64,000 bases of DNA. It comes from Deltaproteobacteria bacterium. GTDB taxonomy: Bacteria > Myxococcota_A > Polyangia > HGW-17. The translations under genes were made by a program, and so were the position numbers. The DNA lies in contig JAFGWM010000085.1 in the NCBI GenBank assembly GCA_016937155.1, forward strand, positions 11,733 to 75,732, given 5' to 3'. This document shows positions 1 to 64,000 of the stretch, one piece after another (within the stretch, counting starts at the first letter, position 1; the number at the start of each line of letters is the position of its first letter). The notes beneath the pieces are model-generated. The model had not been told where the DNA came from. It saw nothing but the letters and a program-made list of their open reading frames with translations, and ran no database searches.

Positions 1-178
1 AGTATTTTGAGGTATGTTTAAAATTAGGATTTTCAGTGTGCCTGACAGTGCTATGTTGCGTTATCTTTTATATTTGTTGCCAAACAGAAGAAAATCAATT
101 TATATGAATACTGCCATGTTGCGTGAATCATGGCTTTTTTAAAAACCTGATCCGTAAATCCATTAGATGGAGGTAATT

Positions 179-1183
179 ATGCCGGGAATAGGTGTAATAA
201 GTAATGCAAATGCCAGATTAAATAAAATGGCTCCCTCTCTTAAAAACAGACTGAATTTCATTCTTGGAAGAAGAGGGGATCTCATAAACACATACACACT
301 GGATGATGTGGATAAAGCTGTTAATGATTTCAAAAGTGTCGACGTGGATATCATTGCCATATCAGGCGGAGACGGAACTGCACACAGAACCATTGAGAAA
401 CTTCTATCCTGTTATAGTCATGATAATCTGCCACCATTGCTGCTTCTGCCTTCAGGCACCCAGAATATGGTTCCTAAATCATTTGGCATCACAGGTAATT
501 CATTAACAACCATGCTGCAGATTCAGACCATGTATACTCACAATATTCCTATCAGAGTAATGAGACGAAATGTACTCAGAGTTAATGAACATTACAGTTT
601 CATGTTTGGTCTTGGAGTTCCTGCAAGATTTCTTCAGCATCATTATTCTAGGGGAACCAGCCATTGGCATGCGATCACTTTACTGGGTGATTATGCAACA
701 GATGCACTGAAAAAAGGAGATAAAGCAAAAAAACTGTTTGCCCCAATCCCAATGACTTATCAGATCAACGATAGTGAGAAAATATTCAATCAATCTATCC
801 ATACCATTTTCAGTTCATTTGCAGAGGAAGTGGCTTTGAGATTTCGCTGTTTTCCGAGAGCCGGGTGGCAAAAGGATACCTTTGAAACTCTTCTTCTTGA
901 CAGTAATGTTCCCCAGACTTTCAAAATTTTTGGAAATGTGTGGTTTGGTTCACTGAGAGAATTTCCCGGGATGGACAGAGTAATGACAACAACATTAAAT
1001 CTCGACCTTGAATTTCCCGAACCTTACACTCTCGATGGAGATCTTTACCCTTCTGAAAAGTCATTCAGGATTGAAGCAGGACCGGAATTGAGGTTTGTTA
1101 TTCCAAGCCTTGGTTCCATGGATAGAAATATTAATGCCAGAAGTGAAAAAATTGGTCCGTGGGGCCAAATCTTCTATGTCTGA
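179..1183 (+). CDS. DAGK-catalytic-domain lipid kinase family protein (YegS/BmrU-like)
   Basis: GGDGT motif (ISGGDGTAHR) and PSGTQN...FG motif of the DAGKc fold; ~335 aa. GGAGG RBS 6 nt upstream of the ATG at 179; the track start at 167 is likely too early. Confidence 0.6.
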   Translation: MPGIGVISNANARLNKMAPSLKNRLNFILGRRGDLINTYTLDDVDKAVNDFKSVDVDIIAISGGDGTAHRTIEKLLSCYSHDNLPPLLLLPSGTQNMVPKSFGITGNSLTTMLQIQTMYTHNIPIRVMRRNVLRVNEHYSFMFGLGVPARFLQHHYSRGTSHWHAITLLGDYATDALKKGDKAKKLFAPIPMTYQINDSEKIFNQSIHTIFSSFAEEVALRFRCFPRAGWQKDTFETLLLDSNVPQTFKIFGNVWFGSLREFPGMDRVMTTTLNLDLEFPEPYTLDGDLYPSEKSFRIEAGPELRFVIPSLGSMDRNINARSEKIGPWGQIFYV

Positions 1184-1199
1184 AATTACGGAGTTTTAA

Positions 1200-3074
1200 A
1201 TGCCTTCCTTTAATTTTCTTTTACAAAAAGATCCCTTCAGTAGAATTGTAATGGGTAATACCGCGATAGTCAGGGCTATGGTTGAATCGGGCACACGTGT
1301 GGTAACATCATATCCTGGTTCACCAACACCTGAAATCGCCGATGCAATATCAGGAATGAACCCACAGGATCGACCATTTTATTTTGAATTTTCCACCAAT
1401 GAAAAAGTTGCCACAGAAGTGGCGTTTGGAGCATCAATTAATGGTCATCTCAGTTGTGTTTTTTTCAAAAGTGTAGGTTTGAATGTCGCAGCTGACAGCT
1501 TTGTTCAGTTAAGTCATATGGTTCTTAAAGGTGGTATGGTTGTTGTTCTGGGCGATGATCCCGGAGCTAATTCAAGCCAGAACGAACAGGACAACAGGCA
1601 CTACGCTCATCTGTCATATACACCTGTACTGGAACCTGCAAATCCTCAGGAAGTATATGATATGTACCTTCAGGCAGCTGACATTGCCACAAAGAAACAG
1701 ATGCCTGTAATCCTGAGACTGACAACCCATGTCTGTCACGCAAAATCAAGAGTTGAATTTAATGAATGGTCAAATCCCCCAATGGATACCACACCTGGAT
1801 TTGATCCAACTCTGGCTAATTACATTCCTATAACCAATAGAGTGCACCCGATGAAGAGAATGGCTCTTGAAAAACTCGATTCTCTCAAGCCTGACTCTGA
1901 GAAATCAGTTTTTAAAGTGGATAATAACAATAGAGAGAGGGGAATAATTACAAGTGGTCTCACATTCCTGAGCCTCATGGATACTCTCCAGTATGCAAAC
2001 CACAAACCTGATATTCTTAAACTAGGCATGGTATACCCGATTCCTGAACAGGCTATAAAAGATTTTCTTTCCTCCCATAAGGAAGTTAAAATTCTTGAAG
2101 AACTTGATAATATACTCGAAAAAGATATAAAAGCACTGGCATTTGATTCATCAATAAAATGCAGGATTATCGGGAAGTCAGGGTTTGACGATTGGCAAAA
2201 TGAGTATACTCCCGAAAAAGTTCACTCCATAATTTCCTCCGTGTGGCCTGATATGCTTGCAAAAAGACCTGAGCCTGAAAAACTTTCAGTTTCAGCACCT
2301 CCACGGCCTGCCCAGATGTGCCCGGGTTGCGGACACAGAAGTGCATTTTTTGCAATTAAAAAAGCAGTTGGAGTTGAAGACATAACAGTTGCAGATATTG
2401 GATGCCACACACTTGGTTTTCTCCCGCCATACAACATGGGTCAGGTATTACTCTGTATGGGTGCATCTCCCGGAATTGGAGCAGGACTCAGTCTTTTCAA
2501 TGACAAACGAAAGGTACTGGCTTTTATGGGTGACAGTACATTCTTTCATGCCGGAGCAGCAGGCGTTATCAATAATATTTTTAACAACCACAACATGACT
2601 CTGATTCTCATGGAAAACGGTACCACAGCAATGACCGGCCATCAGAATCATCCGGGAGTTGGACACAATTTTGATGAAATAACACAAAAAATAAGCCCCA
2701 AAGCTGTTTTTGAAAGCTATGGCATTAAAGTGCGTGAAGTAGACACGTATCAGCAGGCAAAACTTACTGCTATGGTAAAAGAATCAATGGATGAGGATGG
2801 CTTTAACGTTGTAATTGCAAGGCACCCCTGTATGTTGAAGTTTACAAGAGAGCAGCGCAGGAAAACTTCATTCACTCCAAAAACTGTTACTGTGGATCAG
2901 TCCTCCTGCGATCATAACTATACATGTATAAGTTCTTTTGGCTGCCCTTCATTTTTCATAACCGATGAAGGCAACGTTACCATCAATGAGGATCTGTGTA
3001 TTGGTGATGGTAGTTGTATTCAAACATGCCCATCCGATGCCATTGATTTTTCCAGAAATAAAAAGGAGAAATAG
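1200..3074 (+). CDS. iorA: indolepyruvate:ferredoxin oxidoreductase alpha subunit
   Basis: N-terminal MGNTAIVRAMVESG...SYPGSPTPEI typical of IorA, TPP-binding region and C-terminal 4Fe-4S ferredoxin motif (CIGDGSCIQTCPSDAI). GGAG RBS upstream. Confidence 0.9.
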   Translation: MPSFNFLLQKDPFSRIVMGNTAIVRAMVESGTRVVTSYPGSPTPEIADAISGMNPQDRPFYFEFSTNEKVATEVAFGASINGHLSCVFFKSVGLNVAADSFVQLSHMVLKGGMVVVLGDDPGANSSQNEQDNRHYAHLSYTPVLEPANPQEVYDMYLQAADIATKKQMPVILRLTTHVCHAKSRVEFNEWSNPPMDTTPGFDPTLANYIPITNRVHPMKRMALEKLDSLKPDSEKSVFKVDNNNRERGIITSGLTFLSLMDTLQYANHKPDILKLGMVYPIPEQAIKDFLSSHKEVKILEELDNILEKDIKALAFDSSIKCRIIGKSGFDDWQNEYTPEKVHSIISSVWPDMLAKRPEPEKLSVSAPPRPAQMCPGCGHRSAFFAIKKAVGVEDITVADIGCHTLGFLPPYNMGQVLLCMGASPGIGAGLSLFNDKRKVLAFMGDSTFFHAGAAGVINNIFNNHNMTLILMENGTTAMTGHQNHPGVGHNFDEITQKISPKAVFESYGIKVREVDTYQQAKLTAMVKESMDEDGFNVVIARHPCMLKFTREQRRKTSFTPKTVTVDQSSCDHNYTCISSFGCPSFFITDEGNVTINEDLCIGDGSCIQTCPSDAIDFSRNKKEK

Positions 3075-3075
3075 T

Positions 3076-3657
3076 ATGAATTTTCATAATATATATATTA
3101 CTGGAGTTGGGGGTCAGGGAATCGGCCTTTTAAGTGAGACTATGCTTCTTAGTGGTGATTTTGCCGGTCTGGACGTTAGGGCTGTTGATACTCACGGCCT
3201 TGCCCAAAGAGGAGGAACTGTGGAAAGTTTCCTGAGACTTGGCAAAAATATCCATTCACCCCTCATAGCCCCGGGAATGGCGGATCTGGTTATTGCACTT
3301 GAAATTAATGAGGCTCTAAGGGGTATGGATAAATATCTCAGAAATAATGGAACGTTGATTTATTATGACACACAGTGGCAGCCACTGGAGGTTCGGCTTT
3401 CAAGAAAAAGTACTCTTAATGAGGATGTCATAAATACACAGGCAAAGATTCGAAATTGTAACGTCCATAGAGTTTTTGTTGAAGATCTTCCTGATACAAG
3501 AATGCAGAATGTCGCAATTCTTGGTACAATTGCTGCGAAAAAACTGGTGGAAGGAATTACTCCTGAGCATTACATTCAGGCACTCAGTCAGTTGTTAAAA
3601 CCTTCAGTGCTAAAAGGTAATCTGGAAGTTTTTAATAAAATTCTTCTTAAAAAGTGA
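3076..3657 (+). CDS. iorB: indolepyruvate:ferredoxin oxidoreductase beta subunit
   Basis: MNFHNIYITGVGGQGIGLL... gamma-type pyruvate/ketoisovalerate OR fold. AGGAGA RBS; the ATG lies 1 nt after the iorA stop. The track ORF 2965.. is an N-terminal over-extension in the same frame. Confidence 0.85.
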   Translation: MNFHNIYITGVGGQGIGLLSETMLLSGDFAGLDVRAVDTHGLAQRGGTVESFLRLGKNIHSPLIAPGMADLVIALEINEALRGMDKYLRNNGTLIYYDTQWQPLEVRLSRKSTLNEDVINTQAKIRNCNVHRVFVEDLPDTRMQNVAILGTIAAKKLVEGITPEHYIQALSQLLKPSVLKGNLEVFNKILLKK

Positions 3658-3667
3658 GTATGTATTT

Positions 3668-4309
3668 ATGGATACTGTAAAAAGAAAAAAGTTTAGATTA
3701 TTAATCTTTTATTCTCTTGTACTTGGATGTCTCACGGGAGTTTCACTTTTTTTTGTTCCCTGGTTCAGCGGCGTTAAAACCGAACAAAACAACGGTTTTT
3801 CAATTAAGTACACAACTTCAGTTACGCCAATGACATTTTCCTACTCCAGAACATGCATCGGAAACTGCGCCGTGAAGCAAGCCCGAAAAGGTTCCTACTC
3901 TCATTTTCTGAGATTAAAAAAAGCACGCAGAAGTCTAGAGAGATTTAAAAAAATTAAAAATGCAAATATATCCATGGTCCCTGCCATTGAAAAGGAAATC
4001 ATCAATTTTAGCAGAATTGCCTATACTGGTCTGTTAGCTTTGGTTTTTCAGATTTGGGGAATACTGTTTTTCCCAATTATACTGTTTCTAGGATGCAGAG
4101 AAAAAATAAGAAATACCAGACTTTATTATTTTTTCGTGCCACTTTTAATAATACTGTCATCAATTGGTTCTAGTATATTATTCAGTATTTTTGCAAAATC
4201 ACCACTGACCGGACATTATTCCCCTGGAATATTTCTTAACCTGCTATCATGGATTGCCTATAGTGCAATTATTGCTGTTATGGTAATTCAACCAAAAAAG
4301 ATTTCTTAA
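3668..4309 (+). CDS. hypothetical integral membrane protein
   Basis: Several predicted TM helices; no recognisable motif. Confidence 0.45.
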   Translation: MDTVKRKKFRLLIFYSLVLGCLTGVSLFFVPWFSGVKTEQNNGFSIKYTTSVTPMTFSYSRTCIGNCAVKQARKGSYSHFLRLKKARRSLERFKKIKNANISMVPAIEKEIINFSRIAYTGLLALVFQIWGILFFPIILFLGCREKIRNTRLYYFFVPLLIILSSIGSSILFSIFAKSPLTGHYSPGIFLNLLSWIAYSAIIAVMVIQPKKIS

Positions 4310-4431
4310 CTTCATCAAATTTCAGGAATGCTTATTACTACTTTACAAAAATATCAGATTTTCTTATAACGGATTAGCGATACTGCAATTCTTTTATTGA
4401 ACACTTAACCGTTTTACATAAAGGACTTATA

Positions 4432-5523
4432 ATGAGAACACTATTTTTTTCACTGTTTATAGTTTTGCTTATAATATCAAATACTGTACAAGCTCAAAAC
4501 CCAGATTTTCTTCAGGATAAGCCAACTAATTCCAAAAAGAGAAAAAAGGGCTGGTATCCCATGCTGAAGACCTCTGGAAACTTATCCTGGGCTAATTCTA
4601 AAGATGTTGTGGGACAAACTGATGGTTCAACCTGGAATATTGGTTACATACTAACCGGACAATTGATTTATCTGTCCAAAGAAAATCATGAGTGGAAGAA
4701 CGATTTAGGATGGCAGCTAAATTACGTAAAAACACCTCTTACCGATAAATTTTCTAAATCAATGGATAATGTTGAATTAAGCAGTGCATGGCTTTACCAC
4801 CTGAAGGGAATTAAATGGCTTGGCCCCTATGGCCAGATGGGGTTGAAATCATCACTGTTTAGTGGATACATGATCAATGCATCCGGTGCACCACTGGACG
4901 TTCAAAAACTTGCCAGTGATGGAAATCCTCTTCCTAACGGACTAACAACATATCAGCCCCAGGATACCATAAAACTTACAAACGCACTTTCACCAACTGT
5001 TCTAAAACAAAGTCTGGGTATTTTCTTAAATCCAACTGACTTGAAATATTTAAAAACATATGTCCAGTTGGGTGGTGGAGCATGGGAAATATATGGAAGA
5101 AATGGTTTCGTGGTTGATGATAACTCTGAAACTGCACCACTTGAAATCAAGCAGATTGATGATACCGTTCAGATTGGCGCAGAACTGAATCTAACTGCTA
5201 CTGGCACAATTAAAAAAATCATAAATTATGGTATCAAGGCTAATTTCATGCTGCCGTTTTACAATAACTCTCAATCAAATCTTTCCGGTATAGATTTATT
5301 GAATACGGATCTGGAATTTAAGGCTGGAGTAAAGATCAGCAAATTTGTTTCAATTGAGTACAGTTTTAAGGCTGTAAAATACCCCCTGATAACTGATAAG
5401 TGGCAAATACTTAATGGTTTGGTAATTTCCTTTAACGCAAGTATTATTGAACCCCCGGCAAAAAAGAAAAAAGTTAAAATGTGTCCATGCAAACCAGAAG
5501 CAGCTCTTAAGAAAGAAAAATAA
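4432..5523 (+). CDS. secreted/outer-membrane hypothetical protein with Lys-rich C-terminal tail
   Basis: Cleavable signal peptide (MRTLFFSLFIVLLIISNTVQA/Q), beta-rich composition, KKKKVKMCPCKPEAALKKEK tail. AAAGGA RBS. Confidence 0.55.
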   Translation: MRTLFFSLFIVLLIISNTVQAQNPDFLQDKPTNSKKRKKGWYPMLKTSGNLSWANSKDVVGQTDGSTWNIGYILTGQLIYLSKENHEWKNDLGWQLNYVKTPLTDKFSKSMDNVELSSAWLYHLKGIKWLGPYGQMGLKSSLFSGYMINASGAPLDVQKLASDGNPLPNGLTTYQPQDTIKLTNALSPTVLKQSLGIFLNPTDLKYLKTYVQLGGGAWEIYGRNGFVVDDNSETAPLEIKQIDDTVQIGAELNLTATGTIKKIINYGIKANFMLPFYNNSQSNLSGIDLLNTDLEFKAGVKISKFVSIEYSFKAVKYPLITDKWQILNGLVISFNASIIEPPAKKKKVKMCPCKPEAALKKEK

Positions 5524-6511
5524 TTCCTGCCGCTATAATTCCTGCGCTGATAGCAAATCCCATTGAAATAAGAAGAAGGGGATGAATTCCATCTGATTCA
5601 TCTGTAAAATCGTCCATATCATCCGGACTTGATACTATAGTTGCAGCAATTGTTGAAAGCCTGGGAATACTGATAGTCAGTGTCTCACTTTTCCGTGACT
5701 TTTTAAAAAACTCAACAACCTTATCATAGCCGGGCCTTTTATCCGGGTTTTTATCCATCATCTGCAGGATGATTTTCCTTAAACTCCTGGGGGTTCCAGC
5801 CACATTCAGTGGTGGTGGAGGATCACTCAACTGTCTGGCAAGCACCTGACCACTGGTTGAATCATCACCCGGGGTTCTGAATGGAGGTGTTCCAGTAACA
5901 GCATGGTAGAAACTACATCCCAGACTGTATATATCAGATTTTAGTGTACTTTTTTTACCTTCAATAACCTCAGGGGCAAGATAATCCGGAGTGCCAATTA
6001 TTACACCATCTGCGGTCATTGCTGCATCAATTTCTGCTCTGGCTAATCCAAAGTCACCTATTTTTGCATGATTATCTTCCGACAGAAAAATATTGGCTGG
6101 TTTTATATCACGATGAATAATTTTCAGTTCCGACGCACTTTTCAGACCGGATATTACATCCATAAAAATATCAAGAGCATATGGAATACTTAAAGGCCCT
6201 TTTTCTTCTAGGTATAGAAGAAGATCATTTCCCTTCATATATTCCATAACCATGTATGGAACACCCTCTTCATCACCTATAGCGTGAACAGCTACAACAT
6301 TCTGGTTGGTGAGTGAAGCCATGGATCTTGCTTCTCTTAAAAACCTGTTTCTAAATTCGTGGTCATATTTATAGTCGTGCTTAAGAATTTTGATGGCAAC
6401 CTTCCTGCCCAGTGAAGGATCCTCAGCAAGAAATACTTCACCTGTTGCCCCACTTCCAAGGTGAGAGTCAACTCTGAAAGGTCCTATCCATCTGTATGAT
6501 TTATCAGTCAT
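5507..6511 (-). CDS. Hanks-type Ser/Thr protein kinase, C-terminal TM anchor
   Basis: GSGATGEVFLA...VAIK, HRDIKPANIFL, DFGLA, GTPDYLAPE motifs; C-terminal hydrophobic helix. Confidence 0.85.
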   Translation of the reverse strand: MTDKSYRWIGPFRVDSHLGSGATGEVFLAEDPSLGRKVAIKILKHDYKYDHEFRNRFLREARSMASLTNQNVVAVHAIGDEEGVPYMVMEYMKGNDLLLYLEEKGPLSIPYALDIFMDVISGLKSASELKIIHRDIKPANIFLSEDNHAKIGDFGLARAEIDAAMTADGVIIGTPDYLAPEVIEGKKSTLKSDIYSLGCSFYHAVTGTPPFRTPGDDSTSGQVLARQLSDPPPPLNVAGTPRSLRKIILQMMDKNPDKRPGYDKVVEFFKKSRKSETLTISIPRLSTIAATIVSSPDDMDDFTDESDGIHPLLLISMGFAISAGIIAAGIIFLS

Positions 6512-6517
6512 AATGAA

Positions 6518-7036
6518 TTAAAAAGTTATTGTGTAATGACAGGCATGATCCCCGTCAAGTCTACAGCCTTTGGAAAAATCATGGCTAAGTATCGCACCCG
6601 GGCTGTAATTGGTAATAAGTTGCTGCAGGATTCCCCAGTCAAAAGGACAGGGATAAGGATTAGCTGCAACGACTTCAAGCTGGTACTCATTGTAATTTTT
6701 CTGCCCAAACATTGCACCGGACTGATTTCTGTGAGCAATGGTGTAGCCAAGGTCCAGACTGGAAACAGCACTCTGAAAGTCAGTCACATTTCCTGGAAGT
6801 TTTGTCTCTGAAATCAGTTCCTTACCCAGTGAATAAAGATAGTCTTCTCCTTTTTCTTTTAGAAGAAGAGCAAAAAACTTTAAAAACAACTGTTGAGAAT
6901 ACCACTTGGTGGGCTCAATTTTTTTGAGACCTATTTTATTCAGAATCCTGTTATTGGTATTAACATCAGGGGAAACCCTTAAAACAGCTATTATATATTT
7001 ACCAACCAGTTGCGGTTCACTTTTTGACCAAATCAT
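6518..7036 (-). CDS. hypothetical protein (co-operonic with Ser/Thr kinase)
   Basis: 172-aa ORF ending 6 nt before the kinase start, same strand; no recognisable domain. Confidence 0.45.
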   Translation of the reverse strand: MIWSKSEPQLVGKYIIAVLRVSPDVNTNNRILNKIGLKKIEPTKWYSQQLFLKFFALLLKEKGEDYLYSLGKELISETKLPGNVTDFQSAVSSLDLGYTIAHRNQSGAMFGQKNYNEYQLEVVAANPYPCPFDWGILQQLITNYSPGAILSHDFSKGCRLDGDHACHYTITF

Positions 7037-7170
7037 GCATGTGAGATTATCACATCATTGCATAAAAAAAATCATTTTTATATCTCTGAAACATTTTCTC
7101 TGTTTTTAAACAGGCAACTGATTATCATCCGTTGATAACCCTTAATTCTTAAAGTAAATATTCATTTTTC

Positions 7171-7199
7171 TTGAGATCCCCTTTTGTAGGCTGTATATT
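7171..7199 (+). promoter_or_regulatory. candidate sigma70-like promoter TTGAGA-N17-TATATT for the 7208 lipoprotein gene (near-leaderless)
   Basis: Hexamers read directly; the -10 ends 8 nt before the ATG at 7208. Confidence 0.25.
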
Positions 7200-7207
7200 A
7201 ACTACCC

Positions 7208-7873
7208 ATGAAATATATCCTCATCACAGTATTTATCTTATTCTTCGCTGGTTGTACCAAGGACCATGATGCCACCAGAACACTTGACAGTGTAATTATT
7301 GAATATCAGGATGCAGTCATAAAAAATAAGCCAAAAAAAGCATATTCTCTTCTGGAAAAAGACCTTAAAGCAGTAGTTTCATGGAATGAGTTTTTGGAAA
7401 AATGGAAGAAAAACCGAAAAGAAATGCTGCATCAGGTAAAACAGTTAAAATCTGAGGCAAAAGTAAAACTGAAAATAAAAAACCCTGACGGTTCTGAGAT
7501 AGACATGGTGACTGAAAAAGGAAACTGGAAGATTGAAAATGCACCGGGTTTAGAAACGAGAATATCTACTCCTGCTAAACTTCTGGCCAAGTTTATTGAT
7601 TATATAGAAAAATACGATTTTCAGGGTTTTCTTTCACTTCTTTCCCCTCCTTACCAAATGACTATAATTTCTGAACTTACAAAAAAAATAAAAATGGCGG
7701 AATTTGCAGCCAAGCAAGTGGGCAGTGAAAATACTTCTTCCACTGAAGTGCTCAATATCCCACTGGACAAATCCAATCGTAATTTTGTTATTTTGCGGAG
7801 ATACGGAAAATCCTGGAAAATTGATGGATGGAAAACCCTTCCTGCACCAAGCACCATTAGAAGAAGACGCTGA
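7208..7873 (+). CDS. hypothetical lipoprotein
   Basis: Lipobox LFFAGC at the N-terminus; Lys-rich. Confidence 0.55.
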   Translation: MKYILITVFILFFAGCTKDHDATRTLDSVIIEYQDAVIKNKPKKAYSLLEKDLKAVVSWNEFLEKWKKNRKEMLHQVKQLKSEAKVKLKIKNPDGSEIDMVTEKGNWKIENAPGLETRISTPAKLLAKFIDYIEKYDFQGFLSLLSPPYQMTIISELTKKIKMAEFAAKQVGSENTSSTEVLNIPLDKSNRNFVILRRYGKSWKIDGWKTLPAPSTIRRRR

Positions 7874-7875
7874 AA

Positions 7876-9858
7876 TCAACTCCCCTTAACCGGCTTAATG
7901 GTCCAACTGTCATATAATGCTGGTGGGATTTCTGAGATAAACCTGCTGGCTCTTCTCACCTGACGTCTTCTGTCCGATTTATTCAACCCAGGATGAATCA
8001 TATAAAGATATTCTGACGCTCTTGTGAGAGCAACATGAAACAGTCGTCTTTCTTCATCAAGAGCACTGGCACTTTTACTTGCAAAGGACAGAGGAAATAA
8101 TCCCTCAGTTACACCGGCAAGGAATACAACCTTCCATTCAAGACCCTTTGCCTGATGCACTGTTGATAAAGTTACTTTATCCTCAGGCTCCTCCGGATTG
8201 GTAGATAACACCTCGCCAATTGCACCTGCATTTAATCCAAGATCTGTTATCAGTTGATCAAACGTTGGATACTGTGAACTCAGTTCAATGAGATTATTTA
8301 ATTCCTCAAGACGATGTTCCCAGTTGTTGAACTTTCGGGAACCAATCGGGGTGTAATGAGCAAGAATTGTTTCCATTAGAGATTTTAAATTAAGTTTTCC
8401 AGGAATCAGTGACTGAAGAAATTCAACCTCTGTTCTTAAAGCTTTATTTGAATACAACTGAGGTTCAGAAGGAATAACGAAGCTGTACAAATGCTTATCC
8501 GGCGGAATTTTGGAGGGATCCAGCTCTGAAGATACCTCAAGCAACTTCCGGGCAGTTGAAGTACCTAGGGATGGAATCAGTCTGAAAAACCTCATCAGAG
8601 CTATCTCATCAAGGGGATTATGGAGAATTCTCAGATAGGAAATAATATCCTTAAAGTGCGCCTGTTCAAAAAGTCGTAATCCCCCATTAATAACAAAAGG
8701 AATTTTTCTTCGAGTCAATTCCATTTCTATTTCAACAGCCTGCTTGTGGGTTCTGTACAATATAGCTATCTCAGAAAGCGGAATTCCTTCTTCCATATGT
8801 AATTCCCAAAGACGTTGACATATGAATTGTGACTGCTGATATTCATCTCTAACCTGAATAAAAACTGGTGGCGACCCGGCTTCACTATTGCTTCTGAGTC
8901 TTTTAGGGTATGGAGATACAGCTTTCAGTATAACTTCGTTTGCCAGTTGGAGAATCGTAGAAGTGCTTCGGTAATTATTCTCCAGTTTATAAACTCTACC
9001 CTCAGGAAAATTTTCCAGAAAACTCCATATGTTATGTGGGGTGGCTCCTCTAAAACTATATATTGCCTGAGCGTCATCACCAACTACTGTGATGTTACGG
9101 TGTTTAGCCGCCATAGCAGTAATAATATCCCCCTGAAGCTTATTGGTATCCTGATATTCGTCCACAAGAATATGATCGAAAAGCCCTGTTATTTCATCTC
9201 TTATCAATGGGTCTCTTGTTAATCCGACTTTCCAGAGCAATAGAAGATCATCAAAATCCACCACCTGTTGCAGTATTTTTCTTTCAGTATATACTTCGAA
9301 TATTTCAACAATTTTAGGTTTAAGTTCCCTAAAGTCAGGTTCTCTGATATCTATCACCTCTTCCATACTGGATTGTGTGGATACAGCATAACTGAACAGA
9401 TTACCAAGTTTCTGAGCAGTAAGAGGGGAGGCAGCACCAAGATCATGCATTACACCATGAAGAAATTCAGAACTGTCTTCGCTGTCAAGTACAGTAAAAT
9501 CCTTACCTATACCGATTTTTTCACCAAAGATCCGAAGGATTCTATTGCCTATATGGTGAAATGTACCAGCCCACAACTGTTCAACACTTTGGCCTGCCAT
9601 CATAGAAAGGCGATCAACCATTTCATTTGCAGCTTTTATGGTGAATGTGCATAACATTATTCTCTCAGGGGGAACGCCGGAAAGAAGCAAATGCCCCACT
9701 CTGCTCACAAGGGTTCTGGTTTTTCCTGTCCCTGCACCTGCAATAACAAGTAATGGACCTGGCTCAGATTTAACCGCAAGTAACTGCTCCTCATCGAGAT
9801 TATCATAGGGACTGTTCCCATCAAAGGAACCGCCGGAGGTGATAAGTTCATACTCCAT
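7876..9858 (-). CDS. UvrD/PcrA/Rep-family ATP-dependent DNA helicase
   Basis: Walker A AGAGTGKT, UvrD motifs (VDEYQDT, TFH), 660 aa. Confidence 0.9.
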   Translation of the reverse strand: MEYELITSGGSFDGNSPYDNLDEEQLLAVKSEPGPLLVIAGAGTGKTRTLVSRVGHLLLSGVPPERIMLCTFTIKAANEMVDRLSMMAGQSVEQLWAGTFHHIGNRILRIFGEKIGIGKDFTVLDSEDSSEFLHGVMHDLGAASPLTAQKLGNLFSYAVSTQSSMEEVIDIREPDFRELKPKIVEIFEVYTERKILQQVVDFDDLLLLWKVGLTRDPLIRDEITGLFDHILVDEYQDTNKLQGDIITAMAAKHRNITVVGDDAQAIYSFRGATPHNIWSFLENFPEGRVYKLENNYRSTSTILQLANEVILKAVSPYPKRLRSNSEAGSPPVFIQVRDEYQQSQFICQRLWELHMEEGIPLSEIAILYRTHKQAVEIEMELTRRKIPFVINGGLRLFEQAHFKDIISYLRILHNPLDEIALMRFFRLIPSLGTSTARKLLEVSSELDPSKIPPDKHLYSFVIPSEPQLYSNKALRTEVEFLQSLIPGKLNLKSLMETILAHYTPIGSRKFNNWEHRLEELNNLIELSSQYPTFDQLITDLGLNAGAIGEVLSTNPEEPEDKVTLSTVHQAKGLEWKVVFLAGVTEGLFPLSFASKSASALDEERRLFHVALTRASEYLYMIHPGLNKSDRRRQVRRASRFISEIPPALYDSWTIKPVKGS

Positions 9859-9867
9859 AGTATTTCT

Positions 9868-11622
9868 CTACATCTCTGATACGGTTATATCATCAATATA
9901 CCATCCGGAATATTCGGTATATGAGTCTGACATGAAACCAAAACGTATCACAATGGAAGAGCCAATATAATCTGAAAGATCAACGGTATAGAGCTCCCAC
10001 GTGGTTTTGGTCCCCGTCCAGCCTTCGGTATCATCATAGGGAACAGACAAAGCTGAAGAGTCAACATCATCAAAGGAAACTCCACCATCAAGACTTATCT
10101 GCACTTTTCCACCATCAAAACCTGATTCTGCATATATCCAGCTGTAAAAAGAAAGATATGGTGCTACAGCTCCTGTCAAATCGATCTCAGGAAGAATCAC
10201 ATTCGTTCCGGAATAAGAAGTACTGCTTGAGTAATAACCGCTCAGGTTTGTCCCTGCACAGTAAGGTGGAGAATAACATTCAGCAGGACCGGAGGAAGGA
10301 GTTCCGATTTGAAAGTCTCCGTTTATATCCCAGCCATCGGGGGTCGAGTCTTCAACAAATATACTATACAGATAAAACATAAAACCACTGCATCCGGAAA
10401 TATCAACAGTGCAGTCCTCCGAACAACCAAGGGAGCCTGATTCAAACCCAAATGTCTCGCAGGTTTTACCCTTAAAGTCTCCCGTATCACACTGCTCACT
10501 GCACTCAGCTACAGAATTACCACATAAAGGACCAGAGCCAGTGCATGCAGCGAAGTTCAGTGTGCAATAACTTGTACATGAAATTACACCACCATCATAA
10601 CAGTTGTTTTCACAGGTGTTCCCATTAAGCACACTGCCATCACATTCTTCACCAAAATCGATAACCCCATTGCCACACCCCGGGCAGCAGTCAAATGGAG
10701 AATTCTGACAATTTTCCCCTTTATCGCTTTCGCAGTTCTGATCGTTAAGTTCATATTCTCTTTCACATGATGAACTGCAGCCATCTCCATCCTCAGTGTT
10801 AGAATCATCACAGTCTTCCCCGGTTTCCCAGATTCCATTTCCACAAATGCTTACGCCATCCTCATCATGACAACCACTTCCACATCCGTCAAAACGATCG
10901 TTGTTCCCGTCATCACACTCCTCATCATCATCCAGAAAACCATCACCGCAATTGGGACAGCAGTCTTTCTGACAGACTTCACAGGATTCACCATTTTCTG
11001 TGTCACATTCCAGATCGCCACAGACGAATTCAACTCTGCAGTTTTCATCACAGCCATCGCCCTTGATTCTGTTCCCATCATCACAAAGCTCCAGTGGAGC
11101 ATCAATAATGCCGTCACCACATCCAGATTCCACTTTACATTCAGAAGAACAGCCATCTCCAGATTCAGAATTACCGTCATCACAGTCTTCCGGAAATTCT
11201 AAAATTCCATTACCGCATGATATCGCCTGTTCAACTTTGCATTCAGAAGAGCAGCCATCTCCGGAAACAATATTATCGTCATCACATTCCTCAATCAAAA
11301 GACCTCCGTTTTCTCCAAAGGTGAAATCAATCACACCATTTCCACACCCTGTTTCAACGAGACATATTGAGTTACATCCGTCGTTGCTTCCAACATTACC
11401 GTCATCACATTCTTCATTTCCTTCGAGAATACCATTTCCGCAGTATTCCAGCAGTTTACAGTCATCGGTACAGATACCTGTATACATAGGAATAAGAGGA
11501 TCACATTCCTCACCTTCGTCCTGCTCACCGTTTCCGCATTTTCCTGAAGATGAATCATCACACATTGAGAAAAAAGGAAATAAGGTTATTAAAAATACAG
11601 TGACAAATAATTTTTTTACCAT
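9868..11622 (-). CDS. secreted protein with ~8 Myxococcus-type cysteine-rich repeats and C-terminal beta-sandwich (lectin/MAM-like) domain
   Basis: Signal peptide; repeated CGNG(I/V)xExxEECDDGNxxxxDGCSSxCxVE units; C-terminal region ends ...GWYIDDITVSEM. GAGG RBS. Confidence 0.8.
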   Translation of the reverse strand: MVKKLFVTVFLITLFPFFSMCDDSSSGKCGNGEQDEGEECDPLIPMYTGICTDDCKLLEYCGNGILEGNEECDDGNVGSNDGCNSICLVETGCGNGVIDFTFGENGGLLIEECDDDNIVSGDGCSSECKVEQAISCGNGILEFPEDCDDGNSESGDGCSSECKVESGCGDGIIDAPLELCDDGNRIKGDGCDENCRVEFVCGDLECDTENGESCEVCQKDCCPNCGDGFLDDDEECDDGNNDRFDGCGSGCHDEDGVSICGNGIWETGEDCDDSNTEDGDGCSSSCEREYELNDQNCESDKGENCQNSPFDCCPGCGNGVIDFGEECDGSVLNGNTCENNCYDGGVISCTSYCTLNFAACTGSGPLCGNSVAECSEQCDTGDFKGKTCETFGFESGSLGCSEDCTVDISGCSGFMFYLYSIFVEDSTPDGWDINGDFQIGTPSSGPAECYSPPYCAGTNLSGYYSSSTSYSGTNVILPEIDLTGAVAPYLSFYSWIYAESGFDGGKVQISLDGGVSFDDVDSSALSVPYDDTEGWTGTKTTWELYTVDLSDYIGSSIVIRFGFMSDSYTEYSGWYIDDITVSEM

Positions 11623-11649
11623 AAAAACCTCATATTCTAATCAATAAGT

Positions 11650-13149
11650 CTAAAAATTATCAGGGACACGGCATCTGACAGCGTTCCTGTCCTGTTCAAT
11701 TATTTTCAGATAATCATCTGTAATCTCCACGGGGTAATTACCATCAAAACATGCCATACAGTGATTTTCACTGAATATTTCAAATAATGCATCTCTCGAT
11801 AGAAATGTCAGTGAATCAACTCCAAGAAATTCAGCTAGGGCGTTTTCAAGTTTTTCCAAATCACCTTTTTCAGGCCACTGTGATATTATCCCCAGATTTT
11901 CCAAAAAGTTGCATGCAATCAGTTCTTTTTTTAAAGACATGTCAATTCCGTAATAGCATGGGTTCACCACCGGAGGAGAGTAAATACCAAGGTGCACACT
12001 GGCAGGATTTTTTGTTCTGAGCACCTGGGTTATTCTTTTCAGAGTATTTCCCCGGACAATACTATCGTCAATAAGCATCACATTTTTGCCAGTAATTTCT
12101 GTATCTATTGGATTTAATTTCAGTTTCAGGGCTTTCATTCTTGAATCCTGATCAGGCATAATAAAAGTTCTCGGACTGTACCTGTTTTTTATGAACCCTT
12201 CCCTGTGAACCACGCCAACGGTTTCACTAAAAGCTATAGCACTTGGCCTGGATGTATCAGGAACAGGAATCACGACATCAATCTCCTCACTGGAGTGTTT
12301 CTGAAGCCACTGCTTTGCCAGTGCTTTTCCGAGATCAAGTCTTGTATGATATACGCTGAGATTATCCATATGGGAATCAGGTCTGGCAAAATAAATATGT
12401 TCAAAAACACAGTGGCGGGCACTTTTCTTTTTAATGCTCACATGAACCGGCTCTCTTCCCGGAGTGAAAAATATCACCTCACCTGGTTCAACATACCCTT
12501 CAAGATGGAAATCCAGAACATCAAGACAGACACTTTCACTGGCTGCAATCCAGGAGTCACCCTTTCTCCCGTAACATGCAGGACGAATTGCTGAGGGGTC
12601 TCTACCAAGAAACATTGTATCGACACCGTCAATATTCATAATTCCAACTATTGAAAATGCACCTTTCACTATATCATATGTTATTCTGAGTGCCTTAATT
12701 ACATCATCAATGTTGTAATTTGATTTTGTTTCAACGGTAACAGCACTTGCAAGTACATGTAGCACAGGCTCTACATCACATCTTGAGGATAAATAAATAG
12801 ATCTTTCCAGCAGATATTTTTTTATCTCTTCAAAATTTATAATATTTCCATTGTGAGCAATAATAATTCCTGGTCTACGGCTATAAAACGGCTGAGTATC
12901 CTCTCTGCTTCCAGTTCCAGCTGTAGGATATCTGACATGCCCAACGGCACATGTACCTTCAAGTCTCTGTAACTCGGATTGAGAAAATACCTGATGAACA
13001 AGTCCCAGGTCCTTACTTATTCGGAAATGATTACCTTTTTTGGTTGCAATACCGGCACTGTCCTGACCTCTGTGCTGTATACTCTGTAACGCAGTATATA
13101 CTTCGTGGGATGCATTCTGAACTCCTATAAGACCGACAAATCCGCACAT
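11650..13149 (-). CDS. purF: amidophosphoribosyltransferase
   Basis: MCGFVGLIG N-terminal nucleophile Cys, GATase-II and PRTase (DDSIVRGNT) motifs. AGGAGG RBS. Confidence 0.92.
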   Translation of the reverse strand: MCGFVGLIGVQNASHEVYTALQSIQHRGQDSAGIATKKGNHFRISKDLGLVHQVFSQSELQRLEGTCAVGHVRYPTAGTGSREDTQPFYSRRPGIIIAHNGNIINFEEIKKYLLERSIYLSSRCDVEPVLHVLASAVTVETKSNYNIDDVIKALRITYDIVKGAFSIVGIMNIDGVDTMFLGRDPSAIRPACYGRKGDSWIAASESVCLDVLDFHLEGYVEPGEVIFFTPGREPVHVSIKKKSARHCVFEHIYFARPDSHMDNLSVYHTRLDLGKALAKQWLQKHSSEEIDVVIPVPDTSRPSAIAFSETVGVVHREGFIKNRYSPRTFIMPDQDSRMKALKLKLNPIDTEITGKNVMLIDDSIVRGNTLKRITQVLRTKNPASVHLGIYSPPVVNPCYYGIDMSLKKELIACNFLENLGIISQWPEKGDLEKLENALAEFLGVDSLTFLSRDALFEIFSENHCMACFDGNYPVEITDDYLKIIEQDRNAVRCRVPDNF

Positions 13150-13281
13150 GAAAAACCTCCTGCGGTTACTGCCATAAACATGTAATACACCGTAAAAAAA
13201 TTAGCAACCCATAGTGCGCGGTGAAAACTGATGAATTTAAATAAAATAACATATGGAACCTGAATACTCTTTATGTATCAT

Positions 13282-15576
13282 TTAATTTTCTTTTAAATCC
13301 ATATTAAATTCAGCAATTTTCTTCATCTTCAGAAGACGTCTTTTGACTTTTCCATCACTTTCAGAATTAAATTCACTAACAAATTTTTTTATATTACCAG
13401 CAAGATACAGAGACTTTAAATACCTCACCCGATATTCTGTTTTAAAACTTTCGTCTGGTAGCTTGGAGATATCGACCAGAGCAAAAGCACCAGCTGCATA
13501 CTCAAATTTATCCTGATAGAGCATCATGCTACCTGTCATATAGTGAAACAGAGGCCACTTGCCATCATATTTTAAAATAAGAGGCATCGTTTCTTTTTTA
13601 TCAGGTGATACATCAAATAAATAATTACTGAGCTTTATAATTTCTAAATTATTAAGGCTGAGTAAGGACTTAAGCATAATTATCTGACGCTTTAAATTTA
13701 AGGGTATATCCGATTCATCAGTTTTTCCTGATATTTCACGGGCTTTTTCGTATAAACCATCCTTCAGATAGGATTGAATCTCCAGTATCCTTAATGAGGT
13801 AAGATACTCTCTTCTTCCCAGGGAAGACATGGAGGAAGACTGTAACCGAGCATTTCTCAACATTGAATTCACCAGAAAAGTATAATTAAGATCCTGAGCT
13901 GTTTTAATAAAAGAAATATGTATATCAGAATTTTCAGGATCATAAACCATAGCTGAGGCAATGTGATTCAAAGCACTTCTGGCGTTGCCATTTGCAGCAC
14001 AAACCGAAGCCTTTTCCATTTCTCTGGCGACCTGATGGACACACCTTATCTGATGAACACTTCTTGCTGACATTGCTTTTCTGAAATCAACAACAGTTTG
14101 TGGATCCACTTCGATTTTATCCAGAAATTCATTAAACAGTTTTTCTGCATCCTCCAGTTCCATTTTGAAGATAGCTTTGAAGTTGTCACCGGCATGCCAT
14201 CTGAATACCGCTTTTGGACCAAATTTTGTATATAGAAACCGTATAAAGGATCCAGCCACAGTGTAAGCGATCTGAGAAGGCAATGCATAAAAATTGCCTG
14301 TAAATACTCTTGATATATTTGCATTTAAACCCAGTATCTTTAATATCTTAAGCTTTTCCCATGGGTTAATTTCTGTTTCATCAAAAGCTGCTGCCACTGC
14401 AATTCCCTCAATCATAGGAATATCTGGAATTGCCACAAATGGCATATATTTTAGGGGTTTTGTCGCTACCTTAAAGAATGAGTCAGTGTAGTATCCAGCC
14501 AGAACGTGAGCCATTTCATGCCTCATGCTTCGATGAGGTATACTGTCCGCAGTAATATAAATTTCTTTCAAATGGGGTTTGGCCACCTCAACATTTCTAG
14601 CTCCAAATAATTTTCTTTTCTGATCTCTGTTTTTAAAAATAAAAACTTTCAGAGGAGTTTTATTTCTTAGTCTGAACCAGTTGTGCAGGGTTTCGTAATC
14701 ATATACAGCCTGTCTATACAGGAATTCAATTTTCCATTCGGGGATATCAGTTGAATAAACCACAGTCAGGGAATTTTTCTTTTTCTTACCCCCCAGAATT
14801 TCTTCAATACAATCCCTTGTATATCTGTATCCAAGTTTATGGGATAAAATTGAACTCCCTGAAAAAACCACAAGGCTGGCAAGAAAAACCACTAAAATGA
14901 CATTTCTGTTGGTTTTAAAATACAGTTTCTTAAAAAATATCACCCCGTGAAATACAGCAGAAGCCAGAAACAAATCGGAGATTCTTGAATAATAAAATGG
15001 AGATTTAATTTCAATGAGTTGATCATAAAATGCGCCACTAAAAAACCCATAAAACTGACCGTAAAAAAATATTGGGGGCTGAGTGAAAAAACGAAAAATA
15101 TCCATCCCTATAAAAGCAAAGAAAATTGCAGCAATTGAAAGCAGTACATAACGTGTTTTTTTGAAAATAAGAGAAATGGAATATCCCAGTATAAAGGAAA
15201 ACATGGTGCTTAAGACCACATACATGAAAAAAAACTGTAAACCACTGCAAATCGCACACTGAGAAGAAATAATAGAACTAAAAAGCATTATCAGAAATGC
15301 TGGAACTGTGAATAAACCTGAAAGAATCATCAGTGGTAGCAGCATTCCTTCCTTTCCTTCAGATTCACGTGTAATACGGTGAATAACAGTTCCGGAAACC
15401 AGAAGACCTGTGATGCTGTGGATAATTGCCAGAACAAACGAACTTTCGTAATCCATCAGATTAAAAAGAGGAACTCTCGTATTAAGTAGAGCAACCACGA
15501 TATTAACTACCAGAGCAACCCAGACTGTACGATTCTTAAAAAACTTACTTATAAGGGAAAAAGTCAGAACATCCAT
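13282..15576 (-). CDS. polytopic membrane protein with cytoplasmic/periplasmic HExxH (HEMAH) domain
   Basis: About 8-9 N-terminal TM helices followed by a ~450-aa soluble region containing HEMAH; no family assigned. Confidence 0.55.
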   Translation of the reverse strand: MDVLTFSLISKFFKNRTVWVALVVNIVVALLNTRVPLFNLMDYESSFVLAIIHSITGLLVSGTVIHRITRESEGKEGMLLPLMILSGLFTVPAFLIMLFSSIISSQCAICSGLQFFFMYVVLSTMFSFILGYSISLIFKKTRYVLLSIAAIFFAFIGMDIFRFFTQPPIFFYGQFYGFFSGAFYDQLIEIKSPFYYSRISDLFLASAVFHGVIFFKKLYFKTNRNVILVVFLASLVVFSGSSILSHKLGYRYTRDCIEEILGGKKKKNSLTVVYSTDIPEWKIEFLYRQAVYDYETLHNWFRLRNKTPLKVFIFKNRDQKRKLFGARNVEVAKPHLKEIYITADSIPHRSMRHEMAHVLAGYYTDSFFKVATKPLKYMPFVAIPDIPMIEGIAVAAAFDETEINPWEKLKILKILGLNANISRVFTGNFYALPSQIAYTVAGSFIRFLYTKFGPKAVFRWHAGDNFKAIFKMELEDAEKLFNEFLDKIEVDPQTVVDFRKAMSARSVHQIRCVHQVAREMEKASVCAANGNARSALNHIASAMVYDPENSDIHISFIKTAQDLNYTFLVNSMLRNARLQSSSMSSLGRREYLTSLRILEIQSYLKDGLYEKAREISGKTDESDIPLNLKRQIIMLKSLLSLNNLEIIKLSNYLFDVSPDKKETMPLILKYDGKWPLFHYMTGSMMLYQDKFEYAAGAFALVDISKLPDESFKTEYRVRYLKSLYLAGNIKKFVSEFNSESDGKVKRRLLKMKKIAEFNMDLKEN

Positions 15577-15611
15577 AATTGGAAATTATAACTCAGGATG
15601 CTGAGGCTTGT

Positions 15612-16985
15612 CTATTCAACTGTGGATGCAAATGATAAAAGATGGGCTGTTGTAAGAATACCTTTGTAATAATTATCAAGGTGATACTTTTCATTTGGAC
15701 TGTGAATATTGTCATTGGGTAATCCATAACCAAGTAAAAGAACAGGAGCTTTCAAAGAACTCTGGAACGTCCCCACAATTGGAATACTTCCCCCTTCACG
15801 GATGAATACCGGATACTTTCCGAAACCTGCCTCCATCGCATTAGCCCCGGCTTTCATCATGGCACCGTTGCGTGGCACCATAACACTCTGAGCATTATGA
15901 AGATTTTCAACCTCAATATCCAGACCTGGAGGGCAGATACTTTTTACGTAACTTATAAATGATGAAGCTATTTTATCCGGATCCTGATTAGGAACCAGCC
16001 TCATGCTCACTTTTGCTGTAGCAGTGGAAGGAATAATAGTCTTTGCCCCCTCCCCTGTATAACCACTGAAAATACCGTTTACATCGCAGGTTGGTCTGGC
16101 CCACATTCTTTCCAGTGTGGTATACCCTTTTTCCCCAAAAGGTCCTGGGGATCCGGTATCCGCCCTGAGTGTATCTTCGGTGTAATTAAGGGATTTAAAT
16201 GAAGCCCTTTCATCCTCCTCAAGTTCAATCACATCATCATAAAACCCTGGAATAAGAACTCTGCTGTTTGTATCCTTAAGATTTGCCACTATCTCACATA
16301 TGGCATTGCCCGGGTTCTGAACTGTTCCGCCATAGCTTCCACTATGCAAATCCTGGGAAGGTCCTTTTACGCGGATTTCCATAAAAGCAAGACCTTTCAG
16401 ACTGTAACATATTGCAGGTGTATCTTCATTATACAGACTTGTATCGCTGACTATGACTGCATCACATTTCAGTTTATCAGGATTGTTTTCAGTATATTCG
16501 TATATTGTGTGGCCTCCACACTCTTCCTCACCTTCAAAAATCATTTTGATATTAACAGGAATTGGAGTACCTGTTTTAACATAGGCTTCCACAGCTTTCA
16601 GGTGACTATACAGCTGCCCTTTATCATCACTTGACCCACGAGCATAAATAATTCCATCCTTTATCAGAGGATTAAATGGCTCACTATTCCACAGTTCCAG
16701 AGGATCCGTGGGTTGAACATCATAATGGCCATAAAAAAGTAGTGTTTTCCTGTTTTCAAGTTGCTCAGTTTCTGCATAAACAAGGGGATTTCCTTCAGTT
16801 CTGATGATTTCAGTCTTCAGGTTCAAAGAACTGAGCTCACTTTCAAGAAACAATGCAGCTTTTTCTATATCATCATGATGTGAAGCGATTGCACTGATTG
16901 ATGGAATTTTTAAAAATTCCACAAGATCATCAAGATGCTTATCCTGATTTGATGACAGATAATCAATTACTTTTTGTGAAGTCAT
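15612..16985 (-). CDS. M20-family dipeptidase (PepV/Sapep-like)
   Basis: YGHYDVQP, GSSDDKGQ, EGEEE motifs. The likely start is MTSQKV at 16985, with an AAAGG RBS directly after the upstream gene stop; the track start 17021 overlaps the upstream gene. Confidence 0.85.
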   Translation of the reverse strand: MTSQKVIDYLSSNQDKHLDDLVEFLKIPSISAIASHHDDIEKAALFLESELSSLNLKTEIIRTEGNPLVYAETEQLENRKTLLFYGHYDVQPTDPLELWNSEPFNPLIKDGIIYARGSSDDKGQLYSHLKAVEAYVKTGTPIPVNIKMIFEGEEECGGHTIYEYTENNPDKLKCDAVIVSDTSLYNEDTPAICYSLKGLAFMEIRVKGPSQDLHSGSYGGTVQNPGNAICEIVANLKDTNSRVLIPGFYDDVIELEEDERASFKSLNYTEDTLRADTGSPGPFGEKGYTTLERMWARPTCDVNGIFSGYTGEGAKTIIPSTATAKVSMRLVPNQDPDKIASSFISYVKSICPPGLDIEVENLHNAQSVMVPRNGAMMKAGANAMEAGFGKYPVFIREGGSIPIVGTFQSSLKAPVLLLGYGLPNDNIHSPNEKYHLDNYYKGILTTAHLLSFASTVE

Positions 16986-16995
16986 TATTAAACCT

Positions 16996-17772
16996 TTACT
17001 CCCTTCTGTCTTTCTGCTCAATTACCTCTCTGGCACCTTCGATGCTGCTGATTAATGCATCTCTTACTTTTGATACACTTTCTCCACTTATGGATGCAGC
17101 AGTTTCCAGAGCCATATTAACCGTTGCAGTAAGAGTACGGGAAACACTTCCACCCATTTCCTCCACAGCTCCCAAAGCTCCCTGCACAGCACCAACTGCA
17201 ACCTTACCAACATCCTCACCGCTGTCACTTGCAGCTTTTATGGCAGTTGAAATAGCATTTTCCAGCGATTGAGTTATTTCCACACTGGTTCCAGTAAGTC
17301 CCGCCACTATGTTTCGGATAGTCTCATTAACAGTCAGTGCAACATCTCCACCAATTGATGCTGTGGATTTAACAACACCAATGATGATATTGTTGATTGC
17401 TTTGTCTAAATCCGCTCTGACTTCTTCTAGTCCAGTAATAACTCCCCTTACTGTTGCACCAAGAGCTTTAATAGTCCCCTGAGTCATAGTCTGAGCACTG
17501 CTGATTGTACCGTTTAAACTGGTTATTGTTCCATTTACAAGATTGGTTGCAGTGTTTATCGTATCTCCGCCAATATCATTAACCATCTTGATTGAAGACT
17601 GAGCAACACTGGAAGTTGCAATACTCATTTCATCAGCTATATTACGGATATCACGAATAGCAGTGATAATTCTATCCTTCAGAGTTGTCATGACGGTTCC
17701 CGCCATTTCATCCATATCCTGAATTATTTTAATAACCGTATCTTTTAAATTCCCGGACAACCAGTTAAGCAT
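16996..17772 (-). CDS. low-complexity Ala/Thr/Gly/Ile/Ser-rich helical repeat protein (hypothetical)
   Basis: 258-aa ORF; only one aromatic residue and no Pro; periodic hydrophobic pattern. Tightly coupled to the M20 peptidase start. Confidence 0.45.
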   Translation of the reverse strand: MLNWLSGNLKDTVIKIIQDMDEMAGTVMTTLKDRIITAIRDIRNIADEMSIATSSVAQSSIKMVNDIGGDTINTATNLVNGTITSLNGTISSAQTMTQGTIKALGATVRGVITGLEEVRADLDKAINNIIIGVVKSTASIGGDVALTVNETIRNIVAGLTGTSVEITQSLENAISTAIKAASDSGEDVGKVAVGAVQGALGAVEEMGGSVSRTLTATVNMALETAASISGESVSKVRDALISSIEGAREVIEQKDRRE

Positions 17773-18112
17773 TTTTTCCTCCTAAAGTTCAGTGCCCAAA
17801 GCACAAATATTAATTATTGATGCATCACGTCAATACTCTATCGGCTGAAAAAACAATGTCAAATTGTATGTTTGAAACTCATAAATATCTGCACAAAATT
17901 TATAATGTTTTTCATTTAAACTTGCATAAAAAAAGATAAATTTCCCTTGCTTTACATTTTTAATCAAATAAAACCGAAGCATCAGAAAATTTTTGGAAAT
18001 GGTTTTCGATGACAAAAAGTAGTGACATGTTGCTTTGTCTATCGTATTGGTACTGCTGATTTTAATAATTCAGGCAATTCGGGTAAATTTAAAACCTGAG
18101 TGGAGAAATTAA

Positions 18113-20809
18113 ATGAAAGAAAGTTATTTCAGTGAGTTGGAACCTACACTTGCTGGTGTACTCAGAGTGATTCCAGATCTGCTCTTTGTTACTGATGAAA
18201 AAGGGATTTTTCTGGATTTTAACTTATTTACAACAATTCCACTTGCCCTTCCAAGAGAAAAAATTATTGGAAGTTCATACAAGGATCTTGGATTTGACAG
18301 GGAAACGTTGAAGCGTCTGGATCAGGCGAGAGAGAGTGCAAACATCACCGGGAAGGTACAAAAAACTGAATATTCTCTTGAACCTGTTCCAGGTAAAAAA
18401 GAGTATTTTGTAGTCAGATTTGTACGCATCAAACCTGACAGAATACTCAGTATAGTAAAGGATGTAACTGAGGAAAAACAGCTAACTGAAAAACTGAATA
18501 TGCTGGGACAGGGTATCACTCAATCTCTGGACGGTGTAGCTGTAGTTGACAAAAATGGTCAGATCATTTTTTCCAATCTCTCATGGGCGAAGATCCATAA
18601 CTGGGAAACTTCAGAAACACTGAATGCCAACATAGGTGATTTTCATTCAGAAAAGCAGATGAATGAGGAAGTAATTCCATTTAACTTAAAAGTAAAAGAA
18701 TTTGGATCATGGACAGGGGAAGTTGGCCATATAAAAAAGGATGGAACAGCATTTCCATGTTTAATGACAACAACAGAGCTTAAAGACAGTAGTGGAGAGG
18801 TCCTTGGACTTATAGGCATAGCCAGAGATATCACAGAACAAAAAGAAAGAGAAAATGAACTTGAGCGGGCAAAGAATAAAGCTCAGGAAGCCAGTGATAA
18901 AAAATCAAAATTTCTGGCAAGTTTGAGCCATGAAATCAGAACACCGATGAATGGAATAATTGGTCTGAGTGAACTTCTTTTAGAAAACGAAACATCTGAC
19001 GATAAAAAAGATTATCTGGGAATGATTCTTTCCAGTGCGAAATCACTTATGAACATTATAAATGATATTCTGGATGTCAGCAGAATAGAGGCAGGTAAAG
19101 AAAATCTGGTTCAGGTAGAATTCGATCCAAGACAGGTAATAACAGAAACACTTTCCACACTTTCTGTAGAATCTTCAAGAAAATCCATCAATATTGACCA
19201 TATAATTTCATCCACTGTTTCCAGACGAATAATCAGTGATCCCACCAGACTCGCCCAGATTATTTCCAATATTTCTATAAATGCAGTGAAATACAGTAAA
19301 AGTGGTCCAGTTAAGGTGCTTGTAGATACTGAACATTTCAACGATCAGGATATTCTGGTTATAAATATAACCGATCACGGAGATGGCCTTTCCCCTCAGG
19401 ACCTTGAAAAAATCTGGATTCCATACGAAAGACTTTCCAGTTCCAGAAACACTAATATGACTGGAAGCGGATTGGGTCTGAGTATTGCAAAACAGCTGTG
19501 TGAATTACTGGGGGGATCAATCTCAGTTGAAAGTGAAAAGAATTCCGGAACAACATTTACAATTAAAATTCCGGTAAAACTGCCCTCTGAGAAACAATCA
19601 TCTGGTTATGACTCAGAACAGACACTTATCAAATCAGCTATGATCCTCAGTAAAAACAAAACTCTGTCCGATGGATTGAATGAATTTCTTAAAACCATGA
19701 AGATACACACTATTTCAACGGATAATCCTGTTGAAGCTGTATCTCTGATGGAAAATTTTTCCGAGCAGAACTCTCCAGAATTTGTAGTTATTGATACTGA
19801 AATTGACAGTTCGACTGATTATATTTTTTCTCAGTTTCTTGGAAATCTGAACAGATACAGTAAAAATTCCATTTTGTTTGTTATCAGAGCAGGCAACTCA
19901 GAAATACGTCAGGTTTACCAGAGTCTTGGTTACTCTAATTTTCTCACTGCCCCAGTAATTTTTTCGCATTTCATGAGAATTATTAAAAAAGCAGGCACGT
20001 CAAAAACTTTTACTCAAAATGCTCTGGAAAAGCTTCCTGCTTTTATTTCCGGATGCAACGCCCTTGTTTGTGAAGATAACGTTGTCAATCAGAAACTGGC
20101 AACTGTTCTTCTGGAAAAAGTAGGGTGCAAAGTTGATATCGCATCAAATGGAATTGAGGCGGTTGAGAAGGTTGAAGATAAATTTTATGACATAATTCTG
20201 ATGGACGTGGAAATGCCTACAATGGACGGATTGAGTGCAACACGTCATATAAGAAAATATCAGAATACACACAACTATGGAGAGCCTGTAATCATAGGTC
20301 TCACAGCGGGGGCAATGCCCGGTGACAGGGAAAAATGCCTTGAAGCTGGAATGAATATTTATATTCCTAAACCCTTAAAAGTTAAAGATTTTTATAATAC
20401 ACTAATATCTTCGCTGAATTCTGGAAATACTCCGAAAAAGGAAAATAAAATGCATATAGGTGAATTACTCAACCTCGCGAATTTAAAAGAAAGATATGGA
20501 GATGATTTCGAGCTTCTTTCAGAACTGATTAATATGTTTTCTGAAGATTATCCGGATTATATAAATGCTATTCGAACTGCACTTTCGGTTGGAGATTTCA
20601 ACTCCGTCAGAAAAAACGCACATACACTGAAAGGCTCCATATCAAATTTTGATGCAACAGAGGCAACCAGTCTGGCTTTCAGCATAGAAAAATCAGCATC
20701 TGACCAGAACGTAAATGAATTAAAACAAAAATTACTCAGACTTGAAGATGAAATCCGGAAAATGATTAATGCTATTTTGCTGCTGATTGATGAGGGATGG
20801 CCAATTTAA
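18113..20809 (+). CDS. hybrid sensor histidine kinase (PAS-PAS-HisKA-HATPase-REC-HPt)
   Basis: H-box LSHEIRTPMNGI, G-boxes (GSGLGLSI), receiver (DIILMDVEMPTMDG) and C-terminal HPt (HTLKGSISNF). GGAGAAA RBS. Confidence 0.9.
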   Translation: MKESYFSELEPTLAGVLRVIPDLLFVTDEKGIFLDFNLFTTIPLALPREKIIGSSYKDLGFDRETLKRLDQARESANITGKVQKTEYSLEPVPGKKEYFVVRFVRIKPDRILSIVKDVTEEKQLTEKLNMLGQGITQSLDGVAVVDKNGQIIFSNLSWAKIHNWETSETLNANIGDFHSEKQMNEEVIPFNLKVKEFGSWTGEVGHIKKDGTAFPCLMTTTELKDSSGEVLGLIGIARDITEQKERENELERAKNKAQEASDKKSKFLASLSHEIRTPMNGIIGLSELLLENETSDDKKDYLGMILSSAKSLMNIINDILDVSRIEAGKENLVQVEFDPRQVITETLSTLSVESSRKSINIDHIISSTVSRRIISDPTRLAQIISNISINAVKYSKSGPVKVLVDTEHFNDQDILVINITDHGDGLSPQDLEKIWIPYERLSSSRNTNMTGSGLGLSIAKQLCELLGGSISVESEKNSGTTFTIKIPVKLPSEKQSSGYDSEQTLIKSAMILSKNKTLSDGLNEFLKTMKIHTISTDNPVEAVSLMENFSEQNSPEFVVIDTEIDSSTDYIFSQFLGNLNRYSKNSILFVIRAGNSEIRQVYQSLGYSNFLTAPVIFSHFMRIIKKAGTSKTFTQNALEKLPAFISGCNALVCEDNVVNQKLATVLLEKVGCKVDIASNGIEAVEKVEDKFYDIILMDVEMPTMDGLSATRHIRKYQNTHNYGEPVIIGLTAGAMPGDREKCLEAGMNIYIPKPLKVKDFYNTLISSLNSGNTPKKENKMHIGELLNLANLKERYGDDFELLSELINMFSEDYPDYINAIRTALSVGDFNSVRKNAHTLKGSISNFDATEATSLAFSIEKSASDQNVNELKQKLLRLEDEIRKMINAILLLIDEGWPI

Positions 20810-20871
20810 ACTCCAACAAAAAGTTATCCTGAAAATAAGGATGAAGCTTTTTACCTTCTCTTTGTAAAATA

Positions 20872-21723
20872 TCAGGCGCTTCTTGTGGCCATAAAATCAG
20901 TTAGCTCTTTAAAAAAGTCCTTATTGGTAAGTGGAGTCGATTCTATGGACTCAATCGTCTGCTTTCTGAGTTCCTCAATAAAATTTCTGGTTCCTTCAAT
21001 CCCAAGTTCATCAACGATAGTTCTTTTATCTGACAGTCTATCCTTACCAGGGGTTTTTCCAAGTTCAACAAGATTTCCTGTAACATCAAGTAAATCATCA
21101 ACAACCTGAAACATTTCACCCATATATTTACCCGTGCTGACAATATGTGAATTTTCCTTCATTCCACTTAGAATCATTGCCATTTTAAAAGGTAATTCCA
21201 ACATCAGAGATGTTTTGTAAAAATTAATTTCCTTTATGTCTTTATGACGTGGCTGACATGTATCCATAACCTGTCCGCTTACCATACCCAGAGATGCTGA
21301 GGAAAGCTCCCTTACAAGTTTTATTGCCATATCACCCTGAATGGATGATAAAACAGAAAATGCAGCAGTAAGAAGAGCATCGCCAGCTAATATTGCCATA
21401 TCCTCACCAGCATATTTATGTAGAGAAGGTTTACCTCTTCTCAGATCATCATTATCCATTGAAGGGAGATCGTCATGAATAAGACTGTAGGTATGAACAA
21501 ATTCTATAGCCATAGCTGACTTCAGAGCATCATTATCAATCCGGTAATTCAACCCATCAAGGGTGCTTAAAAGCAAAACAGGGCGTATTCTTTTACCTCC
21601 ATTACCAGCGCTGTACATACAACTGACTCTGAGAGATTCAGGAAAAAACAATGAGGGGGCCTCCTGACTCAAAAATGACTCAAAAAGATCAAGATAATAA
21701 TAGTATTTCTTTCCTGGCCCCAT
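20872..21723 (-). CDS. ispA: polyprenyl diphosphate synthase (FPP/GGPP synthase family)
   Basis: First and second Asp-rich motifs (LIHDDLPSMDNDDLRRG; FQVVDDLLD). Confidence 0.85.
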   Translation of the reverse strand: MGPGKKYYYYLDLFESFLSQEAPSLFFPESLRVSCMYSAGNGGKRIRPVLLLSTLDGLNYRIDNDALKSAMAIEFVHTYSLIHDDLPSMDNDDLRRGKPSLHKYAGEDMAILAGDALLTAAFSVLSSIQGDMAIKLVRELSSASLGMVSGQVMDTCQPRHKDIKEINFYKTSLMLELPFKMAMILSGMKENSHIVSTGKYMGEMFQVVDDLLDVTGNLVELGKTPGKDRLSDKRTIVDELGIEGTRNFIEELRKQTIESIESTPLTNKDFFKELTDFMATRSA

Positions 21724-22853
21724 CAGTTAATACTCCTGTCAGCGTTTTCGTATCTTGCAATAAAAGAAGTCGCAAACTGCTCATAGGTGCCATTGACTAT
21801 TGCCTCTCTTGCTCTTCTCACAATTGAGAGATAGTAGTGAAGATTATGTACAGTTGCCAGAGAGTGATATAAAAGCTCCTTGGTTCTGAAAAGATGAGCA
21901 AGATATCCCCTTGAAAAACCTCCCGAACATGTTTCACAGGTGCATTCGTGACTTATCGGTTCATGTGAATTACGGTGCCTTGAGTTTGAAATGACAATGA
22001 CACCATCATCCGTAAAAAGTTGACCATTTCTTGCATTACGGCTTGGCATTACACAGTCAAACATATCAACACCGTTTAATACTCCGGTAACGATATCTAT
22101 CGGAGTGCCAACCCCCATCAGATATCGTGGTTTCTGATGAGGCATAAGATGAACTACTGACTCAAGAATTCTATACATATCAGGAATCGGCTCACCAACA
22201 CTCAAACCACCTATCGCCAGACCGTCAAAATCCAGTGCTGCGATTTCTTCCATATGTGATTTTCTCAGGTCCTCATAAATTCCACCCTGAAAAATTCCAA
22301 ATTTCGCCTGCCATGGTTTCATCTCATACGTTGAACACCTTGCTGCCCATGCTGTAGTGCGACGCATCGCACTTTCAATTGTTTTTCTGTCAGCATCTCC
22401 AGGGGGACACTGATCAAAAGCCATGGCTATATCAGAGCCAAGCTTTTTCTGAATTCCCATTGCCACTTCAGGATTAAAAAACCTGTTTGAACCATCAACA
22501 GGACTCTTAAAGGAAACTCCATCATCATTAATGTCAGCAAGTCTTGCAAGAGAGAAAACCTGAAAACCACCACTGTCAGTAAGGATTGGCTTCTCCCATC
22601 TCATAAAACCATGAAGTGAATCAAACTCCTCAATAAAGTCCTCACCTGGTCTTTCATGTAAATGGAATGTATTTCCAAGTATTATTTCCGCATCAAGTTT
22701 TTTCAATGAAGATGGATGAACTGATTTTACACTTCCATAGGTTCCAACGGGCATAAAAATTGGTGTTCTGATTGTTCCTCTGGTTGTTTCAATCACCCCA
22801 CTGCGCGCCCTACCACATTGATTCTGTATTTTAAAAATAAATTTTTTATTCAC
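21723..22853 (-). CDS. tgt: queuine tRNA-ribosyltransferase
   Basis: FMPVGT, DSGGFQ, zinc site CTCETC. Probable GTG start; overlaps the ispA start by 1 nt. Confidence 0.9.
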   Translation of the reverse strand: MNKKFIFKIQNQCGRARSGVIETTRGTIRTPIFMPVGTYGSVKSVHPSSLKKLDAEIILGNTFHLHERPGEDFIEEFDSLHGFMRWEKPILTDSGGFQVFSLARLADINDDGVSFKSPVDGSNRFFNPEVAMGIQKKLGSDIAMAFDQCPPGDADRKTIESAMRRTTAWAARCSTYEMKPWQAKFGIFQGGIYEDLRKSHMEEIAALDFDGLAIGGLSVGEPIPDMYRILESVVHLMPHQKPRYLMGVGTPIDIVTGVLNGVDMFDCVMPSRNARNGQLFTDDGVIVISNSRHRNSHEPISHECTCETCSGGFSRGYLAHLFRTKELLYHSLATVHNLHYYLSIVRRAREAIVNGTYEQFATSFIARYENADRSIN

Positions 22854-22879
22854 TTATTAATTCTCTTTCAAAAAAAAAT

Positions 22880-23911
22880 TTACAAAAGCAGCATTGCATC
22901 GCCGTAACTGAAAAATCTATATTTCATCTTAATTGCTTTTTTATATGATTCCATAATTATTTCCCTTGTTCTGAGGGCACTCACAAGCATTAACAATGTA
23001 CTTTTGGGAAGATGGAAATTTGTAAGCAGCCCGTCAACAATCTTAAAATCATAAGGAGGCGTGATAAAAATATCTGTATCTCCGGACCCTGCGTTCAGTT
23101 TTCTTTTACCTGATGCAGCACCTTCAAGAGCCCTCAGAGATGTGGTTCCCACTGCTATAATTTTTTGTTTAGGATGGGCATTGTTTATTAAATCTGCAAC
23201 ACCTGAAGGAATATTGAAAAATTCTGTGTGCATTTCATGATCATCTGTGTCCGAAACCTTCACTGGTGCAAAAGTACCAATACCAACATGGAGTGTTATA
23301 TAAGCAATTGTAATACCATTATTTTCAAGCTCACTTATAAGTTCAGGTGTAAAATGCAATCCTGCTGTGGGCGCAGCTACAGCTCCCGCTTTCCGTGCAT
23401 AAACAGTCTGATATGTACTTCTATCGGTATCAGCATCGGGTCTTTCAATGTAGGGTGGCAGTGGAATATGTCCCCATTCCTCCAGAAAATCCCAGATCTC
23501 ACCCTCACAGGGAAATTTCAAAGTGATTTCCCTGGCAGTGCCACTTTCTAAAACAGTAATTGGGGAGCTTAAACCACCTTCATTGTTTATGACATTCAGT
23601 TCCTCTCCCTTTTTTGGCCTTCTGGATGCCTTAAAAATACTTTTCCAGATATTTCCATTACCTTTTGTAAGAAGAAGTTCAACACTCCCTCCGGTTTTTT
23701 TTCTGGTAAAAAGCCTCGCGGGAATAACTCTGGTATCATTAAAGACAAGAATTGAATCTCTGGGAAGCAGCTGCTTTATATCTGTGAAAACTCCGTGATT
23801 AAGTTCTCCATTTTTACCTATTGACATAAGCCGGGAAGAACTCCTTGGAGTAACCGGATACTGGGCTATCAATTTAGCGGGAAGCTCAAAATCAAAAAGA
23901 TCTACTTTCAA
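22880..23911 (-). CDS. queA: S-adenosylmethionine:tRNA ribosyltransferase-isomerase
   Basis: MKVDLFDFELPAKLIAQYP N-terminus and conserved QueA core. Confidence 0.9.
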   Translation of the reverse strand: MKVDLFDFELPAKLIAQYPVTPRSSSRLMSIGKNGELNHGVFTDIKQLLPRDSILVFNDTRVIPARLFTRKKTGGSVELLLTKGNGNIWKSIFKASRRPKKGEELNVINNEGGLSSPITVLESGTAREITLKFPCEGEIWDFLEEWGHIPLPPYIERPDADTDRSTYQTVYARKAGAVAAPTAGLHFTPELISELENNGITIAYITLHVGIGTFAPVKVSDTDDHEMHTEFFNIPSGVADLINNAHPKQKIIAVGTTSLRALEGAASGKRKLNAGSGDTDIFITPPYDFKIVDGLLTNFHLPKSTLLMLVSALRTREIIMESYKKAIKMKYRFFSYGDAMLLL

Positions 23912-23928
23912 AATTTTCCTCTGTCTTA

Positions 23929-24765
23929 TTATGGGAAGGACTGGATAGCTTTAGCGCGAATAACCTTAATCTCAAAATTTCCCTGTACAAAACCACCGGC
24001 GGTGACCTCATCGCAAATATCTTCATCCACCGTACCATCGCCATCATTGTCCAAACCGTCACCACATATTTCATTAGCGGTATACAGGGCTCTGCGATTA
24101 CCAAGAGTGAAAAAATAGATACCACTCACTGTGTCTCCAAAATCAATCTTAAAATCATCCGGAATTTCCTGGCCCCTGACAGCAGAACCAAACTGACACA
24201 AAATTATGCAACTCTGCCCCTTTGAAAAGGGAGCCTGAGGAACCCTGAAACTGTTTTCAAGGGTGCCGTAATCAACACCACTGCATAGTTCATTTTGCTC
24301 TTCTATGGTGAGTACAGGACAAGCATCCCCTTCATAATAAGCATCCGGGCCATCGTAAAAAGATGGACAAGTGAGGTATAAGCCCAATGTGGCGCTGACA
24401 TTCTCATCAGGGCCCACCGGAAGAGGCAAACCCTGTGAAAAAAGCCTTGCTGCCAGAGCTGCCCTGGTAATCTGAATATACAAAACATCAGTATCAGCTA
24501 AAGTATTAGAACCCCTCTGCATCCTGATATCAAAACGATGATTTCTCGGAACTGCACTTTCATCAAGAACCGGCTCACCTACAAAAAAGTTTGCCATCAT
24601 ATCAAAGTAAGCCTTATTTGTTACAGATCCATAGTTGTCAGATTCTTCACATCCAAGAATAAAGAATTCTCCCTCAACAACCCCGCTACCTTCAGGGGTA
24701 GTACACCCCACAGTAAAAACTGTCTGAAAACAAACAAGTAAAGAAAATAATAAGTACCGTTTCAT
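23929..24765 (-). CDS. hypothetical lipoprotein with C-terminal CGDGxDNDGDG calcium-binding-like motif
   Basis: The likely start is MKRYLLFSLLVCFQTVFTVGC (lipobox) at 24765; the track start at 24840 adds 25 aa of unlikely extension. Confidence 0.55.
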   Translation of the reverse strand: MKRYLLFSLLVCFQTVFTVGCTTPEGSGVVEGEFFILGCEESDNYGSVTNKAYFDMMANFFVGEPVLDESAVPRNHRFDIRMQRGSNTLADTDVLYIQITRAALAARLFSQGLPLPVGPDENVSATLGLYLTCPSFYDGPDAYYEGDACPVLTIEEQNELCSGVDYGTLENSFRVPQAPFSKGQSCIILCQFGSAVRGQEIPDDFKIDFGDTVSGIYFFTLGNRRALYTANEICGDGLDNDGDGTVDEDICDEVTAGGFVQGNFEIKVIRAKAIQSFP

Positions 24766-24908
24766 CACTGGATGTTTTATATCATAACTCTGAATATTCA
24801 ACTGAAAAATTCTGAAACAAACGTAGACAACCATGTACAAGTGTAATTCCCGCTTTTCTTCAGTTTTGATTTTTCGTTTTACACTTAACCGGAGACTTTC
24901 AGGTATAT

Positions 24909-25124
24909 TTATTTCCGAGATTTCACTGATGCCAGAGATACTACGTTGTTATCACTATCCAGCACCACAATTCCTGAAATATGCATTAATTCGATGAAGG
25001 AAACAATATTCTGTAGATTACTCATTTCTATCCTGACAAAATGAACGCCTTCACTGAGAACTTCTTTCATTTTTTCAGTGTTTGAAACTTTTTCTGGTTC
25101 TACCGAGACGATATTTTTTGACAT
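24909..25124 (-). CDS. small hypothetical protein (71 aa)
   Basis: ORF in operon orientation with weak GGGAAA SD; no domain recognised. Confidence 0.3.
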   Translation of the reverse strand: MSKNIVSVEPEKVSNTEKMKEVLSEGVHFVRIEMSNLQNIVSFIELMHISGIVVLDSDNNVVSLASVKSRK

Positions 25125-25228
25125 TTTCCCAATTCTTTTATTTTTATTTCCTGTCTACAGATGATAATTAAAATAATCCTTATGTCAAACAGTTTCTGGT
25201 ATTATTTTTTAAGGATAAGTACAGACAT

Positions 25229-25795
25229 TCAGACAGACAGGTTCTGGTCAGAGACAGAATTTAATGAAACCAGTAAAAATCTCCAGAATAAAAAAACCAG
25301 TATTCCTGCAGTAATACCAGTAAAATCAAGAAACACATCAAACGAATCTGCGGTCCGTCCCGGAACAAAATATTGATGAATTTCATCCAAAATACCGAGA
25401 GACACACCAGATAAAACAGTAAACACAATGGATACCGTCCATTTTTGATAGGAGATGAAAAAGGAACGGATAATCAGGAAACCAAGTGCCCCGAATTCCA
25501 GAGGATGAAAATAATTCCCCTTTAATCCTGAAACTCCTGATATTGAAGCATTACTTAAGATCGATATAATAAGAAAATATCCTGCAACTCCAAAAAATCT
25601 ACGAAAACCTGTTGGAATTCCAAAATCGTATTTCACAAGGGAAACTATTCCCATAAAAACCAAAAGCACAAGGATCTGTAAGTAAACCGGGTGTTTTAAA
25701 TTATAAAAAAATATCAGTCCGGATACAACGGGAACCTGTAGAAAAAAAAACACACTTAAGAGATATTTATCAATAAATTTCAGCATATTACCCAA
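25229..25795 (-). CDS. VanZ-family membrane protein
   Basis: LDEIHQYFVPGR motif characteristic of VanZ-like proteins; 4-5 TM helices. Confidence 0.7.
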   Translation of the reverse strand: MGNMLKFIDKYLLSVFFFLQVPVVSGLIFFYNLKHPVYLQILVLLVFMGIVSLVKYDFGIPTGFRRFFGVAGYFLIISILSNASISGVSGLKGNYFHPLEFGALGFLIIRSFFISYQKWTVSIVFTVLSGVSLGILDEIHQYFVPGRTADSFDVFLDFTGITAGILVFLFWRFLLVSLNSVSDQNLSV

Positions 25796-26672
25796 GAGGT
25801 GATGTAATCTGAGTAAGCCTTAGATATCGTGGGTTATGACCAGATATTTTATTTCTTCCGCTAAATTCAACCTGAAAAAAAGCGCCTCCATACATAACCC
25901 TGATTATTCTGGCCTCTTCAAGCGCATCCATATAGGGAGCCCATATCCACGCGCCCTTATTATATTTCTTTTTAAAATCCAGAAGAATCAAATTACTTCT
26001 GTCTACTTTAATGATCTGTCCCCCAAACCCAATGACGTAGTTACCACCAGCCCATTTGGATAGAAGAGCACCATTAAACCATCGACCTCTTTTTTTATAA
26101 AAAACCGGATAACCATGAACCGGAACCTTATTTTTAAAACTTCTTAAAAACTCATTGGGAAGTTCCCTGATTTTTTCACCACTTCCTATATAAAGTCTTA
26201 CAGTAGAGTTTTTTGAACGACTTCTGACCACAGTCCCCCATTCACTTGATAGTCCTATACTTGCAAGCACCAACTGATTCTTTTTTATTTTCCCTTTATT
26301 TTCAACTTTTACAAGAATTGCACCAGGGACCCAGAAACTCAGATTACCAGCATTACACTTTACCATTGATTCTGTAATTGCGCTGATTCTGCATATCCCA
26401 TAATTTACAATATCCCATCCATCAGAAAGAGGCACCGGCCCCCACACCATGTCACCGGGTTTTACCTGAGGAAGGGTTGTGGAACCTTCATAAAACGGAA
26501 ACTTTCTGCTAAGTTCTCTTTGATTTGCAAGTTTGCTGTTTAGCTTCTTTTTTAAAACAGAAATTGCAGGGTCTCTTCTTTTGGAAACTTCAGTTGAATT
26601 GGATTTACGTGGTTTGTCCTTTGTCTGACATGCAAAAAAAATTAACACAGAAAAATATAAAAACCACTTCAT
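25788..26672 (-). CDS. hypothetical lipoprotein
   Basis: Lipobox IFFAC; basic, beta-rich. Confidence 0.5.
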   Translation of the reverse strand: MKWFLYFSVLIFFACQTKDKPRKSNSTEVSKRRDPAISVLKKKLNSKLANQRELSRKFPFYEGSTTLPQVKPGDMVWGPVPLSDGWDIVNYGICRISAITESMVKCNAGNLSFWVPGAILVKVENKGKIKKNQLVLASIGLSSEWGTVVRSRSKNSTVRLYIGSGEKIRELPNEFLRSFKNKVPVHGYPVFYKKRGRWFNGALLSKWAGGNYVIGFGGQIIKVDRSNLILLDFKKKYNKGAWIWAPYMDALEEARIIRVMYGGAFFQVEFSGRNKISGHNPRYLRLTQITSPLG

Positions 26673-27307
26673 ATGGAGATCATCCCTTTTCGTAAAGCCA
26701 TGGTAACAGCCTCGACTCTGGTTTTCACATTCATCTTTCTGAAAATTCTTGAAAGAATTTTCTTCACATTGGTTCGACTTTTACCAAGTGCACTGCCAAC
26801 TTCTGGATTTGATAAACCTTTTGCTACAAGAGTCAGAACCTCAAGTTCAGATTCTGATAAATCCGGTTTTTCATCTTCAACACCACTACAGCTCACGAAA
26901 AGATTCCAGAATCTAGCAGCGAGAGCAGGCTCAATCACACTACCCCCTGAACTGATATCCTGTAGTGCTGCAACGATCTTTTTTAGAGGAGCTCCTTTTA
27001 CGAGATACCCCGCAGCACCGTCCTTTAATGCCTTAAAAACATTCTCTTCACAGGTAAAAGATGTAAGAACCAGAATCTCAGGTTTTACGGATTCATCCTG
27101 CAATTTCTGAATTAACCAGTGACCACCTTTCCCCGGCATCTCCAGATCAAGAATTAACAGATCCGACTCGAGCATTACATTGTTGTCAAAGGCTTTCTCC
27201 GCAGTATCTGATTCTCCTGTAATAAAAAACTCACCCAGTCTAGGTAAAATTCTGACAAGATTCTCTCTGTATTCTATATTGTCCTCACAAATAAAAACTT
27301 TAAGCAT
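26669..27307 (-). CDS. NarL/FixJ (LuxR)-family response regulator
   Basis: REC domain (DLLILDLEMPG) plus LuxR HTH (LSESELEVLTLVAKGLSNPEVGSAL). 4-nt overlap with the downstream gene. Confidence 0.85.
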   Translation of the reverse strand: MLKVFICEDNIEYRENLVRILPRLGEFFITGESDTAEKAFDNNVMLESDLLILDLEMPGKGGHWLIQKLQDESVKPEILVLTSFTCEENVFKALKDGAAGYLVKGAPLKKIVAALQDISSGGSVIEPALAARFWNLFVSCSGVEDEKPDLSESELEVLTLVAKGLSNPEVGSALGKSRTNVKKILSRIFRKMNVKTRVEAVTMALRKGMISI

Positions 27308-27315
27308 CTTTTTGC

Positions 27316-29682
27316 CTAACGGATAAGTTTTTCTGCCATTTTCCTGAATGGATGAAACCCCGGTATTTTTTTGAGTTCACTAATTATAAGCGGATTGTTC
27401 TTATCTGCTTTTTCACAGATTGTTAGCTGCATTATCCTGAAATATGCAGCACCTTCCTTGTTGCTTTTCCTTATTTCGCCAATTTGTTTTGTTGCATTTT
27501 TACAACGATTTACAAACTCTTCAGACTTTGGATTCATCAAGCGGATATTCAGCATCGCTGTCAGATATTCAGGGAGAAAATCGTCATCCTTAAACCCTTG
27601 TTTTTGAAGCTTTTCCAGAATTCCCCAGGCTGCAGTATCTCCCATGAGGTTAAGGGCGCGTGCTCTTATATATTCAAAATTATCTGATACTGTTTTTACC
27701 AGTTCAGTGTTTTTGAGCATCTCATCGGAAATGGACTTAATAATCTGAACCTGTCCAAAATCATATAAAAGGCGAGCAAGTTCGAGGGATGCATCATAAT
27801 CATTTTTAAAGAATTTCTGCCATTTACTCTTTGCATCCTGAAATTTACCCCTGTGAACATCAATGAGTGCAAATACCTTTTGAAGCTCCACATCTGATTT
27901 TTCACCATCATAAAGAGGAAGTATTCTGTTGACTATCTGCTCACTTGCTCCTGGAAGAAGTCTTATTTTCATAAGAGCATTTCTAACCCTGAAATATTTT
28001 GATGTTCCTTCATCCTTTACATTTGCAAGTAACTTTTCACTCTGGCCAAGGGCAAGCTCAGAATCCTGTTCGGGATTATGAGGACCAGTAAGCAACTTGA
28101 GTAAAAGCAGTCTGTCATCATACAGTGCTTCAACACTGGGACATACAGTTCCTCTGGTTTTCTTTTTCACACCCAGAAAACAAAGTTTCCTGAGATTCCT
28201 CAATGCTTTACTATATTTCCCCGCAAGAATCGCCGTTTTTGCGGCCATTCTTAAATATGAGGCACTCTGTGGATACGAAGCACCTGAGACAAGTTTCCAT
28301 GCAGATGCAATCAGATTGCTGCAACTGTTTTTAAACTGACCACATTTGAGAAAACTGTTTATGAGTATTTTGGTATTCACCATTCGGTCATATACAAGAA
28401 CAGACGAAGTCCCAGGTGTTGAAGAAACATTCTTATCTTCTATGCATAATCTGAAGTTCCAGGCGGAACTGAAAATTCCTGAAAAAGAATTCTTTTGAGA
28501 TTTTAACAAAGTACTCCATGGACTGGTGGGAGCAGCTTTAGCAGCTTCACTGAACTTTCCTGAAAACCAGAGATATTTAGCAAGATATTCCTTTTCAACA
28601 GCTCCATATTCTCCAAGAATTTTCAGGGATTTTTCAGGATTTCCTTCTATAAACGCCTCCTCAGTTCTGATAAGACGCATCATACGGTAATCTCTCCTGA
28701 GTTTTCCAAGCTTTTCCATAACAGGAAGGACTTTTTCTTTTTTCCCCTTCCTGATCATTTCCATAGCATAACCGGTAAAAATGAACCCAAGATTAGAATC
28801 CCCCGGCTCCCATATTGTTTTGTCAGGTAAAACACCATTGGCAGCAAGTGCATAAGACGCAATCTCTCGAAGATTTGGGGATCTGTGTTTCAGCAGAACA
28901 CTTATTTTTTGTTTATCACAACTGTTATAAAGAAGACACTTTAAAGGTTCATAGAACAATGATTTTTCAGAAATTTTTTCAATTACCCTAAAAAACTCCA
29001 GAGCGGTTTTCTTATCCTGATACTCCAATGACAGGAAAATTCCCTCACGGGCTGCCTGAGGAATATGTTTTATACTCTTGAGAATATCCAGAGCAGCAGC
29101 ATGTTTTCCAACATGTGTTAATGCTCGTGCTTTTAAAAGTTTAAGCCATGGATTATCCGGGAAAAAACCAAGATAGCGGTTTGAAAGAAAATATACATCC
29201 CGGTATTCACTAAGGCCAGAACTGAAGGCAAGACGCATAATGCCCGAGGCTGCATTCCATACTGCTTCATTTTCAGAAGTAAGCACACCTTCTCCCTTTT
29301 CGGATATCAGTGAAACTCCTAAATTTCTGTATTTTTCAAAAAGCCCCCTCTTCAACTGATATTCATAAGCAATACTACTCTCAAGCATTGCAAACCACGC
29401 CCATAATTCAAGCTTGTTGTGACTGTATTTTGCTGCCTGATCAAAAAACTCCCAGGATTTCAGATAGGAGGCCAGAGTCCCTTTTTTGAAAAGTTCCCTG
29501 CCCATCTTAAAATTCTTAAGATACAACTGACGATCACTTTTTTTCTTCCCTGATACAGTAAAGTGGGTATAACCAAGAAAAGCCAGACCAAAAGCCCAGA
29601 TGATAATCATCAGTATTATATGAGTATTTTTTCCTCTAAGCTTCACATCATACCTCCACCGGCTTGAAATGACCAATATCAT
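27316..29682 (-). CDS. membrane-anchored TPR-like repeat protein
   Basis: N-terminal TM helix, long helical-repeat region. The start may be the internal Met (MIIIWAFG), which would remove the 35-nt overlap. Confidence 0.65.
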   Translation of the reverse strand: MILVISSRWRYDVKLRGKNTHIILMIIIWAFGLAFLGYTHFTVSGKKKSDRQLYLKNFKMGRELFKKGTLASYLKSWEFFDQAAKYSHNKLELWAWFAMLESSIAYEYQLKRGLFEKYRNLGVSLISEKGEGVLTSENEAVWNAASGIMRLAFSSGLSEYRDVYFLSNRYLGFFPDNPWLKLLKARALTHVGKHAAALDILKSIKHIPQAAREGIFLSLEYQDKKTALEFFRVIEKISEKSLFYEPLKCLLYNSCDKQKISVLLKHRSPNLREIASYALAANGVLPDKTIWEPGDSNLGFIFTGYAMEMIRKGKKEKVLPVMEKLGKLRRDYRMMRLIRTEEAFIEGNPEKSLKILGEYGAVEKEYLAKYLWFSGKFSEAAKAAPTSPWSTLLKSQKNSFSGIFSSAWNFRLCIEDKNVSSTPGTSSVLVYDRMVNTKILINSFLKCGQFKNSCSNLIASAWKLVSGASYPQSASYLRMAAKTAILAGKYSKALRNLRKLCFLGVKKKTRGTVCPSVEALYDDRLLLLKLLTGPHNPEQDSELALGQSEKLLANVKDEGTSKYFRVRNALMKIRLLPGASEQIVNRILPLYDGEKSDVELQKVFALIDVHRGKFQDAKSKWQKFFKNDYDASLELARLLYDFGQVQIIKSISDEMLKNTELVKTVSDNFEYIRARALNLMGDTAAWGILEKLQKQGFKDDDFLPEYLTAMLNIRLMNPKSEEFVNRCKNATKQIGEIRKSNKEGAAYFRIMQLTICEKADKNNPLIISELKKIPGFHPFRKMAEKLIR

Positions 29683-30526
29683 TTTTCCATTCCACTACCC
29701 ATGTTTTGATAAACTTTCCACCAGAAAACCTCAGGAGTCTGATTCTCGCACCATTACCCGGTTTAGAAAAATTATCCAGAATCGCACAGCCTGTTCCAAA
29801 AACAGGAATTCTTATCCCCATTGGTCCTTCAACACTCCCTGACATATCAAAATGTTCATGACCGTGTAAAATTATATCAACTCCCCATTTGCAGATTATC
29901 TCACGAAGACGGGTACCATCAATAAGACCGTCATGCCATGAATCAGGGCCTCTGTATGGAGGATGATGCAGAACCAGAATATTTGATTCACCTGAATGTT
30001 TTTCCAGTATTTGTTCCAGATCTGAAAGCTGCTTTTCCCCTATTTTACCCCATGCTATTCCTGGAGGGGAAGGGACAGCTGATGACAAACCAATCACGTT
30101 GATTCCATCTATATTTTTTTCAATCGGGTAATCCTGAGGCCCTGTTGCATTAGCCCATTTTCCAAGACCTCTCCAGAAATTCCGGTTTTTCTCCGCAGAT
30201 TTTAAATACACATCGTGATTACCTGGAACTATTGTCACCTGTTCAGGAGAAAAATCGCTTTCATCAAGAAAGCTGGAAATACCTTCATATTCTTCAATAA
30301 AAGCAAGATTGCCGAGATCTCCGGAAATAACAATATGGCTGGCCCCTAGCCTGCTGATGTTGGAAAGACTTTCCTTCAGCAGATGTTTTCTGAAGCGTCT
30401 TCCGGAATTGGCAATGAGATTAAATGCTCCGGATATTCTTTTAGTAAAAAGATCCCCCACCTCAAATGAACTCATGGATGGAAAATGAATATCGGTTATA
30501 TGAGCAATTAAAACATCGGTGGACAT
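29648..30526 (-). CDS. calcineurin-like metallophosphoesterase
   Basis: DIHF, GDLGN, GNHD, LHHPP, GHEH motifs. The likely start is MSTDVLIAHITD in a TAATG overlap with the upstream stop. Confidence 0.8.
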   Translation of the reverse strand: MSTDVLIAHITDIHFPSMSSFEVGDLFTKRISGAFNLIANSGRRFRKHLLKESLSNISRLGASHIVISGDLGNLAFIEEYEGISSFLDESDFSPEQVTIVPGNHDVYLKSAEKNRNFWRGLGKWANATGPQDYPIEKNIDGINVIGLSSAVPSPPGIAWGKIGEKQLSDLEQILEKHSGESNILVLHHPPYRGPDSWHDGLIDGTRLREIICKWGVDIILHGHEHFDMSGSVEGPMGIRIPVFGTGCAILDNFSKPGNGARIRLLRFSGGKFIKTWVVEWKNDIGHFKPVEV

Positions 30527-31341
30527 TAGTTCCCTCCATCTCCGGAAAGTTTTTCCCTCCATAAATCCACAGCTTCTTTATACAGTTTCATTTCATCACG
30601 GGACAGTACGATCCATCCGAGAAAAATATAAACAGACATGAATAACAACAATGTGTCCCAAAACCAGGTTCTGAAAAAAAGACCCTGAACTATTGAAACA
30701 GCATATGCTGCTGTAACAATAAAAACTACCCATGGCTGCAGTTTTCGACCATGATGGGAGACAAATGGAAAGTCAGTGAGAAGACCATAACTTACTCCGA
30801 TAATCAGACCTAATCCCCACAAATGTGGTGAGGGTAAAACAGAGATAATCTTTCCATTCAAAAATGCAAAAATAACCATTGTGGCAATAGGCCTAGGAAG
30901 ACCTTTCCAGCAAAAGGGAAAACTGAAAGGAACAGCAGTATTCCTGGCATGCCTTATACTTCCTGCAGCAATAATCAAAAATGCAAGACCACAACTCAGA
31001 TAGATGTTGTAATTATAAAAATGTGCAGCAACAATCACCGCAGGTGCAATACACTGAGCAAGATGATCGGTAATTGTATCAAAATCACTCCCGAACTTGT
31101 TAGAATGTCCGGTAAGTCTTGCCACTGCACCGTCAAGACTATCCCCAAGAATAAATCCGAGTAGAACTGCATAGGATGCATCTACAGTCCGCCCTTGCAT
31201 GGCAAGTATAATACCAGCAACCCCCCCCAGAAGATTAACCAGAGTAAATACATCCTTTAACCCAAAGCCCTTTCCAATCAATCTGGAAAGAAATCTGTCA
31301 GGAGGCTTTAAAATAGATGAGAAAACATTAGAAATTTTCAT
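30526..31341 (-). CDS. CDP-alcohol phosphatidyltransferase family protein
   Basis: Exact signature DGAVARLTGHSNKFGSDFDTITD (D-G-x2-A-R-x8-G-x3-D-x3-D); 6-8 TM helices. Confidence 0.8.
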   Translation of the reverse strand: MKISNVFSSILKPPDRFLSRLIGKGFGLKDVFTLVNLLGGVAGIILAMQGRTVDASYAVLLGFILGDSLDGAVARLTGHSNKFGSDFDTITDHLAQCIAPAVIVAAHFYNYNIYLSCGLAFLIIAAGSIRHARNTAVPFSFPFCWKGLPRPIATMVIFAFLNGKIISVLPSPHLWGLGLIIGVSYGLLTDFPFVSHHGRKLQPWVVFIVTAAYAVSIVQGLFFRTWFWDTLLLFMSVYIFLGWIVLSRDEMKLYKEAVDLWREKLSGDGGN

Positions 31342-32162
31342 TTGTATAAGGCGATGGAGGCATACCCCACAACACTGCTCTTGTCACCACTGGAATCTGC
31401 ACTTGTTGAATAATCAAGAAGTACAGTTTCAGAGGTGGTCTTTCGCTGTGCATATTCAAGCAAAGCACATGCCGGCATATATCCACACATGGAAATACCT
31501 TTTTCTTTTACCAGATTATAAAGACCCCTGGGATCTACTCTCAACATTCTCTCTATTGCGAGATTATCAAGCCTTCTAGCCTCATCATCTTCTTTGAAAT
31601 GAGTCATATCGGATGATGCTATAACAAGAATCCGTTTTCCACTCTCTTTAGCAGCACTATATAATGCCTCACCAAGGGCATGACTCAAATCGAAAGAATC
31701 CAGCCCAATGCAGACCGGAACAATACTTGCCTTTGGGAAAAATGTCTGGATAAAGGGAAGTTGAACTTCGATACTGTGCTCAAGAGAATGAGCCTGACTT
31801 TCCACTTTGCCAAGAGAACCTAAATGCTTTAAAAGCATGCTTCTGAATACAGTATCGACATCTACAACTCCCAGTGGAGTTTTCCAGCCATCATTTGCAT
31901 CCAGAGAAAGAGCGTGACCATACCCTGTATGATTGGGTCCCATTATCACGATGACATCATAAACAGTGTTCACACTTCCAAAAAAAGCTCCGGTGGTATG
32001 TCCACTGTATGCATAACCGGCATGAGGTAAAACAGCGCCCAGAGGTATATTTTTTATTTTTTCCACACTTTCAGTGTACCTTTGGATCTCCTGCTGTAGA
32101 ACAGCAGCAGTAGATGGATAAAAATAGCCGGAGACTGCCGGCATTCGAATACTGGAAGACAT
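31338..32162 (-). CDS. MEMO1-family protein (AmmeMemoRadiSam system protein B)
   Basis: MPAVSGYFYP, PHAGYAYSG and GPNHTG motifs; ATGA overlap with the downstream gene. Confidence 0.8.
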   Translation of the reverse strand: MSSSIRMPAVSGYFYPSTAAVLQQEIQRYTESVEKIKNIPLGAVLPHAGYAYSGHTTGAFFGSVNTVYDVIVIMGPNHTGYGHALSLDANDGWKTPLGVVDVDTVFRSMLLKHLGSLGKVESQAHSLEHSIEVQLPFIQTFFPKASIVPVCIGLDSFDLSHALGEALYSAAKESGKRILVIASSDMTHFKEDDEARRLDNLAIERMLRVDPRGLYNLVKEKGISMCGYMPACALLEYAQRKTTSETVLLDYSTSADSSGDKSSVVGYASIALYK

Positions 32163-33922
32163 TACAACCTCCTGTCACCGGAAATCTTTTCCCGGTGAAC
32201 AAAGCCCTCAGTGGCATTAAGAATTATTTCATCTCCATCACTAAGCAAACTGGAGATGTTCTCAATACTGCATATTGAGGGTATTCCAAGTTCCCTGGCC
32301 AATATGGCCCCATGAGAAAGGGGAGTTCCGGTTTCAATTACAAGACCAGCACACCCGGTAATGAAAACAATATCCTGAGGAGCAAGTGCAAAAGCAACGA
32401 GAATTGCTCCCCCGGTACCCTTCTTTCCAGGAGTATATTTTTCGATACGACCCCTGACCATTCCAGGCACCACAGTTTTACCATGATAAACATCATCATA
32501 AAACTTAATTCTAGTGTAACGGGCAGTTCCCCCAATAAAAGTATCAGGGGGAATACAGTCTGCTTTCCGCTGAATACCCTTAAGCGGGATCAGAACATCT
32601 GTAACACCATCAGGAATTATTGAAAATACTGTTTTATGCGGAAGTGTAAAAACATCATCCACATTCTGAAAAACACCTTCGTTTTTCAAGTAGTTTGCTC
32701 TGTCCAACACTTTGCTTCTAAGCCTGTACATTCTTATGGCAAAATCAATGTCATCCATTTCTGAATGTGAAATTTCGGAACATTCTACAAGTGGATTATA
32801 AGTACTGACAAAATCATAAAGAAGCTGCCTGTTGTCACGAAGAACAGGAGAAGCTATATCCCACCTTAACGGCAGTAATGAAACATCAGATTTCATCAAC
32901 TCATCAACCAGATCATTATCACAGGCAATTTCTTTTTTCTCACGAAGTCTGTTGACTGTGGCAGCAATCACATTCGTTCCACCTGCAGGGGCGGATCCAC
33001 TTTTTGTCATATACTCTTTTGCAAATTCACAAAACTCGTATACAGAAGATTCCACACCTGAAAGGCCGGGTTCATTTTCCGAAGAATTAATAGATTTTTC
33101 GATAGATCCAGTTTCAGAATAGTAAATAAATCCAAAGTAAGTTGAAATTCCTGTAAATCCCAGATGATTTATAGTTTCGATAAGTGATTCATGAAAAAAG
33201 CTCACAGGTTCAGGATTATATTTTTTATCTCTGTTCCAGAGCCCCTTTTGCATCGGTGCCTTTAAAAAGCCTTTGAGCGGTCTAGCCTGAAGAATTATTA
33301 TCTTGTCATTGGAATCCACTCCAAATTCAACATCAATTTCGGAAAAAGATGTGATATCTGAAATTTTTTTCACAGATTTTTTTAAATCTGACATTATATT
33401 TTCTGAAAGATTCTGTTTTAATTCCAAATCATTGCCAGTTGTGACAGAATCCCCTTTCCCACACTCCACCTGAAACACCTCAGTGTCGGATGAATAAAAA
33501 ACAACCCCGGTTACCTTAAAATCAACCCACGGTTGAACCAGTATTTTTTTGAGTCCTGATTCTTCACCGGTAATCAGAGTGTAGTACAAGGACTCCGGGG
33601 TTTCTGACAGAACCTTTTTCACAGAGTCTGAAAATTCTGGTTCTGTAAAAACTGGTCCTGATGAAAAAAAGCAACCGGCAAAGCTGTGTTCTTTTGAGTC
33701 CTCATTTTCATTCCAGGAACGAATGATCAACGGAAGCTGCATGTGCTGGCATAAAAATATCCATACTTCATTCAGAACAGTTTCAGTAATTTCAGTATCT
33801 GAAAAGTCCAAAGAATAACCATCAAATACAGGAATGCCATTCTCCCTCAGAAGAGCCAGAACAGCACCTTTTCCCCTGCTGCTTTTCCATTGAGTCATCT
33901 CTGAAATTACCTGATGTGACAT
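32162..33922 (-). CDS. PEP-utilizing-enzyme family dikinase-like protein (PPDK-type ATP-grasp N-domain plus swivel phospho-His domain, no PEP/pyruvate TIM-barrel domain)
   Basis: C-terminal mobile domain GTPLSHGAILARELGIPS with catalytic His; the architecture resembles the X,water-dikinase/rifampicin-phosphotransferase type. TAATG overlap with MEMO. Confidence 0.75.
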   Translation of the reverse strand: MSHQVISEMTQWKSSRGKGAVLALLRENGIPVFDGYSLDFSDTEITETVLNEVWIFLCQHMQLPLIIRSWNENEDSKEHSFAGCFFSSGPVFTEPEFSDSVKKVLSETPESLYYTLITGEESGLKKILVQPWVDFKVTGVVFYSSDTEVFQVECGKGDSVTTGNDLELKQNLSENIMSDLKKSVKKISDITSFSEIDVEFGVDSNDKIIILQARPLKGFLKAPMQKGLWNRDKKYNPEPVSFFHESLIETINHLGFTGISTYFGFIYYSETGSIEKSINSSENEPGLSGVESSVYEFCEFAKEYMTKSGSAPAGGTNVIAATVNRLREKKEIACDNDLVDELMKSDVSLLPLRWDIASPVLRDNRQLLYDFVSTYNPLVECSEISHSEMDDIDFAIRMYRLRSKVLDRANYLKNEGVFQNVDDVFTLPHKTVFSIIPDGVTDVLIPLKGIQRKADCIPPDTFIGGTARYTRIKFYDDVYHGKTVVPGMVRGRIEKYTPGKKGTGGAILVAFALAPQDIVFITGCAGLVIETGTPLSHGAILARELGIPSICSIENISSLLSDGDEIILNATEGFVHREKISGDRRL

Positions 33923-33926
33923 TTCT

Positions 33927-34355
33927 TCATGCAGAGATATTCTGTGCTACTTTATGCAGAATACCATTCACAAACCTTGCAGTCTTACCACTACCATAAC
34001 CCTTACCCAACTCCACGGATTCATTGATGATAACAGCCACAGGAACCTCCCCGGTCATTAGCTCAGTAATACCGATGCGGATAAGAGCCAAATCAACCCT
34101 ATCCATTCTGCTAAGTTTCCAGTTTTGACTAACATTTTCAATAATATCATCAATATGCTCTTTCTGACTGAAATACTTGTCAAAAAGACCTCTAGAAAAT
34201 TCCGGGTCCTCCCGACCTTCCAGTGAAAAGGAATTGCGTATTGAATCAAGACTTTCAAGGGACAGTTCCATACCACCGGCATCCCAGGCATAAAGCAGCC
34301 CGAGCAACCTCTCACGGCTCACTCTTCTTTTACTTTTTCTCGCCAATTCATTCAC
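33927..34355 (-). CDS. nusB: transcription antitermination factor NusB
   Basis: NusB fold signature (RRVSRERLLGLLYAWD...); position immediately after ribH, as in most bacteria. Confidence 0.8.
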   Translation of the reverse strand: MNELARKSKRRVSRERLLGLLYAWDAGGMELSLESLDSIRNSFSLEGREDPEFSRGLFDKYFSQKEHIDDIIENVSQNWKLSRMDRVDLALIRIGITELMTGEVPVAVIINESVELGKGYGSGKTARFVNGILHKVAQNISA

Positions 34356-34367
34356 CCTGCATTCCAG

Positions 34368-34850
34368 TTACATTTTTTCGTAAAGGCTTATCATTTCAAC
34401 AAGTGTTCTTGCGGCTTCAAAACCCTTATTACCAGCTTTTGCTCCAGCTCTATCAAGAGCCTGTTCCAGAGTGTCTGTTGTCAGAACACCCATAATCACA
34501 GGTATATCTGCAGTTAAACTAAGGTGGGCAATTCCCTTTATTGCTTCAGCACTCACATAATCAAAATGTGGTGTATCACCACGAACGACTGCCCCTATAC
34601 AAATAATGCCATCATAATGAGGCTTAGCCGGATCCTTCTGATTTTCAAGAATCTTTGAAACAGTTGAAGGAATTTCAAAACTACCTGGAACCCGATACAC
34701 GTGAATATGTTCATCCTGCAAACCGCTTCTGACAAGTGCATCCACTGCTCCCTCAAGGAGCTTATCTGTAACCAGAGAGTTAAACCTCGAAACAATCACA
34801 GCTACCAATTGTTCGCTTACGTTAAGGCTACCTTCAAATATTTTCGGCAT
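34368..34850 (-). CDS. ribH: 6,7-dimethyl-8-ribityllumazine synthase
   Basis: VAVIVSRFN...GAVD...VPGSFEIP motifs. Confidence 0.9.
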   Translation of the reverse strand: MPKIFEGSLNVSEQLVAVIVSRFNSLVTDKLLEGAVDALVRSGLQDEHIHVYRVPGSFEIPSTVSKILENQKDPAKPHYDGIICIGAVVRGDTPHFDYVSAEAIKGIAHLSLTADIPVIMGVLTTDTLEQALDRAGAKAGNKGFEAARTLVEMISLYEKM

Positions 34851-34856
34851 AAATCC

Positions 34857-36101
34857 TCACTTTCCTACGCAAAAACGGGAAAAGATATTTCCGTACAAAT
34901 CAAATCCTTCATACCCGAAAAGACCTTCAAGGAAAACAATTAATTTCCCGATATGCAGTGCCCTGACTTCCCAGAGATTCTCACGCTCGATACTTTCCGC
35001 CAAATTACGGATATCAGAAATATCATCAAGAAGTCTGGATGTTACCCAAATTTCAGGGGAATTATGTACGGAATCATTCAGTTTTAAAATTATTTCATTC
35101 AGGAGATCTGATACGCCCTCTCCTGTCAAACCACTGACATTTGTAATTTCTGAATCTTCACTGATTCCAAGATCCGATTTCATATGAACATTTATGATTT
35201 TGGGAGAAGTGATTTTTTCACCACCATTGATAACCAGATCTGCGCTGGAAAAAAGCTTTTTTGTCAGAGCAATTCCCTTGTCTTCAAGTGATTCTGAAGA
35301 CATACGGATACCGGCACTGTCTGTGATTCGAAAAGTCACTCCCCTATAAACACATTCGCCCTCAATGTAATCTCTGGTGGTACCTGGAATATCACTTACT
35401 ATAGCTCTTTCATACCCAAGGATCTGATTAAACAATGTGCTTTTCCCGCAGTTAGGGGGACCATACAAAAGAACACCGGGCACCCTGTGTTTTTCACTGC
35501 TTAAAAGCGCCTGAGCATAAAGAAAATCAATTTCTGACAGCAAGCCAAAAAGTCCATCAGTGGTTCCATCCTCATCAAACTCAATTCCGGACTCAATATC
35601 CACAAGCAGGGTCCTTGCCAGAGTCAGGATTTCTTCAAGCTTCCTGCTTACAGATGAACTACTGCGAATCAGTTTAAGCTCGTCCAGACTGGTTGCTCGA
35701 ATAATGTCATTAATGCTCTCAGCTTTCTCAATTGACATTTTACCATTAATAACAGCTCTGTAGGAAAATTCACCGGGATGAGCCTTTTTAACTCCCTGTT
35801 TCTCGAGAAATGTGCACAGAAGATCATAGATAATATCATTACCGTGAAAAGTTATTTCGAGTATATCTTCACCGGTGTATGATTTCGGCGCCGCAAACCA
35901 TACCAGAACCACATCGTCAACATCCGGAATATGCCTGTATCTGGCACTTCCCTGAGCCATGTCTCTTAATCCTGGAATAGAGTCACCTAGGAGATCTTTC
36001 AAACTGTTTCCGGTAATTCTGATCATACTGAGAGCACTAACTCCTGGAGGAGTTGCTCGAGCATAAACTGGACCGCTATAAAGATTTTCAGGCGTTATCA
36101 T
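34857..36101 (-). CDS. mnmE: tRNA modification GTPase MnmE
   Basis: G-domain GPPNCGKSTLFN, DIPGTTRD; C-terminal C(V)GK. Confidence 0.9.
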   Translation of the reverse strand: MITPENLYSGPVYARATPPGVSALSMIRITGNSLKDLLGDSIPGLRDMAQGSARYRHIPDVDDVVLVWFAAPKSYTGEDILEITFHGNDIIYDLLCTFLEKQGVKKAHPGEFSYRAVINGKMSIEKAESINDIIRATSLDELKLIRSSSSVSRKLEEILTLARTLLVDIESGIEFDEDGTTDGLFGLLSEIDFLYAQALLSSEKHRVPGVLLYGPPNCGKSTLFNQILGYERAIVSDIPGTTRDYIEGECVYRGVTFRITDSAGIRMSSESLEDKGIALTKKLFSSADLVINGGEKITSPKIINVHMKSDLGISEDSEITNVSGLTGEGVSDLLNEIILKLNDSVHNSPEIWVTSRLLDDISDIRNLAESIERENLWEVRALHIGKLIVFLEGLFGYEGFDLYGNIFSRFCVGK

Positions 36102-38223
36102 CTGTCTGATTCATATACCACTGATGAGCAAGACCTAAAATTGTATTTGTAAGAATATACAGTGTCAGTCCTGATGGGAGGAAAAGCATGATTCCAGTAA
36201 ACATAACAGGCATGAAATACATCATCATTTTAGCCTGCTGGTTGTCACCTGATGTCGGAGTGATCTTCTGCTGAATAAACATTAAAATACCCATAAGAAC
36301 CGGCAATACAAAATATGGGTCTTTTCCCGTAAGATCATCAATCCAACCGAATAGTGGAGCTCGGTAGAGTTCAACACTGGCCATAAGAGCATAATACCAT
36401 GCTATATAGATGGGCATTTGCAGAAACATGGGAAGACACCCGCCGAGAGGATTGACACCATGTTTTTTATAAAGAGCCATGATCTCTTCATTCAATTTTG
36501 CTTTGTCCCCGGCGTACTTTTTATTAAGCTCATCCATCTCGGGTTTGAGAGATGCCATTTTCTTCATACTTCTCATAGACTTATTAGTCCAGTAGAGCGT
36601 AGCAAGTTTGATGAGAATAGTCAGAAAAATTATAGCGAGACCCCAGTTTCCAAGAAAACCGTACACTATTTTAAGTAGCCAGATCATTGGCTTTCCAATA
36701 AACCAGAAAATGCCGAAATCCACACTTTCAGACAGTTTCGGATCCGCTGATGGTTCCTCCTTGGAGCCAGCTTCCGGTACCTTTTCAAAAATTTTAACTC
36801 TGTTGAGATGATTCAGGTCTTTGGGACCAATGAAAATTTTAAGAGGAAGTCGTTCAACCTGGCCAGGTTCGAGAACTTTCTTGCCTTTCATTGACATGGT
36901 TGTAATTATCAGGCCATAACCCGGCATTTCCTTGATAGGAACAGCCCTGAATGCACAACCACCATCATCAGCAGTATAGTTTTTGACAACGGCCATCAGA
37001 AAATATCTTGCATCAATTCCAGCCCATCTGGCACCCTTTGCAAAAACACTCTGCTTTGAATTTGTTCTGTTACAACTGCATCCGTCTGTACATCCGCTGC
37101 ATCCCCCACAACCGGATTTCGGACCACTCAAAATAGCTTGATAGCTCTGAACCTGTATACCATCAGAATCAAGACATATTGCTTCTTTTTGAACTGATAC
37201 CGGATTGAAAAATCCCCTTTCAGCCTCATCTTCATGAAGTGAGGGCACCTGAATTTCAATTTTTTTAACAGAGACTTTACTGTTTGTTATATTTTTAAAG
37301 TATACATCCAGCCCTATTTCATAACTATCCCTGTTGAATGTGTATACTTTTCTAATCTCCACAGGAAAACAGTTCTCTTCGGAACCGGATGAGGGAAGAC
37401 ACGGCTTGTCAGTATGAAGTTTCAGAGTAATTATGGTTTTATCACCTGATTCTTTTCTGGACTCCACTTCCCACTTCTGCTCAAGATAAAGATTTCTGGC
37501 CACGTTTGTCACGTGATAAAATGTATGGTTTTCAAGTGCTTCCGCATGCTTTTCAATCTGGATATTGCTGAATACAAAAGGAAGAAAACTGCTGTGCCAT
37601 GTTTTTATCATATCGATGGGATTCAGTTCACGTTCTCTCAGTCCTTTTTTGAGACTTTTTCTGGGTATTACATTTTCCTTAAAAGAAGGATGTTTAAAAG
37701 AAAAAGAACTGAAAACGCCACCATGAATCGTTAACTGGGCTTTGTAATACTTGTTTTCAAAATAGAGTTTGGCATCACTGGCAGATGTAACGTCATGAGC
37801 AGCCGGGGCACTTGTGTGATAAAAAGGACCTGTTTTCTTGCCTTTTGTGAAACTTGGTGCACTTTCAGCCTTTTTCTGCTCAACTCCTTGTGGAGCAGCA
37901 GGGGAAGCCTTCTCTTTTTCGACCTTTACAGCATCCTTTTTTGCCTCATTAGTTGCCGAAGAAAGTTCTGTGGCATCACCTGACTTCATTTCCGCGGGTA
38001 CTGCAGAAGGAACAATATTTTTTGGCTCAGATTTTACTACAGAACCGGTCTTATTATTGTCTCCAGTTTTTCCATGGACGATCTTATCTGCTGGAACTGC
38101 CATGACAGGTGTTGCCATCACGGAATTGGTTTTCCCCGTGGTAGCTGTCTTCTCCTGGGCACAAACGCCCCAAGCACTTACCAGCACAATTACAAAAACT
38201 CCCCATGCAATAATATTTTTCAT
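36088..38223 (-). CDS. yidC: membrane protein insertase YidC
   Basis: Conserved C-terminal 5-TM insertase core. Own start MKNIIAWG with GAGGA RBS located inside the yidD reading frame. Confidence 0.85.
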   Translation of the reverse strand: MKNIIAWGVFVIVLVSAWGVCAQEKTATTGKTNSVMATPVMAVPADKIVHGKTGDNNKTGSVVKSEPKNIVPSAVPAEMKSGDATELSSATNEAKKDAVKVEKEKASPAAPQGVEQKKAESAPSFTKGKKTGPFYHTSAPAAHDVTSASDAKLYFENKYYKAQLTIHGGVFSSFSFKHPSFKENVIPRKSLKKGLRERELNPIDMIKTWHSSFLPFVFSNIQIEKHAEALENHTFYHVTNVARNLYLEQKWEVESRKESGDKTIITLKLHTDKPCLPSSGSEENCFPVEIRKVYTFNRDSYEIGLDVYFKNITNSKVSVKKIEIQVPSLHEDEAERGFFNPVSVQKEAICLDSDGIQVQSYQAILSGPKSGCGGCSGCTDGCSCNRTNSKQSVFAKGARWAGIDARYFLMAVVKNYTADDGGCAFRAVPIKEMPGYGLIITTMSMKGKKVLEPGQVERLPLKIFIGPKDLNHLNRVKIFEKVPEAGSKEEPSADPKLSESVDFGIFWFIGKPMIWLLKIVYGFLGNWGLAIIFLTILIKLATLYWTNKSMRSMKKMASLKPEMDELNKKYAGDKAKLNEEIMALYKKHGVNPLGGCLPMFLQMPIYIAWYYALMASVELYRAPLFGWIDDLTGKDPYFVLPVLMGILMFIQQKITPTSGDNQQAKMMMYFMPVMFTGIMLFLPSGLTLYILTNTILGLAHQWYMNQTDDNA

Positions 38224-38475
38224 TGAAAATCCTCTATCCGATGTTGTTTGTGAGGGTGGTGGATCATATCCGCCTCTTGAAAAGGGGTTGCATCTGAGAA
38301 CACGCCAGATACTGTATAACATACCGATAAGCACTCCCTTGTTCTGAATGGACTCATACGCATAATGACTGCATGTCGGAAAATACCGACATGTTGGAGT
38401 CCTCTTCATGGGCGATAAGTATCTCTGATACACCCTTATCAGTTTTAACAGTAATTTTTTTATCAATTCGGTCAC
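38224..38475 (-). CDS. yidD: membrane protein insertion efficiency factor YidD (in-frame with yidC, no stop)
   Basis: YQRYLSP...CRYFPTCSHYAYESI hallmark; reading continues ...SDRGFS-MKNII into yidC without a stop. Confidence 0.75.
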
Positions 38476-38858
38476 TCACCGCTATGGGAATCAAGGTGTT
38501 CAATAAAACATGATATATTATCCAGCAACTCACAAAACACAACTTCCTGCAGACCTCTTCTGGGAATGCAGACTACATCCACATTAAATCGATAAAATCC
38601 ATCCGCCTTAAGACGAACAGCTTCCCTCATTCTCCGTTTGATTCTGTTGCGTTTTACTGAATTACCGTTTTTTCGGGATACAGTAAAACCAAATCGCATG
38701 TGATCTGATTCTGTGTATCCGTACAAAAAAATAATGTGATCAGTCGAAAATCGCAGGCCGGAACTTTGAACGGTGAGGAAATCTGCTCTTTTTAAGAGTC
38801 TGAAATTTCTTGGAAATGAAAAAGGCTTCAACTCAGTCCTTTCCAAGACCTGCACCAT
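38472..38858 (-). CDS. rnpA: ribonuclease P protein component
   Basis: FPRNFRLLKRADFLTV and basic RNA-binding stretch KRNRIKRRMRE; ATG immediately after the rpmH TAA. Confidence 0.8.
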   Translation of the reverse strand: MVQVLERTELKPFSFPRNFRLLKRADFLTVQSSGLRFSTDHIIFLYGYTESDHMRFGFTVSRKNGNSVKRNRIKRRMREAVRLKADGFYRFNVDVVCIPRRGLQEVVFCELLDNISCFIEHLDSHSGE

Positions 38859-39008
38859 TTACTTCTTGAATGCTGAAACGGTCAAGGATTTTCTGCCTCT
38901 TGATCTTCTTCTGGCAAGAACTTTTCTACCGTTCTTTGTAGACATTCTTTGTCTGAAACCATGAGTTCTTAGCCTTGATGTTGTATGTGGCTGATATGGT
39001 CTTTTCAT
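38859..39008 (-). CDS. rpmH: 50S ribosomal protein L34
   Basis: Hand-translated: [49 protein letters not shown]; GGAGG RBS. Not in the ORF track because it is under 60 aa. Confidence 0.88.
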
Positions 39009-39322
39009 CTTACTACCTCCAAATTAAAACAGTAACGGACCAGAACACTATAGTTGGGATCCGAAATCAGGAAGCTGATAGCACCATCCCGGACTAAAGT
39101 CAATGAAAACCTTATGACATCATGCGGCAAAATTCAATGATGCTGAAAAAACTGCTGTTAATGCTCAAAGAATTTTCGTTTATTTTCCTCCTGATCTATT
39201 TCTATCGGTATTCATTCACTGGAAAATTTAAATTTTAGTCACGCTGATTTCCAACAGATACTGTTTCCAAAATGATATTCCCGATACAATTCACCTGTTT
39301 TATTGGTTAACTCCATTATTTA

Positions 39323-39351
39323 TTGACCGGATTCGTTTATCGACTTAATAT
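39323..39351 (+). promoter_or_regulatory. near-consensus sigma70-type promoter TTGACC-N17-TAATAT upstream of the roadblock operon
   Basis: Hexamers and 17-nt spacer read directly; this would give a ~175-nt 5' UTR before the ATG at 39535. Confidence 0.35.
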
Positions 39352-39534
39352 CAGTCAACCCTGAGGAAGGGTAACACGTAAGGATACTGCTGGAAATCAA
39401 GTGGCGTATTTGTTGTTTTTATATGTATTTCAAATAATTATGGTCGTTTCTATCACCATTTGTTTGAAGTAGTTTGTTGTTGCTATTTACAGTACTTATT
39501 CTGTTTTAGGATAATCTGAAGGCTGGAGGAATAT

Positions 39535-39885
39535 ATGTTTAAAGAGCACCTCAGAAAAATAGTAGAAAATGTTGAAGGTGCAAAAGCCGCACTTCTGATG
39601 GAATTTGATGGTATTCAGGTTGACAGTTATGCTCAGGGTGACGTTGACATAATAACCCTCGGTACTGAATTCTCACAACTGATGACACACGTGAAACGGA
39701 CAGCCTCAATACTTGAAGTTGGAGATCTTGAGGAAATGATGGTGAAAACAGAAGATCTTATTCTCGTTTTCAGAGTTGTAAACAGTGATTATTTTCTTAC
39801 CACTGCCCTCTCCTCAGATGGTAATTTTGGAAAAGCGAGATTTGTATTAAGATTGACAGTTCCAAGAATAATGGAGGAATTCTAG
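39535..39885 (+). CDS. Roadblock/LC7-domain protein (MglB-like)
   Basis: 116 aa; GAKAALLMEFDGIQV...LILVFRVV pattern of roadblock/LC7; GGAGGA RBS. Confidence 0.8.
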   Translation: MFKEHLRKIVENVEGAKAALLMEFDGIQVDSYAQGDVDIITLGTEFSQLMTHVKRTASILEVGDLEEMMVKTEDLILVFRVVNSDYFLTTALSSDGNFGKARFVLRLTVPRIMEEF

Positions 39886-39923
39886 TTTTAATTCAGAAAC
39901 TGTAACCATTAATTCAGGAGATT

Positions 39924-42872
39924 TTGGTATTGGCTTCATTCAATAAAGAAAAAGTTGCGGAGAATGCCCAGAAATTTCTCAAAAAAAATCAACTCCGTAA
40001 AGCTTTGACAGAATACAAGAAAATAGTTGAAAATGATCCAACTGACATGCGTTACTGGAAAAAGATTGGAGACCTTCAGGTTCGTAGTGGTGACAAAGCC
40101 GGTGCCATTGAAACTTATCTGAGGGTAAGTGATGATTTTTTCAAAAATGGTTTCTTCTCAAAAGCTCTTGCCATATTGAAACAGATCCAATCTATGGATC
40201 CCACTATCCCTGAGGTTTATACAAAACTTGCAGATGTATACGCGTCTACAGATCTGGCTCCTGATGCACTTTTTCAACTGGAGAAACTCTGCAGGATTTA
40301 TGAAAATAGTGGTGATATTGACAAGTTAATCACAACACTTGAGAAAATGGCTGAGATTGATCCCGGTAAAATTGTTCACAGAATACATCTTGCGGAAACA
40401 TACAGTAAACTTGGAAGAAAACGCGAAGCGGCTCTCAATTTCAGGAAAGTAGCTGACTTTTTATTCGAACAGAATAACGAAACCGATTTTATTCGTGTAG
40501 CCGAACGCCTTTTATATCACGATCCTGATGACATAAAAACAATTAAGCGTTTAGCTGAAAGCTATCTGAAAACTAATAATGCACAAAAAGTTCTGAAAAA
40601 ACTTCTGCAGATTTATCAGTCAAATCCCGATGACATAGAAACCCTGCACCTTCTTGCAAGGGTGTTTTTATCCTCCGGGAAAAGCGATAAAGCAATTTTC
40701 ATCTACAAGGAACTGGCAAAACTTCATGTACAATTGGGAAATAAGGACAAATCCAACGTTGTGTGGAAACGGATTCTCGAGATAGATCCCGATGATACTG
40801 ATGCAAGAAAAGTAATTTATGGTGAGGAAGAAGAAATTTCTGTACCCATAGAAGCAATTGAAATTGAAGATATTGAAGATACGAATGAACCATCTTTTGT
40901 GGAACTGGAAGAAGATGAAATCATAGAAGTTGATGATTTAATAGAAGTCGAGGATGAAGTTGAGGATAAGGAGATTGAGTCCACCAAGCTGCTTGATGAA
41001 AGCGAGGCATTTCTAAAATACGGACTGTTCGACAAAGCCGAGGATAATCTCGAGAAAATTTCTGACAAGGAAAGCATCAGGTTTCTTGATATATCAAAGG
41101 AAATTGCAGTCAGGAAAGGGAAGAAAACACAGGCGATAGATCTTCTGAAAGTACTTGCGAATAAAACTTTTAACAGTGATCGAAAAAAATCAGTTGGTTA
41201 TGCAACCGAGGCTCTGATGATTCAACCGGATCTTAACTGGGCTGAAGATATAATGAATGCCCAGACGGCAAGATCCAAGCCAATGTCAACACTGGAAATT
41301 GCAGCTGCACTTGATATGGATGACGCGCTCGATATGCTGGATGAAATCGGAATTAATCCCATGGAACTTGATGCGGATGATATTCTACTGGATTCTGCCT
41401 TCAAATCCAAGGATATCCAAATTCACTCCGATGAAGAAGTCGAAGCTGCGGTATCAGAAAAAGAGAAAAATTTAAAAAACTCTCAGAACATTTATACCAT
41501 CGGAGATCCAGATGAAGAGAATGATTTGGATGAAATGCTTGAAGCATTGAAAAACCTGACAACTGGAGACCTTCCTGAGTACTCCGAAGATGAAAGCTCC
41601 GTTGATTCAGTTCCTGTGAATGATATAGTTCTGGACACCAGCGGATTTGAAATTGAAGACTTCAGTATTGAAATGGATGAACTGGCAGCACTACAGGAAG
41701 CCAGTCAGAGTTTTATAAGGATCAATGAACTTTCCAAAGAGGAAATCCGTCTGGACTCACTAAGAGGTAAGCCTGAAAATCAGGAGGCTGATTCTTCAAT
41801 TGATGATATTCCAATGGAAGTGGAAAACGAGGCTTCTTTTTCTGATATTGATCCATTTGAGGATTTTTCTCTTGGTGACCTTGATGATTCAACCCCCGCT
41901 GGAGAAATTAGTAACACAGAGACAAAAACACCCAGACCTGAAGACAGTCAGTTTGAACCATCCATGGATAGTTATGAAAAGTTGATGAGCTTCTCCGACA
42001 GAGTCCGTACAGAACTTTCAGACTTCACAACCGAAGATACAGGTTCCGGAAATGAGCCAGCACCTGTTGCTGACACTCCGGATGAAGAGCCTGAACTCTC
42101 AGCTGAAGCTCAGGAAGCTATCAATGAAATAGACTTCTTTCTGGATATGGATTTGATAGATGATGCTCTTCTGGCAGCACGTGAGCTTTATTCCAGGAAC
42201 AACCACTCTCAAATTAGACAGAAGTTAAATGATATTTTAGTTATGGCCGGAGAGGAACCAGAACCTGATACGGAGAAGAACTCAGAGAATCCTCACATTT
42301 CTGAAAAACTGGAAATTTCTGAATTGGAACCGGTTATTGAATCAGAATCATCTGCTGTTTCTGAAGAGGAAGATCTGGCTTTTGATTTTAATGATGAGGA
42401 GGTCACTGCCATACAGGAACTTGATTTCCTTAAGGAACATTCCGATGATGAAACCATAAGAACTGATTCAAAAAATGAATCCGTAAGAATTGAAACAGAA
42501 ACACCTGTTGGTGATGCAAATACGCACTTTGACCTCGGACTTGCGTACAAGGAAATGGGACTTATTAATCAGGCACTTGAAGAATTCAAGTTAGCAATGG
42601 AAGCCCCAGGAGCCTACGTCAAATCAAGTATCATGATTGCCAAATGTATGCTTGAACAGGGAGAAGTGTCCAAAGCCGCTAATGAGTTGAAAGCCGTATT
42701 GCATTCTGATTCAATAAATCCAGATGAAGAACTTGATATTTATTTTGAACTGGGCAAAATCTATTCTGATCTGGATGATAAAAATGAAGCTTTATATTAT
42801 TTCAAGAAAATTGTCAGAAAAGATCCCGATTACCGCGGGGTCAACCGTTTCATTTCTGAACTTGAACAATAA
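39924..42872 (+). CDS. large TPR protein with central poly-acidic region
   Basis: N- and C-terminal TPR-like helical repeats flank an ~500-aa Glu/Asp-rich low-complexity segment. Non-ATG (TTG) start; the exact start is uncertain (39924 or 39930). Confidence 0.7.
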   Translation: MVLASFNKEKVAENAQKFLKKNQLRKALTEYKKIVENDPTDMRYWKKIGDLQVRSGDKAGAIETYLRVSDDFFKNGFFSKALAILKQIQSMDPTIPEVYTKLADVYASTDLAPDALFQLEKLCRIYENSGDIDKLITTLEKMAEIDPGKIVHRIHLAETYSKLGRKREAALNFRKVADFLFEQNNETDFIRVAERLLYHDPDDIKTIKRLAESYLKTNNAQKVLKKLLQIYQSNPDDIETLHLLARVFLSSGKSDKAIFIYKELAKLHVQLGNKDKSNVVWKRILEIDPDDTDARKVIYGEEEEISVPIEAIEIEDIEDTNEPSFVELEEDEIIEVDDLIEVEDEVEDKEIESTKLLDESEAFLKYGLFDKAEDNLEKISDKESIRFLDISKEIAVRKGKKTQAIDLLKVLANKTFNSDRKKSVGYATEALMIQPDLNWAEDIMNAQTARSKPMSTLEIAAALDMDDALDMLDEIGINPMELDADDILLDSAFKSKDIQIHSDEEVEAAVSEKEKNLKNSQNIYTIGDPDEENDLDEMLEALKNLTTGDLPEYSEDESSVDSVPVNDIVLDTSGFEIEDFSIEMDELAALQEASQSFIRINELSKEEIRLDSLRGKPENQEADSSIDDIPMEVENEASFSDIDPFEDFSLGDLDDSTPAGEISNTETKTPRPEDSQFEPSMDSYEKLMSFSDRVRTELSDFTTEDTGSGNEPAPVADTPDEEPELSAEAQEAINEIDFFLDMDLIDDALLAARELYSRNNHSQIRQKLNDILVMAGEEPEPDTEKNSENPHISEKLEISELEPVIESESSAVSEEEDLAFDFNDEEVTAIQELDFLKEHSDDETIRTDSKNESVRIETETPVGDANTHFDLGLAYKEMGLINQALEEFKLAMEAPGAYVKSSIMIAKCMLEQGEVSKAANELKAVLHSDSINPDEELDIYFELGKIYSDLDDKNEALYYFKKIVRKDPDYRGVNRFISELEQ

Positions 42873-42892
42873 AACCGCAAAAGAGGTTTGTG

Positions 42893-44272
42893 ATGGCCGG
42901 TGAAAAAATTCTTGTCATTGATGACAGCCCCACAATTCTGAAAGTAGTTGAACTGGTTCTCACAAAGGCTGGTTTCAAAATTGTCAGTGCTGCCGATGGC
43001 GTGGAAGGAATCGAAAAAGCTGAATCAGAAATGCCTGACATGATTCTGCTGGATTTTGTTATGCCCAAACTTAACGGTTACCAGGTATGCAAACATCTGA
43101 GTGAAGATGATAATTTGAAGGATATCCCTGTGGTTCTAATGAGTGCCAAAGGAGAACAGGTGGGAGAGCGCTTCGTAAAAGTGATGGGAATAGTTGACTA
43201 TATCACAAAGCCCTTCAGCCCCGAGGCAATTACTGCTGTTGTTACCCACACACTTTCGAGAATCAGCGGAGAAGTGGAGCAACCTCCTGCTATACCTCAG
43301 ACAAGAGAAGAAGCTATGGAGGAAGCTGATTCCGAGACAAAATTATGGAAACAGGCTCTGTCCAGAATGCGTGGTAATATTTCCAGAACCGTTGCTGGTT
43401 CAATCAAGTCTGCTTTTACAATAGATGCTGCCCCGGACATCATTGTTTCAGAAATAAAAAGTGCTCTGACTGATAATTTTCTTGAAGCATGTCTTGGGGA
43501 ACTGAGAAGTCAATCACCAAAACTACTGCATGAGGAGGACAGCGGACTTACAGGTGATTTATCAATTATACCTGTGTCTGAAATATTTGTTCTTCTGCAG
43601 AGCCAAAAACAGACAGGTGCATTTACTGCCAGTATGGGGAATTCAAAAGTTGATATATATTTCAACGGGGGGAAAGTGGATCTGGCAAGTGCTGCAGGTG
43701 TCAGTGATGAATATCTTCTGGGACGCTATATTATTGAACTTGAATTGATGTCCAGAGACGAACTCGATGATTTCCTTTCGGACCCGGAAAATAGAAGTCT
43801 TCTGGGACTTCAGTTGATAAAATCCGGAAGGCTGGGTACAAAGGATGTCAAGCAGGCGATGTCCATGCAGACAAAAGAGCTTTGCTATGAGCTGCTAAGA
43901 TGGGATTCAGGAAGATTTACTTTCAGGAAAATTAAAGAACTCCCTGCTGTGGCAATAGAAGCTAATCTTGGATTAAGTATAGATGGTATCCTAATGGAAG
44001 GTTTCCGAAAAGTCGACGAATGGCATGTCATTGAAAGGGAAATTGATGATTTTGATTTGGTACTTCTCAGAAATGATGATGCAATTGTACAGATAGGAAG
44101 ACACAGACTCGAAAAAGATGAACTGACGGTACTTGAACTGATAAACGGAAGAAATACTGTCAGGGATATTATCAGAAAGAGTCGAATGGGCTCTTTTGAT
44201 GTAACTAAAATGCTGTACAGACTTCTCAGTGCCAAGCTGGTCCGGAAAAGAGTAAGTGCCGTCGCAACATGA
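42893..44272 (+). CDS. response regulator with REC plus DUF4388 domain
   Basis: REC (ILVIDDSPT...DMILLDFVMPKLNG) followed by GDLSIIPVSEIFVLLQSQKQTGAFT (DUF4388-type). AAGAGG RBS; ATG at 42893 is preferred over GTG at 42890. Confidence 0.8.
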   Translation: MAGEKILVIDDSPTILKVVELVLTKAGFKIVSAADGVEGIEKAESEMPDMILLDFVMPKLNGYQVCKHLSEDDNLKDIPVVLMSAKGEQVGERFVKVMGIVDYITKPFSPEAITAVVTHTLSRISGEVEQPPAIPQTREEAMEEADSETKLWKQALSRMRGNISRTVAGSIKSAFTIDAAPDIIVSEIKSALTDNFLEACLGELRSQSPKLLHEEDSGLTGDLSIIPVSEIFVLLQSQKQTGAFTASMGNSKVDIYFNGGKVDLASAAGVSDEYLLGRYIIELELMSRDELDDFLSDPENRSLLGLQLIKSGRLGTKDVKQAMSMQTKELCYELLRWDSGRFTFRKIKELPAVAIEANLGLSIDGILMEGFRKVDEWHVIEREIDDFDLVLLRNDDAIVQIGRHRLEKDELTVLELINGRNTVRDIIRKSRMGSFDVTKMLYRLLSAKLVRKRVSAVAT

Positions 44273-44310
44273 AAATTCAGAAATTTCTGATTTAGTTAAG
44301 TAGGTAAAAA

Positions 44311-44682
44311 ATGGCAACTATATTGGTAGCTGATGATTCCCCAACTTCCAGAAAGGCGATTTCGTCTGTACTGGAACCTCTGGGCCATGAAATTATTCAA
44401 GCCTATGACGGAGCTGAAGCTTGGGAAAAAATTCAAATTTCAAAGCCGGATATTGTAATTCTTGATATACTCATGCCCAAGATTGGGGGTTTTGAGCTTT
44501 CAAGACAAATTAAAACCACGTCAAACCTCTCCCATATTGGGATTATTATTCTTACCTCACTTAAGCAGCAAACAAATAAATACTGGGGACTTAAACAGGG
44601 GGCAGACTTTTATCTGACAAAACCTGCTCATCCCAGAGAACTTGTTTCCTGCATTGAGTCACTGATGGAGACGGGCAGTTGA
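44311..44682 (+). CDS. single-domain CheY-like response regulator
   Basis: ILVADDSPTSRK...DIVILDILMPKIGG...K receiver motifs. Confidence 0.85.
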   Translation: MATILVADDSPTSRKAISSVLEPLGHEIIQAYDGAEAWEKIQISKPDIVILDILMPKIGGFELSRQIKTTSNLSHIGIIILTSLKQQTNKYWGLKQGADFYLTKPAHPRELVSCIESLMETGS

Positions 44683-45116
44683 CATCTTTCAAAGTTGTAG
44701 TTTTTCGACTTGGAGACCGATTCGCCGCACTTGAAGAGAAATATTCTGAAGAATTCTTTGTTTTAAACCATATCACCAGGGTTCCAGTTGCTCCTCCATA
44801 TATGGGAAATATATGCAACTGGCAGGGCAATATAATACCTGTAATTGATATTTCACCTTTTTTTGGTGAAAAAGCCAGAAGTGTTGTCACAAAACTTGTT
44901 GCAATTGCAGTGAACACTTCAGGGAAAGACAATCTGTTTTCTCTTGTAACTGACGGAGTAGAGGGAGTTTATGAACTCACAGACAAAACAGAAGAGAAAA
45001 ATGATTTACCCTTTTTCTCATCTAATCTGTTAGAGTTCAGAGGCGGAGATATTTATATGATTTCTCCGTTTATAATTGAAAAATTTATTACAAACCATCT
45101 TAAAAAGATAATTTGA
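44679..45116 (+). CDS. cheW: CheW-like coupling protein
   Basis: CheW-domain pattern (VVVFRLGDRFAALE...IIPVIDI). TTG start overlapping the CheY stop (TTGA). Confidence 0.75.
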   Translation: MTSFKVVVFRLGDRFAALEEKYSEEFFVLNHITRVPVAPPYMGNICNWQGNIIPVIDISPFFGEKARSVVTKLVAIAVNTSGKDNLFSLVTDGVEGVYELTDKTEEKNDLPFFSSNLLEFRGGDIYMISPFIIEKFITNHLKKII

Positions 45117-45124
45117 GAAAAGCG

Positions 45125-47356
45125 ATGAAAGCAAAAAGAAAACTTGCAGACAGGATTTTTCACCTTGGTATTACCATGATCCTTGTTCCTCTTGTGCTTC
45201 TGGTGGCATTACTGACAATCGTTTTTGTCAAACAAAAGAGGGTTCACACTGAATATGATACCGTAGTAAGGAAACTGCATTCAGATATGGACTCTATTGA
45301 TAAAAGACTTCATACTTATACCGTCCAGCTTAATGGTAATCAGAAGAAAATTCAGGATATAACCAGAAAACACAGCCTGAACAATATGAAGGAACAAATA
45401 AACTTCAGTGTAACTCAACTCCTCAGCACCCTGATCGGACACGGAATTATTAAAACAGATTTTGATCATACAATACTTCTAAGTCTTTACCTTGATAATA
45501 CTCTGAAGACAATTCAGGAACTGAGGCGAAATATCACCTCAAAAGATCCCCTGGATAAACAGGTAAAAATTACTGAAAAAGAAGAAGATAAAGGAAAATT
45601 AAAAAACCTCGATAAAATAGATTCTCTTGATCTTAAAATCAAAGAACTTTCTAGGAATTCCAGTGTAATTGACAAATCAAAACTTGCTAAACTATTAAAC
45701 TCCTTTTCTAAAAACGCCAGAATGGGAAATACCGGAAGGGTTATTTTCATAATAGAACATACCAGTTTGCATAAACACCAGATTGCGTGGTCAACACAAC
45801 CAGGATGGACAGGCAAGTTTATGGAGGATTTTGAACTGCTGCAGCCTTTGAGAGGTCTTTTAATTTCCAAGAATTACATGGAAAAATTCATGAAATTTCA
45901 GAGAGGCGGTGAAAGGGCATTTCTCCTCTACAATCTGATTCCAGCTACATCATCGTCAACTGATGCAAAGTATAACATTTCCACTGATAATTTTTATGGG
46001 ATGATTCCTGTGTGGGGGACACCCTATAGTCTTGGTGTACAAACATCAATGGCTGGGGATCTCGTTTCCACATTGGATTCCATTAGTAATTCTCTGGGTA
46101 ATATCAGTTCTTTCCTTAAAATAGCTAATGTTGATATTAGAAATGCAGATCAGTCCACAAAAAAGCTTCACAAAAGGTTCGGTACCGAGACCAGATCATC
46201 CAACAATCTTTTTCTTTATATAATAATATTTGCAGTAATTTTTGTCGGTGTTGTATTTTACCTGATAATCAGATCAATTCAGAGACGTCTCGTGGAACCG
46301 GTACTTCATATTCAGGATGTTACTTCCCATATCGTCGAGGGTGAATATTCAGCCCGCTGCACTCTTGAGACAAATGATGAACTTCAGGAGTTATCAGAAG
46401 CTATCAATGTCATGCTTGATCGTATTGTAACCCTGATTCAGAGTGAGGAGGACAAAATTTCAATGCAATCGGATATTGTCCAGCTTCTGGATGTTGTTTC
46501 TCAGGCATCCAATGGCGATCTTACTATACGTGGCCAGGTTTCAACTCCTGACTTTCAGGCAGTTATGGATGCATTCAATCATATGATGAGCTCCATCGGA
46601 AGCCTGGTAATAAAAGTTCGTTCCAGTGGAAATGGTGTTGAACACTACACAAAACTTATGCTTGATTCATTAAAACAGATACTCGAAAAAAGTACCCGTC
46701 AGGCAAATGATTTGGATATTGCAGCAAGAAAAATAAAGGCATTAGGAGATAGAAGTCAGGAAATTACCAGAATGGTTGAGCAAATTGGCTCCATTGCAAT
46801 GGAAACAAACACACTTGCACTTAACGCTACTCTCGAAGCATCAAGATCCGGAGACAGAGATACCGGAATAAGTCATTTAGCTGAACATGTGAGACAGCTT
46901 GCAGACGGACTGAAAAAAACAAAACAGGATATCGACAGTTTCATGGGAAGTATTCAGTTGGCTACTAATCATGCAGTCCAGTCAATGGAGGAAGTCCTCA
47001 TTCTTACTAGAGAAACTGCAGGGGAAGCAAGATTGAGTTTTGAGACAGCAAACAATACACATCAGGAAGCAGACCAGCTGGCTAAAAGTATTAGTATTTT
47101 TAAAATTAAATCTCAAATGGATGCTGAAAGAGAAGTCGAACTTAAATCATCGGTAAAATCCATCCTGAAAGATATTAAGCAAACCCGAAAACTTATTGGT
47201 GTTATGGATACAATGGAATTTGAATCCATGAATGATATTCTCAATGAGTTTGAAGAAAGCATAAGAGAAATGGGATTCCTTTACAGCAAAGCAATGTCAG
47301 ATGGTGAACGCTCACCCTCAACTGATGACGAAATCCCCGCAATTATCGAGGATTAA
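45125..47356 (+). CDS. methyl-accepting chemotaxis protein (2 TM, HAMP, divergent short signalling domain)
   Basis: HAMP (LVEPVLHIQDVTSHIVEGEY) and signalling-domain core IAMETNTLALNATLEASRSGD. ATG 45125 is preferred over TTG 45113. Confidence 0.78.
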   Translation: MKAKRKLADRIFHLGITMILVPLVLLVALLTIVFVKQKRVHTEYDTVVRKLHSDMDSIDKRLHTYTVQLNGNQKKIQDITRKHSLNNMKEQINFSVTQLLSTLIGHGIIKTDFDHTILLSLYLDNTLKTIQELRRNITSKDPLDKQVKITEKEEDKGKLKNLDKIDSLDLKIKELSRNSSVIDKSKLAKLLNSFSKNARMGNTGRVIFIIEHTSLHKHQIAWSTQPGWTGKFMEDFELLQPLRGLLISKNYMEKFMKFQRGGERAFLLYNLIPATSSSTDAKYNISTDNFYGMIPVWGTPYSLGVQTSMAGDLVSTLDSISNSLGNISSFLKIANVDIRNADQSTKKLHKRFGTETRSSNNLFLYIIIFAVIFVGVVFYLIIRSIQRRLVEPVLHIQDVTSHIVEGEYSARCTLETNDELQELSEAINVMLDRIVTLIQSEEDKISMQSDIVQLLDVVSQASNGDLTIRGQVSTPDFQAVMDAFNHMMSSIGSLVIKVRSSGNGVEHYTKLMLDSLKQILEKSTRQANDLDIAARKIKALGDRSQEITRMVEQIGSIAMETNTLALNATLEASRSGDRDTGISHLAEHVRQLADGLKKTKQDIDSFMGSIQLATNHAVQSMEEVLILTRETAGEARLSFETANNTHQEADQLAKSISIFKIKSQMDAEREVELKSSVKSILKDIKQTRKLIGVMDTMEFESMNDILNEFEESIREMGFLYSKAMSDGERSPSTDDEIPAIIED

Positions 47357-47359
47357 TCC

Positions 47360-50300
47360 ATGTCCGCTGTAAATAAAATTCAGATGTATCATTTGCTTAA
47401 ATCGCTGCATGATCATCCTGACAGCCGCATAAGAGATTTTGTTTCAATTGATTTCCTCAATTTAAAAATCGAATCAACAGAGAAAAATGATAATCTTCTG
47501 AATGATCTTTCAGATCTCTGTACTGACTCCGAACCGGATTCCGAGGATATAAGTGGTTTTTATGATGAAGAAATGCTAACTGCCCTTTTGGAGGTTTTCA
47601 GAGAAGAAGCCAATGAGCATTTGGATAATCTTCTGATTCAGATGAATTCCTACCCGTTGCCTGTTTATGATATTTACCGGACATTCCATACAATAAAGGG
47701 AAGTGCAGCAACTGTCGGGTTGACAAAAATTTCAGGCGCTTCAAAACTCCTCGAAGATGAATTCCATATATTTGCTGATAGCAAATCCATTCCTCAGCAG
47801 GATGAACTGTTTATCCTTGGCTTCTCTGCCGTCCTTCTGGCACTAATGGTGGTGCAGGGAGATGATCATGTTGATTCAATCAGAGGTGCACTGACTCTGA
47901 TGTCAGATGCTCACAATGAGGAACCTGAAGATAAAAATACTTTCACTGCAAATAGTCCCATCCATGATAACAGTAATAAAAATGCTGAAGTAACTGTCTG
48001 TGAAGATACAGTAGTTGACGAAATGGAAGCTATCCTTATGGAGGTATTCTCTCAGGAGGCAGAAGAGCATCTCGAATCATTTGACACCCTTGTTGAAGAA
48101 TTATCAAACGGGAATGATGTTATTCACGATCTTTTCAGAGTTACACATACTTTGAAAGGAGCCGCCGCGACTGTTGGAATAAGTAGGGTTAGTGACGCTG
48201 CACATGCTCTTGAGGATTTCTTTGAAACCCTTGAAAAAGACGGAGGGAAACTTGATAAAAACGACGTACTGAAGATATTACATGCAGGACAGTTGCTGAG
48301 AAATTCACTTACAGATTGCTCAGCCGAAACTGTTCAGGAAATAATCAGTACTATATCTGAGATAGATACAGGAAAAAAAGAAACCGCGCCTCTGCCTAAA
48401 GAAAACAGACAAAAGCAGACCACAACGGGAAGCAGAAACACAACATCAAGTATTCTCCGAATTAAAGTTGATGATATTGACAAGTTAATAAATACAAGTG
48501 AAGAACTTGTTCTTGTGAGAACTCAGATTGAAAAGAGCAGAGATGATTTCAACAGTATCACTGGAGATCTTCTGCTGAGTCACCACACACTCCGGAATTT
48601 CCTTATGGAAGACAGGAACAAAATGTCGGAGGCGGAAAGACTCGAAAGACTTTCCGAGCTTGAAGTTGAAATAGCTGAACTTATCTATAATCTTGAACAT
48701 TCAAGTTCAAATCTCACTACAGAATGTGTCAGTCTACAGACACTTGCCAGAACTGTTCAACAAAGGTTAATCGCTCTACGCATAACTGATTTCGAACTCC
48801 TCTTTATAAAGCTTAAGCAGGCTGTAAGAGAGCTCGCCTTTGCTTCAGATAAAGAGATAGAAATGAAGTTCACCGGACAATTTGTGGAAGTTGATAAGGG
48901 TGTTATTGATTCACTGTCCTCACCTCTGCTGCAGATTGTAAGAAACTGTGTCGCTCATGGAATTGAACCTCCTAAAAAACGGAGAAAAGCTGGCAAATCC
49001 GCCGGTGGACTTATTAAAGTTGATGCAATTCAGGAGGGTCATTTTGTCAGAATTATAATTGAAGATGATGGGAAAGGAATTGATACTGAAAAAATCCGTA
49101 ATGTAATCAGAAAAAGAAATCTTGTGGAATCAGAATCTGACATTGACCGACTTAAAGAAAAAGATCTTTTTGAAGCAATCTTTCTTCCCGGGTTTACAAC
49201 CAAGGATACTGCAGACTCAATGTCCGGAAGAGGTGTGGGACTTGATCTGGTCAGGGAGAAAATCAGAAAACTTGGTGGTGATGTTTCAGTGAAATCGGAA
49301 TCTGGAACTGGGACAAAATTTACCGTACGGGTTCCTCTGACAACTTTTATTTCCAGGGCTCTATTATTCACCATAGGAAACGAAGTATACGGAATACCCA
49401 GCGCTTATTGTGTCGAGACAATGGAATATATAAGTAAGAAAGAGATTTCTGTAGGAGCAAGGGTTATCTGGAACAGTGAATCCATTCCTATAATACCGCT
49501 GCATCACTATTTTGGTATTGAACGGCAGCAGTTTCTTTCAAGACCCTATTCTGTAATTATTTTAAAGCATGGCGAACAGCATTTCGGAATTGCAACAGAT
49601 TCCACAATCGGGATAAAGGATGTTACGGTTAAGCCAATTGGAAAGCTCCTCAGTTCCCTAAGATATTTCAGTGGAGCAATTATTTCAGGTGCAGGAACCA
49701 TCCAGTTAATATTTTCAGTTCCATTTTTATCAACTCTTGCAAGACCGACAATAGGCTTCAGAGCTTCTAAAGAAATTCAGAAACATATTTCAACTCCCAG
49801 AATTCTTGTTTGTGATGACTCCAAGAGTGTCCGTGAGGCCGCATCAAGAATAATTGCGGGTGCTGGATATGAAGTCACAAAGGCCCAGGACGGTTGGGAA
49901 GCCTGGAATATTCTTCACAGCGAGCGATTTGATCTTGTACTGACCGATCTTGAAATGCCAAGGATGAATGGGTGGGAATTAATTAATGAGATCAAGCGGG
50001 ATATGTTTCTCGAAGGAGTACCTGTTGTAGTGCTCTCATCACGAACAGGTGAAACCAGCCGAAAAAAAGCTATGGATGCAGGTGCAAACTATTTTGTATC
50101 AAAGCCAATAAAACCACTTATTTTACTTAGAGTACTGGAACAGTTTGTACCACTGGATGATACATCAATGAGCAATAGAATTGTCTTATTCGCCACAACA
50201 AATAAAGGAAAAGTCCTTGAGCTCAATTCGCTTATCGCAGGGTTAAATCTTGAAATCTGGGGAATGGATCAGTTCCCCCAGTTGGAAGACGTTATTGAGG

Positions 50301-50785
50301 ACGGTGCCACTTTTGAGGCTAATGCTATAAAGAAAGCCAGAATCCGCTGCCTTCAGACAGGTCTACCCTCCCTTGCAGATGACAGTGGACTTGAAGTATC
50401 AGCTTTGAATAACGAGCCGGGAATACACAGTGCCAGATATGCCGGTGAAAATGCAACCGACAATCAGAAAGTCGACTTTTTGCTTAAAAAAATGGAAGGT
50501 ATAACTGATCGCAGTGCCAGGTTTGTCAGCGTACTTGCATTCTGCACTTCTCCCGAGTCTACTCCAATCACAGTAAAAGGTGTGTGTAATGGATATATCG
50601 GACACATACCATCAGGTACAAATGGATTCGGTTATGATCCGATATTTATGCTGCCAAAAGGAAAATCCATGGCAGAACTCACAATGGATGAAAAAAATGA
50701 AGTCAGTCACAGAGCTGATGCTATGAATCAGATGCTGCCAATTCTGATGAAATTTGCCTCAGAAGAAAATTCTGATACACACTGA
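47360..50785 (+). CDS. cheA: CheA-type histidine kinase (2x HPt, dimerisation, HATPase, CheW-like, REC) continuing in-frame into an RdgB/Ham1 dITP/XTP pyrophosphatase domain
   Basis: Two HPt motifs (HTIKGSAATVG; HTLKGAAATVG), GVGLDLV G-box, CheW-like domain, REC (RILVCDDS...DLVLTDLEMPRMNG). The Ham1 domain occupies the last ~205 aa of the same ORF with no intervening stop. Confidence 0.85.
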   Translation: MSAVNKIQMYHLLKSLHDHPDSRIRDFVSIDFLNLKIESTEKNDNLLNDLSDLCTDSEPDSEDISGFYDEEMLTALLEVFREEANEHLDNLLIQMNSYPLPVYDIYRTFHTIKGSAATVGLTKISGASKLLEDEFHIFADSKSIPQQDELFILGFSAVLLALMVVQGDDHVDSIRGALTLMSDAHNEEPEDKNTFTANSPIHDNSNKNAEVTVCEDTVVDEMEAILMEVFSQEAEEHLESFDTLVEELSNGNDVIHDLFRVTHTLKGAAATVGISRVSDAAHALEDFFETLEKDGGKLDKNDVLKILHAGQLLRNSLTDCSAETVQEIISTISEIDTGKKETAPLPKENRQKQTTTGSRNTTSSILRIKVDDIDKLINTSEELVLVRTQIEKSRDDFNSITGDLLLSHHTLRNFLMEDRNKMSEAERLERLSELEVEIAELIYNLEHSSSNLTTECVSLQTLARTVQQRLIALRITDFELLFIKLKQAVRELAFASDKEIEMKFTGQFVEVDKGVIDSLSSPLLQIVRNCVAHGIEPPKKRRKAGKSAGGLIKVDAIQEGHFVRIIIEDDGKGIDTEKIRNVIRKRNLVESESDIDRLKEKDLFEAIFLPGFTTKDTADSMSGRGVGLDLVREKIRKLGGDVSVKSESGTGTKFTVRVPLTTFISRALLFTIGNEVYGIPSAYCVETMEYISKKEISVGARVIWNSESIPIIPLHHYFGIERQQFLSRPYSVIILKHGEQHFGIATDSTIGIKDVTVKPIGKLLSSLRYFSGAIISGAGTIQLIFSVPFLSTLARPTIGFRASKEIQKHISTPRILVCDDSKSVREAASRIIAGAGYEVTKAQDGWEAWNILHSERFDLVLTDLEMPRMNGWELINEIKRDMFLEGVPVVVLSSRTGETSRKKAMDAGANYFVSKPIKPLILLRVLEQFVPLDDTSMSNRIVLFATTNKGKVLELNSLIAGLNLEIWGMDQFPQLEDVIEDGATFEANAIKKARIRCLQTGLPSLADDSGLEVSALNNEPGIHSARYAGENATDNQKVDFLLKKMEGITDRSARFVSVLAFCTSPESTPITVKGVCNGYIGHIPSGTNGFGYDPIFMLPKGKSMAELTMDEKNEVSHRADAMNQMLPILMKFASEENSDTH
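50168..50785 (+). other. rdgB: RdgB/Ham1-family non-canonical purine NTP pyrophosphatase domain (internal Met MSNRIVLFATTNKGK)
   Basis: ATxNxGK, ADDSGL, ARF, FGYDP, SHR motifs, all in the RdgB order; in-frame with cheA. Confidence 0.8.
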
Positions 50786-50787
50786 TT

Positions 50788-52824
50788 CTATTTATTTTTA
50801 GGGATATATTTACTGCATCTGAACCCTACATGAGGAAACTGTTTTGACGCACTTAATCCCTGACGGTAGGTGGATCTTATCGAGCCCGTAGACCATCCAC
50901 CACCCCGTAAAGTATGCTCATCGTTCTTCCAATTTTCCGGGCCGGAGGGGTCTTTGAGAATCTTTTTTGAAACTTTTGAATAATATAACTCATCATAGAA
51001 GTCGGAAGTCCACTCCCAAACATTCCCACTCATATCCATAACACCAAACGGACTTTTACCTTCCTTTAAACTTCCAACAGGCCATGTCGATGATTTTCCA
51101 CAACCCTCACCGGCTGTACTGAATATAACTGCTTTCTTACAATCTGCTTCTGTCTTCCCCCAGGGATATAAATTTAATTTTTCGTTACCTCTTGCGGCGT
51201 ACTCCCATTCGGCCTCAGTGGGAAGACGTTTTGACGCCCAGGCACAATAAGTATTTGCCTGACTCCATGTAACACAGTTAACAGGATGATTTTTTCTGGC
51301 TTCATTTTTCCAGTTGCAGAATTTGGCTTCTTCCAGATTTTTTTGGAATTCTACAGGTTCTGTGCACACACGACTTTTTACACATTTTGCATACTTTTCT
51401 ACAGTTACTTCATACCGGTCAATTATATATGGAGCAAGACAAACCTTGTGCAGCGGCTTTTCACCCTTTTCTCCACCTTCAAACCCCATATTAAAACACA
51501 TATCAGGAGCATTTATCACGACATTTTCAGAATCACTTTGCGGAACAGGCGGTTTTGGGGGGTTCAAATCAGATTTCGGTGTAACTTTTTTTATAACTTC
51601 AACTTTCATAACTTCCGGGGTTTTCTCAACTATTTCTTTCTTATCGGCAACCACTGTTTTGTTTTTTTCAACTGAATCTCCCTTTAGCACAAAATTCTTG
51701 ATAATAAAAAACAGTCCAAGTGCAAAAACAGAACCTATAACTACCCCGGCTATTACCCCTATTGTTGCCCTTTTTGTTCTGCTCCCCCCCATTGTCGAAT
51801 GAGTAAGAAGTGCTCCTGATTCAATTGTAGCTGATTCTGATATATCAATATCACTAGAGTGATCCTGTAATGAACTCCGTCCAGAAGTAATTCCAGGAGA
51901 ACTCCTTATAGAGCTTATCTGCATCTGCTGTTCACGGACAAGATCCGCTGCCAGAATTTCAGGATCGACGTTCTTAATAACTTCAAAAAATTCGGTGAAA
52001 AATTCCTTAACAGATCCGTACCTTTCTTCAGGATTTTTTCTAAGACACTTCAGTACCACTTCACTGAGTTCCGGAGGTAAATTCTTAACCTTATCCTTCA
52101 GAGGTTCAGGTTCCTCAAGAATAAGATTAACCAGAAGATCGCTTACACTCCTGCCCTTTATTGGAAGTTCTCCACTGAGCATCTGATAAACAATAACCCC
52201 CAGACTGTAAATATCTGTGTGAGGACCGGTTTTTTCAATTTCGCCTCTGGCCTGTTCCGGTGACATATAAGCAGGTGTTCCGATTACCTGACCGGTTTTA
52301 GTCTTATGCGAAGTTGCTTCTGTGGATTCAGTTAGTTTAGCTATCCCGAAATCAAGAATCTTTACGTTGTACTGGTTGTCTCTTTCAGAAACAATTATAT
52401 TATCGGGTTTCAAATCCCTGTGAATTATCGAATTCTGATGGGCCGCGTCAAGGCCATCCACTATTTGCCTTACTATCCCGAATACTTCACCAATGCTGAA
52501 GGAGTCTCTCTCCTTCATAATTTTTGTGAGTTCTTTTCCTTCTATGAACTCCATGATGCAGTAATACCGTGTATCTTCCAACTGACCAAAATCAAAAATT
52601 CTAATGATATTCTGATGGAGTATTTTGTTTACAGCCTTTGCTTCAGAAATAAACCTGTGCACAACAGTTTCATCAGAAGAAAATGCCTGATTCAAGATTT
52701 TTATGGCAACCTTACTGCCAATATCAGGATGCTCCGCAAAATACACGCGACCGAAAGCTCCTTCACCTAAAAGCCTCTGAACCTTGTAACTTCCTATTGT
52801 GCTGCCAATTAAAATATCTTCCAT
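50788..52824 (-). CDS. Ser/Thr protein kinase with TM helix and C-terminal formylglycine-generating-enzyme (FGE-sulfatase) domain
   Basis: Kinase motifs (VAIKIL, HRDLKPDNIIV, DFGIAK); TM segment; C-terminal HPVNCVTW...GNVWEWTSD...RGGGW FGE hallmarks. Confidence 0.85.
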   Translation of the reverse strand: MEDILIGSTIGSYKVQRLLGEGAFGRVYFAEHPDIGSKVAIKILNQAFSSDETVVHRFISEAKAVNKILHQNIIRIFDFGQLEDTRYYCIMEFIEGKELTKIMKERDSFSIGEVFGIVRQIVDGLDAAHQNSIIHRDLKPDNIIVSERDNQYNVKILDFGIAKLTESTEATSHKTKTGQVIGTPAYMSPEQARGEIEKTGPHTDIYSLGVIVYQMLSGELPIKGRSVSDLLVNLILEEPEPLKDKVKNLPPELSEVVLKCLRKNPEERYGSVKEFFTEFFEVIKNVDPEILAADLVREQQMQISSIRSSPGITSGRSSLQDHSSDIDISESATIESGALLTHSTMGGSRTKRATIGVIAGVVIGSVFALGLFFIIKNFVLKGDSVEKNKTVVADKKEIVEKTPEVMKVEVIKKVTPKSDLNPPKPPVPQSDSENVVINAPDMCFNMGFEGGEKGEKPLHKVCLAPYIIDRYEVTVEKYAKCVKSRVCTEPVEFQKNLEEAKFCNWKNEARKNHPVNCVTWSQANTYCAWASKRLPTEAEWEYAARGNEKLNLYPWGKTEADCKKAVIFSTAGEGCGKSSTWPVGSLKEGKSPFGVMDMSGNVWEWTSDFYDELYYSKVSKKILKDPSGPENWKNDEHTLRGGGWSTGSIRSTYRQGLSASKQFPHVGFRCSKYIPKNK

Positions 52825-52890
52825 TATTCCTATCTCAGGCTTGATATGATAACACCCCCATGAAAAAAATCATTCCCTAATATTTAATAC

Positions 52891-54966
52891 TTATTTTTTT
52901 TTGTTGACACTGCAGCTTTTTTTGTGACCTGCTTTACATGCAAGCATCGAAAATTTATTATATTTTGAGCCCGGGGAAAGTTTATTCAAATCACCGGAAT
53001 GACTTTTCTTGAGCCAGAGACAGGAACTCACGTTCTTTTTAATACAGGACTGCTCGAAAATATCATAAACTTCCCAGACACTTATTGTTTTAAATGAAGA
53101 GTACACATTCTCATCATATTTTGCTGCCCATCTGCATGACCTGTGGTTACCTTCCTTGCAGTTTGCCAGTAAACCTCTCAGTCCGAGATCAAGATTTTTT
53201 GCAGTCCCGTAACCCAGAGTCATAAGATAATATTTTCCACCACATCCGTCTGAGTATTTAAGTTTACAAGACTTTGAAAAATATGAGTAAACCCTCGACT
53301 TCTGACGTGAAGTCACCGCGCTATCCAGCAAAACAGCGGCTGTCTCATAGCAGCCTGAGCCATCTCCATCATGACATGATTTTTTAAAATATTTTAATGA
53401 AAGATCAAGATTTTTCCCAACTCCGTCACCAGTTTTATACATCCAACCGATATTTCGACAGGCAACACCGGAATCATTGGAACAAGCACTGTCATAAAAA
53501 GAAAATGCCTTTGCTAAATCCTTTTTAACTCCCAATCCAAGATAATACTGTCTGCCCGCATTATTGCAGGAACTGGCATCCCTGTGCTGACATCCTTTTA
53601 AATACCAGTCCAGAGAAACTTTCAGATCTTTTTTTCCAGACCGACCATGTTCATAAGCCAGACCCAGAATAAAACAACTCTCCCCATCCTTGTTCTCACA
53701 AGATTTTTTCAGAAGCCTTAGTCCTTCTTCAACATCCTTTTTATAAACAGCTCCATTTAGCAGAAGTTTACCCTTGTAACCGCAAGCTGACTGAGATTTC
53801 AATTCACATCCATGATTAAGAATTTTGATAGCCTGAGAAAAATCCTTTGAAAGAATTGGGGAAAATGCATAGTACCAGAAAGCCATACGGCAGGAGTAGC
53901 CATAACCAAGAGAACAACCTCTGGTATAGAAATTCCTGACTTTCATTTCAGTACTGACTGAATACTTGTAGAGTTTCGAATAGGCACGTGCGGCATTATA
54001 ACAGCCATCCGGGGAATTTAACTGACACGCTTTCTCTGAAAAAACGAGTGCCTGAGAATAACTCGGAGGAACTCCCAAGCCTGAATAATATACCCTTCCC
54101 AGATAAAAACAGCTGGTACCGTCGTTCATATTACAGCCCTTAAGAAAGAATTCCAGAGCCTTGGGATAGTTTACAGCTCTACCTTTTCCGTAATAATACA
54201 GAATTCCGCTGTATCTGCATCCTCCCGGACTTGCAAGAGAACAGCTTTTTTCATAATATCTGGAGGCACTTGAATAGTTTTTGTCACGATGAGCATACGC
54301 TCCTGCCAAGTAACAGGAAATCCCATCCGAAAGATAACAGCCGGTTTTAAGATATTTCAACCCTCTGGCATATGTTCTCTTTTTTATGGAAAGTATATAT
54401 CCAGCCTGTCTACAGGATGCTGCATGGTTCATATTGCATCGTCTGATAAAATCTAAAACCTTACTGGAGCATTCTTTATAGAATCGCTCAAGTGATTTTT
54501 TCTCTGAACATTTCTGCCACAGTGCTTCCTCTTTTTTAAGGGACCTGATCTTTTTTCCAAGCTTCTTCCTTTCAGATGAACTTTTAGATAAATCAGAAAT
54601 TTTTCTTAGGAATGATGCTGCTTCACCATACTCACCGATGTACCAGGAAAGATCGTATCCCAGTTTTAGACAGGCCTTATCACATGATGATCCTGATAGT
54701 TTTCTTAATTCTCCAACAGCCAGCAGAAAATTATTTTCCTCCATTCTCTTTATTACTTCTGAGTAAATAATTGAGTTGTTTTTTTTCTTTCTGACAAGCT
54801 TTTTTACCCTCTGACGGATTGTGTCAAGAGCAGTTCTGGATGAAGTGCCTGCAATCTTTTCACATCTGAGTTTGGATGAGTTAAACTTCGTTCCCGGGGG
54901 ACAGTTGTTACCGGCAAACACATTAAAACTATACGTGGAAAACAGAATTATTAATATACTTTTCAT
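52891..54966 (-). CDS. secreted Sel1-like (Hcp-type, Cys-bracketed) repeat protein
   Basis: Signal peptide; >10 repeats of the GxGVxKDxxxAxxWYxKAC type with paired Cys (Helicobacter cysteine-rich protein-like). Confidence 0.75.
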   Translation of the reverse strand: MKSILIILFSTYSFNVFAGNNCPPGTKFNSSKLRCEKIAGTSSRTALDTIRQRVKKLVRKKKNNSIIYSEVIKRMEENNFLLAVGELRKLSGSSCDKACLKLGYDLSWYIGEYGEAASFLRKISDLSKSSSERKKLGKKIRSLKKEEALWQKCSEKKSLERFYKECSSKVLDFIRRCNMNHAASCRQAGYILSIKKRTYARGLKYLKTGCYLSDGISCYLAGAYAHRDKNYSSASRYYEKSCSLASPGGCRYSGILYYYGKGRAVNYPKALEFFLKGCNMNDGTSCFYLGRVYYSGLGVPPSYSQALVFSEKACQLNSPDGCYNAARAYSKLYKYSVSTEMKVRNFYTRGCSLGYGYSCRMAFWYYAFSPILSKDFSQAIKILNHGCELKSQSACGYKGKLLLNGAVYKKDVEEGLRLLKKSCENKDGESCFILGLAYEHGRSGKKDLKVSLDWYLKGCQHRDASSCNNAGRQYYLGLGVKKDLAKAFSFYDSACSNDSGVACRNIGWMYKTGDGVGKNLDLSLKYFKKSCHDGDGSGCYETAAVLLDSAVTSRQKSRVYSYFSKSCKLKYSDGCGGKYYLMTLGYGTAKNLDLGLRGLLANCKEGNHRSCRWAAKYDENVYSSFKTISVWEVYDIFEQSCIKKNVSSCLWLKKSHSGDLNKLSPGSKYNKFSMLACKAGHKKSCSVNKKK

Positions 54967-55020
54967 GGATAACTTGTTCCTGCAGTTTTTACAGGGAAAT
55001 GGATAGCAGAAAAAAGGATT

Positions 55021-57240
55021 TTAGTCTACAGGTGCAACACCGGTAACCCATCTTCTGTATGAAACCACCAGCTCATTGATACTGTTCGGCTCAAAATTCT
55101 GTCCGTAAAGTACTATGGAGTTGGTACTTGAATGATAATCAAAACCAAGTGTTCTGGATCTTTCCAGTGGCGTATTTTCAAGGGCTACAGCAATACTGGT
55201 ACTTATTGGAAAATGAGCAAGAATCAAAGGAGATGCCTTGGCCACAATGCTATCGAGAATCATATTCATGGTTGTCATAAAGTCAGGAGCGCAAACACTG
55301 CCAATCTGTCCACCGGTAGCCATTGCCAGTTCATAATAACCCGTTCCGGGATCAGGTGCAGTCCCGCCATTTGCTGTCAGACAGCTATCGGGATATCCCA
55401 GTATTGCGTGGGCAACCCCTCCAGGACCGTCATCAATATTTCTCTGGAGCAAATTGTTTTTAAGATATGAATAACTACCTGAAGGAAGTCCTTCAAGACA
55501 TGAAAGAACTGAAGGATCATTGTACGGTCCATCACAGTCTTCATCAGCAGCTTCCTGATCATTTTCATCAGTTTCAAAAATTACAACGAGAACAGCATCA
55601 GGTCTTATGTCGTTATAATGTCTGGCAACACTTCGTTGAGCCTGCTGAAGACCATACTCACTGCTACTATCAGCTTCATAGTCACCACTCGGTTTATAAG
55701 CACATGCAGCGAACTCAGAACTCTGAGATGGTAACAGCCATTCGTCACCTGTCTGCTCATCACCGGTACAGAATCTTCCATCAGGTTCATATCCATTGCA
55801 GGTTCCAAACATATCCATTGTACAGAGAGTCATATCTATAACCCCCATTCTGAAATCAAGACCAGCATTTACAGCATTATTAAAAAACATCACCGTGGAA
55901 TCAGCAATTTTTTGTCGTTCATCACCGGTAGAACCGCTTTCGTCAATCACCCAGATAATGTCAGCTTTCAATGTGGGAGTGTAATAATACCCTTCGCATT
56001 CATCTTCGTAACTGGCATCAAATTGAGCAATTCCACTTCCATTACTGAGATCATCAAGTAAAAATCCGCTCTGATGTTCCTGATTCACATAGTCATCAAA
56101 AAGTGCAACACCACCCATCATAATAATGGCGTCATCATCACCTGAAGTTGGAGGACGTTTTTCCAGCATGAATTCAACCATGAAGTTGGTTCCTGATGTT
56201 CCATAATCGGTCCCCGTTGATGTGATATCTCCTGGCTGGATATCCAGCATTGCTGCAGCTACTCTTTTTCTCGCTTCAGTCACAGTAATTGAATCAGGAG
56301 TCACAATCTGAACTGCGATGTTTGTAATCAGCGGGAATTCATCATGGCTCATCCCTGAAATACCACTTGATCTCACAACGCTGCCGACCCCGAGAGCACT
56401 GGTTATTCTACTGGAAATTTCGTATACATCAGTTGTAATTGATGCACCTGGAGGATTTCTGTGAACAACAAATCCGGCTATCTGTGCTCCAACCCAATCC
56501 ATATCAATGTTCATGATTCCCCCTGCTGAAGAATCAGATAATGAAGCTTCATAAACCACTGCAGACTCTTCTGTTGCAAGACGATAATAATCCCCTGAGT
56601 GGTTTACAAACTGTACCGGTTTACGCCCCATAGGATTATCTTCACTCTGTTGAGAACAGATTCGGCTCCCTTCCTGACCATCAGGAATACCATCACCGTC
56701 TGTGTCAGGATTTGTAGGATCTGTTTCCCCCATGGAACAGAGAAGATTGAATTTCAGAACACATTCCCCATTGACGCAGGTTTGACTTTCATGGCATTCA
56801 TTACCCACCGGGCATTTATCCACACATTTTCCTATCTTTCCATCTCCGTTCTGATCCTCCTCCCCGTCATTCAGACCATCATTATCAGAATCCTTATCTC
56901 TGTAATCGGGATCTCCATCACCATCACTGTCTATTGGAAATTCAGGATAATCTCCTGCCTCCACCCGATCACTGACTCCATCATTATCGGAATCTGTGTC
57001 GTTGAAATCATACCATCCATCACCATCACTATCACGGACTTCACTACCACAGCCTTCAACTCTGTTTGGAATACCGTCAAGATCATCATCCCCATCAGGA
57101 TCGCTGCAGTCAGTAGCATTCGTGTTGGAGTTTGTATTGTTGTTTGTGTTGTTGAATTTTTCGGAGCTGTCGGGATCACAGCCAAGTATCAGAATGGAAA
57201 AACCAATGACAGCCACATACAGATATGAAAATTTTCTCAT
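55021..57240 (-). CDS. lipoprotein with TSP3-type calcium-binding Asp repeats and VWA domain
   Basis: Likely start MRKFSYLYVAVIGFSILILGC at 57240; DSDGDGWYDFNDTDSDNDG... repeats; VWA MIDAS motif DESGST. Confidence 0.75.
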   Translation of the reverse strand: MRKFSYLYVAVIGFSILILGCDPDSSEKFNNTNNNTNSNTNATDCSDPDGDDDLDGIPNRVEGCGSEVRDSDGDGWYDFNDTDSDNDGVSDRVEAGDYPEFPIDSDGDGDPDYRDKDSDNDGLNDGEEDQNGDGKIGKCVDKCPVGNECHESQTCVNGECVLKFNLLCSMGETDPTNPDTDGDGIPDGQEGSRICSQQSEDNPMGRKPVQFVNHSGDYYRLATEESAVVYEASLSDSSAGGIMNIDMDWVGAQIAGFVVHRNPPGASITTDVYEISSRITSALGVGSVVRSSGISGMSHDEFPLITNIAVQIVTPDSITVTEARKRVAAAMLDIQPGDITSTGTDYGTSGTNFMVEFMLEKRPPTSGDDDAIIMMGGVALFDDYVNQEHQSGFLLDDLSNGSGIAQFDASYEDECEGYYYTPTLKADIIWVIDESGSTGDERQKIADSTVMFFNNAVNAGLDFRMGVIDMTLCTMDMFGTCNGYEPDGRFCTGDEQTGDEWLLPSQSSEFAACAYKPSGDYEADSSSEYGLQQAQRSVARHYNDIRPDAVLVVIFETDENDQEAADEDCDGPYNDPSVLSCLEGLPSGSYSYLKNNLLQRNIDDGPGGVAHAILGYPDSCLTANGGTAPDPGTGYYELAMATGGQIGSVCAPDFMTTMNMILDSIVAKASPLILAHFPISTSIAVALENTPLERSRTLGFDYHSSTNSIVLYGQNFEPNSINELVVSYRRWVTGVAPVD

Positions 57241-57566
57241 AACAAAACTCCTGTAAAAATAAAATACTGAATTAACCATAGCATGGTAAATGAATTTTTC
57301 AATTTTTTCCATTAATTATAATCAAAATTTCACAGTTGAAGCTTTAGAAAATCCCAAAAAATATAAAAATAGTTCCATAACACATAAACGTACTGATATT
57401 TTTTTAAAGTATGTAAAAATTTAGAGACCAAAGCAATTGATAAAGAGCCAAGGTTATAATTTTGTAGACTCCACTGCATAACTGATTTTGAAATTCCCTG
57501 GATAAGTGGTATTATACCCACCATTCTGATAAAATTCAGGATAATTCCAGTAGAGGAAAATTTTAG

Positions 57567-59054
57567 ATGATGAAAAAAACATTATTATTTCTGACACTTG
57601 TACTGATAATGCCATCGACAGCTTTTTCAAGCGAAGAAACATGGGTTGCTGGGTCTCCATTTAACTGGGAAGTTAAAAAGTCACAACCTTTAGGGTTCAG
57701 TATTAACCTTGGATTCAGATATGAAAGCGAAAGCAGCGCCATCAGCCGTGAGGAAGTATACAGTGGCAGTGACAGCCATGTTGTGAAAGATCTGGCTTTC
57801 AGCCGAAATACTTCCATTCTGGATCTCGGCGGTGAATTCGGATTCAAGGGTTTTTCATTTTTTCTGAATTTACCAATTACTATCTCTTCCCAGTCTATCT
57901 TCAAATTTCAGGATGGAAGTACTTACACTGGTTATGCGGACTTTGAAAGCTGCCTGGATCGTCATCCGACTGAAGAATACCTGTGCAACCCAAGTGGTGT
58001 CAATTCCACCAATTCAACTACTGTACTCAGCGGTATCAGTGACGGCCTTTTCACTCCTGATTCTCCACTGGCTGGAGATGCCGGGGTAAGAACCCTTTTC
58101 AAGGGAAAAAACAGAAGCGGCCTGGATCAACTTCATCTGGGATTCAAATTTAATGTACCAATATTCAATCAGGAGGAAGATCATACCAAACCGTTCTGGG
58201 TGCTTGTTGTGGATCTTGGACTTCCTGTTGGTGAAGTAATGGATTTTGAGAGAAATTCTGCAGGGGATCCGCTCTGCAGCAATGGTTCAGCATGCGTCAA
58301 CCCTGAAATCCAGAGACCGGTTCTGAACGGCGCTGTTGGTAAAGGTGTTTATGACGTGACTCTGTCCTCAGTAATGAGCAAATCCATTGGACGTTTCGAC
58401 ACTTATTTCAAACTGTATGCTACTCTCCCTTTCGCCTACGATTCAGACAGTTTTTATGGCAGCAAGTATAATTTCAGTGATAACTGGGGTATGAAAGATA
58501 TGAAAGCCCCTATCAAGGGTGGTATCCTTTTCGGCGGAGATGTAAATGTATACAAGAATTCAGAAAATAAAATTGCAGTAAATATTTTCGCAAAAGGAGC
58601 AATAAAAGGAGTTTTTGAGGGTCAGGATTATTCCGAAGCATACGAACTTTTTGCCGGTTCACCTGCACTAAACTTTTATGACGGACATGAAACACTCAAC
58701 ATACTTACGAGTGATCAAACCCTTACCAACAGAATCCAGTATTTCCCTGGTATCACAACAGTCGAAAATTATGCTATTTTTGAAGCACTGCTTGGAGTGA
58801 ATGTTCGTGTAACTGAGTATGCAATATTTCAACTTGCCTATGGACTAAAGCATCATACAGAGCATTTTATCACTTATGCTGACAGAGGTGTTGATGGCAA
58901 GGATCCAACTGCTACCACTCCAGGGGAAATTGATACAGGCACAAGGGAAATAAATCCTTACTACCGCGAAAACATTGATTCAACAGGTAAGAGATACCGT
59001 GTGCAGGAAACTATGGTACACTCATTACTTCTCAGTTTCAGAGTATTTTACTAA
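57567..59054 (+). CDS. secreted, probable outer-membrane beta-barrel protein
   Basis: Signal peptide MMKKTLLFLTLVLIMPSTAFS/SEE; beta-rich; C-terminal ...SFRVFY aromatic terminus; GAGGAAAA RBS. Confidence 0.55.
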   Translation: MMKKTLLFLTLVLIMPSTAFSSEETWVAGSPFNWEVKKSQPLGFSINLGFRYESESSAISREEVYSGSDSHVVKDLAFSRNTSILDLGGEFGFKGFSFFLNLPITISSQSIFKFQDGSTYTGYADFESCLDRHPTEEYLCNPSGVNSTNSTTVLSGISDGLFTPDSPLAGDAGVRTLFKGKNRSGLDQLHLGFKFNVPIFNQEEDHTKPFWVLVVDLGLPVGEVMDFERNSAGDPLCSNGSACVNPEIQRPVLNGAVGKGVYDVTLSSVMSKSIGRFDTYFKLYATLPFAYDSDSFYGSKYNFSDNWGMKDMKAPIKGGILFGGDVNVYKNSENKIAVNIFAKGAIKGVFEGQDYSEAYELFAGSPALNFYDGHETLNILTSDQTLTNRIQYFPGITTVENYAIFEALLGVNVRVTEYAIFQLAYGLKHHTEHFITYADRGVDGKDPTATTPGEIDTGTREINPYYRENIDSTGKRYRVQETMVHSLLLSFRVFY

Positions 59055-59059
59055 AAATA

Positions 59060-60157
59060 ATGCCTGATTCAGAAGAAAGAATTGCTCTGACCCCTGTACC
59101 CACAATCAGTGGTGACTGGCCGATTATTCCGGAAACCTTGCGCATTGTTAAAAAAATTGGTGAAGGAGGGATGGCAAAGGTTTACAAGGCTATTCAGGAA
59201 CCTCTTGAACGTGAAATTGCTTTAAAAATATTAACTGTTCCTACCAATGACAATATACGCCGATTCAGGCATGAATCTAAAATTATGGCATCTTTCCAAC
59301 ATGAGAACATTGTGGGTGTTCATGATATGTACAGTAAAAACTCACGACTGTTTATGCTCATGGAACTGGTTGAGGGTGTTGATCTAACCCAGATCCTTGA
59401 AAACAAAGAGCCAGTACCGCCTGTAGTGGCTGCTGGGATAATTCTAAAAGTTGCACGAGCTCTCGAATATATTCACGCAAGAAATATTCTTCATCGTGAT
59501 ATTAAGCCTGGAAATATAATTATGAGTTATCATGGAGATATCAAAATTACTGATTTTGGAATTTCCCGTGAACTTAACTCCAGTGATAAAAATAAAGACA
59601 ACGATTCAAGTATGGGAACACCTTCTTATATGAGTCCTGAACAACTTTTGGGAACTGAGCAGGATGGGAGAAGTGATATCTACAGTCTTGGAATTGTTTT
59701 CTATCGTCTATTAACTGGAGCTCAACCTTTTCTATATAGCAGTCAGGATACACTGTTCTCTAAAATAGTAGGACATCTTCCTCTGGCCCCCAGGCATCTG
59801 CTGCCATCGGTTCCCCAGACACTTGAAAAAATAGTCATGAAATGCATCGCAAAGAGGAAAGAGGACAGGTACCGGAATGCAACTGTTTTGCAGCGTGAAC
59901 TCGAGCGGTATCTGTCAAAACATAATCCTTCAATGAATTTTAAGGCTATTTTTATCCGGTTTCTGGAGGAAAAAAGTTTTCTGGATTCTCAGACGACTAA
60001 TAAACAGTTAAAGAAACTTGAGGAATGCGGGTATGATATCTCAACTCACAAATCTTCCGGAATTTCATGGCTGGTTATACTAATTTTAGTTTTGTTTATC
60101 CTTCTTGGTTGCGAAACAATTTTGCTATTTAGAATTACAGGGGCCGGCGGTTTCTAA
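59060..60157 (+). CDS. Hanks-type Ser/Thr protein kinase with C-terminal TM anchor
   Basis: GEGGMAKVYKA, ALKIL, HRDIKPGNIIM, DFGIS, GTPSYMSPE. Confidence 0.85.
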   Translation: MPDSEERIALTPVPTISGDWPIIPETLRIVKKIGEGGMAKVYKAIQEPLEREIALKILTVPTNDNIRRFRHESKIMASFQHENIVGVHDMYSKNSRLFMLMELVEGVDLTQILENKEPVPPVVAAGIILKVARALEYIHARNILHRDIKPGNIIMSYHGDIKITDFGISRELNSSDKNKDNDSSMGTPSYMSPEQLLGTEQDGRSDIYSLGIVFYRLLTGAQPFLYSSQDTLFSKIVGHLPLAPRHLLPSVPQTLEKIVMKCIAKRKEDRYRNATVLQRELERYLSKHNPSMNFKAIFIRFLEEKSFLDSQTTNKQLKKLEECGYDISTHKSSGISWLVILILVLFILLGCETILLFRITGAGGF

Positions 60158-61386
60158 TTCCTGACACATCGCACATGACGTGATTCCGATTGAATATAAA
60201 AGTGAGAGAAACCCGTAGAAAAGTCAGCGTACAGGGCAAAACTGTTGTAATTTCTGGCAGTCGAAGACCAGTACTGACCAGCGTTATTATCAAATAATTC
60301 ACCGTAAAAAGGTGTGTTCGGAAAAGCCTCAGTATCGATTGACGGATATTTTCTGCTGGAATCAATTATGGAAACGAGTTCAATTATATTCGGCAGCCGC
60401 CAGTCACTTTTTCCACCCAGTGAAAGATTTTCACAGTAAGCCAGAGAAGATTTCCAGTCCAGCATCAAAGCCTCACCTTCTTCGCAATTATCGCCATACT
60501 CCCCAAAGCTGCACCGTTGCCAGACTAAACCAGTGGATAGATCCCCGGTCGTTCCAGCGGACGATACAATGTATCTTCTTTTTTCAAGGAACTCAGAGTC
60601 ACCTCTTATACATCGAACATAGCATCCATCCCAGTCTGAAGACAACTTATCATTGAGATGATATTCGTAGCCGCTCCCCTCTGAAATGTCACCACTATTG
60701 GAAAGAAGAGCCCAGGCGACATCTGAATCACCAGAGTAATCAGTTACACTCCAGTAGCATTCACTCCACCACATTTCATAAATTTCATGAAATTTCGAGG
60801 GCGAATTAATAAATATTACCTCGTCAAAAACAGGAGACTGTCTTGAGTAATCCACAATTGACTGAATTTCGTATCTGTCAGGCAATCGCCAATCCTGATA
60901 GCCTCCAGCGGTAAGGGTTGCACAATAATCCAGTGCCTGATACCAGTTCATTGTTTCAGCCTGTCCAAGACATTCAACTTCGCTCTGCCCTGCGCTGCAC
61001 TTTTGCCAGAAATAATCAGTAATCTTATCTACCACTACAGCTCCATCTGAATCAATGTTAAACCTCAGGTCTGGGGTATTTTGAGTATCCCAGCCATACT
61101 GGGCATCCTGACCACAATAGTCAGTGAATGCACACTGAGAGCCAGCTTCTGAAGGACATTCTATTGTTCCATCAGCACCATCTTCCGAGGGTCCATAGCA
61201 AACCCTGAGTGATGTATCGGGTAAATATCTCTTTTTGGAACAGTCTGAACCACAATTTTCAGTCTCAATACATTCTCCACTGAGACATACCCCCTTACTG
61301 TCACTGCATGGCGCAAAATCGTTTTTACATTCTGCCGGATTCTGACACCCGAACAGTACAAACACAAGGATCCATATTATCTTCAT
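60154..61386 (-). CDS. lipoprotein with two DUF1566 (Lcl C-terminal-type) domains
   Basis: Lipobox VLFGC; two units, each with DWRLP(D/N)xxE(I/L)xSI(V/I)D and terminal (Y/H)VRC(I/V)R. Confidence 0.7.
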   Translation of the reverse strand: MKIIWILVFVLFGCQNPAECKNDFAPCSDSKGVCLSGECIETENCGSDCSKKRYLPDTSLRVCYGPSEDGADGTIECPSEAGSQCAFTDYCGQDAQYGWDTQNTPDLRFNIDSDGAVVVDKITDYFWQKCSAGQSEVECLGQAETMNWYQALDYCATLTAGGYQDWRLPDRYEIQSIVDYSRQSPVFDEVIFINSPSKFHEIYEMWWSECYWSVTDYSGDSDVAWALLSNSGDISEGSGYEYHLNDKLSSDWDGCYVRCIRGDSEFLEKRRYIVSSAGTTGDLSTGLVWQRCSFGEYGDNCEEGEALMLDWKSSLAYCENLSLGGKSDWRLPNIIELVSIIDSSRKYPSIDTEAFPNTPFYGELFDNNAGQYWSSTARNYNSFALYADFSTGFSHFYIQSESRHVRCVRN

Positions 61387-61478
61387 CAGAGATTCCTTAA
61401 CATGTGAAAATAGTTTTCTAATTATTCCCAGACTATCATTTCCTGAAAGAATTTAAAATTAAGTTGACAGGAAAAAGT

Positions 61479-62906
61479 CTATTGGGTCAGGACATCCCGG
61501 ATTCCCACCAGTGTTTTTATGTATTTTGACTCGGAGTTGTTATCTTTGGCTAAAATCAGGTATTTATTTATACATGATAAGGCTTCTTTTTTATTCCTGA
61601 GTTTCAAATTTGCCATTGCGCATATTCTTGCTGGAACAGGATTCAAAGCATCGGAATCTCTGGATTTTTCTGATACTTCGATAGCTTTTTTATAATTTCC
61701 TTTCTCATAATAAACCCAGCTTAAAAAACCAAGAAGAAAAGCATCATCTTTTTTTACTTTAAGAGCCTGAATTAAAAACTGCTCAACTTCCTTAAACATC
61801 TTCTTGTCAATCATTTCAGTAATTTTCTTCTGGGTTGATGTGGCTGGTGGTGAAACGACAGGGGTTTCCGGTCGGGAATCAGTAATCTCCTTTTTTAAAG
61901 TGGCTATATACTCTGAAGCAAGTTTTTTCCACTTTTCCTGTCCTTTTCTAACCTCATTTTTAAGATATGCCTGATAATAATATATTCCCTCAGAGTTTTT
62001 TCCTGATAACCGCATTGTTTCAGCTATTCCAAAAAGAACATCCGGATCACCGGGGTAGTACTTCAAATAGGTTTTATAAATACCGGCGGCGATTTTATAA
62101 CGTCCATTCTGTCTTTCACACCAAGCATTTGCATATAATAACACCTTGTGTCTGGGATGATACAAAAGCCCCTTAACAATATGCCCAAGAGTCTGGCTGC
62201 AGATATTCATCTCAATTGTAAGTGAAACCATGCCTGTTAAACTGTTTATATGTGAAGGACAACTGGATAATGCACTGTTCAGATATTTTACGGCCTTTAC
62301 TTTGTCGCCTTTCTGATATTGCTTTATTGCATTTTTATACGCAATTTCAGCGTATGAATTACATTCATCCTTTTTCACCCCATCATGAGAAATTCTTGAC
62401 TTGATTCGGATAAGAGCTTTTCTGGCTTTCTCTGTCCAGTTTTTCTCAGAATTGTTTTTTTGCATACTCAGATAAGTGTTCAGGGCATTTAGCGCAGATT
62501 TAAGATTCCCCAGAGTTTCATAACACAATCCAAGATTGTACCATGGATCAGGATCCAGAGGCTCCATGTTTATGTATCTTCTATAACTGCTGACACTTTT
62601 TTTACAGTCGCCAGTCTTTTTCTGAGAGTAAGCGAGAATATACCAGGAAATTGAAATTTTAGGATTCAGCAGGGTAATTTTTTCGTAGCGATCTCTTGCC
62701 TTTTTGTTCATTCCTTTCAAAAGATACAAAACCCCAAGCTTTTTGATTGCTGTTATGTTTGAAGTATCTGATTCCAGAACTTTTTCATAATTTACTATTG
62801 CAGCTTCTATTTCGCCTTTTTTTTCTAGTTCTTGCGCCCTTTTTAAAACCTTTGTCACAGGGACCGTTTGAATGACAAAAAAGATGGAGAATAAAAAGGA
62901 AAACAT
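61479..62906 (-). CDS. TPR repeat protein (signal peptide/N-terminal anchor)
   Basis: Multiple 34-aa TPR-like repeats (AxxYxxKGNYxxAI pattern). Confidence 0.7.
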   Translation of the reverse strand: MFSFLFSIFFVIQTVPVTKVLKRAQELEKKGEIEAAIVNYEKVLESDTSNITAIKKLGVLYLLKGMNKKARDRYEKITLLNPKISISWYILAYSQKKTGDCKKSVSSYRRYINMEPLDPDPWYNLGLCYETLGNLKSALNALNTYLSMQKNNSEKNWTEKARKALIRIKSRISHDGVKKDECNSYAEIAYKNAIKQYQKGDKVKAVKYLNSALSSCPSHINSLTGMVSLTIEMNICSQTLGHIVKGLLYHPRHKVLLYANAWCERQNGRYKIAAGIYKTYLKYYPGDPDVLFGIAETMRLSGKNSEGIYYYQAYLKNEVRKGQEKWKKLASEYIATLKKEITDSRPETPVVSPPATSTQKKITEMIDKKMFKEVEQFLIQALKVKKDDAFLLGFLSWVYYEKGNYKKAIEVSEKSRDSDALNPVPARICAMANLKLRNKKEALSCINKYLILAKDNNSESKYIKTLVGIRDVLTQ

Positions 62907-63023
62907 TGCTAAAACCTTTCGATTGGGTAAAGTCCCTATCCCACAGGTATATCGACATAAATATGTCTGTGTTTAGGTTTTCCCTACTTTAGTAAATTAC
63001 TTTATTCCGGTGGTCTTTTATAA

Positions 63024-63908
63024 ATGCACGGACTTTTATTTGGAATATCAATGTCGCTGATCAGTTCCCTTTTTTGGGCAACTGCTGTTATCAATTTTAG
63101 AAAAGCAAGAGATACCAAGAGTTCTCTTGTTGTGAATCTTGGAAAAAATGTGATTGGAATTATCGCATTTGGAATCGCTCTTTTGGTGACCGGGACATCA
63201 CTTACTCCAGAGGCGGGAATTGAAACTCAATTAAGATTACTGGCAAGTGGTGTATTTGGTGTAGCACTTGGGGATCTGCTTTTTATGGCATCTCTATACC
63301 TTCTTGGAGCAGGATTAAACAGCATTGTGGGATGTTTTTATACTCCAATGCTGATAACAGGCAGTATTTTGTTCCTTGGTGAATCTGTATCACCAGGATT
63401 ATGGGCAGGTGGAACACTGGTCATGGCGGCCATTTATCTGGCAAGTGTGGATAATCTCAAACAGAGACCCAGAAGTCTTAAACTTGGAATTATTATAGGA
63501 TTCTTAAGTATGGCCGCAACGGTTTCAGGTGTTGTCTTCATGAAACCTGTATTGACAACACATTCGCTTTTGTGGGTTAATTTCATAAGACTTCTAACTG
63601 GAATGCTGTTTTTAATCATTTATCTGATGATTAAACCCGGAAGAGCTAAGGATATAGAGGGAATGAAAATAAAGGATGGCTGGATAAATCTAATTATAGG
63701 AGGGCTTTCCGGAAGTTTTCTTGCCGTGTTTTTCTGGACAGTCAGCCTGAAGTCTCTTCCTGCCTCTCTGGTTGCTGTACTGGGACAGTTGACAGTTATT
63801 GTCATACTTATTTTTGCAAGATTCTGGTTAAATGAGTCTCTGACCCCCAGAAAAATTCTGGCCAGTTTTATAGCTGTTACAGGGGCTATACTTGCTAGTG
63901 TTTTCTGA
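63024..63908 (+). CDS. DMT-superfamily (EamA-like) transporter
   Basis: 10 predicted TM helices in two repeated halves; the standard-size (~290 aa) EamA pattern. Confidence 0.65.
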   Translation: MHGLLFGISMSLISSLFWATAVINFRKARDTKSSLVVNLGKNVIGIIAFGIALLVTGTSLTPEAGIETQLRLLASGVFGVALGDLLFMASLYLLGAGLNSIVGCFYTPMLITGSILFLGESVSPGLWAGGTLVMAAIYLASVDNLKQRPRSLKLGIIIGFLSMAATVSGVVFMKPVLTTHSLLWVNFIRLLTGMLFLIIYLMIKPGRAKDIEGMKIKDGWINLIIGGLSGSFLAVFFWTVSLKSLPASLVAVLGQLTVIVILIFARFWLNESLTPRKILASFIAVTGAILASVF

Positions 63909-63928
63909 TTGTTTAAATGGAGTTTGAA

Positions 63929-64000
63929 ATGGAAAAAATAATTTCTAAAGAGTGTGTAAAATGCGGTAAAACCTTCGATTTCAATAAGGATATAATGACA
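63929..64000 (+). CDS. 5' end of a CDS truncated by the window edge (possible zinc-ribbon protein)
   Basis: GGAG RBS then ATG; MEKIISKECVKCGKTFDF... Confidence 0.3.
   Translation, partial: MEKIISKECVKCGKTFDFNKDIMT

Follow-up and report, generated by a model that had tools for sequence, protein, structure and literature searches.

An operon of an uncultured Polyangia bacterium combines mglC and an SgmX-like gene with a predicted pilus-type chemosensory pathway

Seven consecutive plus-strand genes of an uncultured member of the Polyangia (Myxococcota) form one operon that unites two proteins of the MglA polarity and type IVa pilus network with a chemosensory pathway (Table 1). We suggest, with a probability of roughly 0.55, that this is a methylation-independent pathway of the pilus type, in which REC-PATAN, once phosphorylated, acts on the pilus motor, on the SgmX/MglC polarity hub, or on both. 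The operon thus unites the two polarity/pilus-activator genes with chemosensory genes of the twitching type, whose output regulator has a PATAN domain and whose kinase is fused to a nucleotide-cleaning enzyme, and so provides a link between sensing and pilus polarity that can be tested. An earlier reading of the sequence only had proposed a non-flagellar system tied to polarity or twitching-type behaviour, and its association with proteins of cell polarity and of type IV pili supports this part of the proposal; the output, which it had called unknown, is narrowed by the SgmX-like pilus activator and by the binding of PilB/PilC by PATAN in cyanobacteria.

Table 1. Features of the operon and its upstream region, numbered along the window (the whole 64-kb stretch of DNA analysed)
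Feature	Position	Strand	Basis or remark
rpmH	38859-39008	-	ORF, divergent to mglC
rpmH/mglC intergenic region	39009-39534		Presumed operon promoter region
mglC, 116-aa Roadblock/LC7 protein	39535-39885	+	PDB 7CT3; Pfam Robl_LC7
SgmX-like TPR protein, 982 aa	39924-42872	+	NCBIfam NF052243
REC-PATAN response regulator, 460 aa	42890-44272	+	Pfam Response_reg 7-118, DUF4388 221-379
CheY-like single-domain receiver	44311-44682	+	Pfam Response_reg E=5e-25; PilH/PixH position
CheW coupling protein	44679-45116	+	Pfam CheW E=4e-13; PilI/PixI position
Transmembrane MCP	45113-47356	+	Pfam HAMP 391-439, MCPsignal 526-683
CheA-REC-RdgB hybrid kinase	47360-50785	+	Pfam; TIGR00042
RdgB/Ham1 ITPase domain (aa 942-1126 of CheA)	50183-50737	+	Ham1 E=7e-59

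The ORFs (39535-50785) all lie at the coordinates first described, and their gaps and overlaps confirm the tight packing noted then. From 5' to 3', the gaps measure 38 nt (mglC/sgmX-like), 17 nt (sgmX-like/REC-PATAN), 38 nt (REC-PATAN/cheY), and 3 nt (MCP/cheA), and two 4-nt TTGA overlaps join cheY to cheW and cheW to the MCP gene. The Pfam series runs Robl_LC7; TPR; REC and DUF4388 (PATAN); REC; CheW; HAMP and MCPsignal; and two Hpt, HATPase_c, CheW, and REC. The left flank is the divergent rpmH-rnpA-yidDC-mnmE group and the right flank a convergent Ser/Thr kinase gene, the stop codon of which is 2 nt from that of cheA. Within the rpmH/mglC intergenic region, the best sigma-70-like match (TTTACA-18-GATAAT at 39486-39515) is located 20 nt 5' of the mglC ATG; promoter-like sites show no enrichment there over shuffled sequence, and searches of the region for a DnaA-box cluster and for Rfam matches gave none. 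A scan of the window's ORFs of 120 aa or more, shadow ORFs excluded, found no CheR, CheB, MglA, MglB, RomR, pil, or flagellar genes. The lack of a methyltransferase, a methylesterase, and mglA, first reported for the cluster, thus extends to the 64 kb, and neither CheR/CheB nor flagellar genes were found just outside the cluster in the window or in six related loci.

In M. xanthus, whose polarity is switched by Frz, MglC is a paralog of MglB (the MglA GAP) and serves at the rear pole as a scaffold for RomR and MglB. Judged by sequence, the Roadblock protein is an ortholog of M. xanthus MglC. Its residues 2-115 align with MglC (PDB 7CT3) at 42% identity (E=7e-26), and the Pfam Robl_LC7 score is 24.4 bits. 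The protein had been described as MglB-like; we reject this identity, as MglC was the only Roadblock-family chain returned by the PDB search at E<=10. The FDI motif (F24, D25, and I27) and the KRR residues (K100, R102, and R106), which constitute the MglB and RomR interfaces of MglC, respectively,(PMC7949163, PMC10329633) are invariant in the MglC alignment (A3).

The acidic TPR protein matches the model for 'type IV pili formation protein SgmX' (NF052243) along its whole length (E=6e-75; protein 7-980 against model 2-1013 of 1065), with a score of 253 bits that is far under the equivalog cut-off of 1800 bits, and we refer to it as SgmX-like. N-terminal and C-terminal TPR blocks enclose a mostly non-TPR middle (residues ~301-850), whose acidic character, remarked on earlier, amounts to 29% Asp/Glu against 8% Lys/Arg; the parts best kept within the clade are residues 41-280 of the N block and 841-960 of the C block. 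In M. xanthus, SgmX is the effector through which MglA-GTP activates pili at the front pole (PMC7519303, PMC7668184), and it binds a receiver-like domain, that of FrzS (PMC11580455). Its co-occurrence in STRING with the PATAN proteins MXAN_3211 and MXAN_4965 has been remarked on but is unstudied (PMC11580455).

In the REC-PATAN regulator, a helical linker connects a phosphorylatable receiver to PATAN/DUF4388, and the C-terminal region beyond it is helical and conserved. Residues D11, D12, D55, S85, and K107 do not vary among 20 homologs; CheY has the corresponding set D8, D9, D52, T82, and K104 with a DDSPT motif, and is 76-86% identical across the clade. The phospho-sites are kept in all receivers and in both Hpt domains of the operon. 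Homologs of REC-PATAN number 1724; among the matches listed, identity is 50-74%, and all those with a source name come from Myxococcota or 'Deltaproteobacteria' MAGs. AF2 models reach a pLDDT of up to ~76, and the PATAN part has no significant match among PDB folds. PATAN genes are known near mglA/mglB (PMC4316618), and in Synechocystis, PATAN was shown experimentally to be an output domain that binds PilB1/PilC (PMC11181946). In the MCP, hydropathy places TM1 at residues 15-40 and TM2 at 363-388, on either side of a periplasmic domain of ~320 aa that has no family match; HAMP, a second HAMP-like linker, and the signalling hairpin come next, and the protein ends in a C-terminal extension of 84 aa. 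The hairpin is short and divergent, as first read, with ~11-12 heptads per arm and 'EASRSGDRDTGIS' at the tip (~aa 578). Aligned with Accumulibacter PilJ, the MCP has the 'GDLT' linker in common and an N-arm ~54 aa shorter; the PilJ N-terminal domain is absent by Pfam.

The kinase had been labelled CheA-REC, which is correct for its Hpt, HATPase_c, CheW, and REC domains but overlooks a C-terminal RdgB/Ham1 domain. The order is two Hpt (H110 and H263), HATPase_c, CheW-like P5, REC (D863), and, after a linker of ~10 residues, RdgB/Ham1. This last domain scores 169 bits against TIGR00042 (cut-off 145) and aligns full-length with E. coli YggV/RdgB (PDB 1K7K), with nucleotide-binding and catalytic motifs conserved; it is fused behind the CheA receiver, whereas the E. 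coli enzyme is free-standing. The domain probably has ITP/XTP pyrophosphatase activity and was joined to the kinase within this clade. The fused ORF is unbroken in the window and in three related loci (L081, L001, and L003) and is called as one 1205/1213-aa gene with Ham1p_like in two others (L086 and L087). PF01725 is present in all 17 of the 90%-identity clusters of CheA homologs with 46-100% identity, and a search of 1.84 billion 50%-identity representatives gave just two proteins that extend across the REC-Ham1 junction, both of this clade.

Gene order and kinase affinities suggest that the five-gene core (REC-PATAN, CheY, CheW, MCP, and CheA-REC) is of the pilus type (Pil-Chp, Tax1/Pix) and not of the Frz type. 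Once its own clade and a few further Myxococcota kinases are set aside, the nearest relatives of the CheA carry the source names ChpA or PixL. Synechocystis Tax1 has the same five-gene order (PixG-PixH-PixI-PixJ-PixL),(PMC11181946) a first regulator with PATAN, a second that is a plain CheY, and a CheA-REC hybrid kinase, and Tax systems are likewise without CheR/CheB.(PMC11181946, PMC10519157) It differs in having PATAN-REC rather than REC-PATAN, and GAF/phytochrome photosensors instead of a receptor of the periplasmic-domain type; the host here is a heterotrophic myxobacterium, the operon includes mglC and sgmX, and the kinase has the extra RdgB. The RR-RR-CheW-MCP-CheA/REC order is also that of Pil-Chp (PilG-PilH-PilI-PilJ-(PilK)-ChpA-(ChpB)) in Pseudomonas and relatives, and is identical in a verified Accumulibacter Pil-Chp cluster (L078), which has a PilJ-N receptor and a multi-Hpt ChpA. 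Further likenesses to Pil-Chp are a kinase with multiple Hpt and a C-terminal receiver, the many nearest non-Myxococcota kinases that are named ChpA, and receivers with a common DDSPT motif; with receivers at the PilG/PilH position in clusters of betaproteobacteria and acidobacteria, the REC of REC-PATAN shares 41-47% identity. In contrast to Pil-Chp, the operon encodes just two Hpt, a receptor with a shorter hairpin and no PilJ N-terminal sensor domain, no CheR/CheB, and a first regulator with a PATAN output domain. From the M. xanthus polarity and pilus network (MglC MXAN_5770, SgmX MXAN_5766, MglA, MglB, RomR, FrzS, and SopA), it has MglC and SgmX-like counterparts; their genes are directly adjacent here and followed by the chemosensory module, while in M. 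xanthus secA-like and tamAB genes come after sgmX (PMC3983030).

We propose that the transmembrane receptor would sense a periplasmic cue and, through CheW, control the two-Hpt CheA. The kinase could phosphorylate REC-PATAN, which at the PilG/PixG position would be the main output; the single-domain CheY, which would be an antagonist or phosphate sink; and its own C-terminal receiver. Phosphorylation may free PATAN to bind PilB/PilC, the motor of pilus extension, and/or SgmX/MglC, and this binding would set at which pole, or whether, pili form.

The seven-gene layout, RdgB fusion included, recurs in relatives with DNA of 40-67% GC (L081/L082, L086, L087, L003, and L088, and in part L001). It repeats at 38-87% per-gene identity, which shows that the seven genes are under selection. 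The five-gene core is found more widely in the class Polyangia, there without CheR/CheB; only in one clade is it joined to mglC-sgmX, and elsewhere it adjoins dual-kinase Ser/Thr kinases. This separation, and the occurrence of PATAN-che downstream of mglC in just one of nine loci having at least 6 kb downstream, would suit a pathway with another cellular function (polysaccharide, development, division-site choice, or transcription) that adjoins mglC-sgmX by a lineage-specific accident. The protein on which the PATAN family was founded, PatA, governs heterocyst patterning (PMC4316618), and for the C-terminal helices of REC-PATAN there are weak local HTH-like fold matches. These matches are, however, non-significant (best E=0.13), and the operon-tight spacing, the gene order kept over such a range of GC, the experimental PilB/PilC partners of PATAN, and the STRING association with SgmX all argue against such a function, which we consider unlikely though deserving of some weight.

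Somewhat less likely still is that mglC-sgmX and REC-PATAN...cheA are abutting but uncoupled units, the RdgB fusion being a neutral read-through of a housekeeping neighbour. The wider gaps of L081 (99-224 nt), the widespread mglC...sgmX synteny without the che module, and RdgB motifs resembling those of an ordinary housekeeping enzyme are consistent with this. Against it, the window's gaps of 17-38 nt contain no terminator-like site above chance, adjacency and fusion are both retained in distant relatives whose CheA is as little as 46% identical, and the REC-Ham1 junction of L001 has no Met, so that a separate rdgB would have no ATG to start from. We find very improbable the Frz-like system first proposed, in which oscillating chemosensory signals would flip MglA/MglB polarity and so control gliding and twitching reversals: the operon has a CheA-REC hybrid like FrzE and the polarity-module protein MglC, its pathway plausibly acts on cell polarity, and MglC is required for Frz-induced reversals in M. 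xanthus,(PMC4719450, PMC10329633) but the receptor has transmembrane segments and HAMP where FrzCD is cytoplasmic, neither FrzF/FrzG (CheR/CheB) in the window or any related locus nor a dual-receiver FrzZ nor a FrzZ/FrzX architecture is present, the nearest kinases are ChpA and PixL, and a PATAN regulator is foreign to Frz.

For the pilus-type pathway that we favour, synteny alone is weak functional evidence, since housekeeping aroQ-accBC genes lie between mglC and sgmX in most Myxococcota (e.g., L114). Also counting against it are the absence of pil, mglA, mglB, and romR from the window, the low SgmX score, the missing PilJ N-terminal domain and short hairpin of the receptor, the REC-PATAN order (the reverse of the cyanobacterial one), and the joining of the core to mglC-sgmX in a single clade. 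Among 17 informative metagenome loci, 10 have an SgmX-like gene on the downstream side of mglC, and outside the clade other genes follow sgmX. REC-PATAN is present in some Kofleriaceae with no che genes nearby, and in reduced Polyangiales loci it still adjoins a CheA-type kinase. In favour of the pathway, a kinase named ChpA (P0138) is on a 10,626-nt contig, equal in length to that of a REC-PATAN homolog, and so probably belongs to another Myxococcota PATAN module.

We suggest that the operon encodes a pilus-type phosphorelay that works without methylation-based adaptation and acts on the pilus motor and/or an SgmX/MglC hub, a reading to which we give a probability of about 0.55. The receptor would control CheA, which would pass phosphate to the REC-PATAN regulator as output, to CheY as antagonist or sink, and to the receiver of CheA itself; phosphorylated REC-PATAN would then act on this motor, this hub or both and so decide where pili form. 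The seven plus-strand ORFs proposed by the sequence-only reading were all found where it had placed them, packed with gaps of 38, 17, 38 and 3 nt and two 4-nt TTGA overlaps, and Pfam recovered every domain that it had named. It had also claimed that no methyltransferase, methylesterase or mglA accompanies these genes, and had held that nearby CheR/CheB or flagellar genes would speak against it. Across the 64-kb window, a Pfam scan of non-shadow ORFs (120 aa or longer) finds no gene for CheR, CheB, MglA, MglB or RomR and none for pili or flagella. Scans for promoters and terminators over this DNA gave no sites above chance, and Rfam gave no match. We dropped a reading of the rpmH-side intergenic region as oriC because no DnaA-box cluster was found adjoining rpmH.

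Features of the window and of the comparison loci (L-numbers), with positions in the respective sequence
Sequence	Feature	Position (nt)	Strand	Remarks
Window	rpmH-rnpA-yidD/yidC-mnmE-ribH-nusB block			Upstream border of the operon; divergent
Window	YidD-YidC	36088-38475	-	One 795-aa ORF; YidD fused N-terminally to YidC
Window	Operon	39535-50785	+	mglC, sgmX-like, REC-PATAN, cheY, cheW, MCP, cheA-REC-RdgB
Window	MCP	45113-47356	+	Two TM segments, periplasmic domain (aa 41-362), HAMP, second HAMP-like linker, hairpin
Window	CheA ORF	47360-50785	+	Runs past the receiver into a complete RdgB/Ham1 domain
Window	RdgB/Ham1 domain	50183-50737	+	aa 942-1126 of the CheA ORF
Window	Ser/Thr kinase	50788-52824	-	Downstream border; convergent, stop codon 2 nt from the cheA stop; transmembrane segment and C-terminal FGE-sulfatase (formylglycine-generating-enzyme-like) domain
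Window	Ser/Thr kinase	5507-6511	-	
Window	Ser/Thr kinase	59060-60157	+	
Window	ORF, 764 aa	13282-15576	-	No Pfam match
Window	ORF, 763 aa	55021-57312	-	No Pfam match
Window	ORF, 495 aa	57567-59054	+	No Pfam match
L083	Large two-kinase-domain Ser/Thr kinase	4203-9818	-	Divergent from REC-PATAN
L084	Large two-kinase-domain Ser/Thr kinase	4162-9879	-	Divergent from REC-PATAN
L009	Large two-kinase-domain Ser/Thr kinase	6598-10050	-	Divergent from REC-PATAN
L016	REC-PATAN, 230-aa protein, CheA-like kinase	10001-14523		Polyangiales
L114	mglC to SgmX-like gene	10001-15957		

[quoted passage not shown] A phmmer search of the PDB matched it to M. xanthus MglC (7CT3; E=7e-26, residues 2–115 against 3–119), and no other Roadblock-family chain, MglB included, appeared at E≤10; the remaining matches at that threshold, a flavodoxin and an uncharacterised protein, were noise. 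At 116 aa it has the length of MglC, the short form (~120 aa) that lacks the N- and C-terminal extensions with which MglB contacts MglA. Its G63 aligns with G67 of MglC, a glycine specific to that protein (PMC7949163). The FDI residues (F24, D25 and I27) and the KRR residues (K100, R102 and R106), which in MglC form the interfaces to MglB and RomR, respectively (PMC7949163, PMC10329633), are invariant in our alignment (A3) of the clade orthologs with M. xanthus MglC.

The 982-aa TPR protein has the architecture of an SgmX-like protein (cytoplasmic, ~1000 aa, two TPR blocks and a non-domain middle), with TPR matches at 15–296 and 938–970. The acidic core that had been proposed for it is real, residues ~301–850 consisting of 29% Asp/Glu and 8% Lys/Arg, and conservation is highest in its two terminal TPR blocks. 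SgmX itself binds MglA-GTP and recruits PilB. Against the SgmX family model (NCBIfam NF052243) the protein scores E=6e-75 over residues 7–980 (model 2–1013 of 1065), with 253 bits, far under the equivalog cut-off of 1800 bits; the second-best family, MamA, matches just locally, through TPRs. Little weight attaches to a search for homologs of the N-terminal 300 aa, which returned 14 short TPR proteins and recovered neither the query nor its close orthologs. M. xanthus SgmX has N- and C-terminal TPR blocks around a non-domain middle (PMC7519303) and, as effector of MglA-GTP, activates the type IVa pili of the leading pole (PMC7519303, PMC7668184).

The third gene encodes a regulator whose PATAN domain (DUF4388, PF14332) is matched in full (E=1e-21, model 1–122 of 122) and is followed by a conserved helical tail; the residues of receiver phospho-chemistry (D11, D12, D55, S85 and K107) are invariant. 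REC (7–118) precedes PATAN (221–379), so that the PatA/PixG order is not that of this protein; cyanobacterial proteins place PATAN at the N-terminus and REC at the C-terminus (PMC11181946). The latter order is taken from the literature, since two Calothrix loci found through the receiver motif proved not to be PatA-type and were set aside. REC-PATAN has 1724 homologs, the best listed being 50–74% identical along their whole length; among the matches listed, those whose source is named are from MAGs of Myxococcota or ‘Deltaproteobacteria’, Polyangia and Kofleriaceae among them. The public gene call of the window protein (P0001) begins one codon later than the ORF used here. When the REC-PATAN alignment was run as a profile against the PDB, all matches were receivers, and the REC domain is 41–47% identical to cluster-head receivers of betaproteobacteria and Acidobacteria.

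Genes 4 and 5 are a plain CheY and CheW. The periplasmic domain of the receptor (~320 aa) matches no Pfam family. As had been proposed, its signalling domain is short and divergent, with ~11–12 heptads per arm by alignment to PilJ, and the short hairpin is followed by a C-terminal extension of 84 aa (aa 664–747) with an acidic tail. The usual tip consensus of MCPs is EAARAGExGRGFAVVA; the tip sequence here, EASRSGDRDTGIS, departs from it. The receptor is not of the PilJ type, having no PF13675 match and a hairpin N-arm ~54 aa shorter than that of PilJ in the Accumulibacter locus L078. In CheA, two Hpt domains (H110 and H263) are combined with the kinase core, P5 and a receiver (D863). Outside its clade, and leaving aside a few further Myxococcota kinases, the homologs of the fused kinase are named ChpA or PixL in their sources (gamma- and betaproteobacteria, cyanobacteria and Chloroflexota), a kinship of source annotation and not of phylogeny; kinases named WspE come in just at the end of the list. 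One ChpA-named kinase, P0138, is probably part of another Myxococcota PATAN module, since its contig is as long as that of a REC-PATAN homolog.

Gene order places genes 3–7 beside two known systems. L078, the one checked among the clusters whose head receivers resemble this REC domain, is a true Pil-Chp locus (two receivers, CheW, a PilJ-N receptor and ChpA with at least four Hpt domains and a receiver) and has the same order; the window differs in its short hairpin, in having no PilJ sensor domain and in having only two Hpt domains. The cyanobacterial Tax1 system also shares the order, likewise begins with a PATAN regulator and lacks CheR/CheB (PMC11181946); there the PATAN domain is the output, with PilB1 and PilC as its binding partners, and is antagonised by the plain CheY (PMC11181946, PMC10519157). 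In contrast to Tax1, the host of the window is a heterotroph and the order of PATAN and REC is opposite. PATAN-bearing first regulators have been treated as a cyanobacterial peculiarity (PMC11181946, PMC10519157); the operon indicates that PATAN-bearing pilus-type systems extend beyond cyanobacteria, here with reversed domain order.

Relatives were compared by the genomic context of homologs and by tblastn against their loci. The full seven-gene layout recurs in L081/L082, L086, L087, L003 and L088, and L001 has part of it; MAGs with the operon include GCA_018821305.1 and GCA_036802685.1. Where the sequence extends sufficiently far upstream (L081, L086 and L087), the rpmH flank is shared as well. 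In these three, identity to the window is 70–87% for MglC, 76–86% for CheY, 64–74% for REC-PATAN and 38–66% for the rest. No CheR, CheB or dual-REC gene occurs in the window or the related loci. The five-gene core (REC-PATAN, CheY, CheW, MCP and CheA-REC) stands alone in other Polyangia (L083 and L084), without MglC, SgmX, RdgB or CheR/CheB, and there adjoins divergent dual-kinase Ser/Thr kinases. The Polyangiales locus L016 seems to hold a pared-down version of the module: REC-PATAN is followed by an uncharacterised 230-aa protein and a CheA-like kinase (Hpt and HATPase_c) that has no CheW domain or receiver, and no MCP or CheW gene lies nearby. In some Kofleriaceae, REC-PATAN lies beside a dual-kinase Ser/Thr kinase with no che genes; because such divergent kinases always precede REC-PATAN in other Polyangia, even where che genes are missing, the regulator may have a second, kinase-based partnership there. 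Three main weaknesses attach to the phosphorelay reading: the che linkage is limited to one clade, no pil or mgl-partner gene lies in the window, and synteny is weak evidence. We consider an output of the module unrelated to motility unlikely.

The search from the MglC side covered 80 metagenome loci, 17 of them informative, and in 10 of the 17 an SgmX-like gene lies downstream of mglC (L114, L093, L105, L107, L119, L134, L146, L162, L091 and L088), 0.02–3.3 kb away and usually 2–3 kb. This synteny probably matches that of M. xanthus, where mglC is MXAN_5770 and sgmX MXAN_5766 (PMC4719450, PMC7519303). Apart from the window's clade, L091 alone has the two genes as direct neighbours; in L114, the one locus examined for this, they are separated by aroQ and biotin-carboxylase genes. 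No clade but that of the window has PATAN-che after sgmX, and since the mglC...sgmX synteny is widespread, the attachment of the che module is a derived state of one clade, in which it is stable. Synteny is weak evidence of a shared function, because the ancestral interval also holds housekeeping genes, and the operon could consist of two merely adjacent units; given the stability of the attachment on the other side, we rate this as rather improbable. A direct link to SgmX/MglC seems plausible, because SgmX binds the receiver-like domain (pseudo-receiver) of FrzS in M. xanthus (PMC11580455), STRING connects SgmX to the still unstudied PATAN proteins MXAN_3211 and MXAN_4965 (PMC11580455), and PATAN genes have been noted close to mglA/mglB (PMC4316618). 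A Frz-like oscillator, as the label of the sequence-only reading would have it, is very improbable, for the cytoplasmic receptor FrzCD, FrzF (CheR), FrzG (CheB) and the dual receiver FrzZ are all absent from the operon, whose receptor has two TM segments.

The RdgB/Ham1 domain at the end of CheA is matched by Pfam Ham1p_like (E=7e-59) and by TIGR00042 (169 against a cut-off of 145.35). Its TxNxGK, ADDSGL, FGYDP and SHR motifs are kept in alignment to 3TQU and E. coli RdgB (1K7K), and the catalytic motifs thus look intact. The fusion is present in every locus that covers the cheA 3' end, L088 being cut inside the kinase core. We rejected an assembly or annotation artefact, because the reading frame across the REC-Ham1 junction is unbroken in all four translated sequences (window, L081, L001 and L003) and the architecture is shared by 17 of 17 clusters of the clade kinase at 90% identity. 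In L001 there is no Met at the junction and therefore no ATG start for a separate gene, and in L086 and L087 the fusion is a single called gene. Among 1.84 billion representatives at 50% identity, an exhaustive HMMER search found only two proteins spanning REC and Ham1, both of the window's clade; a third candidate was a tandem Ham1-Ham1 protein. CheA-REC-RdgB is thus a clade-restricted architecture, of which we found no description in the literature searched. NCBI names these 1100–1200-aa kinases ‘RdgB/HAM1 family pyrophosphatase’, which hides the kinase.

Research on myxobacterial motility has yet to settle how a chemosensory signal reaches SgmX and the MglA polarity module, and in M. xanthus the link from Frz to polarity is only partly understood. 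Here MglC, an SgmX-like protein, a PATAN regulator and a complete Chp/Tax-type pathway stand in one predicted transcription unit, which yields testable predictions of binding and phosphotransfer; for work on Myxococcus polarity its main use is as a specific candidate for how chemosensing, PATAN proteins and SgmX/MglC are linked. A bolder proposal, which we hold to be unlikely, is that in this Polyangia clade REC-PATAN is a phospho-switchable adaptor leading directly from a Chp/Tax-type pathway to the MglA polarity hub and that RdgB may be controlled by the receiver. REC-PATAN would dock on MglC and/or, like the FrzS pseudo-receiver of M. xanthus, on the TPRs of SgmX. If so, front-rear polarity and pilus activation would be steered independently of Frz, possibly by an older route, and MXAN_3211 and MXAN_4965 would be predicted as missing SgmX partners. 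The CheA-REC-RdgB fusion could reveal a new receiver-controlled enzymatic output; an RdgB so controlled would represent a novel type of two-component output and not a passive housekeeping passenger. The component families are each known already; their combination (reversed PATAN regulator, MglC/SgmX operon fusion and CheA-REC-RdgB) is not described in the literature searched.

We note some further features of the clade. A GC content of ~40% is unusually low for Myxococcota; it is found in the window, L003 and L081. Relatives with the full layout range from 40% to 67%, the others with the same operon lying at 55–67%, and the clade therefore spans a large compositional range. L081/L082 have a 495-aa gene at the matching place downstream of the cluster, a correspondence of position and length alone with the 495-aa ORF of the window. 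The fusion of YidD (membrane-protein insertion efficiency factor) to YidC is also called in L081, L086 and L087.

Follow-up and report, generated by a model that had tools for sequence, protein, structure and literature searches.

A complete RdgB/Ham1 pyrophosphatase forms the C-terminal end of a chemosensory kinase encoded in the 64-kb stretch of DNA analysed here (the window) and, judged from the sequences of the gene and its relatives, this kinase-RdgB reading frame is a genuine gene fusion that was fixed long ago. CheA kinases and RdgB each belong to textbook knowledge, and nothing linked them before; a search of the literature for fusions of CheA, a receiver or a chemosensory protein with RdgB/Ham1 or an ITPase found nothing relevant and, to go by that search, the combination has never been described. 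We assign a probability of roughly 0.8 to the explanation as a whole, in which an ancient and genuine fusion of a pilus-type hybrid CheA with an intact RdgB would yield two products and retain a house-cleaning role.

The ORF list and the DNA agree with the original prediction of a single 1141-codon ORF that lacks a stop between the receiver and RdgB/Ham1: the translation reads RVLEQFVPLDDTS straight into MSNRIVLFATTNKGK, and the frame closes with a TGA at 50783-50785 (Table 1). The domain order is Hpt-Hpt-P3-like-HATPase_c-CheW-REC-Ham1 according to Pfam, the P3-like segment being our own presumption. The database search proposed at the outset implied a HisKA domain, and on this point the prediction has to be amended, because the kinase is CheA-type, with its phosphorylation site in Hpt. 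The catalytic residues of the Hpt, kinase and receiver domains are all invariant across the fused clade; these include H110 and H263, each within an HT[IL]KG motif, N529, H533, G534, D569, D570, G571, G573, G623, R624, G625 and G627 of HATPase_c, and D819, D820, D863, S893/S894 and K915 of the receiver, which is the best-conserved domain of the fused protein (78% mean pairwise identity).

Table 1. Positions in the window of the operon genes and of the domains and junction of the fused gene.
Feature	Position	Strand	Basis
Small ORF, 116 aa, operon head; Roadblock/LC7 (MglB-like) by position	39535..39885	+	
TPR-repeat protein, 982 aa	39924..42872	+	Pfam TPR; syntenic in L003, L004, L005, L006, L081, L082
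Response regulator, REC (7-118) + PATAN/DUF4388 (221-379), PixG/PilG-like	42890..44272	+	Pfam
Single-domain CheY-like receiver, PixH/PilH-like	44311..44682	+	Pfam Response_reg; 76-86% identical in relatives
CheW, PixI/PilI-like; 4-nt overlap with each neighbouring gene	44679..45116	+	Pfam
Methyl-accepting chemotaxis protein, HAMP + MCPsignal, PixJ/PilJ-like	45113..47356	+	Pfam; syntenic in relatives
Fused gene, Hpt-Hpt-P3-like-HATPase_c-CheW-REC-Ham1 protein, 1141 aa	47360..50785	+	ORF, Pfam
Hpt domain 1, aa 69-160, invariant His110	47564..47839	+	Pfam Hpt; H110, T111, K113, G114 invariant
Hpt domain 2, aa 226-305, invariant His263	48035..48274	+	Pfam; H263, T264, L265, K266, G267 invariant
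Conserved helical region, aa 373-500, presumed P3 dimerisation	48476..48859	+	70% mean pairwise identity, gap-free
HATPase_c kinase domain, aa 521-661	48920..49342	+	Pfam; N, G1 and G2 boxes invariant
CheW-like P5 domain, aa 667-789	49358..49726	+	Pfam
Receiver domain, aa 815-929	49802..50146	+	Pfam Response_reg 815-923; end of helix alpha-5 in AF2 model at aa 929
Ten-residue junction VPLDDTSMSN, REC alpha-5 to Ham1 beta-1	50147..50176	+	Length invariant in all members
Internal ATG, Met937, ancestral rdgB start position, candidate internal initiation site	50168..50170	+	DNA and relatives' codons
RdgB/Ham1 dITP/XTP pyrophosphatase domain, aa 942-1126, catalytic motifs complete	50183..50737	+	Pfam, TIGR00042, 1K7K match

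The fused gene is always the last of an operon that runs in the order Roadblock-like, TPR, REC-PATAN, CheY, CheW, MCP and kinase. The 116-aa window ORF at its head has no Pfam match at 1e-5, and the equivalents of this ORF in two relatives (L081 and L082) match PF03259 (Robl_LC7) weakly; the REC-PATAN regulator is 54-74% identical in the fused-clade loci and 56% identical in the unfused locus L008. On domain layout and gene order, the operon resembles the pilus-type systems of PixL (Tax1, Synechocystis) and ChpA (Pil-Chp, Pseudomonas aeruginosa), both of them hybrid CheA kinases that serve type-IV-pilus chemosensory systems. The likeness lies in a hybrid CheA in which several Hpt domains are combined with a C-terminal REC, in agreement with the description of PixL (PMC11181946), and in the Pix/Pil operon order of PATAN-type regulator, CheY, CheW, MCP and kinase; in addition, ChpA is the annotation of the closest database homologues that lack the fusion. 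PixL and ChpA end at the receiver, the point at which the fused protein continues into a complete RdgB, and PixG, with its acceptor at D326, has the opposite domain order to the window regulator, in which REC precedes PATAN. A scan of ORFs of the window turned up no pil genes, and CheB/CheR are absent from the operon.

The C-terminal domain carries every RdgB/Ham1 motif, as had been claimed: it matches PF01725 (Ham1p_like) over profile positions 1-184 of 186 (E 6.7e-59, 199.4 bits versus a cut-off of 22.5), passes the cut-off of NCBIfam TIGR00042 RdgB/HAM1 (169 bits versus 145.35) and matches E. coli RdgB (YggV, PDB 1K7K/2PYU) over its full length (E 1e-41); scores of this size lie well outside what chance would give. 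The counterparts of E. coli N10, K13, E41, K53, D68, D69, F154, Y156, D157, K177, H182 and R183 are invariant in the 17 fused proteins, the ends of the E. coli reference sequence being presumed ones and its middle agreeing with the 1K7K alignment. The catalytic and substrate-binding residues of RdgB, which E. coli RdgB, Ham1 and ITPA have in common with the fused domain, are at least 85% conserved among the 67 free RdgBs compared. The fused Ham1 is thus predicted to be a catalytically intact RdgB copy, with an active site indistinguishable from that of house-cleaning RdgB; free RdgBs stand alone at about 200 aa, whereas this one is the C-terminus of an 1141-aa kinase.

The covalent CheA-RdgB fusion that had been put forward for the window recurs in a whole clade. 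Its architecture is found in 17 database proteins (100-46% identity; from NCBI, JGI, ENA and Logan) and in 18 distinct loci (30-67% GC) of Myxococcota metagenome bins, and in all of these the frame runs open through the junction, uninterrupted by a stop, frameshift or indel; none of the orthologues has the stop after REC that would have indicated ordinary adjacent genes. The original prediction also called the architecture one not seen before, and REC+Ham1 is indeed confined to this clade, with none outside it among the roughly 15 billion proteins that the searched library represents; both REC and Ham1 were matched in only two of 1.84 billion cluster representatives, each of which represents this clade. 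The nearest relative of every fused Ham1 is another fused Ham1 (63-94% identity versus 47-56% to free RdgBs), kinase-core and Ham1 pairwise identities co-vary (r = 0.95), and the mean pairwise identity of Ham1 is 67% versus 58-70% for the kinase core domains. The comparison shows, at the level of residues, that the kinase and Ham1 halves diverged together after a single fusion event and that both halves are under purifying selection. Several candidate relatives were set aside: P0295 (201 aa, Myxococcota, annotated as a complete RdgB), considered as a split version, lies on a contig that begins inside the receiver, with the upstream frame open; L088, a hit of the metagenome scan, is an unrelated rdgB of the usual free-standing kind (40% identity); and P0128 (434 aa, two matched stretches), considered as a REC-Ham1 protein, is a tandem Ham1-Ham1.

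The explanation that we favour begins with an rdgB gene located just downstream of the kinase gene and translationally coupled to it as elsewhere in the operon, after which the kinase stop codon would have been lost; the junction residue coincides exactly with the expected position of RdgB Met1. The unfused orthologue L007 stops at about the start of the linker. In a tblastn search, no rdgB was found near unfused CheA in any of 74 loci with up to 10 kb of flank per side, and rdgB lies downstream of neither of the two nearest unfused orthologues, L007, whose downstream 208-aa ORF (4-nt overlap), considered as the ancestral rdgB, has no Pfam match, and L008, which is followed by an aminotransferase gene. 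With no rdgB beside the unfused relatives, the proposed ancestral adjacency is therefore unobserved. A second rdgB was not found in the window or in the examined flanks. The fused gene would be expressed as a full-length kinase-RdgB of roughly 127 kDa and, in most lineages, also as a free RdgB of roughly 23 kDa from the preserved SD-plus-ATG/GTG. These two products may be compared with CheA-L and CheA-S of E. coli, which arise from cheA by way of an internal in-frame start; CheA-S is a truncated kinase, whereas the short product predicted here would be a separate enzyme. The Ham1 domain would keep hydrolysing ITP/XTP/dITP in house-cleaning and, since both RdgB and CheA form homodimers, it could ride harmlessly on the kinase dimer.

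An internal Met as the start of rdgB had been offered as an alternative to fusion, and our data support it as the source of an additional product, not as the sole route to RdgB. The junction-start column is ATG or GTG in 16 of the 18 loci. Within the subclade that has Val at this position, all 10 loci encode the junction Val as GTG and carry GAGGAG or GAGGAA upstream of it; as a control, just 2 of the 40 invariant Val columns of this subclade are all-GTG, and the Glu at -4 is the sole all-GAG column among its 49 invariant Glu columns, while codons near the junction start turn over synonymously. Selection on GTG and GAGGAR at the nucleotide level in this subclade suggests that free RdgB is probably also produced by internal initiation; in the window, the SD candidate GGATGA (50154-50159), 8 nt upstream of the ATG, is weak. 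The other two lineages, with ATC (L001) and ATT (L083), lack a canonical start there and keep every Ham1 motif, so that the internal start cannot be the sole route to RdgB.

These observations bear on a second reading, that kinase and RdgB are two functionally separate proteins: rdgB would be translated independently, from an SD and start inside the long frame, and the fusion polypeptide would be a neutral by-product of the lost stop. The start codons kept in 16 loci and the nucleotide-level selection in the Val subclade agree with this reading, as do the lack of a confident AF2 interface and the promiscuity with which Ham1 is joined to unrelated neighbours elsewhere. RNase PH-Ham1, Ham1-aldose epimerase, Ham1-DAG kinase/YegS, Ham1-Uma2 and tandem Ham1-Ham1 proteins indicate that Ham1 tolerates N- or C-terminal partners, none of them a signalling domain, and a fusion need not, on this evidence, imply functional coupling. 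However, in most linkers 2-4 different single-nucleotide changes would create a stop, yet no lineage has regained a stop or frameshift despite the synonymous turnover nearby, and the lineages with ATC and ATT presumably make their intact Ham1 mainly as a fusion. In addition, the linker is invariant in length, with no gap columns in the 17 proteins, whereas other linkers of the fused protein can differ in length by dozens of residues (two of them show 57 and 72 gap columns); the junction has only 14 columns, so that this is modest evidence of constraint, and the CheW-REC link (16 columns) likewise has no indels. We thus regard functional separateness as possible, though rather unlikely, and the ancient two-product fusion as the better account.

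A third reading makes the receiver and Ham1 a signalling unit, in which phosphorylation of Asp863 would gate the pyrophosphatase, or binding of ITP/XTP by Ham1 would modulate the receiver and kinase, linking the purine pool to pilus-type motility signalling. An effector just C-terminal to REC alpha-5 is the usual geometry of REC-effector regulators, and here Ham1 directly follows alpha-5 after a 10-residue linker of fixed length. CheB, PleD, RpfG and others similarly have a receiver followed by an enzyme domain, with complete phospho-acceptor residues as here; unlike in such response regulators, the receiver here is the terminal receiver of a hybrid kinase, and to our knowledge Ham1 has not been described as a receiver output domain. 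The strong conservation of REC and the retention of the fusion across such a wide range of GC content also speak for this reading, together with I941, F944, W967, R996, Q999 and F1061, which map to Ham1 beta-1 and nearby and are invariant in the fused clade and occur in no more than 13% of the 67 free RdgBs. On the other side, the AF2 model of REC-Ham1 is uninformative: each domain is confident and their relative orientation is not (pTM 0.58), and the junction is a lower-confidence coil (pLDDT about 68-77), so that a fixed REC-Ham1 interface is not supported. The house-cleaning type of active site and the conserved internal start, which implies that the cell also wants unregulated free RdgB, further argue against a signalling unit, as does PixL, whose C-terminal REC already has a part to play, that of a negative regulator or phosphate sink (PMC11181946). 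We therefore consider such a unit unlikely, and the fuller proposal of a new two-component output or input that ties pilus-type motility signalling to nucleotide-pool quality, with the internal start adding unregulated free RdgB, decidedly doubtful.

It is highly improbable that Ham1 serves as a non-catalytic module, such as an extra dimerisation domain or a nucleotide sensor without hydrolysis. RdgB is a homodimer, and the canonical H-kinase_dim (PF02895) has no Pfam match in the window protein or the fused clade, which would leave room for such a role; however, a conserved P3-like region is present, Pfam assigns its counterpart in both L007 and L008, which are unfused orthologues, to PF02895, and residues 373-500 are presumably the P3 dimerisation domain. 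The catalytic and substrate-binding residues shared by free RdgBs are, moreover, all invariant in the fused clade. The last option, an artefact or recent private mutation that erased the stop between adjacent genes, was part of the original prediction and is negligible: single-contig MAG sequence can carry such errors a priori, but no actual support for one was found, the fused gene is identical in DNA in an independent Logan assembly (SRR13394436), the fusion is ancient, the same open junction is shared by 18 distinct loci that come from four data sources and many samples, and the apparently stand-alone P0295 is a fused gene truncated where its contig ends.

The public annotation "RdgB/HAM1 family pyrophosphatase" on proteins of 1141-1221 aa hides a complete chemosensory kinase. 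At least one cut-off copy is recorded publicly as a stand-alone RdgB. If the fusion is neutral, it would be a curiosity limited to an uncultured Myxococcota lineage. It offers a clean natural example of one gene that apparently encodes both a fusion protein and a free enzyme from a preserved internal start. That all members of a deep clade have kept the fusion for so long is a Rosetta-stone hint of physical cooperation, and it points either to a new receiver effector domain or to motility control that takes a metabolic input.

The original prediction described a single reading frame of 1141 codons running from a receiver domain into Ham1 with no intervening stop, and translation of the window DNA confirmed this: ...RVLEQFVPLDDTS is joined directly to MSNRIVLFATTNKGK..., and the weak GGATGA that had been proposed as a Shine-Dalgarno sequence lies 8 nt upstream of the internal ATG. 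The Ham1 domain is full-length, and the fused protein also exceeds the curated cut-off of TIGR00042, the NCBIfam RdgB/HAM1 equivalog. That earlier description was accurate overall and needs correcting only in the kinase class, which the suggested database search had implied to be HisKA; Pfam found Hpt domains, and the kinase is of the CheA type.

Features of the fused gene, its protein and its surroundings
Feature	Position	Strand	Basis or remark
Fused gene	47360-50785	+	window DNA
Internal ATG (Met937)	50168-50170	+	window DNA
Stop codon of fused gene	50783-50785	+	window DNA
Two Hpt domains	fused protein		Pfam
HATPase_c	aa 521-661		Pfam
CheW-like domain	aa 667-789		Pfam
Receiver	aa 815-923		Pfam
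Ham1p_like	aa 942-1126		Pfam, E 6.7e-59
Small Roadblock-like ORF	39535-39885	+	116 aa, operon head
REC-PATAN regulator	42890-44272	+	REC 7-118, PATAN/DUF4388 221-379
Ser/Thr protein kinase-FGE-sulfatase (SUMF1-like) fusion	50788-52824	-	convergent with fused gene
YidD-YidC ORF	36088-38475	-	795 aa; Pfam YidD 6-72, YidC_periplas, 60KD_IMP
Hybrid histidine kinase	18113-20809	+	898 aa; PAS-HisKA-HATPase_c-REC-Hpt

The fused reading frame is not an artefact. Searching 5.8 billion protein clusters yielded 17 proteins (P0001-P0017; 1141-1221 aa; identity 100% down to 46%), each with Hpt, HATPase_c, CheW, Response_reg and Ham1, and from P0018 onward the same match list contained proteins without a Ham1 domain. 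DNA was recovered for 18 distinct fused loci with GC contents of 0.30 to 0.67, drawn from GTDB species representatives (L001-L006), exact-protein look-ups (L081-L083 and L101-L105) and a metagenome scan (L085-L087, of which L085 duplicates L081 and L086 duplicates L003), with L084 as a further locus. The suggestion that a stop had been lost, by recent mutation or sequencing error, between ordinary adjacent genes is contradicted by these orthologues, none of the 18 having a stop, frameshift or indel at the REC-Ham1 junction. Independently assembled in Logan, run SRR13394436 yields a gene DNA-identical to that of the window. One apparent stand-alone RdgB of this group, the 201-aa GenBank protein P0295, was rejected: its record (MBU1240772.1; L084 155-760, contig JAHJPZ010000684.1) is annotated as a complete RdgB called from the internal ATG, but the contig begins within the receiver domain and the frame upstream of that ATG is open (...VLSSRTGE...KPIKP...PINEAAM), so that P0295 is another fused copy.

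Both halves of the protein have kept their functional residues. Across the 17-protein alignment, the histidines of both Hpt domains (H110 and H263), the kinase N, G1 and G2 boxes and receiver residues D819, D820, D863, S893/S894 and K915 are invariant, as are Ham1 N948, K951, E980, D1007-D1008-S-G-L, F1090-G-Y-D-P and S1116-H-R. The fused Ham1 retains all residues universally conserved in RdgB when compared with E. coli RdgB and a set of 67 free RdgBs, and it aligns with structures 1K7K/2PYU of the E. coli enzyme with an E value of about 1e-41. Ham1 is not decaying, since its mean pairwise identity of 67% lies within the range of the other domains (REC 78%, P3-like region 70%, CheW 64%, HATPase 58%). 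The nearest relative of every fused Ham1 is another fused Ham1 (63-94%), any free RdgB reaching only 47-56%, and pairwise identities of kinase core and Ham1 are strongly correlated (r = 0.95, n = 136 pairs), a pattern that fits a single ancient fusion followed by co-divergence of the halves. Taken at the level of sequence, these comparisons show a real, ancient fusion, maintained by selection, in which an intact RdgB is joined to a hybrid kinase resembling PixL/ChpA.

Translation of rdgB from the internal Met, the other possibility raised originally, is probably part of the story. The unfused orthologue L007 terminates (...KPVNRRVIVARIEELLAAR*) approximately at the start of the linker, which makes the junction Met the equivalent of Met1 of free RdgB. 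The junction codon is ATG in the window, L006, L084, L002 and L004, ATC in L001, ATT in L083 and GTG throughout the Val subclade (10 distinct loci). To control for codon bias and shared ancestry, these 10 genes (DNA identity 62-91%) were aligned by codon: only 2 of 40 invariant Val columns are all GTG, the junction being one, and the single all-GAG column among 49 invariant Glu columns is the Glu four codons upstream, which with the next Glu (GAG/GAA) forms GAGGAG/GAGGAA 6-7 nt 5' of the GTG. Adjoining codons change synonymously. On sequence grounds, this is nucleotide-level selection of the type expected of a Shine-Dalgarno sequence and start codon, and free RdgB is therefore probably translated too, at least in the Val subclade. 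The GGATGA of the window is indeed weak, matching the corresponding sites of some real nearby genes and falling below others. ATC and ATT are rare initiators at best. L001 and L083 lack a canonical start at the junction and nevertheless keep every Ham1 motif, so internal initiation is not the whole story. In most linkers, 2-4 different single-nucleotide changes would create a stop codon, and a stop is present in no lineage.

In an AlphaFold2 model of aa 805-1141, with a mean pLDDT of 83, receiver helix alpha-5 spans aa 919-929 and leads into a 10-residue coil (VPLDDTSMSN; pLDDT about 68-77) and then Ham1 strand beta-1 (RIVLF). The 14 junction columns contain no gaps, compared with 57 and 72 gapped columns in linkers 161-222 and 321-372; the 16-column CheW-REC link is gap-free too, so this is modest evidence of constraint only. 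The tight linker of fixed length, together with a few invariant residues specific to the clade and close to Ham1 beta-1, among them I941, F944, W967, R996 and Q999, would suit regulatory coupling, with the receiver acting on the enzyme or the enzyme signalling to the kinase. However, the uninformative model (pTM 0.58, leaving the REC-Ham1 orientation unfixed), the canonical Ham1 active site and the fact that the internal start is preserved speak for a looser relationship, and we consider coupling in either direction rather unlikely.

The fused kinase gene is the final gene of a conserved operon in which the Roadblock-like ORF is followed by a TPR protein, the REC-PATAN regulator, CheY, CheW, a HAMP-MCP and the kinase, with gaps or overlaps of 3-4 nt at three junctions and at most 38 nt elsewhere. 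Its order is constant across the fused clade, and rpmH-rnpA-yidD/yidC-mnmE diverge from it. The clade's GC range is unusually wide, from 0.30 (L083) to 0.67 (L102), with operon order kept beside rpmH-rnpA-yidC. YidD, the membrane insertion efficiency factor, and YidC share one ORF in the window, and called products in L081 (737 aa) and L082 (745 aa) match all three Pfam families of that ORF, which makes this a second fusion conserved within the clade. Weak Roadblock/LC7 (MglB-like) matches occur in the L081 and L082 counterparts of the first operon ORF, the window copy having no Pfam match at 1e-5; a Roadblock/LC7 ORF at this position suggests a possible connection with polarity GTPase modules. 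Downstream genes vary and, where called, are usually convergent. In the window, the stops of the fused gene and its convergent neighbour are 2 nt apart, leaving no space for a terminator; this neighbour is not conserved elsewhere among the fused-clade loci examined. About 27 kb upstream there is a further hybrid histidine kinase, and neither pilus genes, among the ORFs scanned, nor a second Ham1 were found in the 64-kb window.

By analogy, the operon layout matches that of pilus-type chemosensory systems: PixL is partnered by PixG, a PATAN regulator, and by PixH, which is CheY-like (PMC11181946), and many unfused homologues are annotated as ChpA. The window PATAN regulator has its receiver at the N-terminus, whereas cyanobacterial PixG/PatA has the opposite order, with a C-terminal receiver (acceptor D326). 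L007 and L008 (34-36% identity), the closest unfused orthologues from the genome scan, share the operon, and neither has rdgB downstream of the kinase; no Ham1 gene was found near unfused CheA in 74 loci with flanks of up to 10 kb per side. We suggest that the fusion arose when the kinase stop codon was lost upstream of a translationally coupled rdgB. The gene would now yield a full-length protein of about 127 kDa and, for most lineages, a free RdgB of about 23 kDa as well, with the Ham1 domain predicted to continue hydrolysing ITP/XTP/dITP.

When the REC+Ham1 segment was used to query 1.84 billion cluster representatives, which stand for about 15 billion proteins, both domains were covered in only P0002 and P0016, each of them from the fused clade. 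Other long Ham1 proteins in the match list are fused to RNase PH, aldose epimerase, DAG kinase/YegS or Uma2, apart from P0128 (434 aa), which is made up of two Ham1 domains in tandem. For the sequences searched, the kinase-RdgB fusion is shown by these surveys to be unique to one Myxococcota clade. NCBI/JGI names for fused proteins, e.g. P0001-P0009, read only 'RdgB/HAM1 family non-canonical purine NTP pyrophosphatase', which hides the chemosensory kinase from text searches of annotation, and no mention of a CheA-Ham1 or receiver-Ham1 protein was found in the full-text literature. The fusion, confined to uncultured organisms, is an undescribed, new domain architecture built from known parts, surprising for specialists in chemotaxis and two-component systems and open to direct test.
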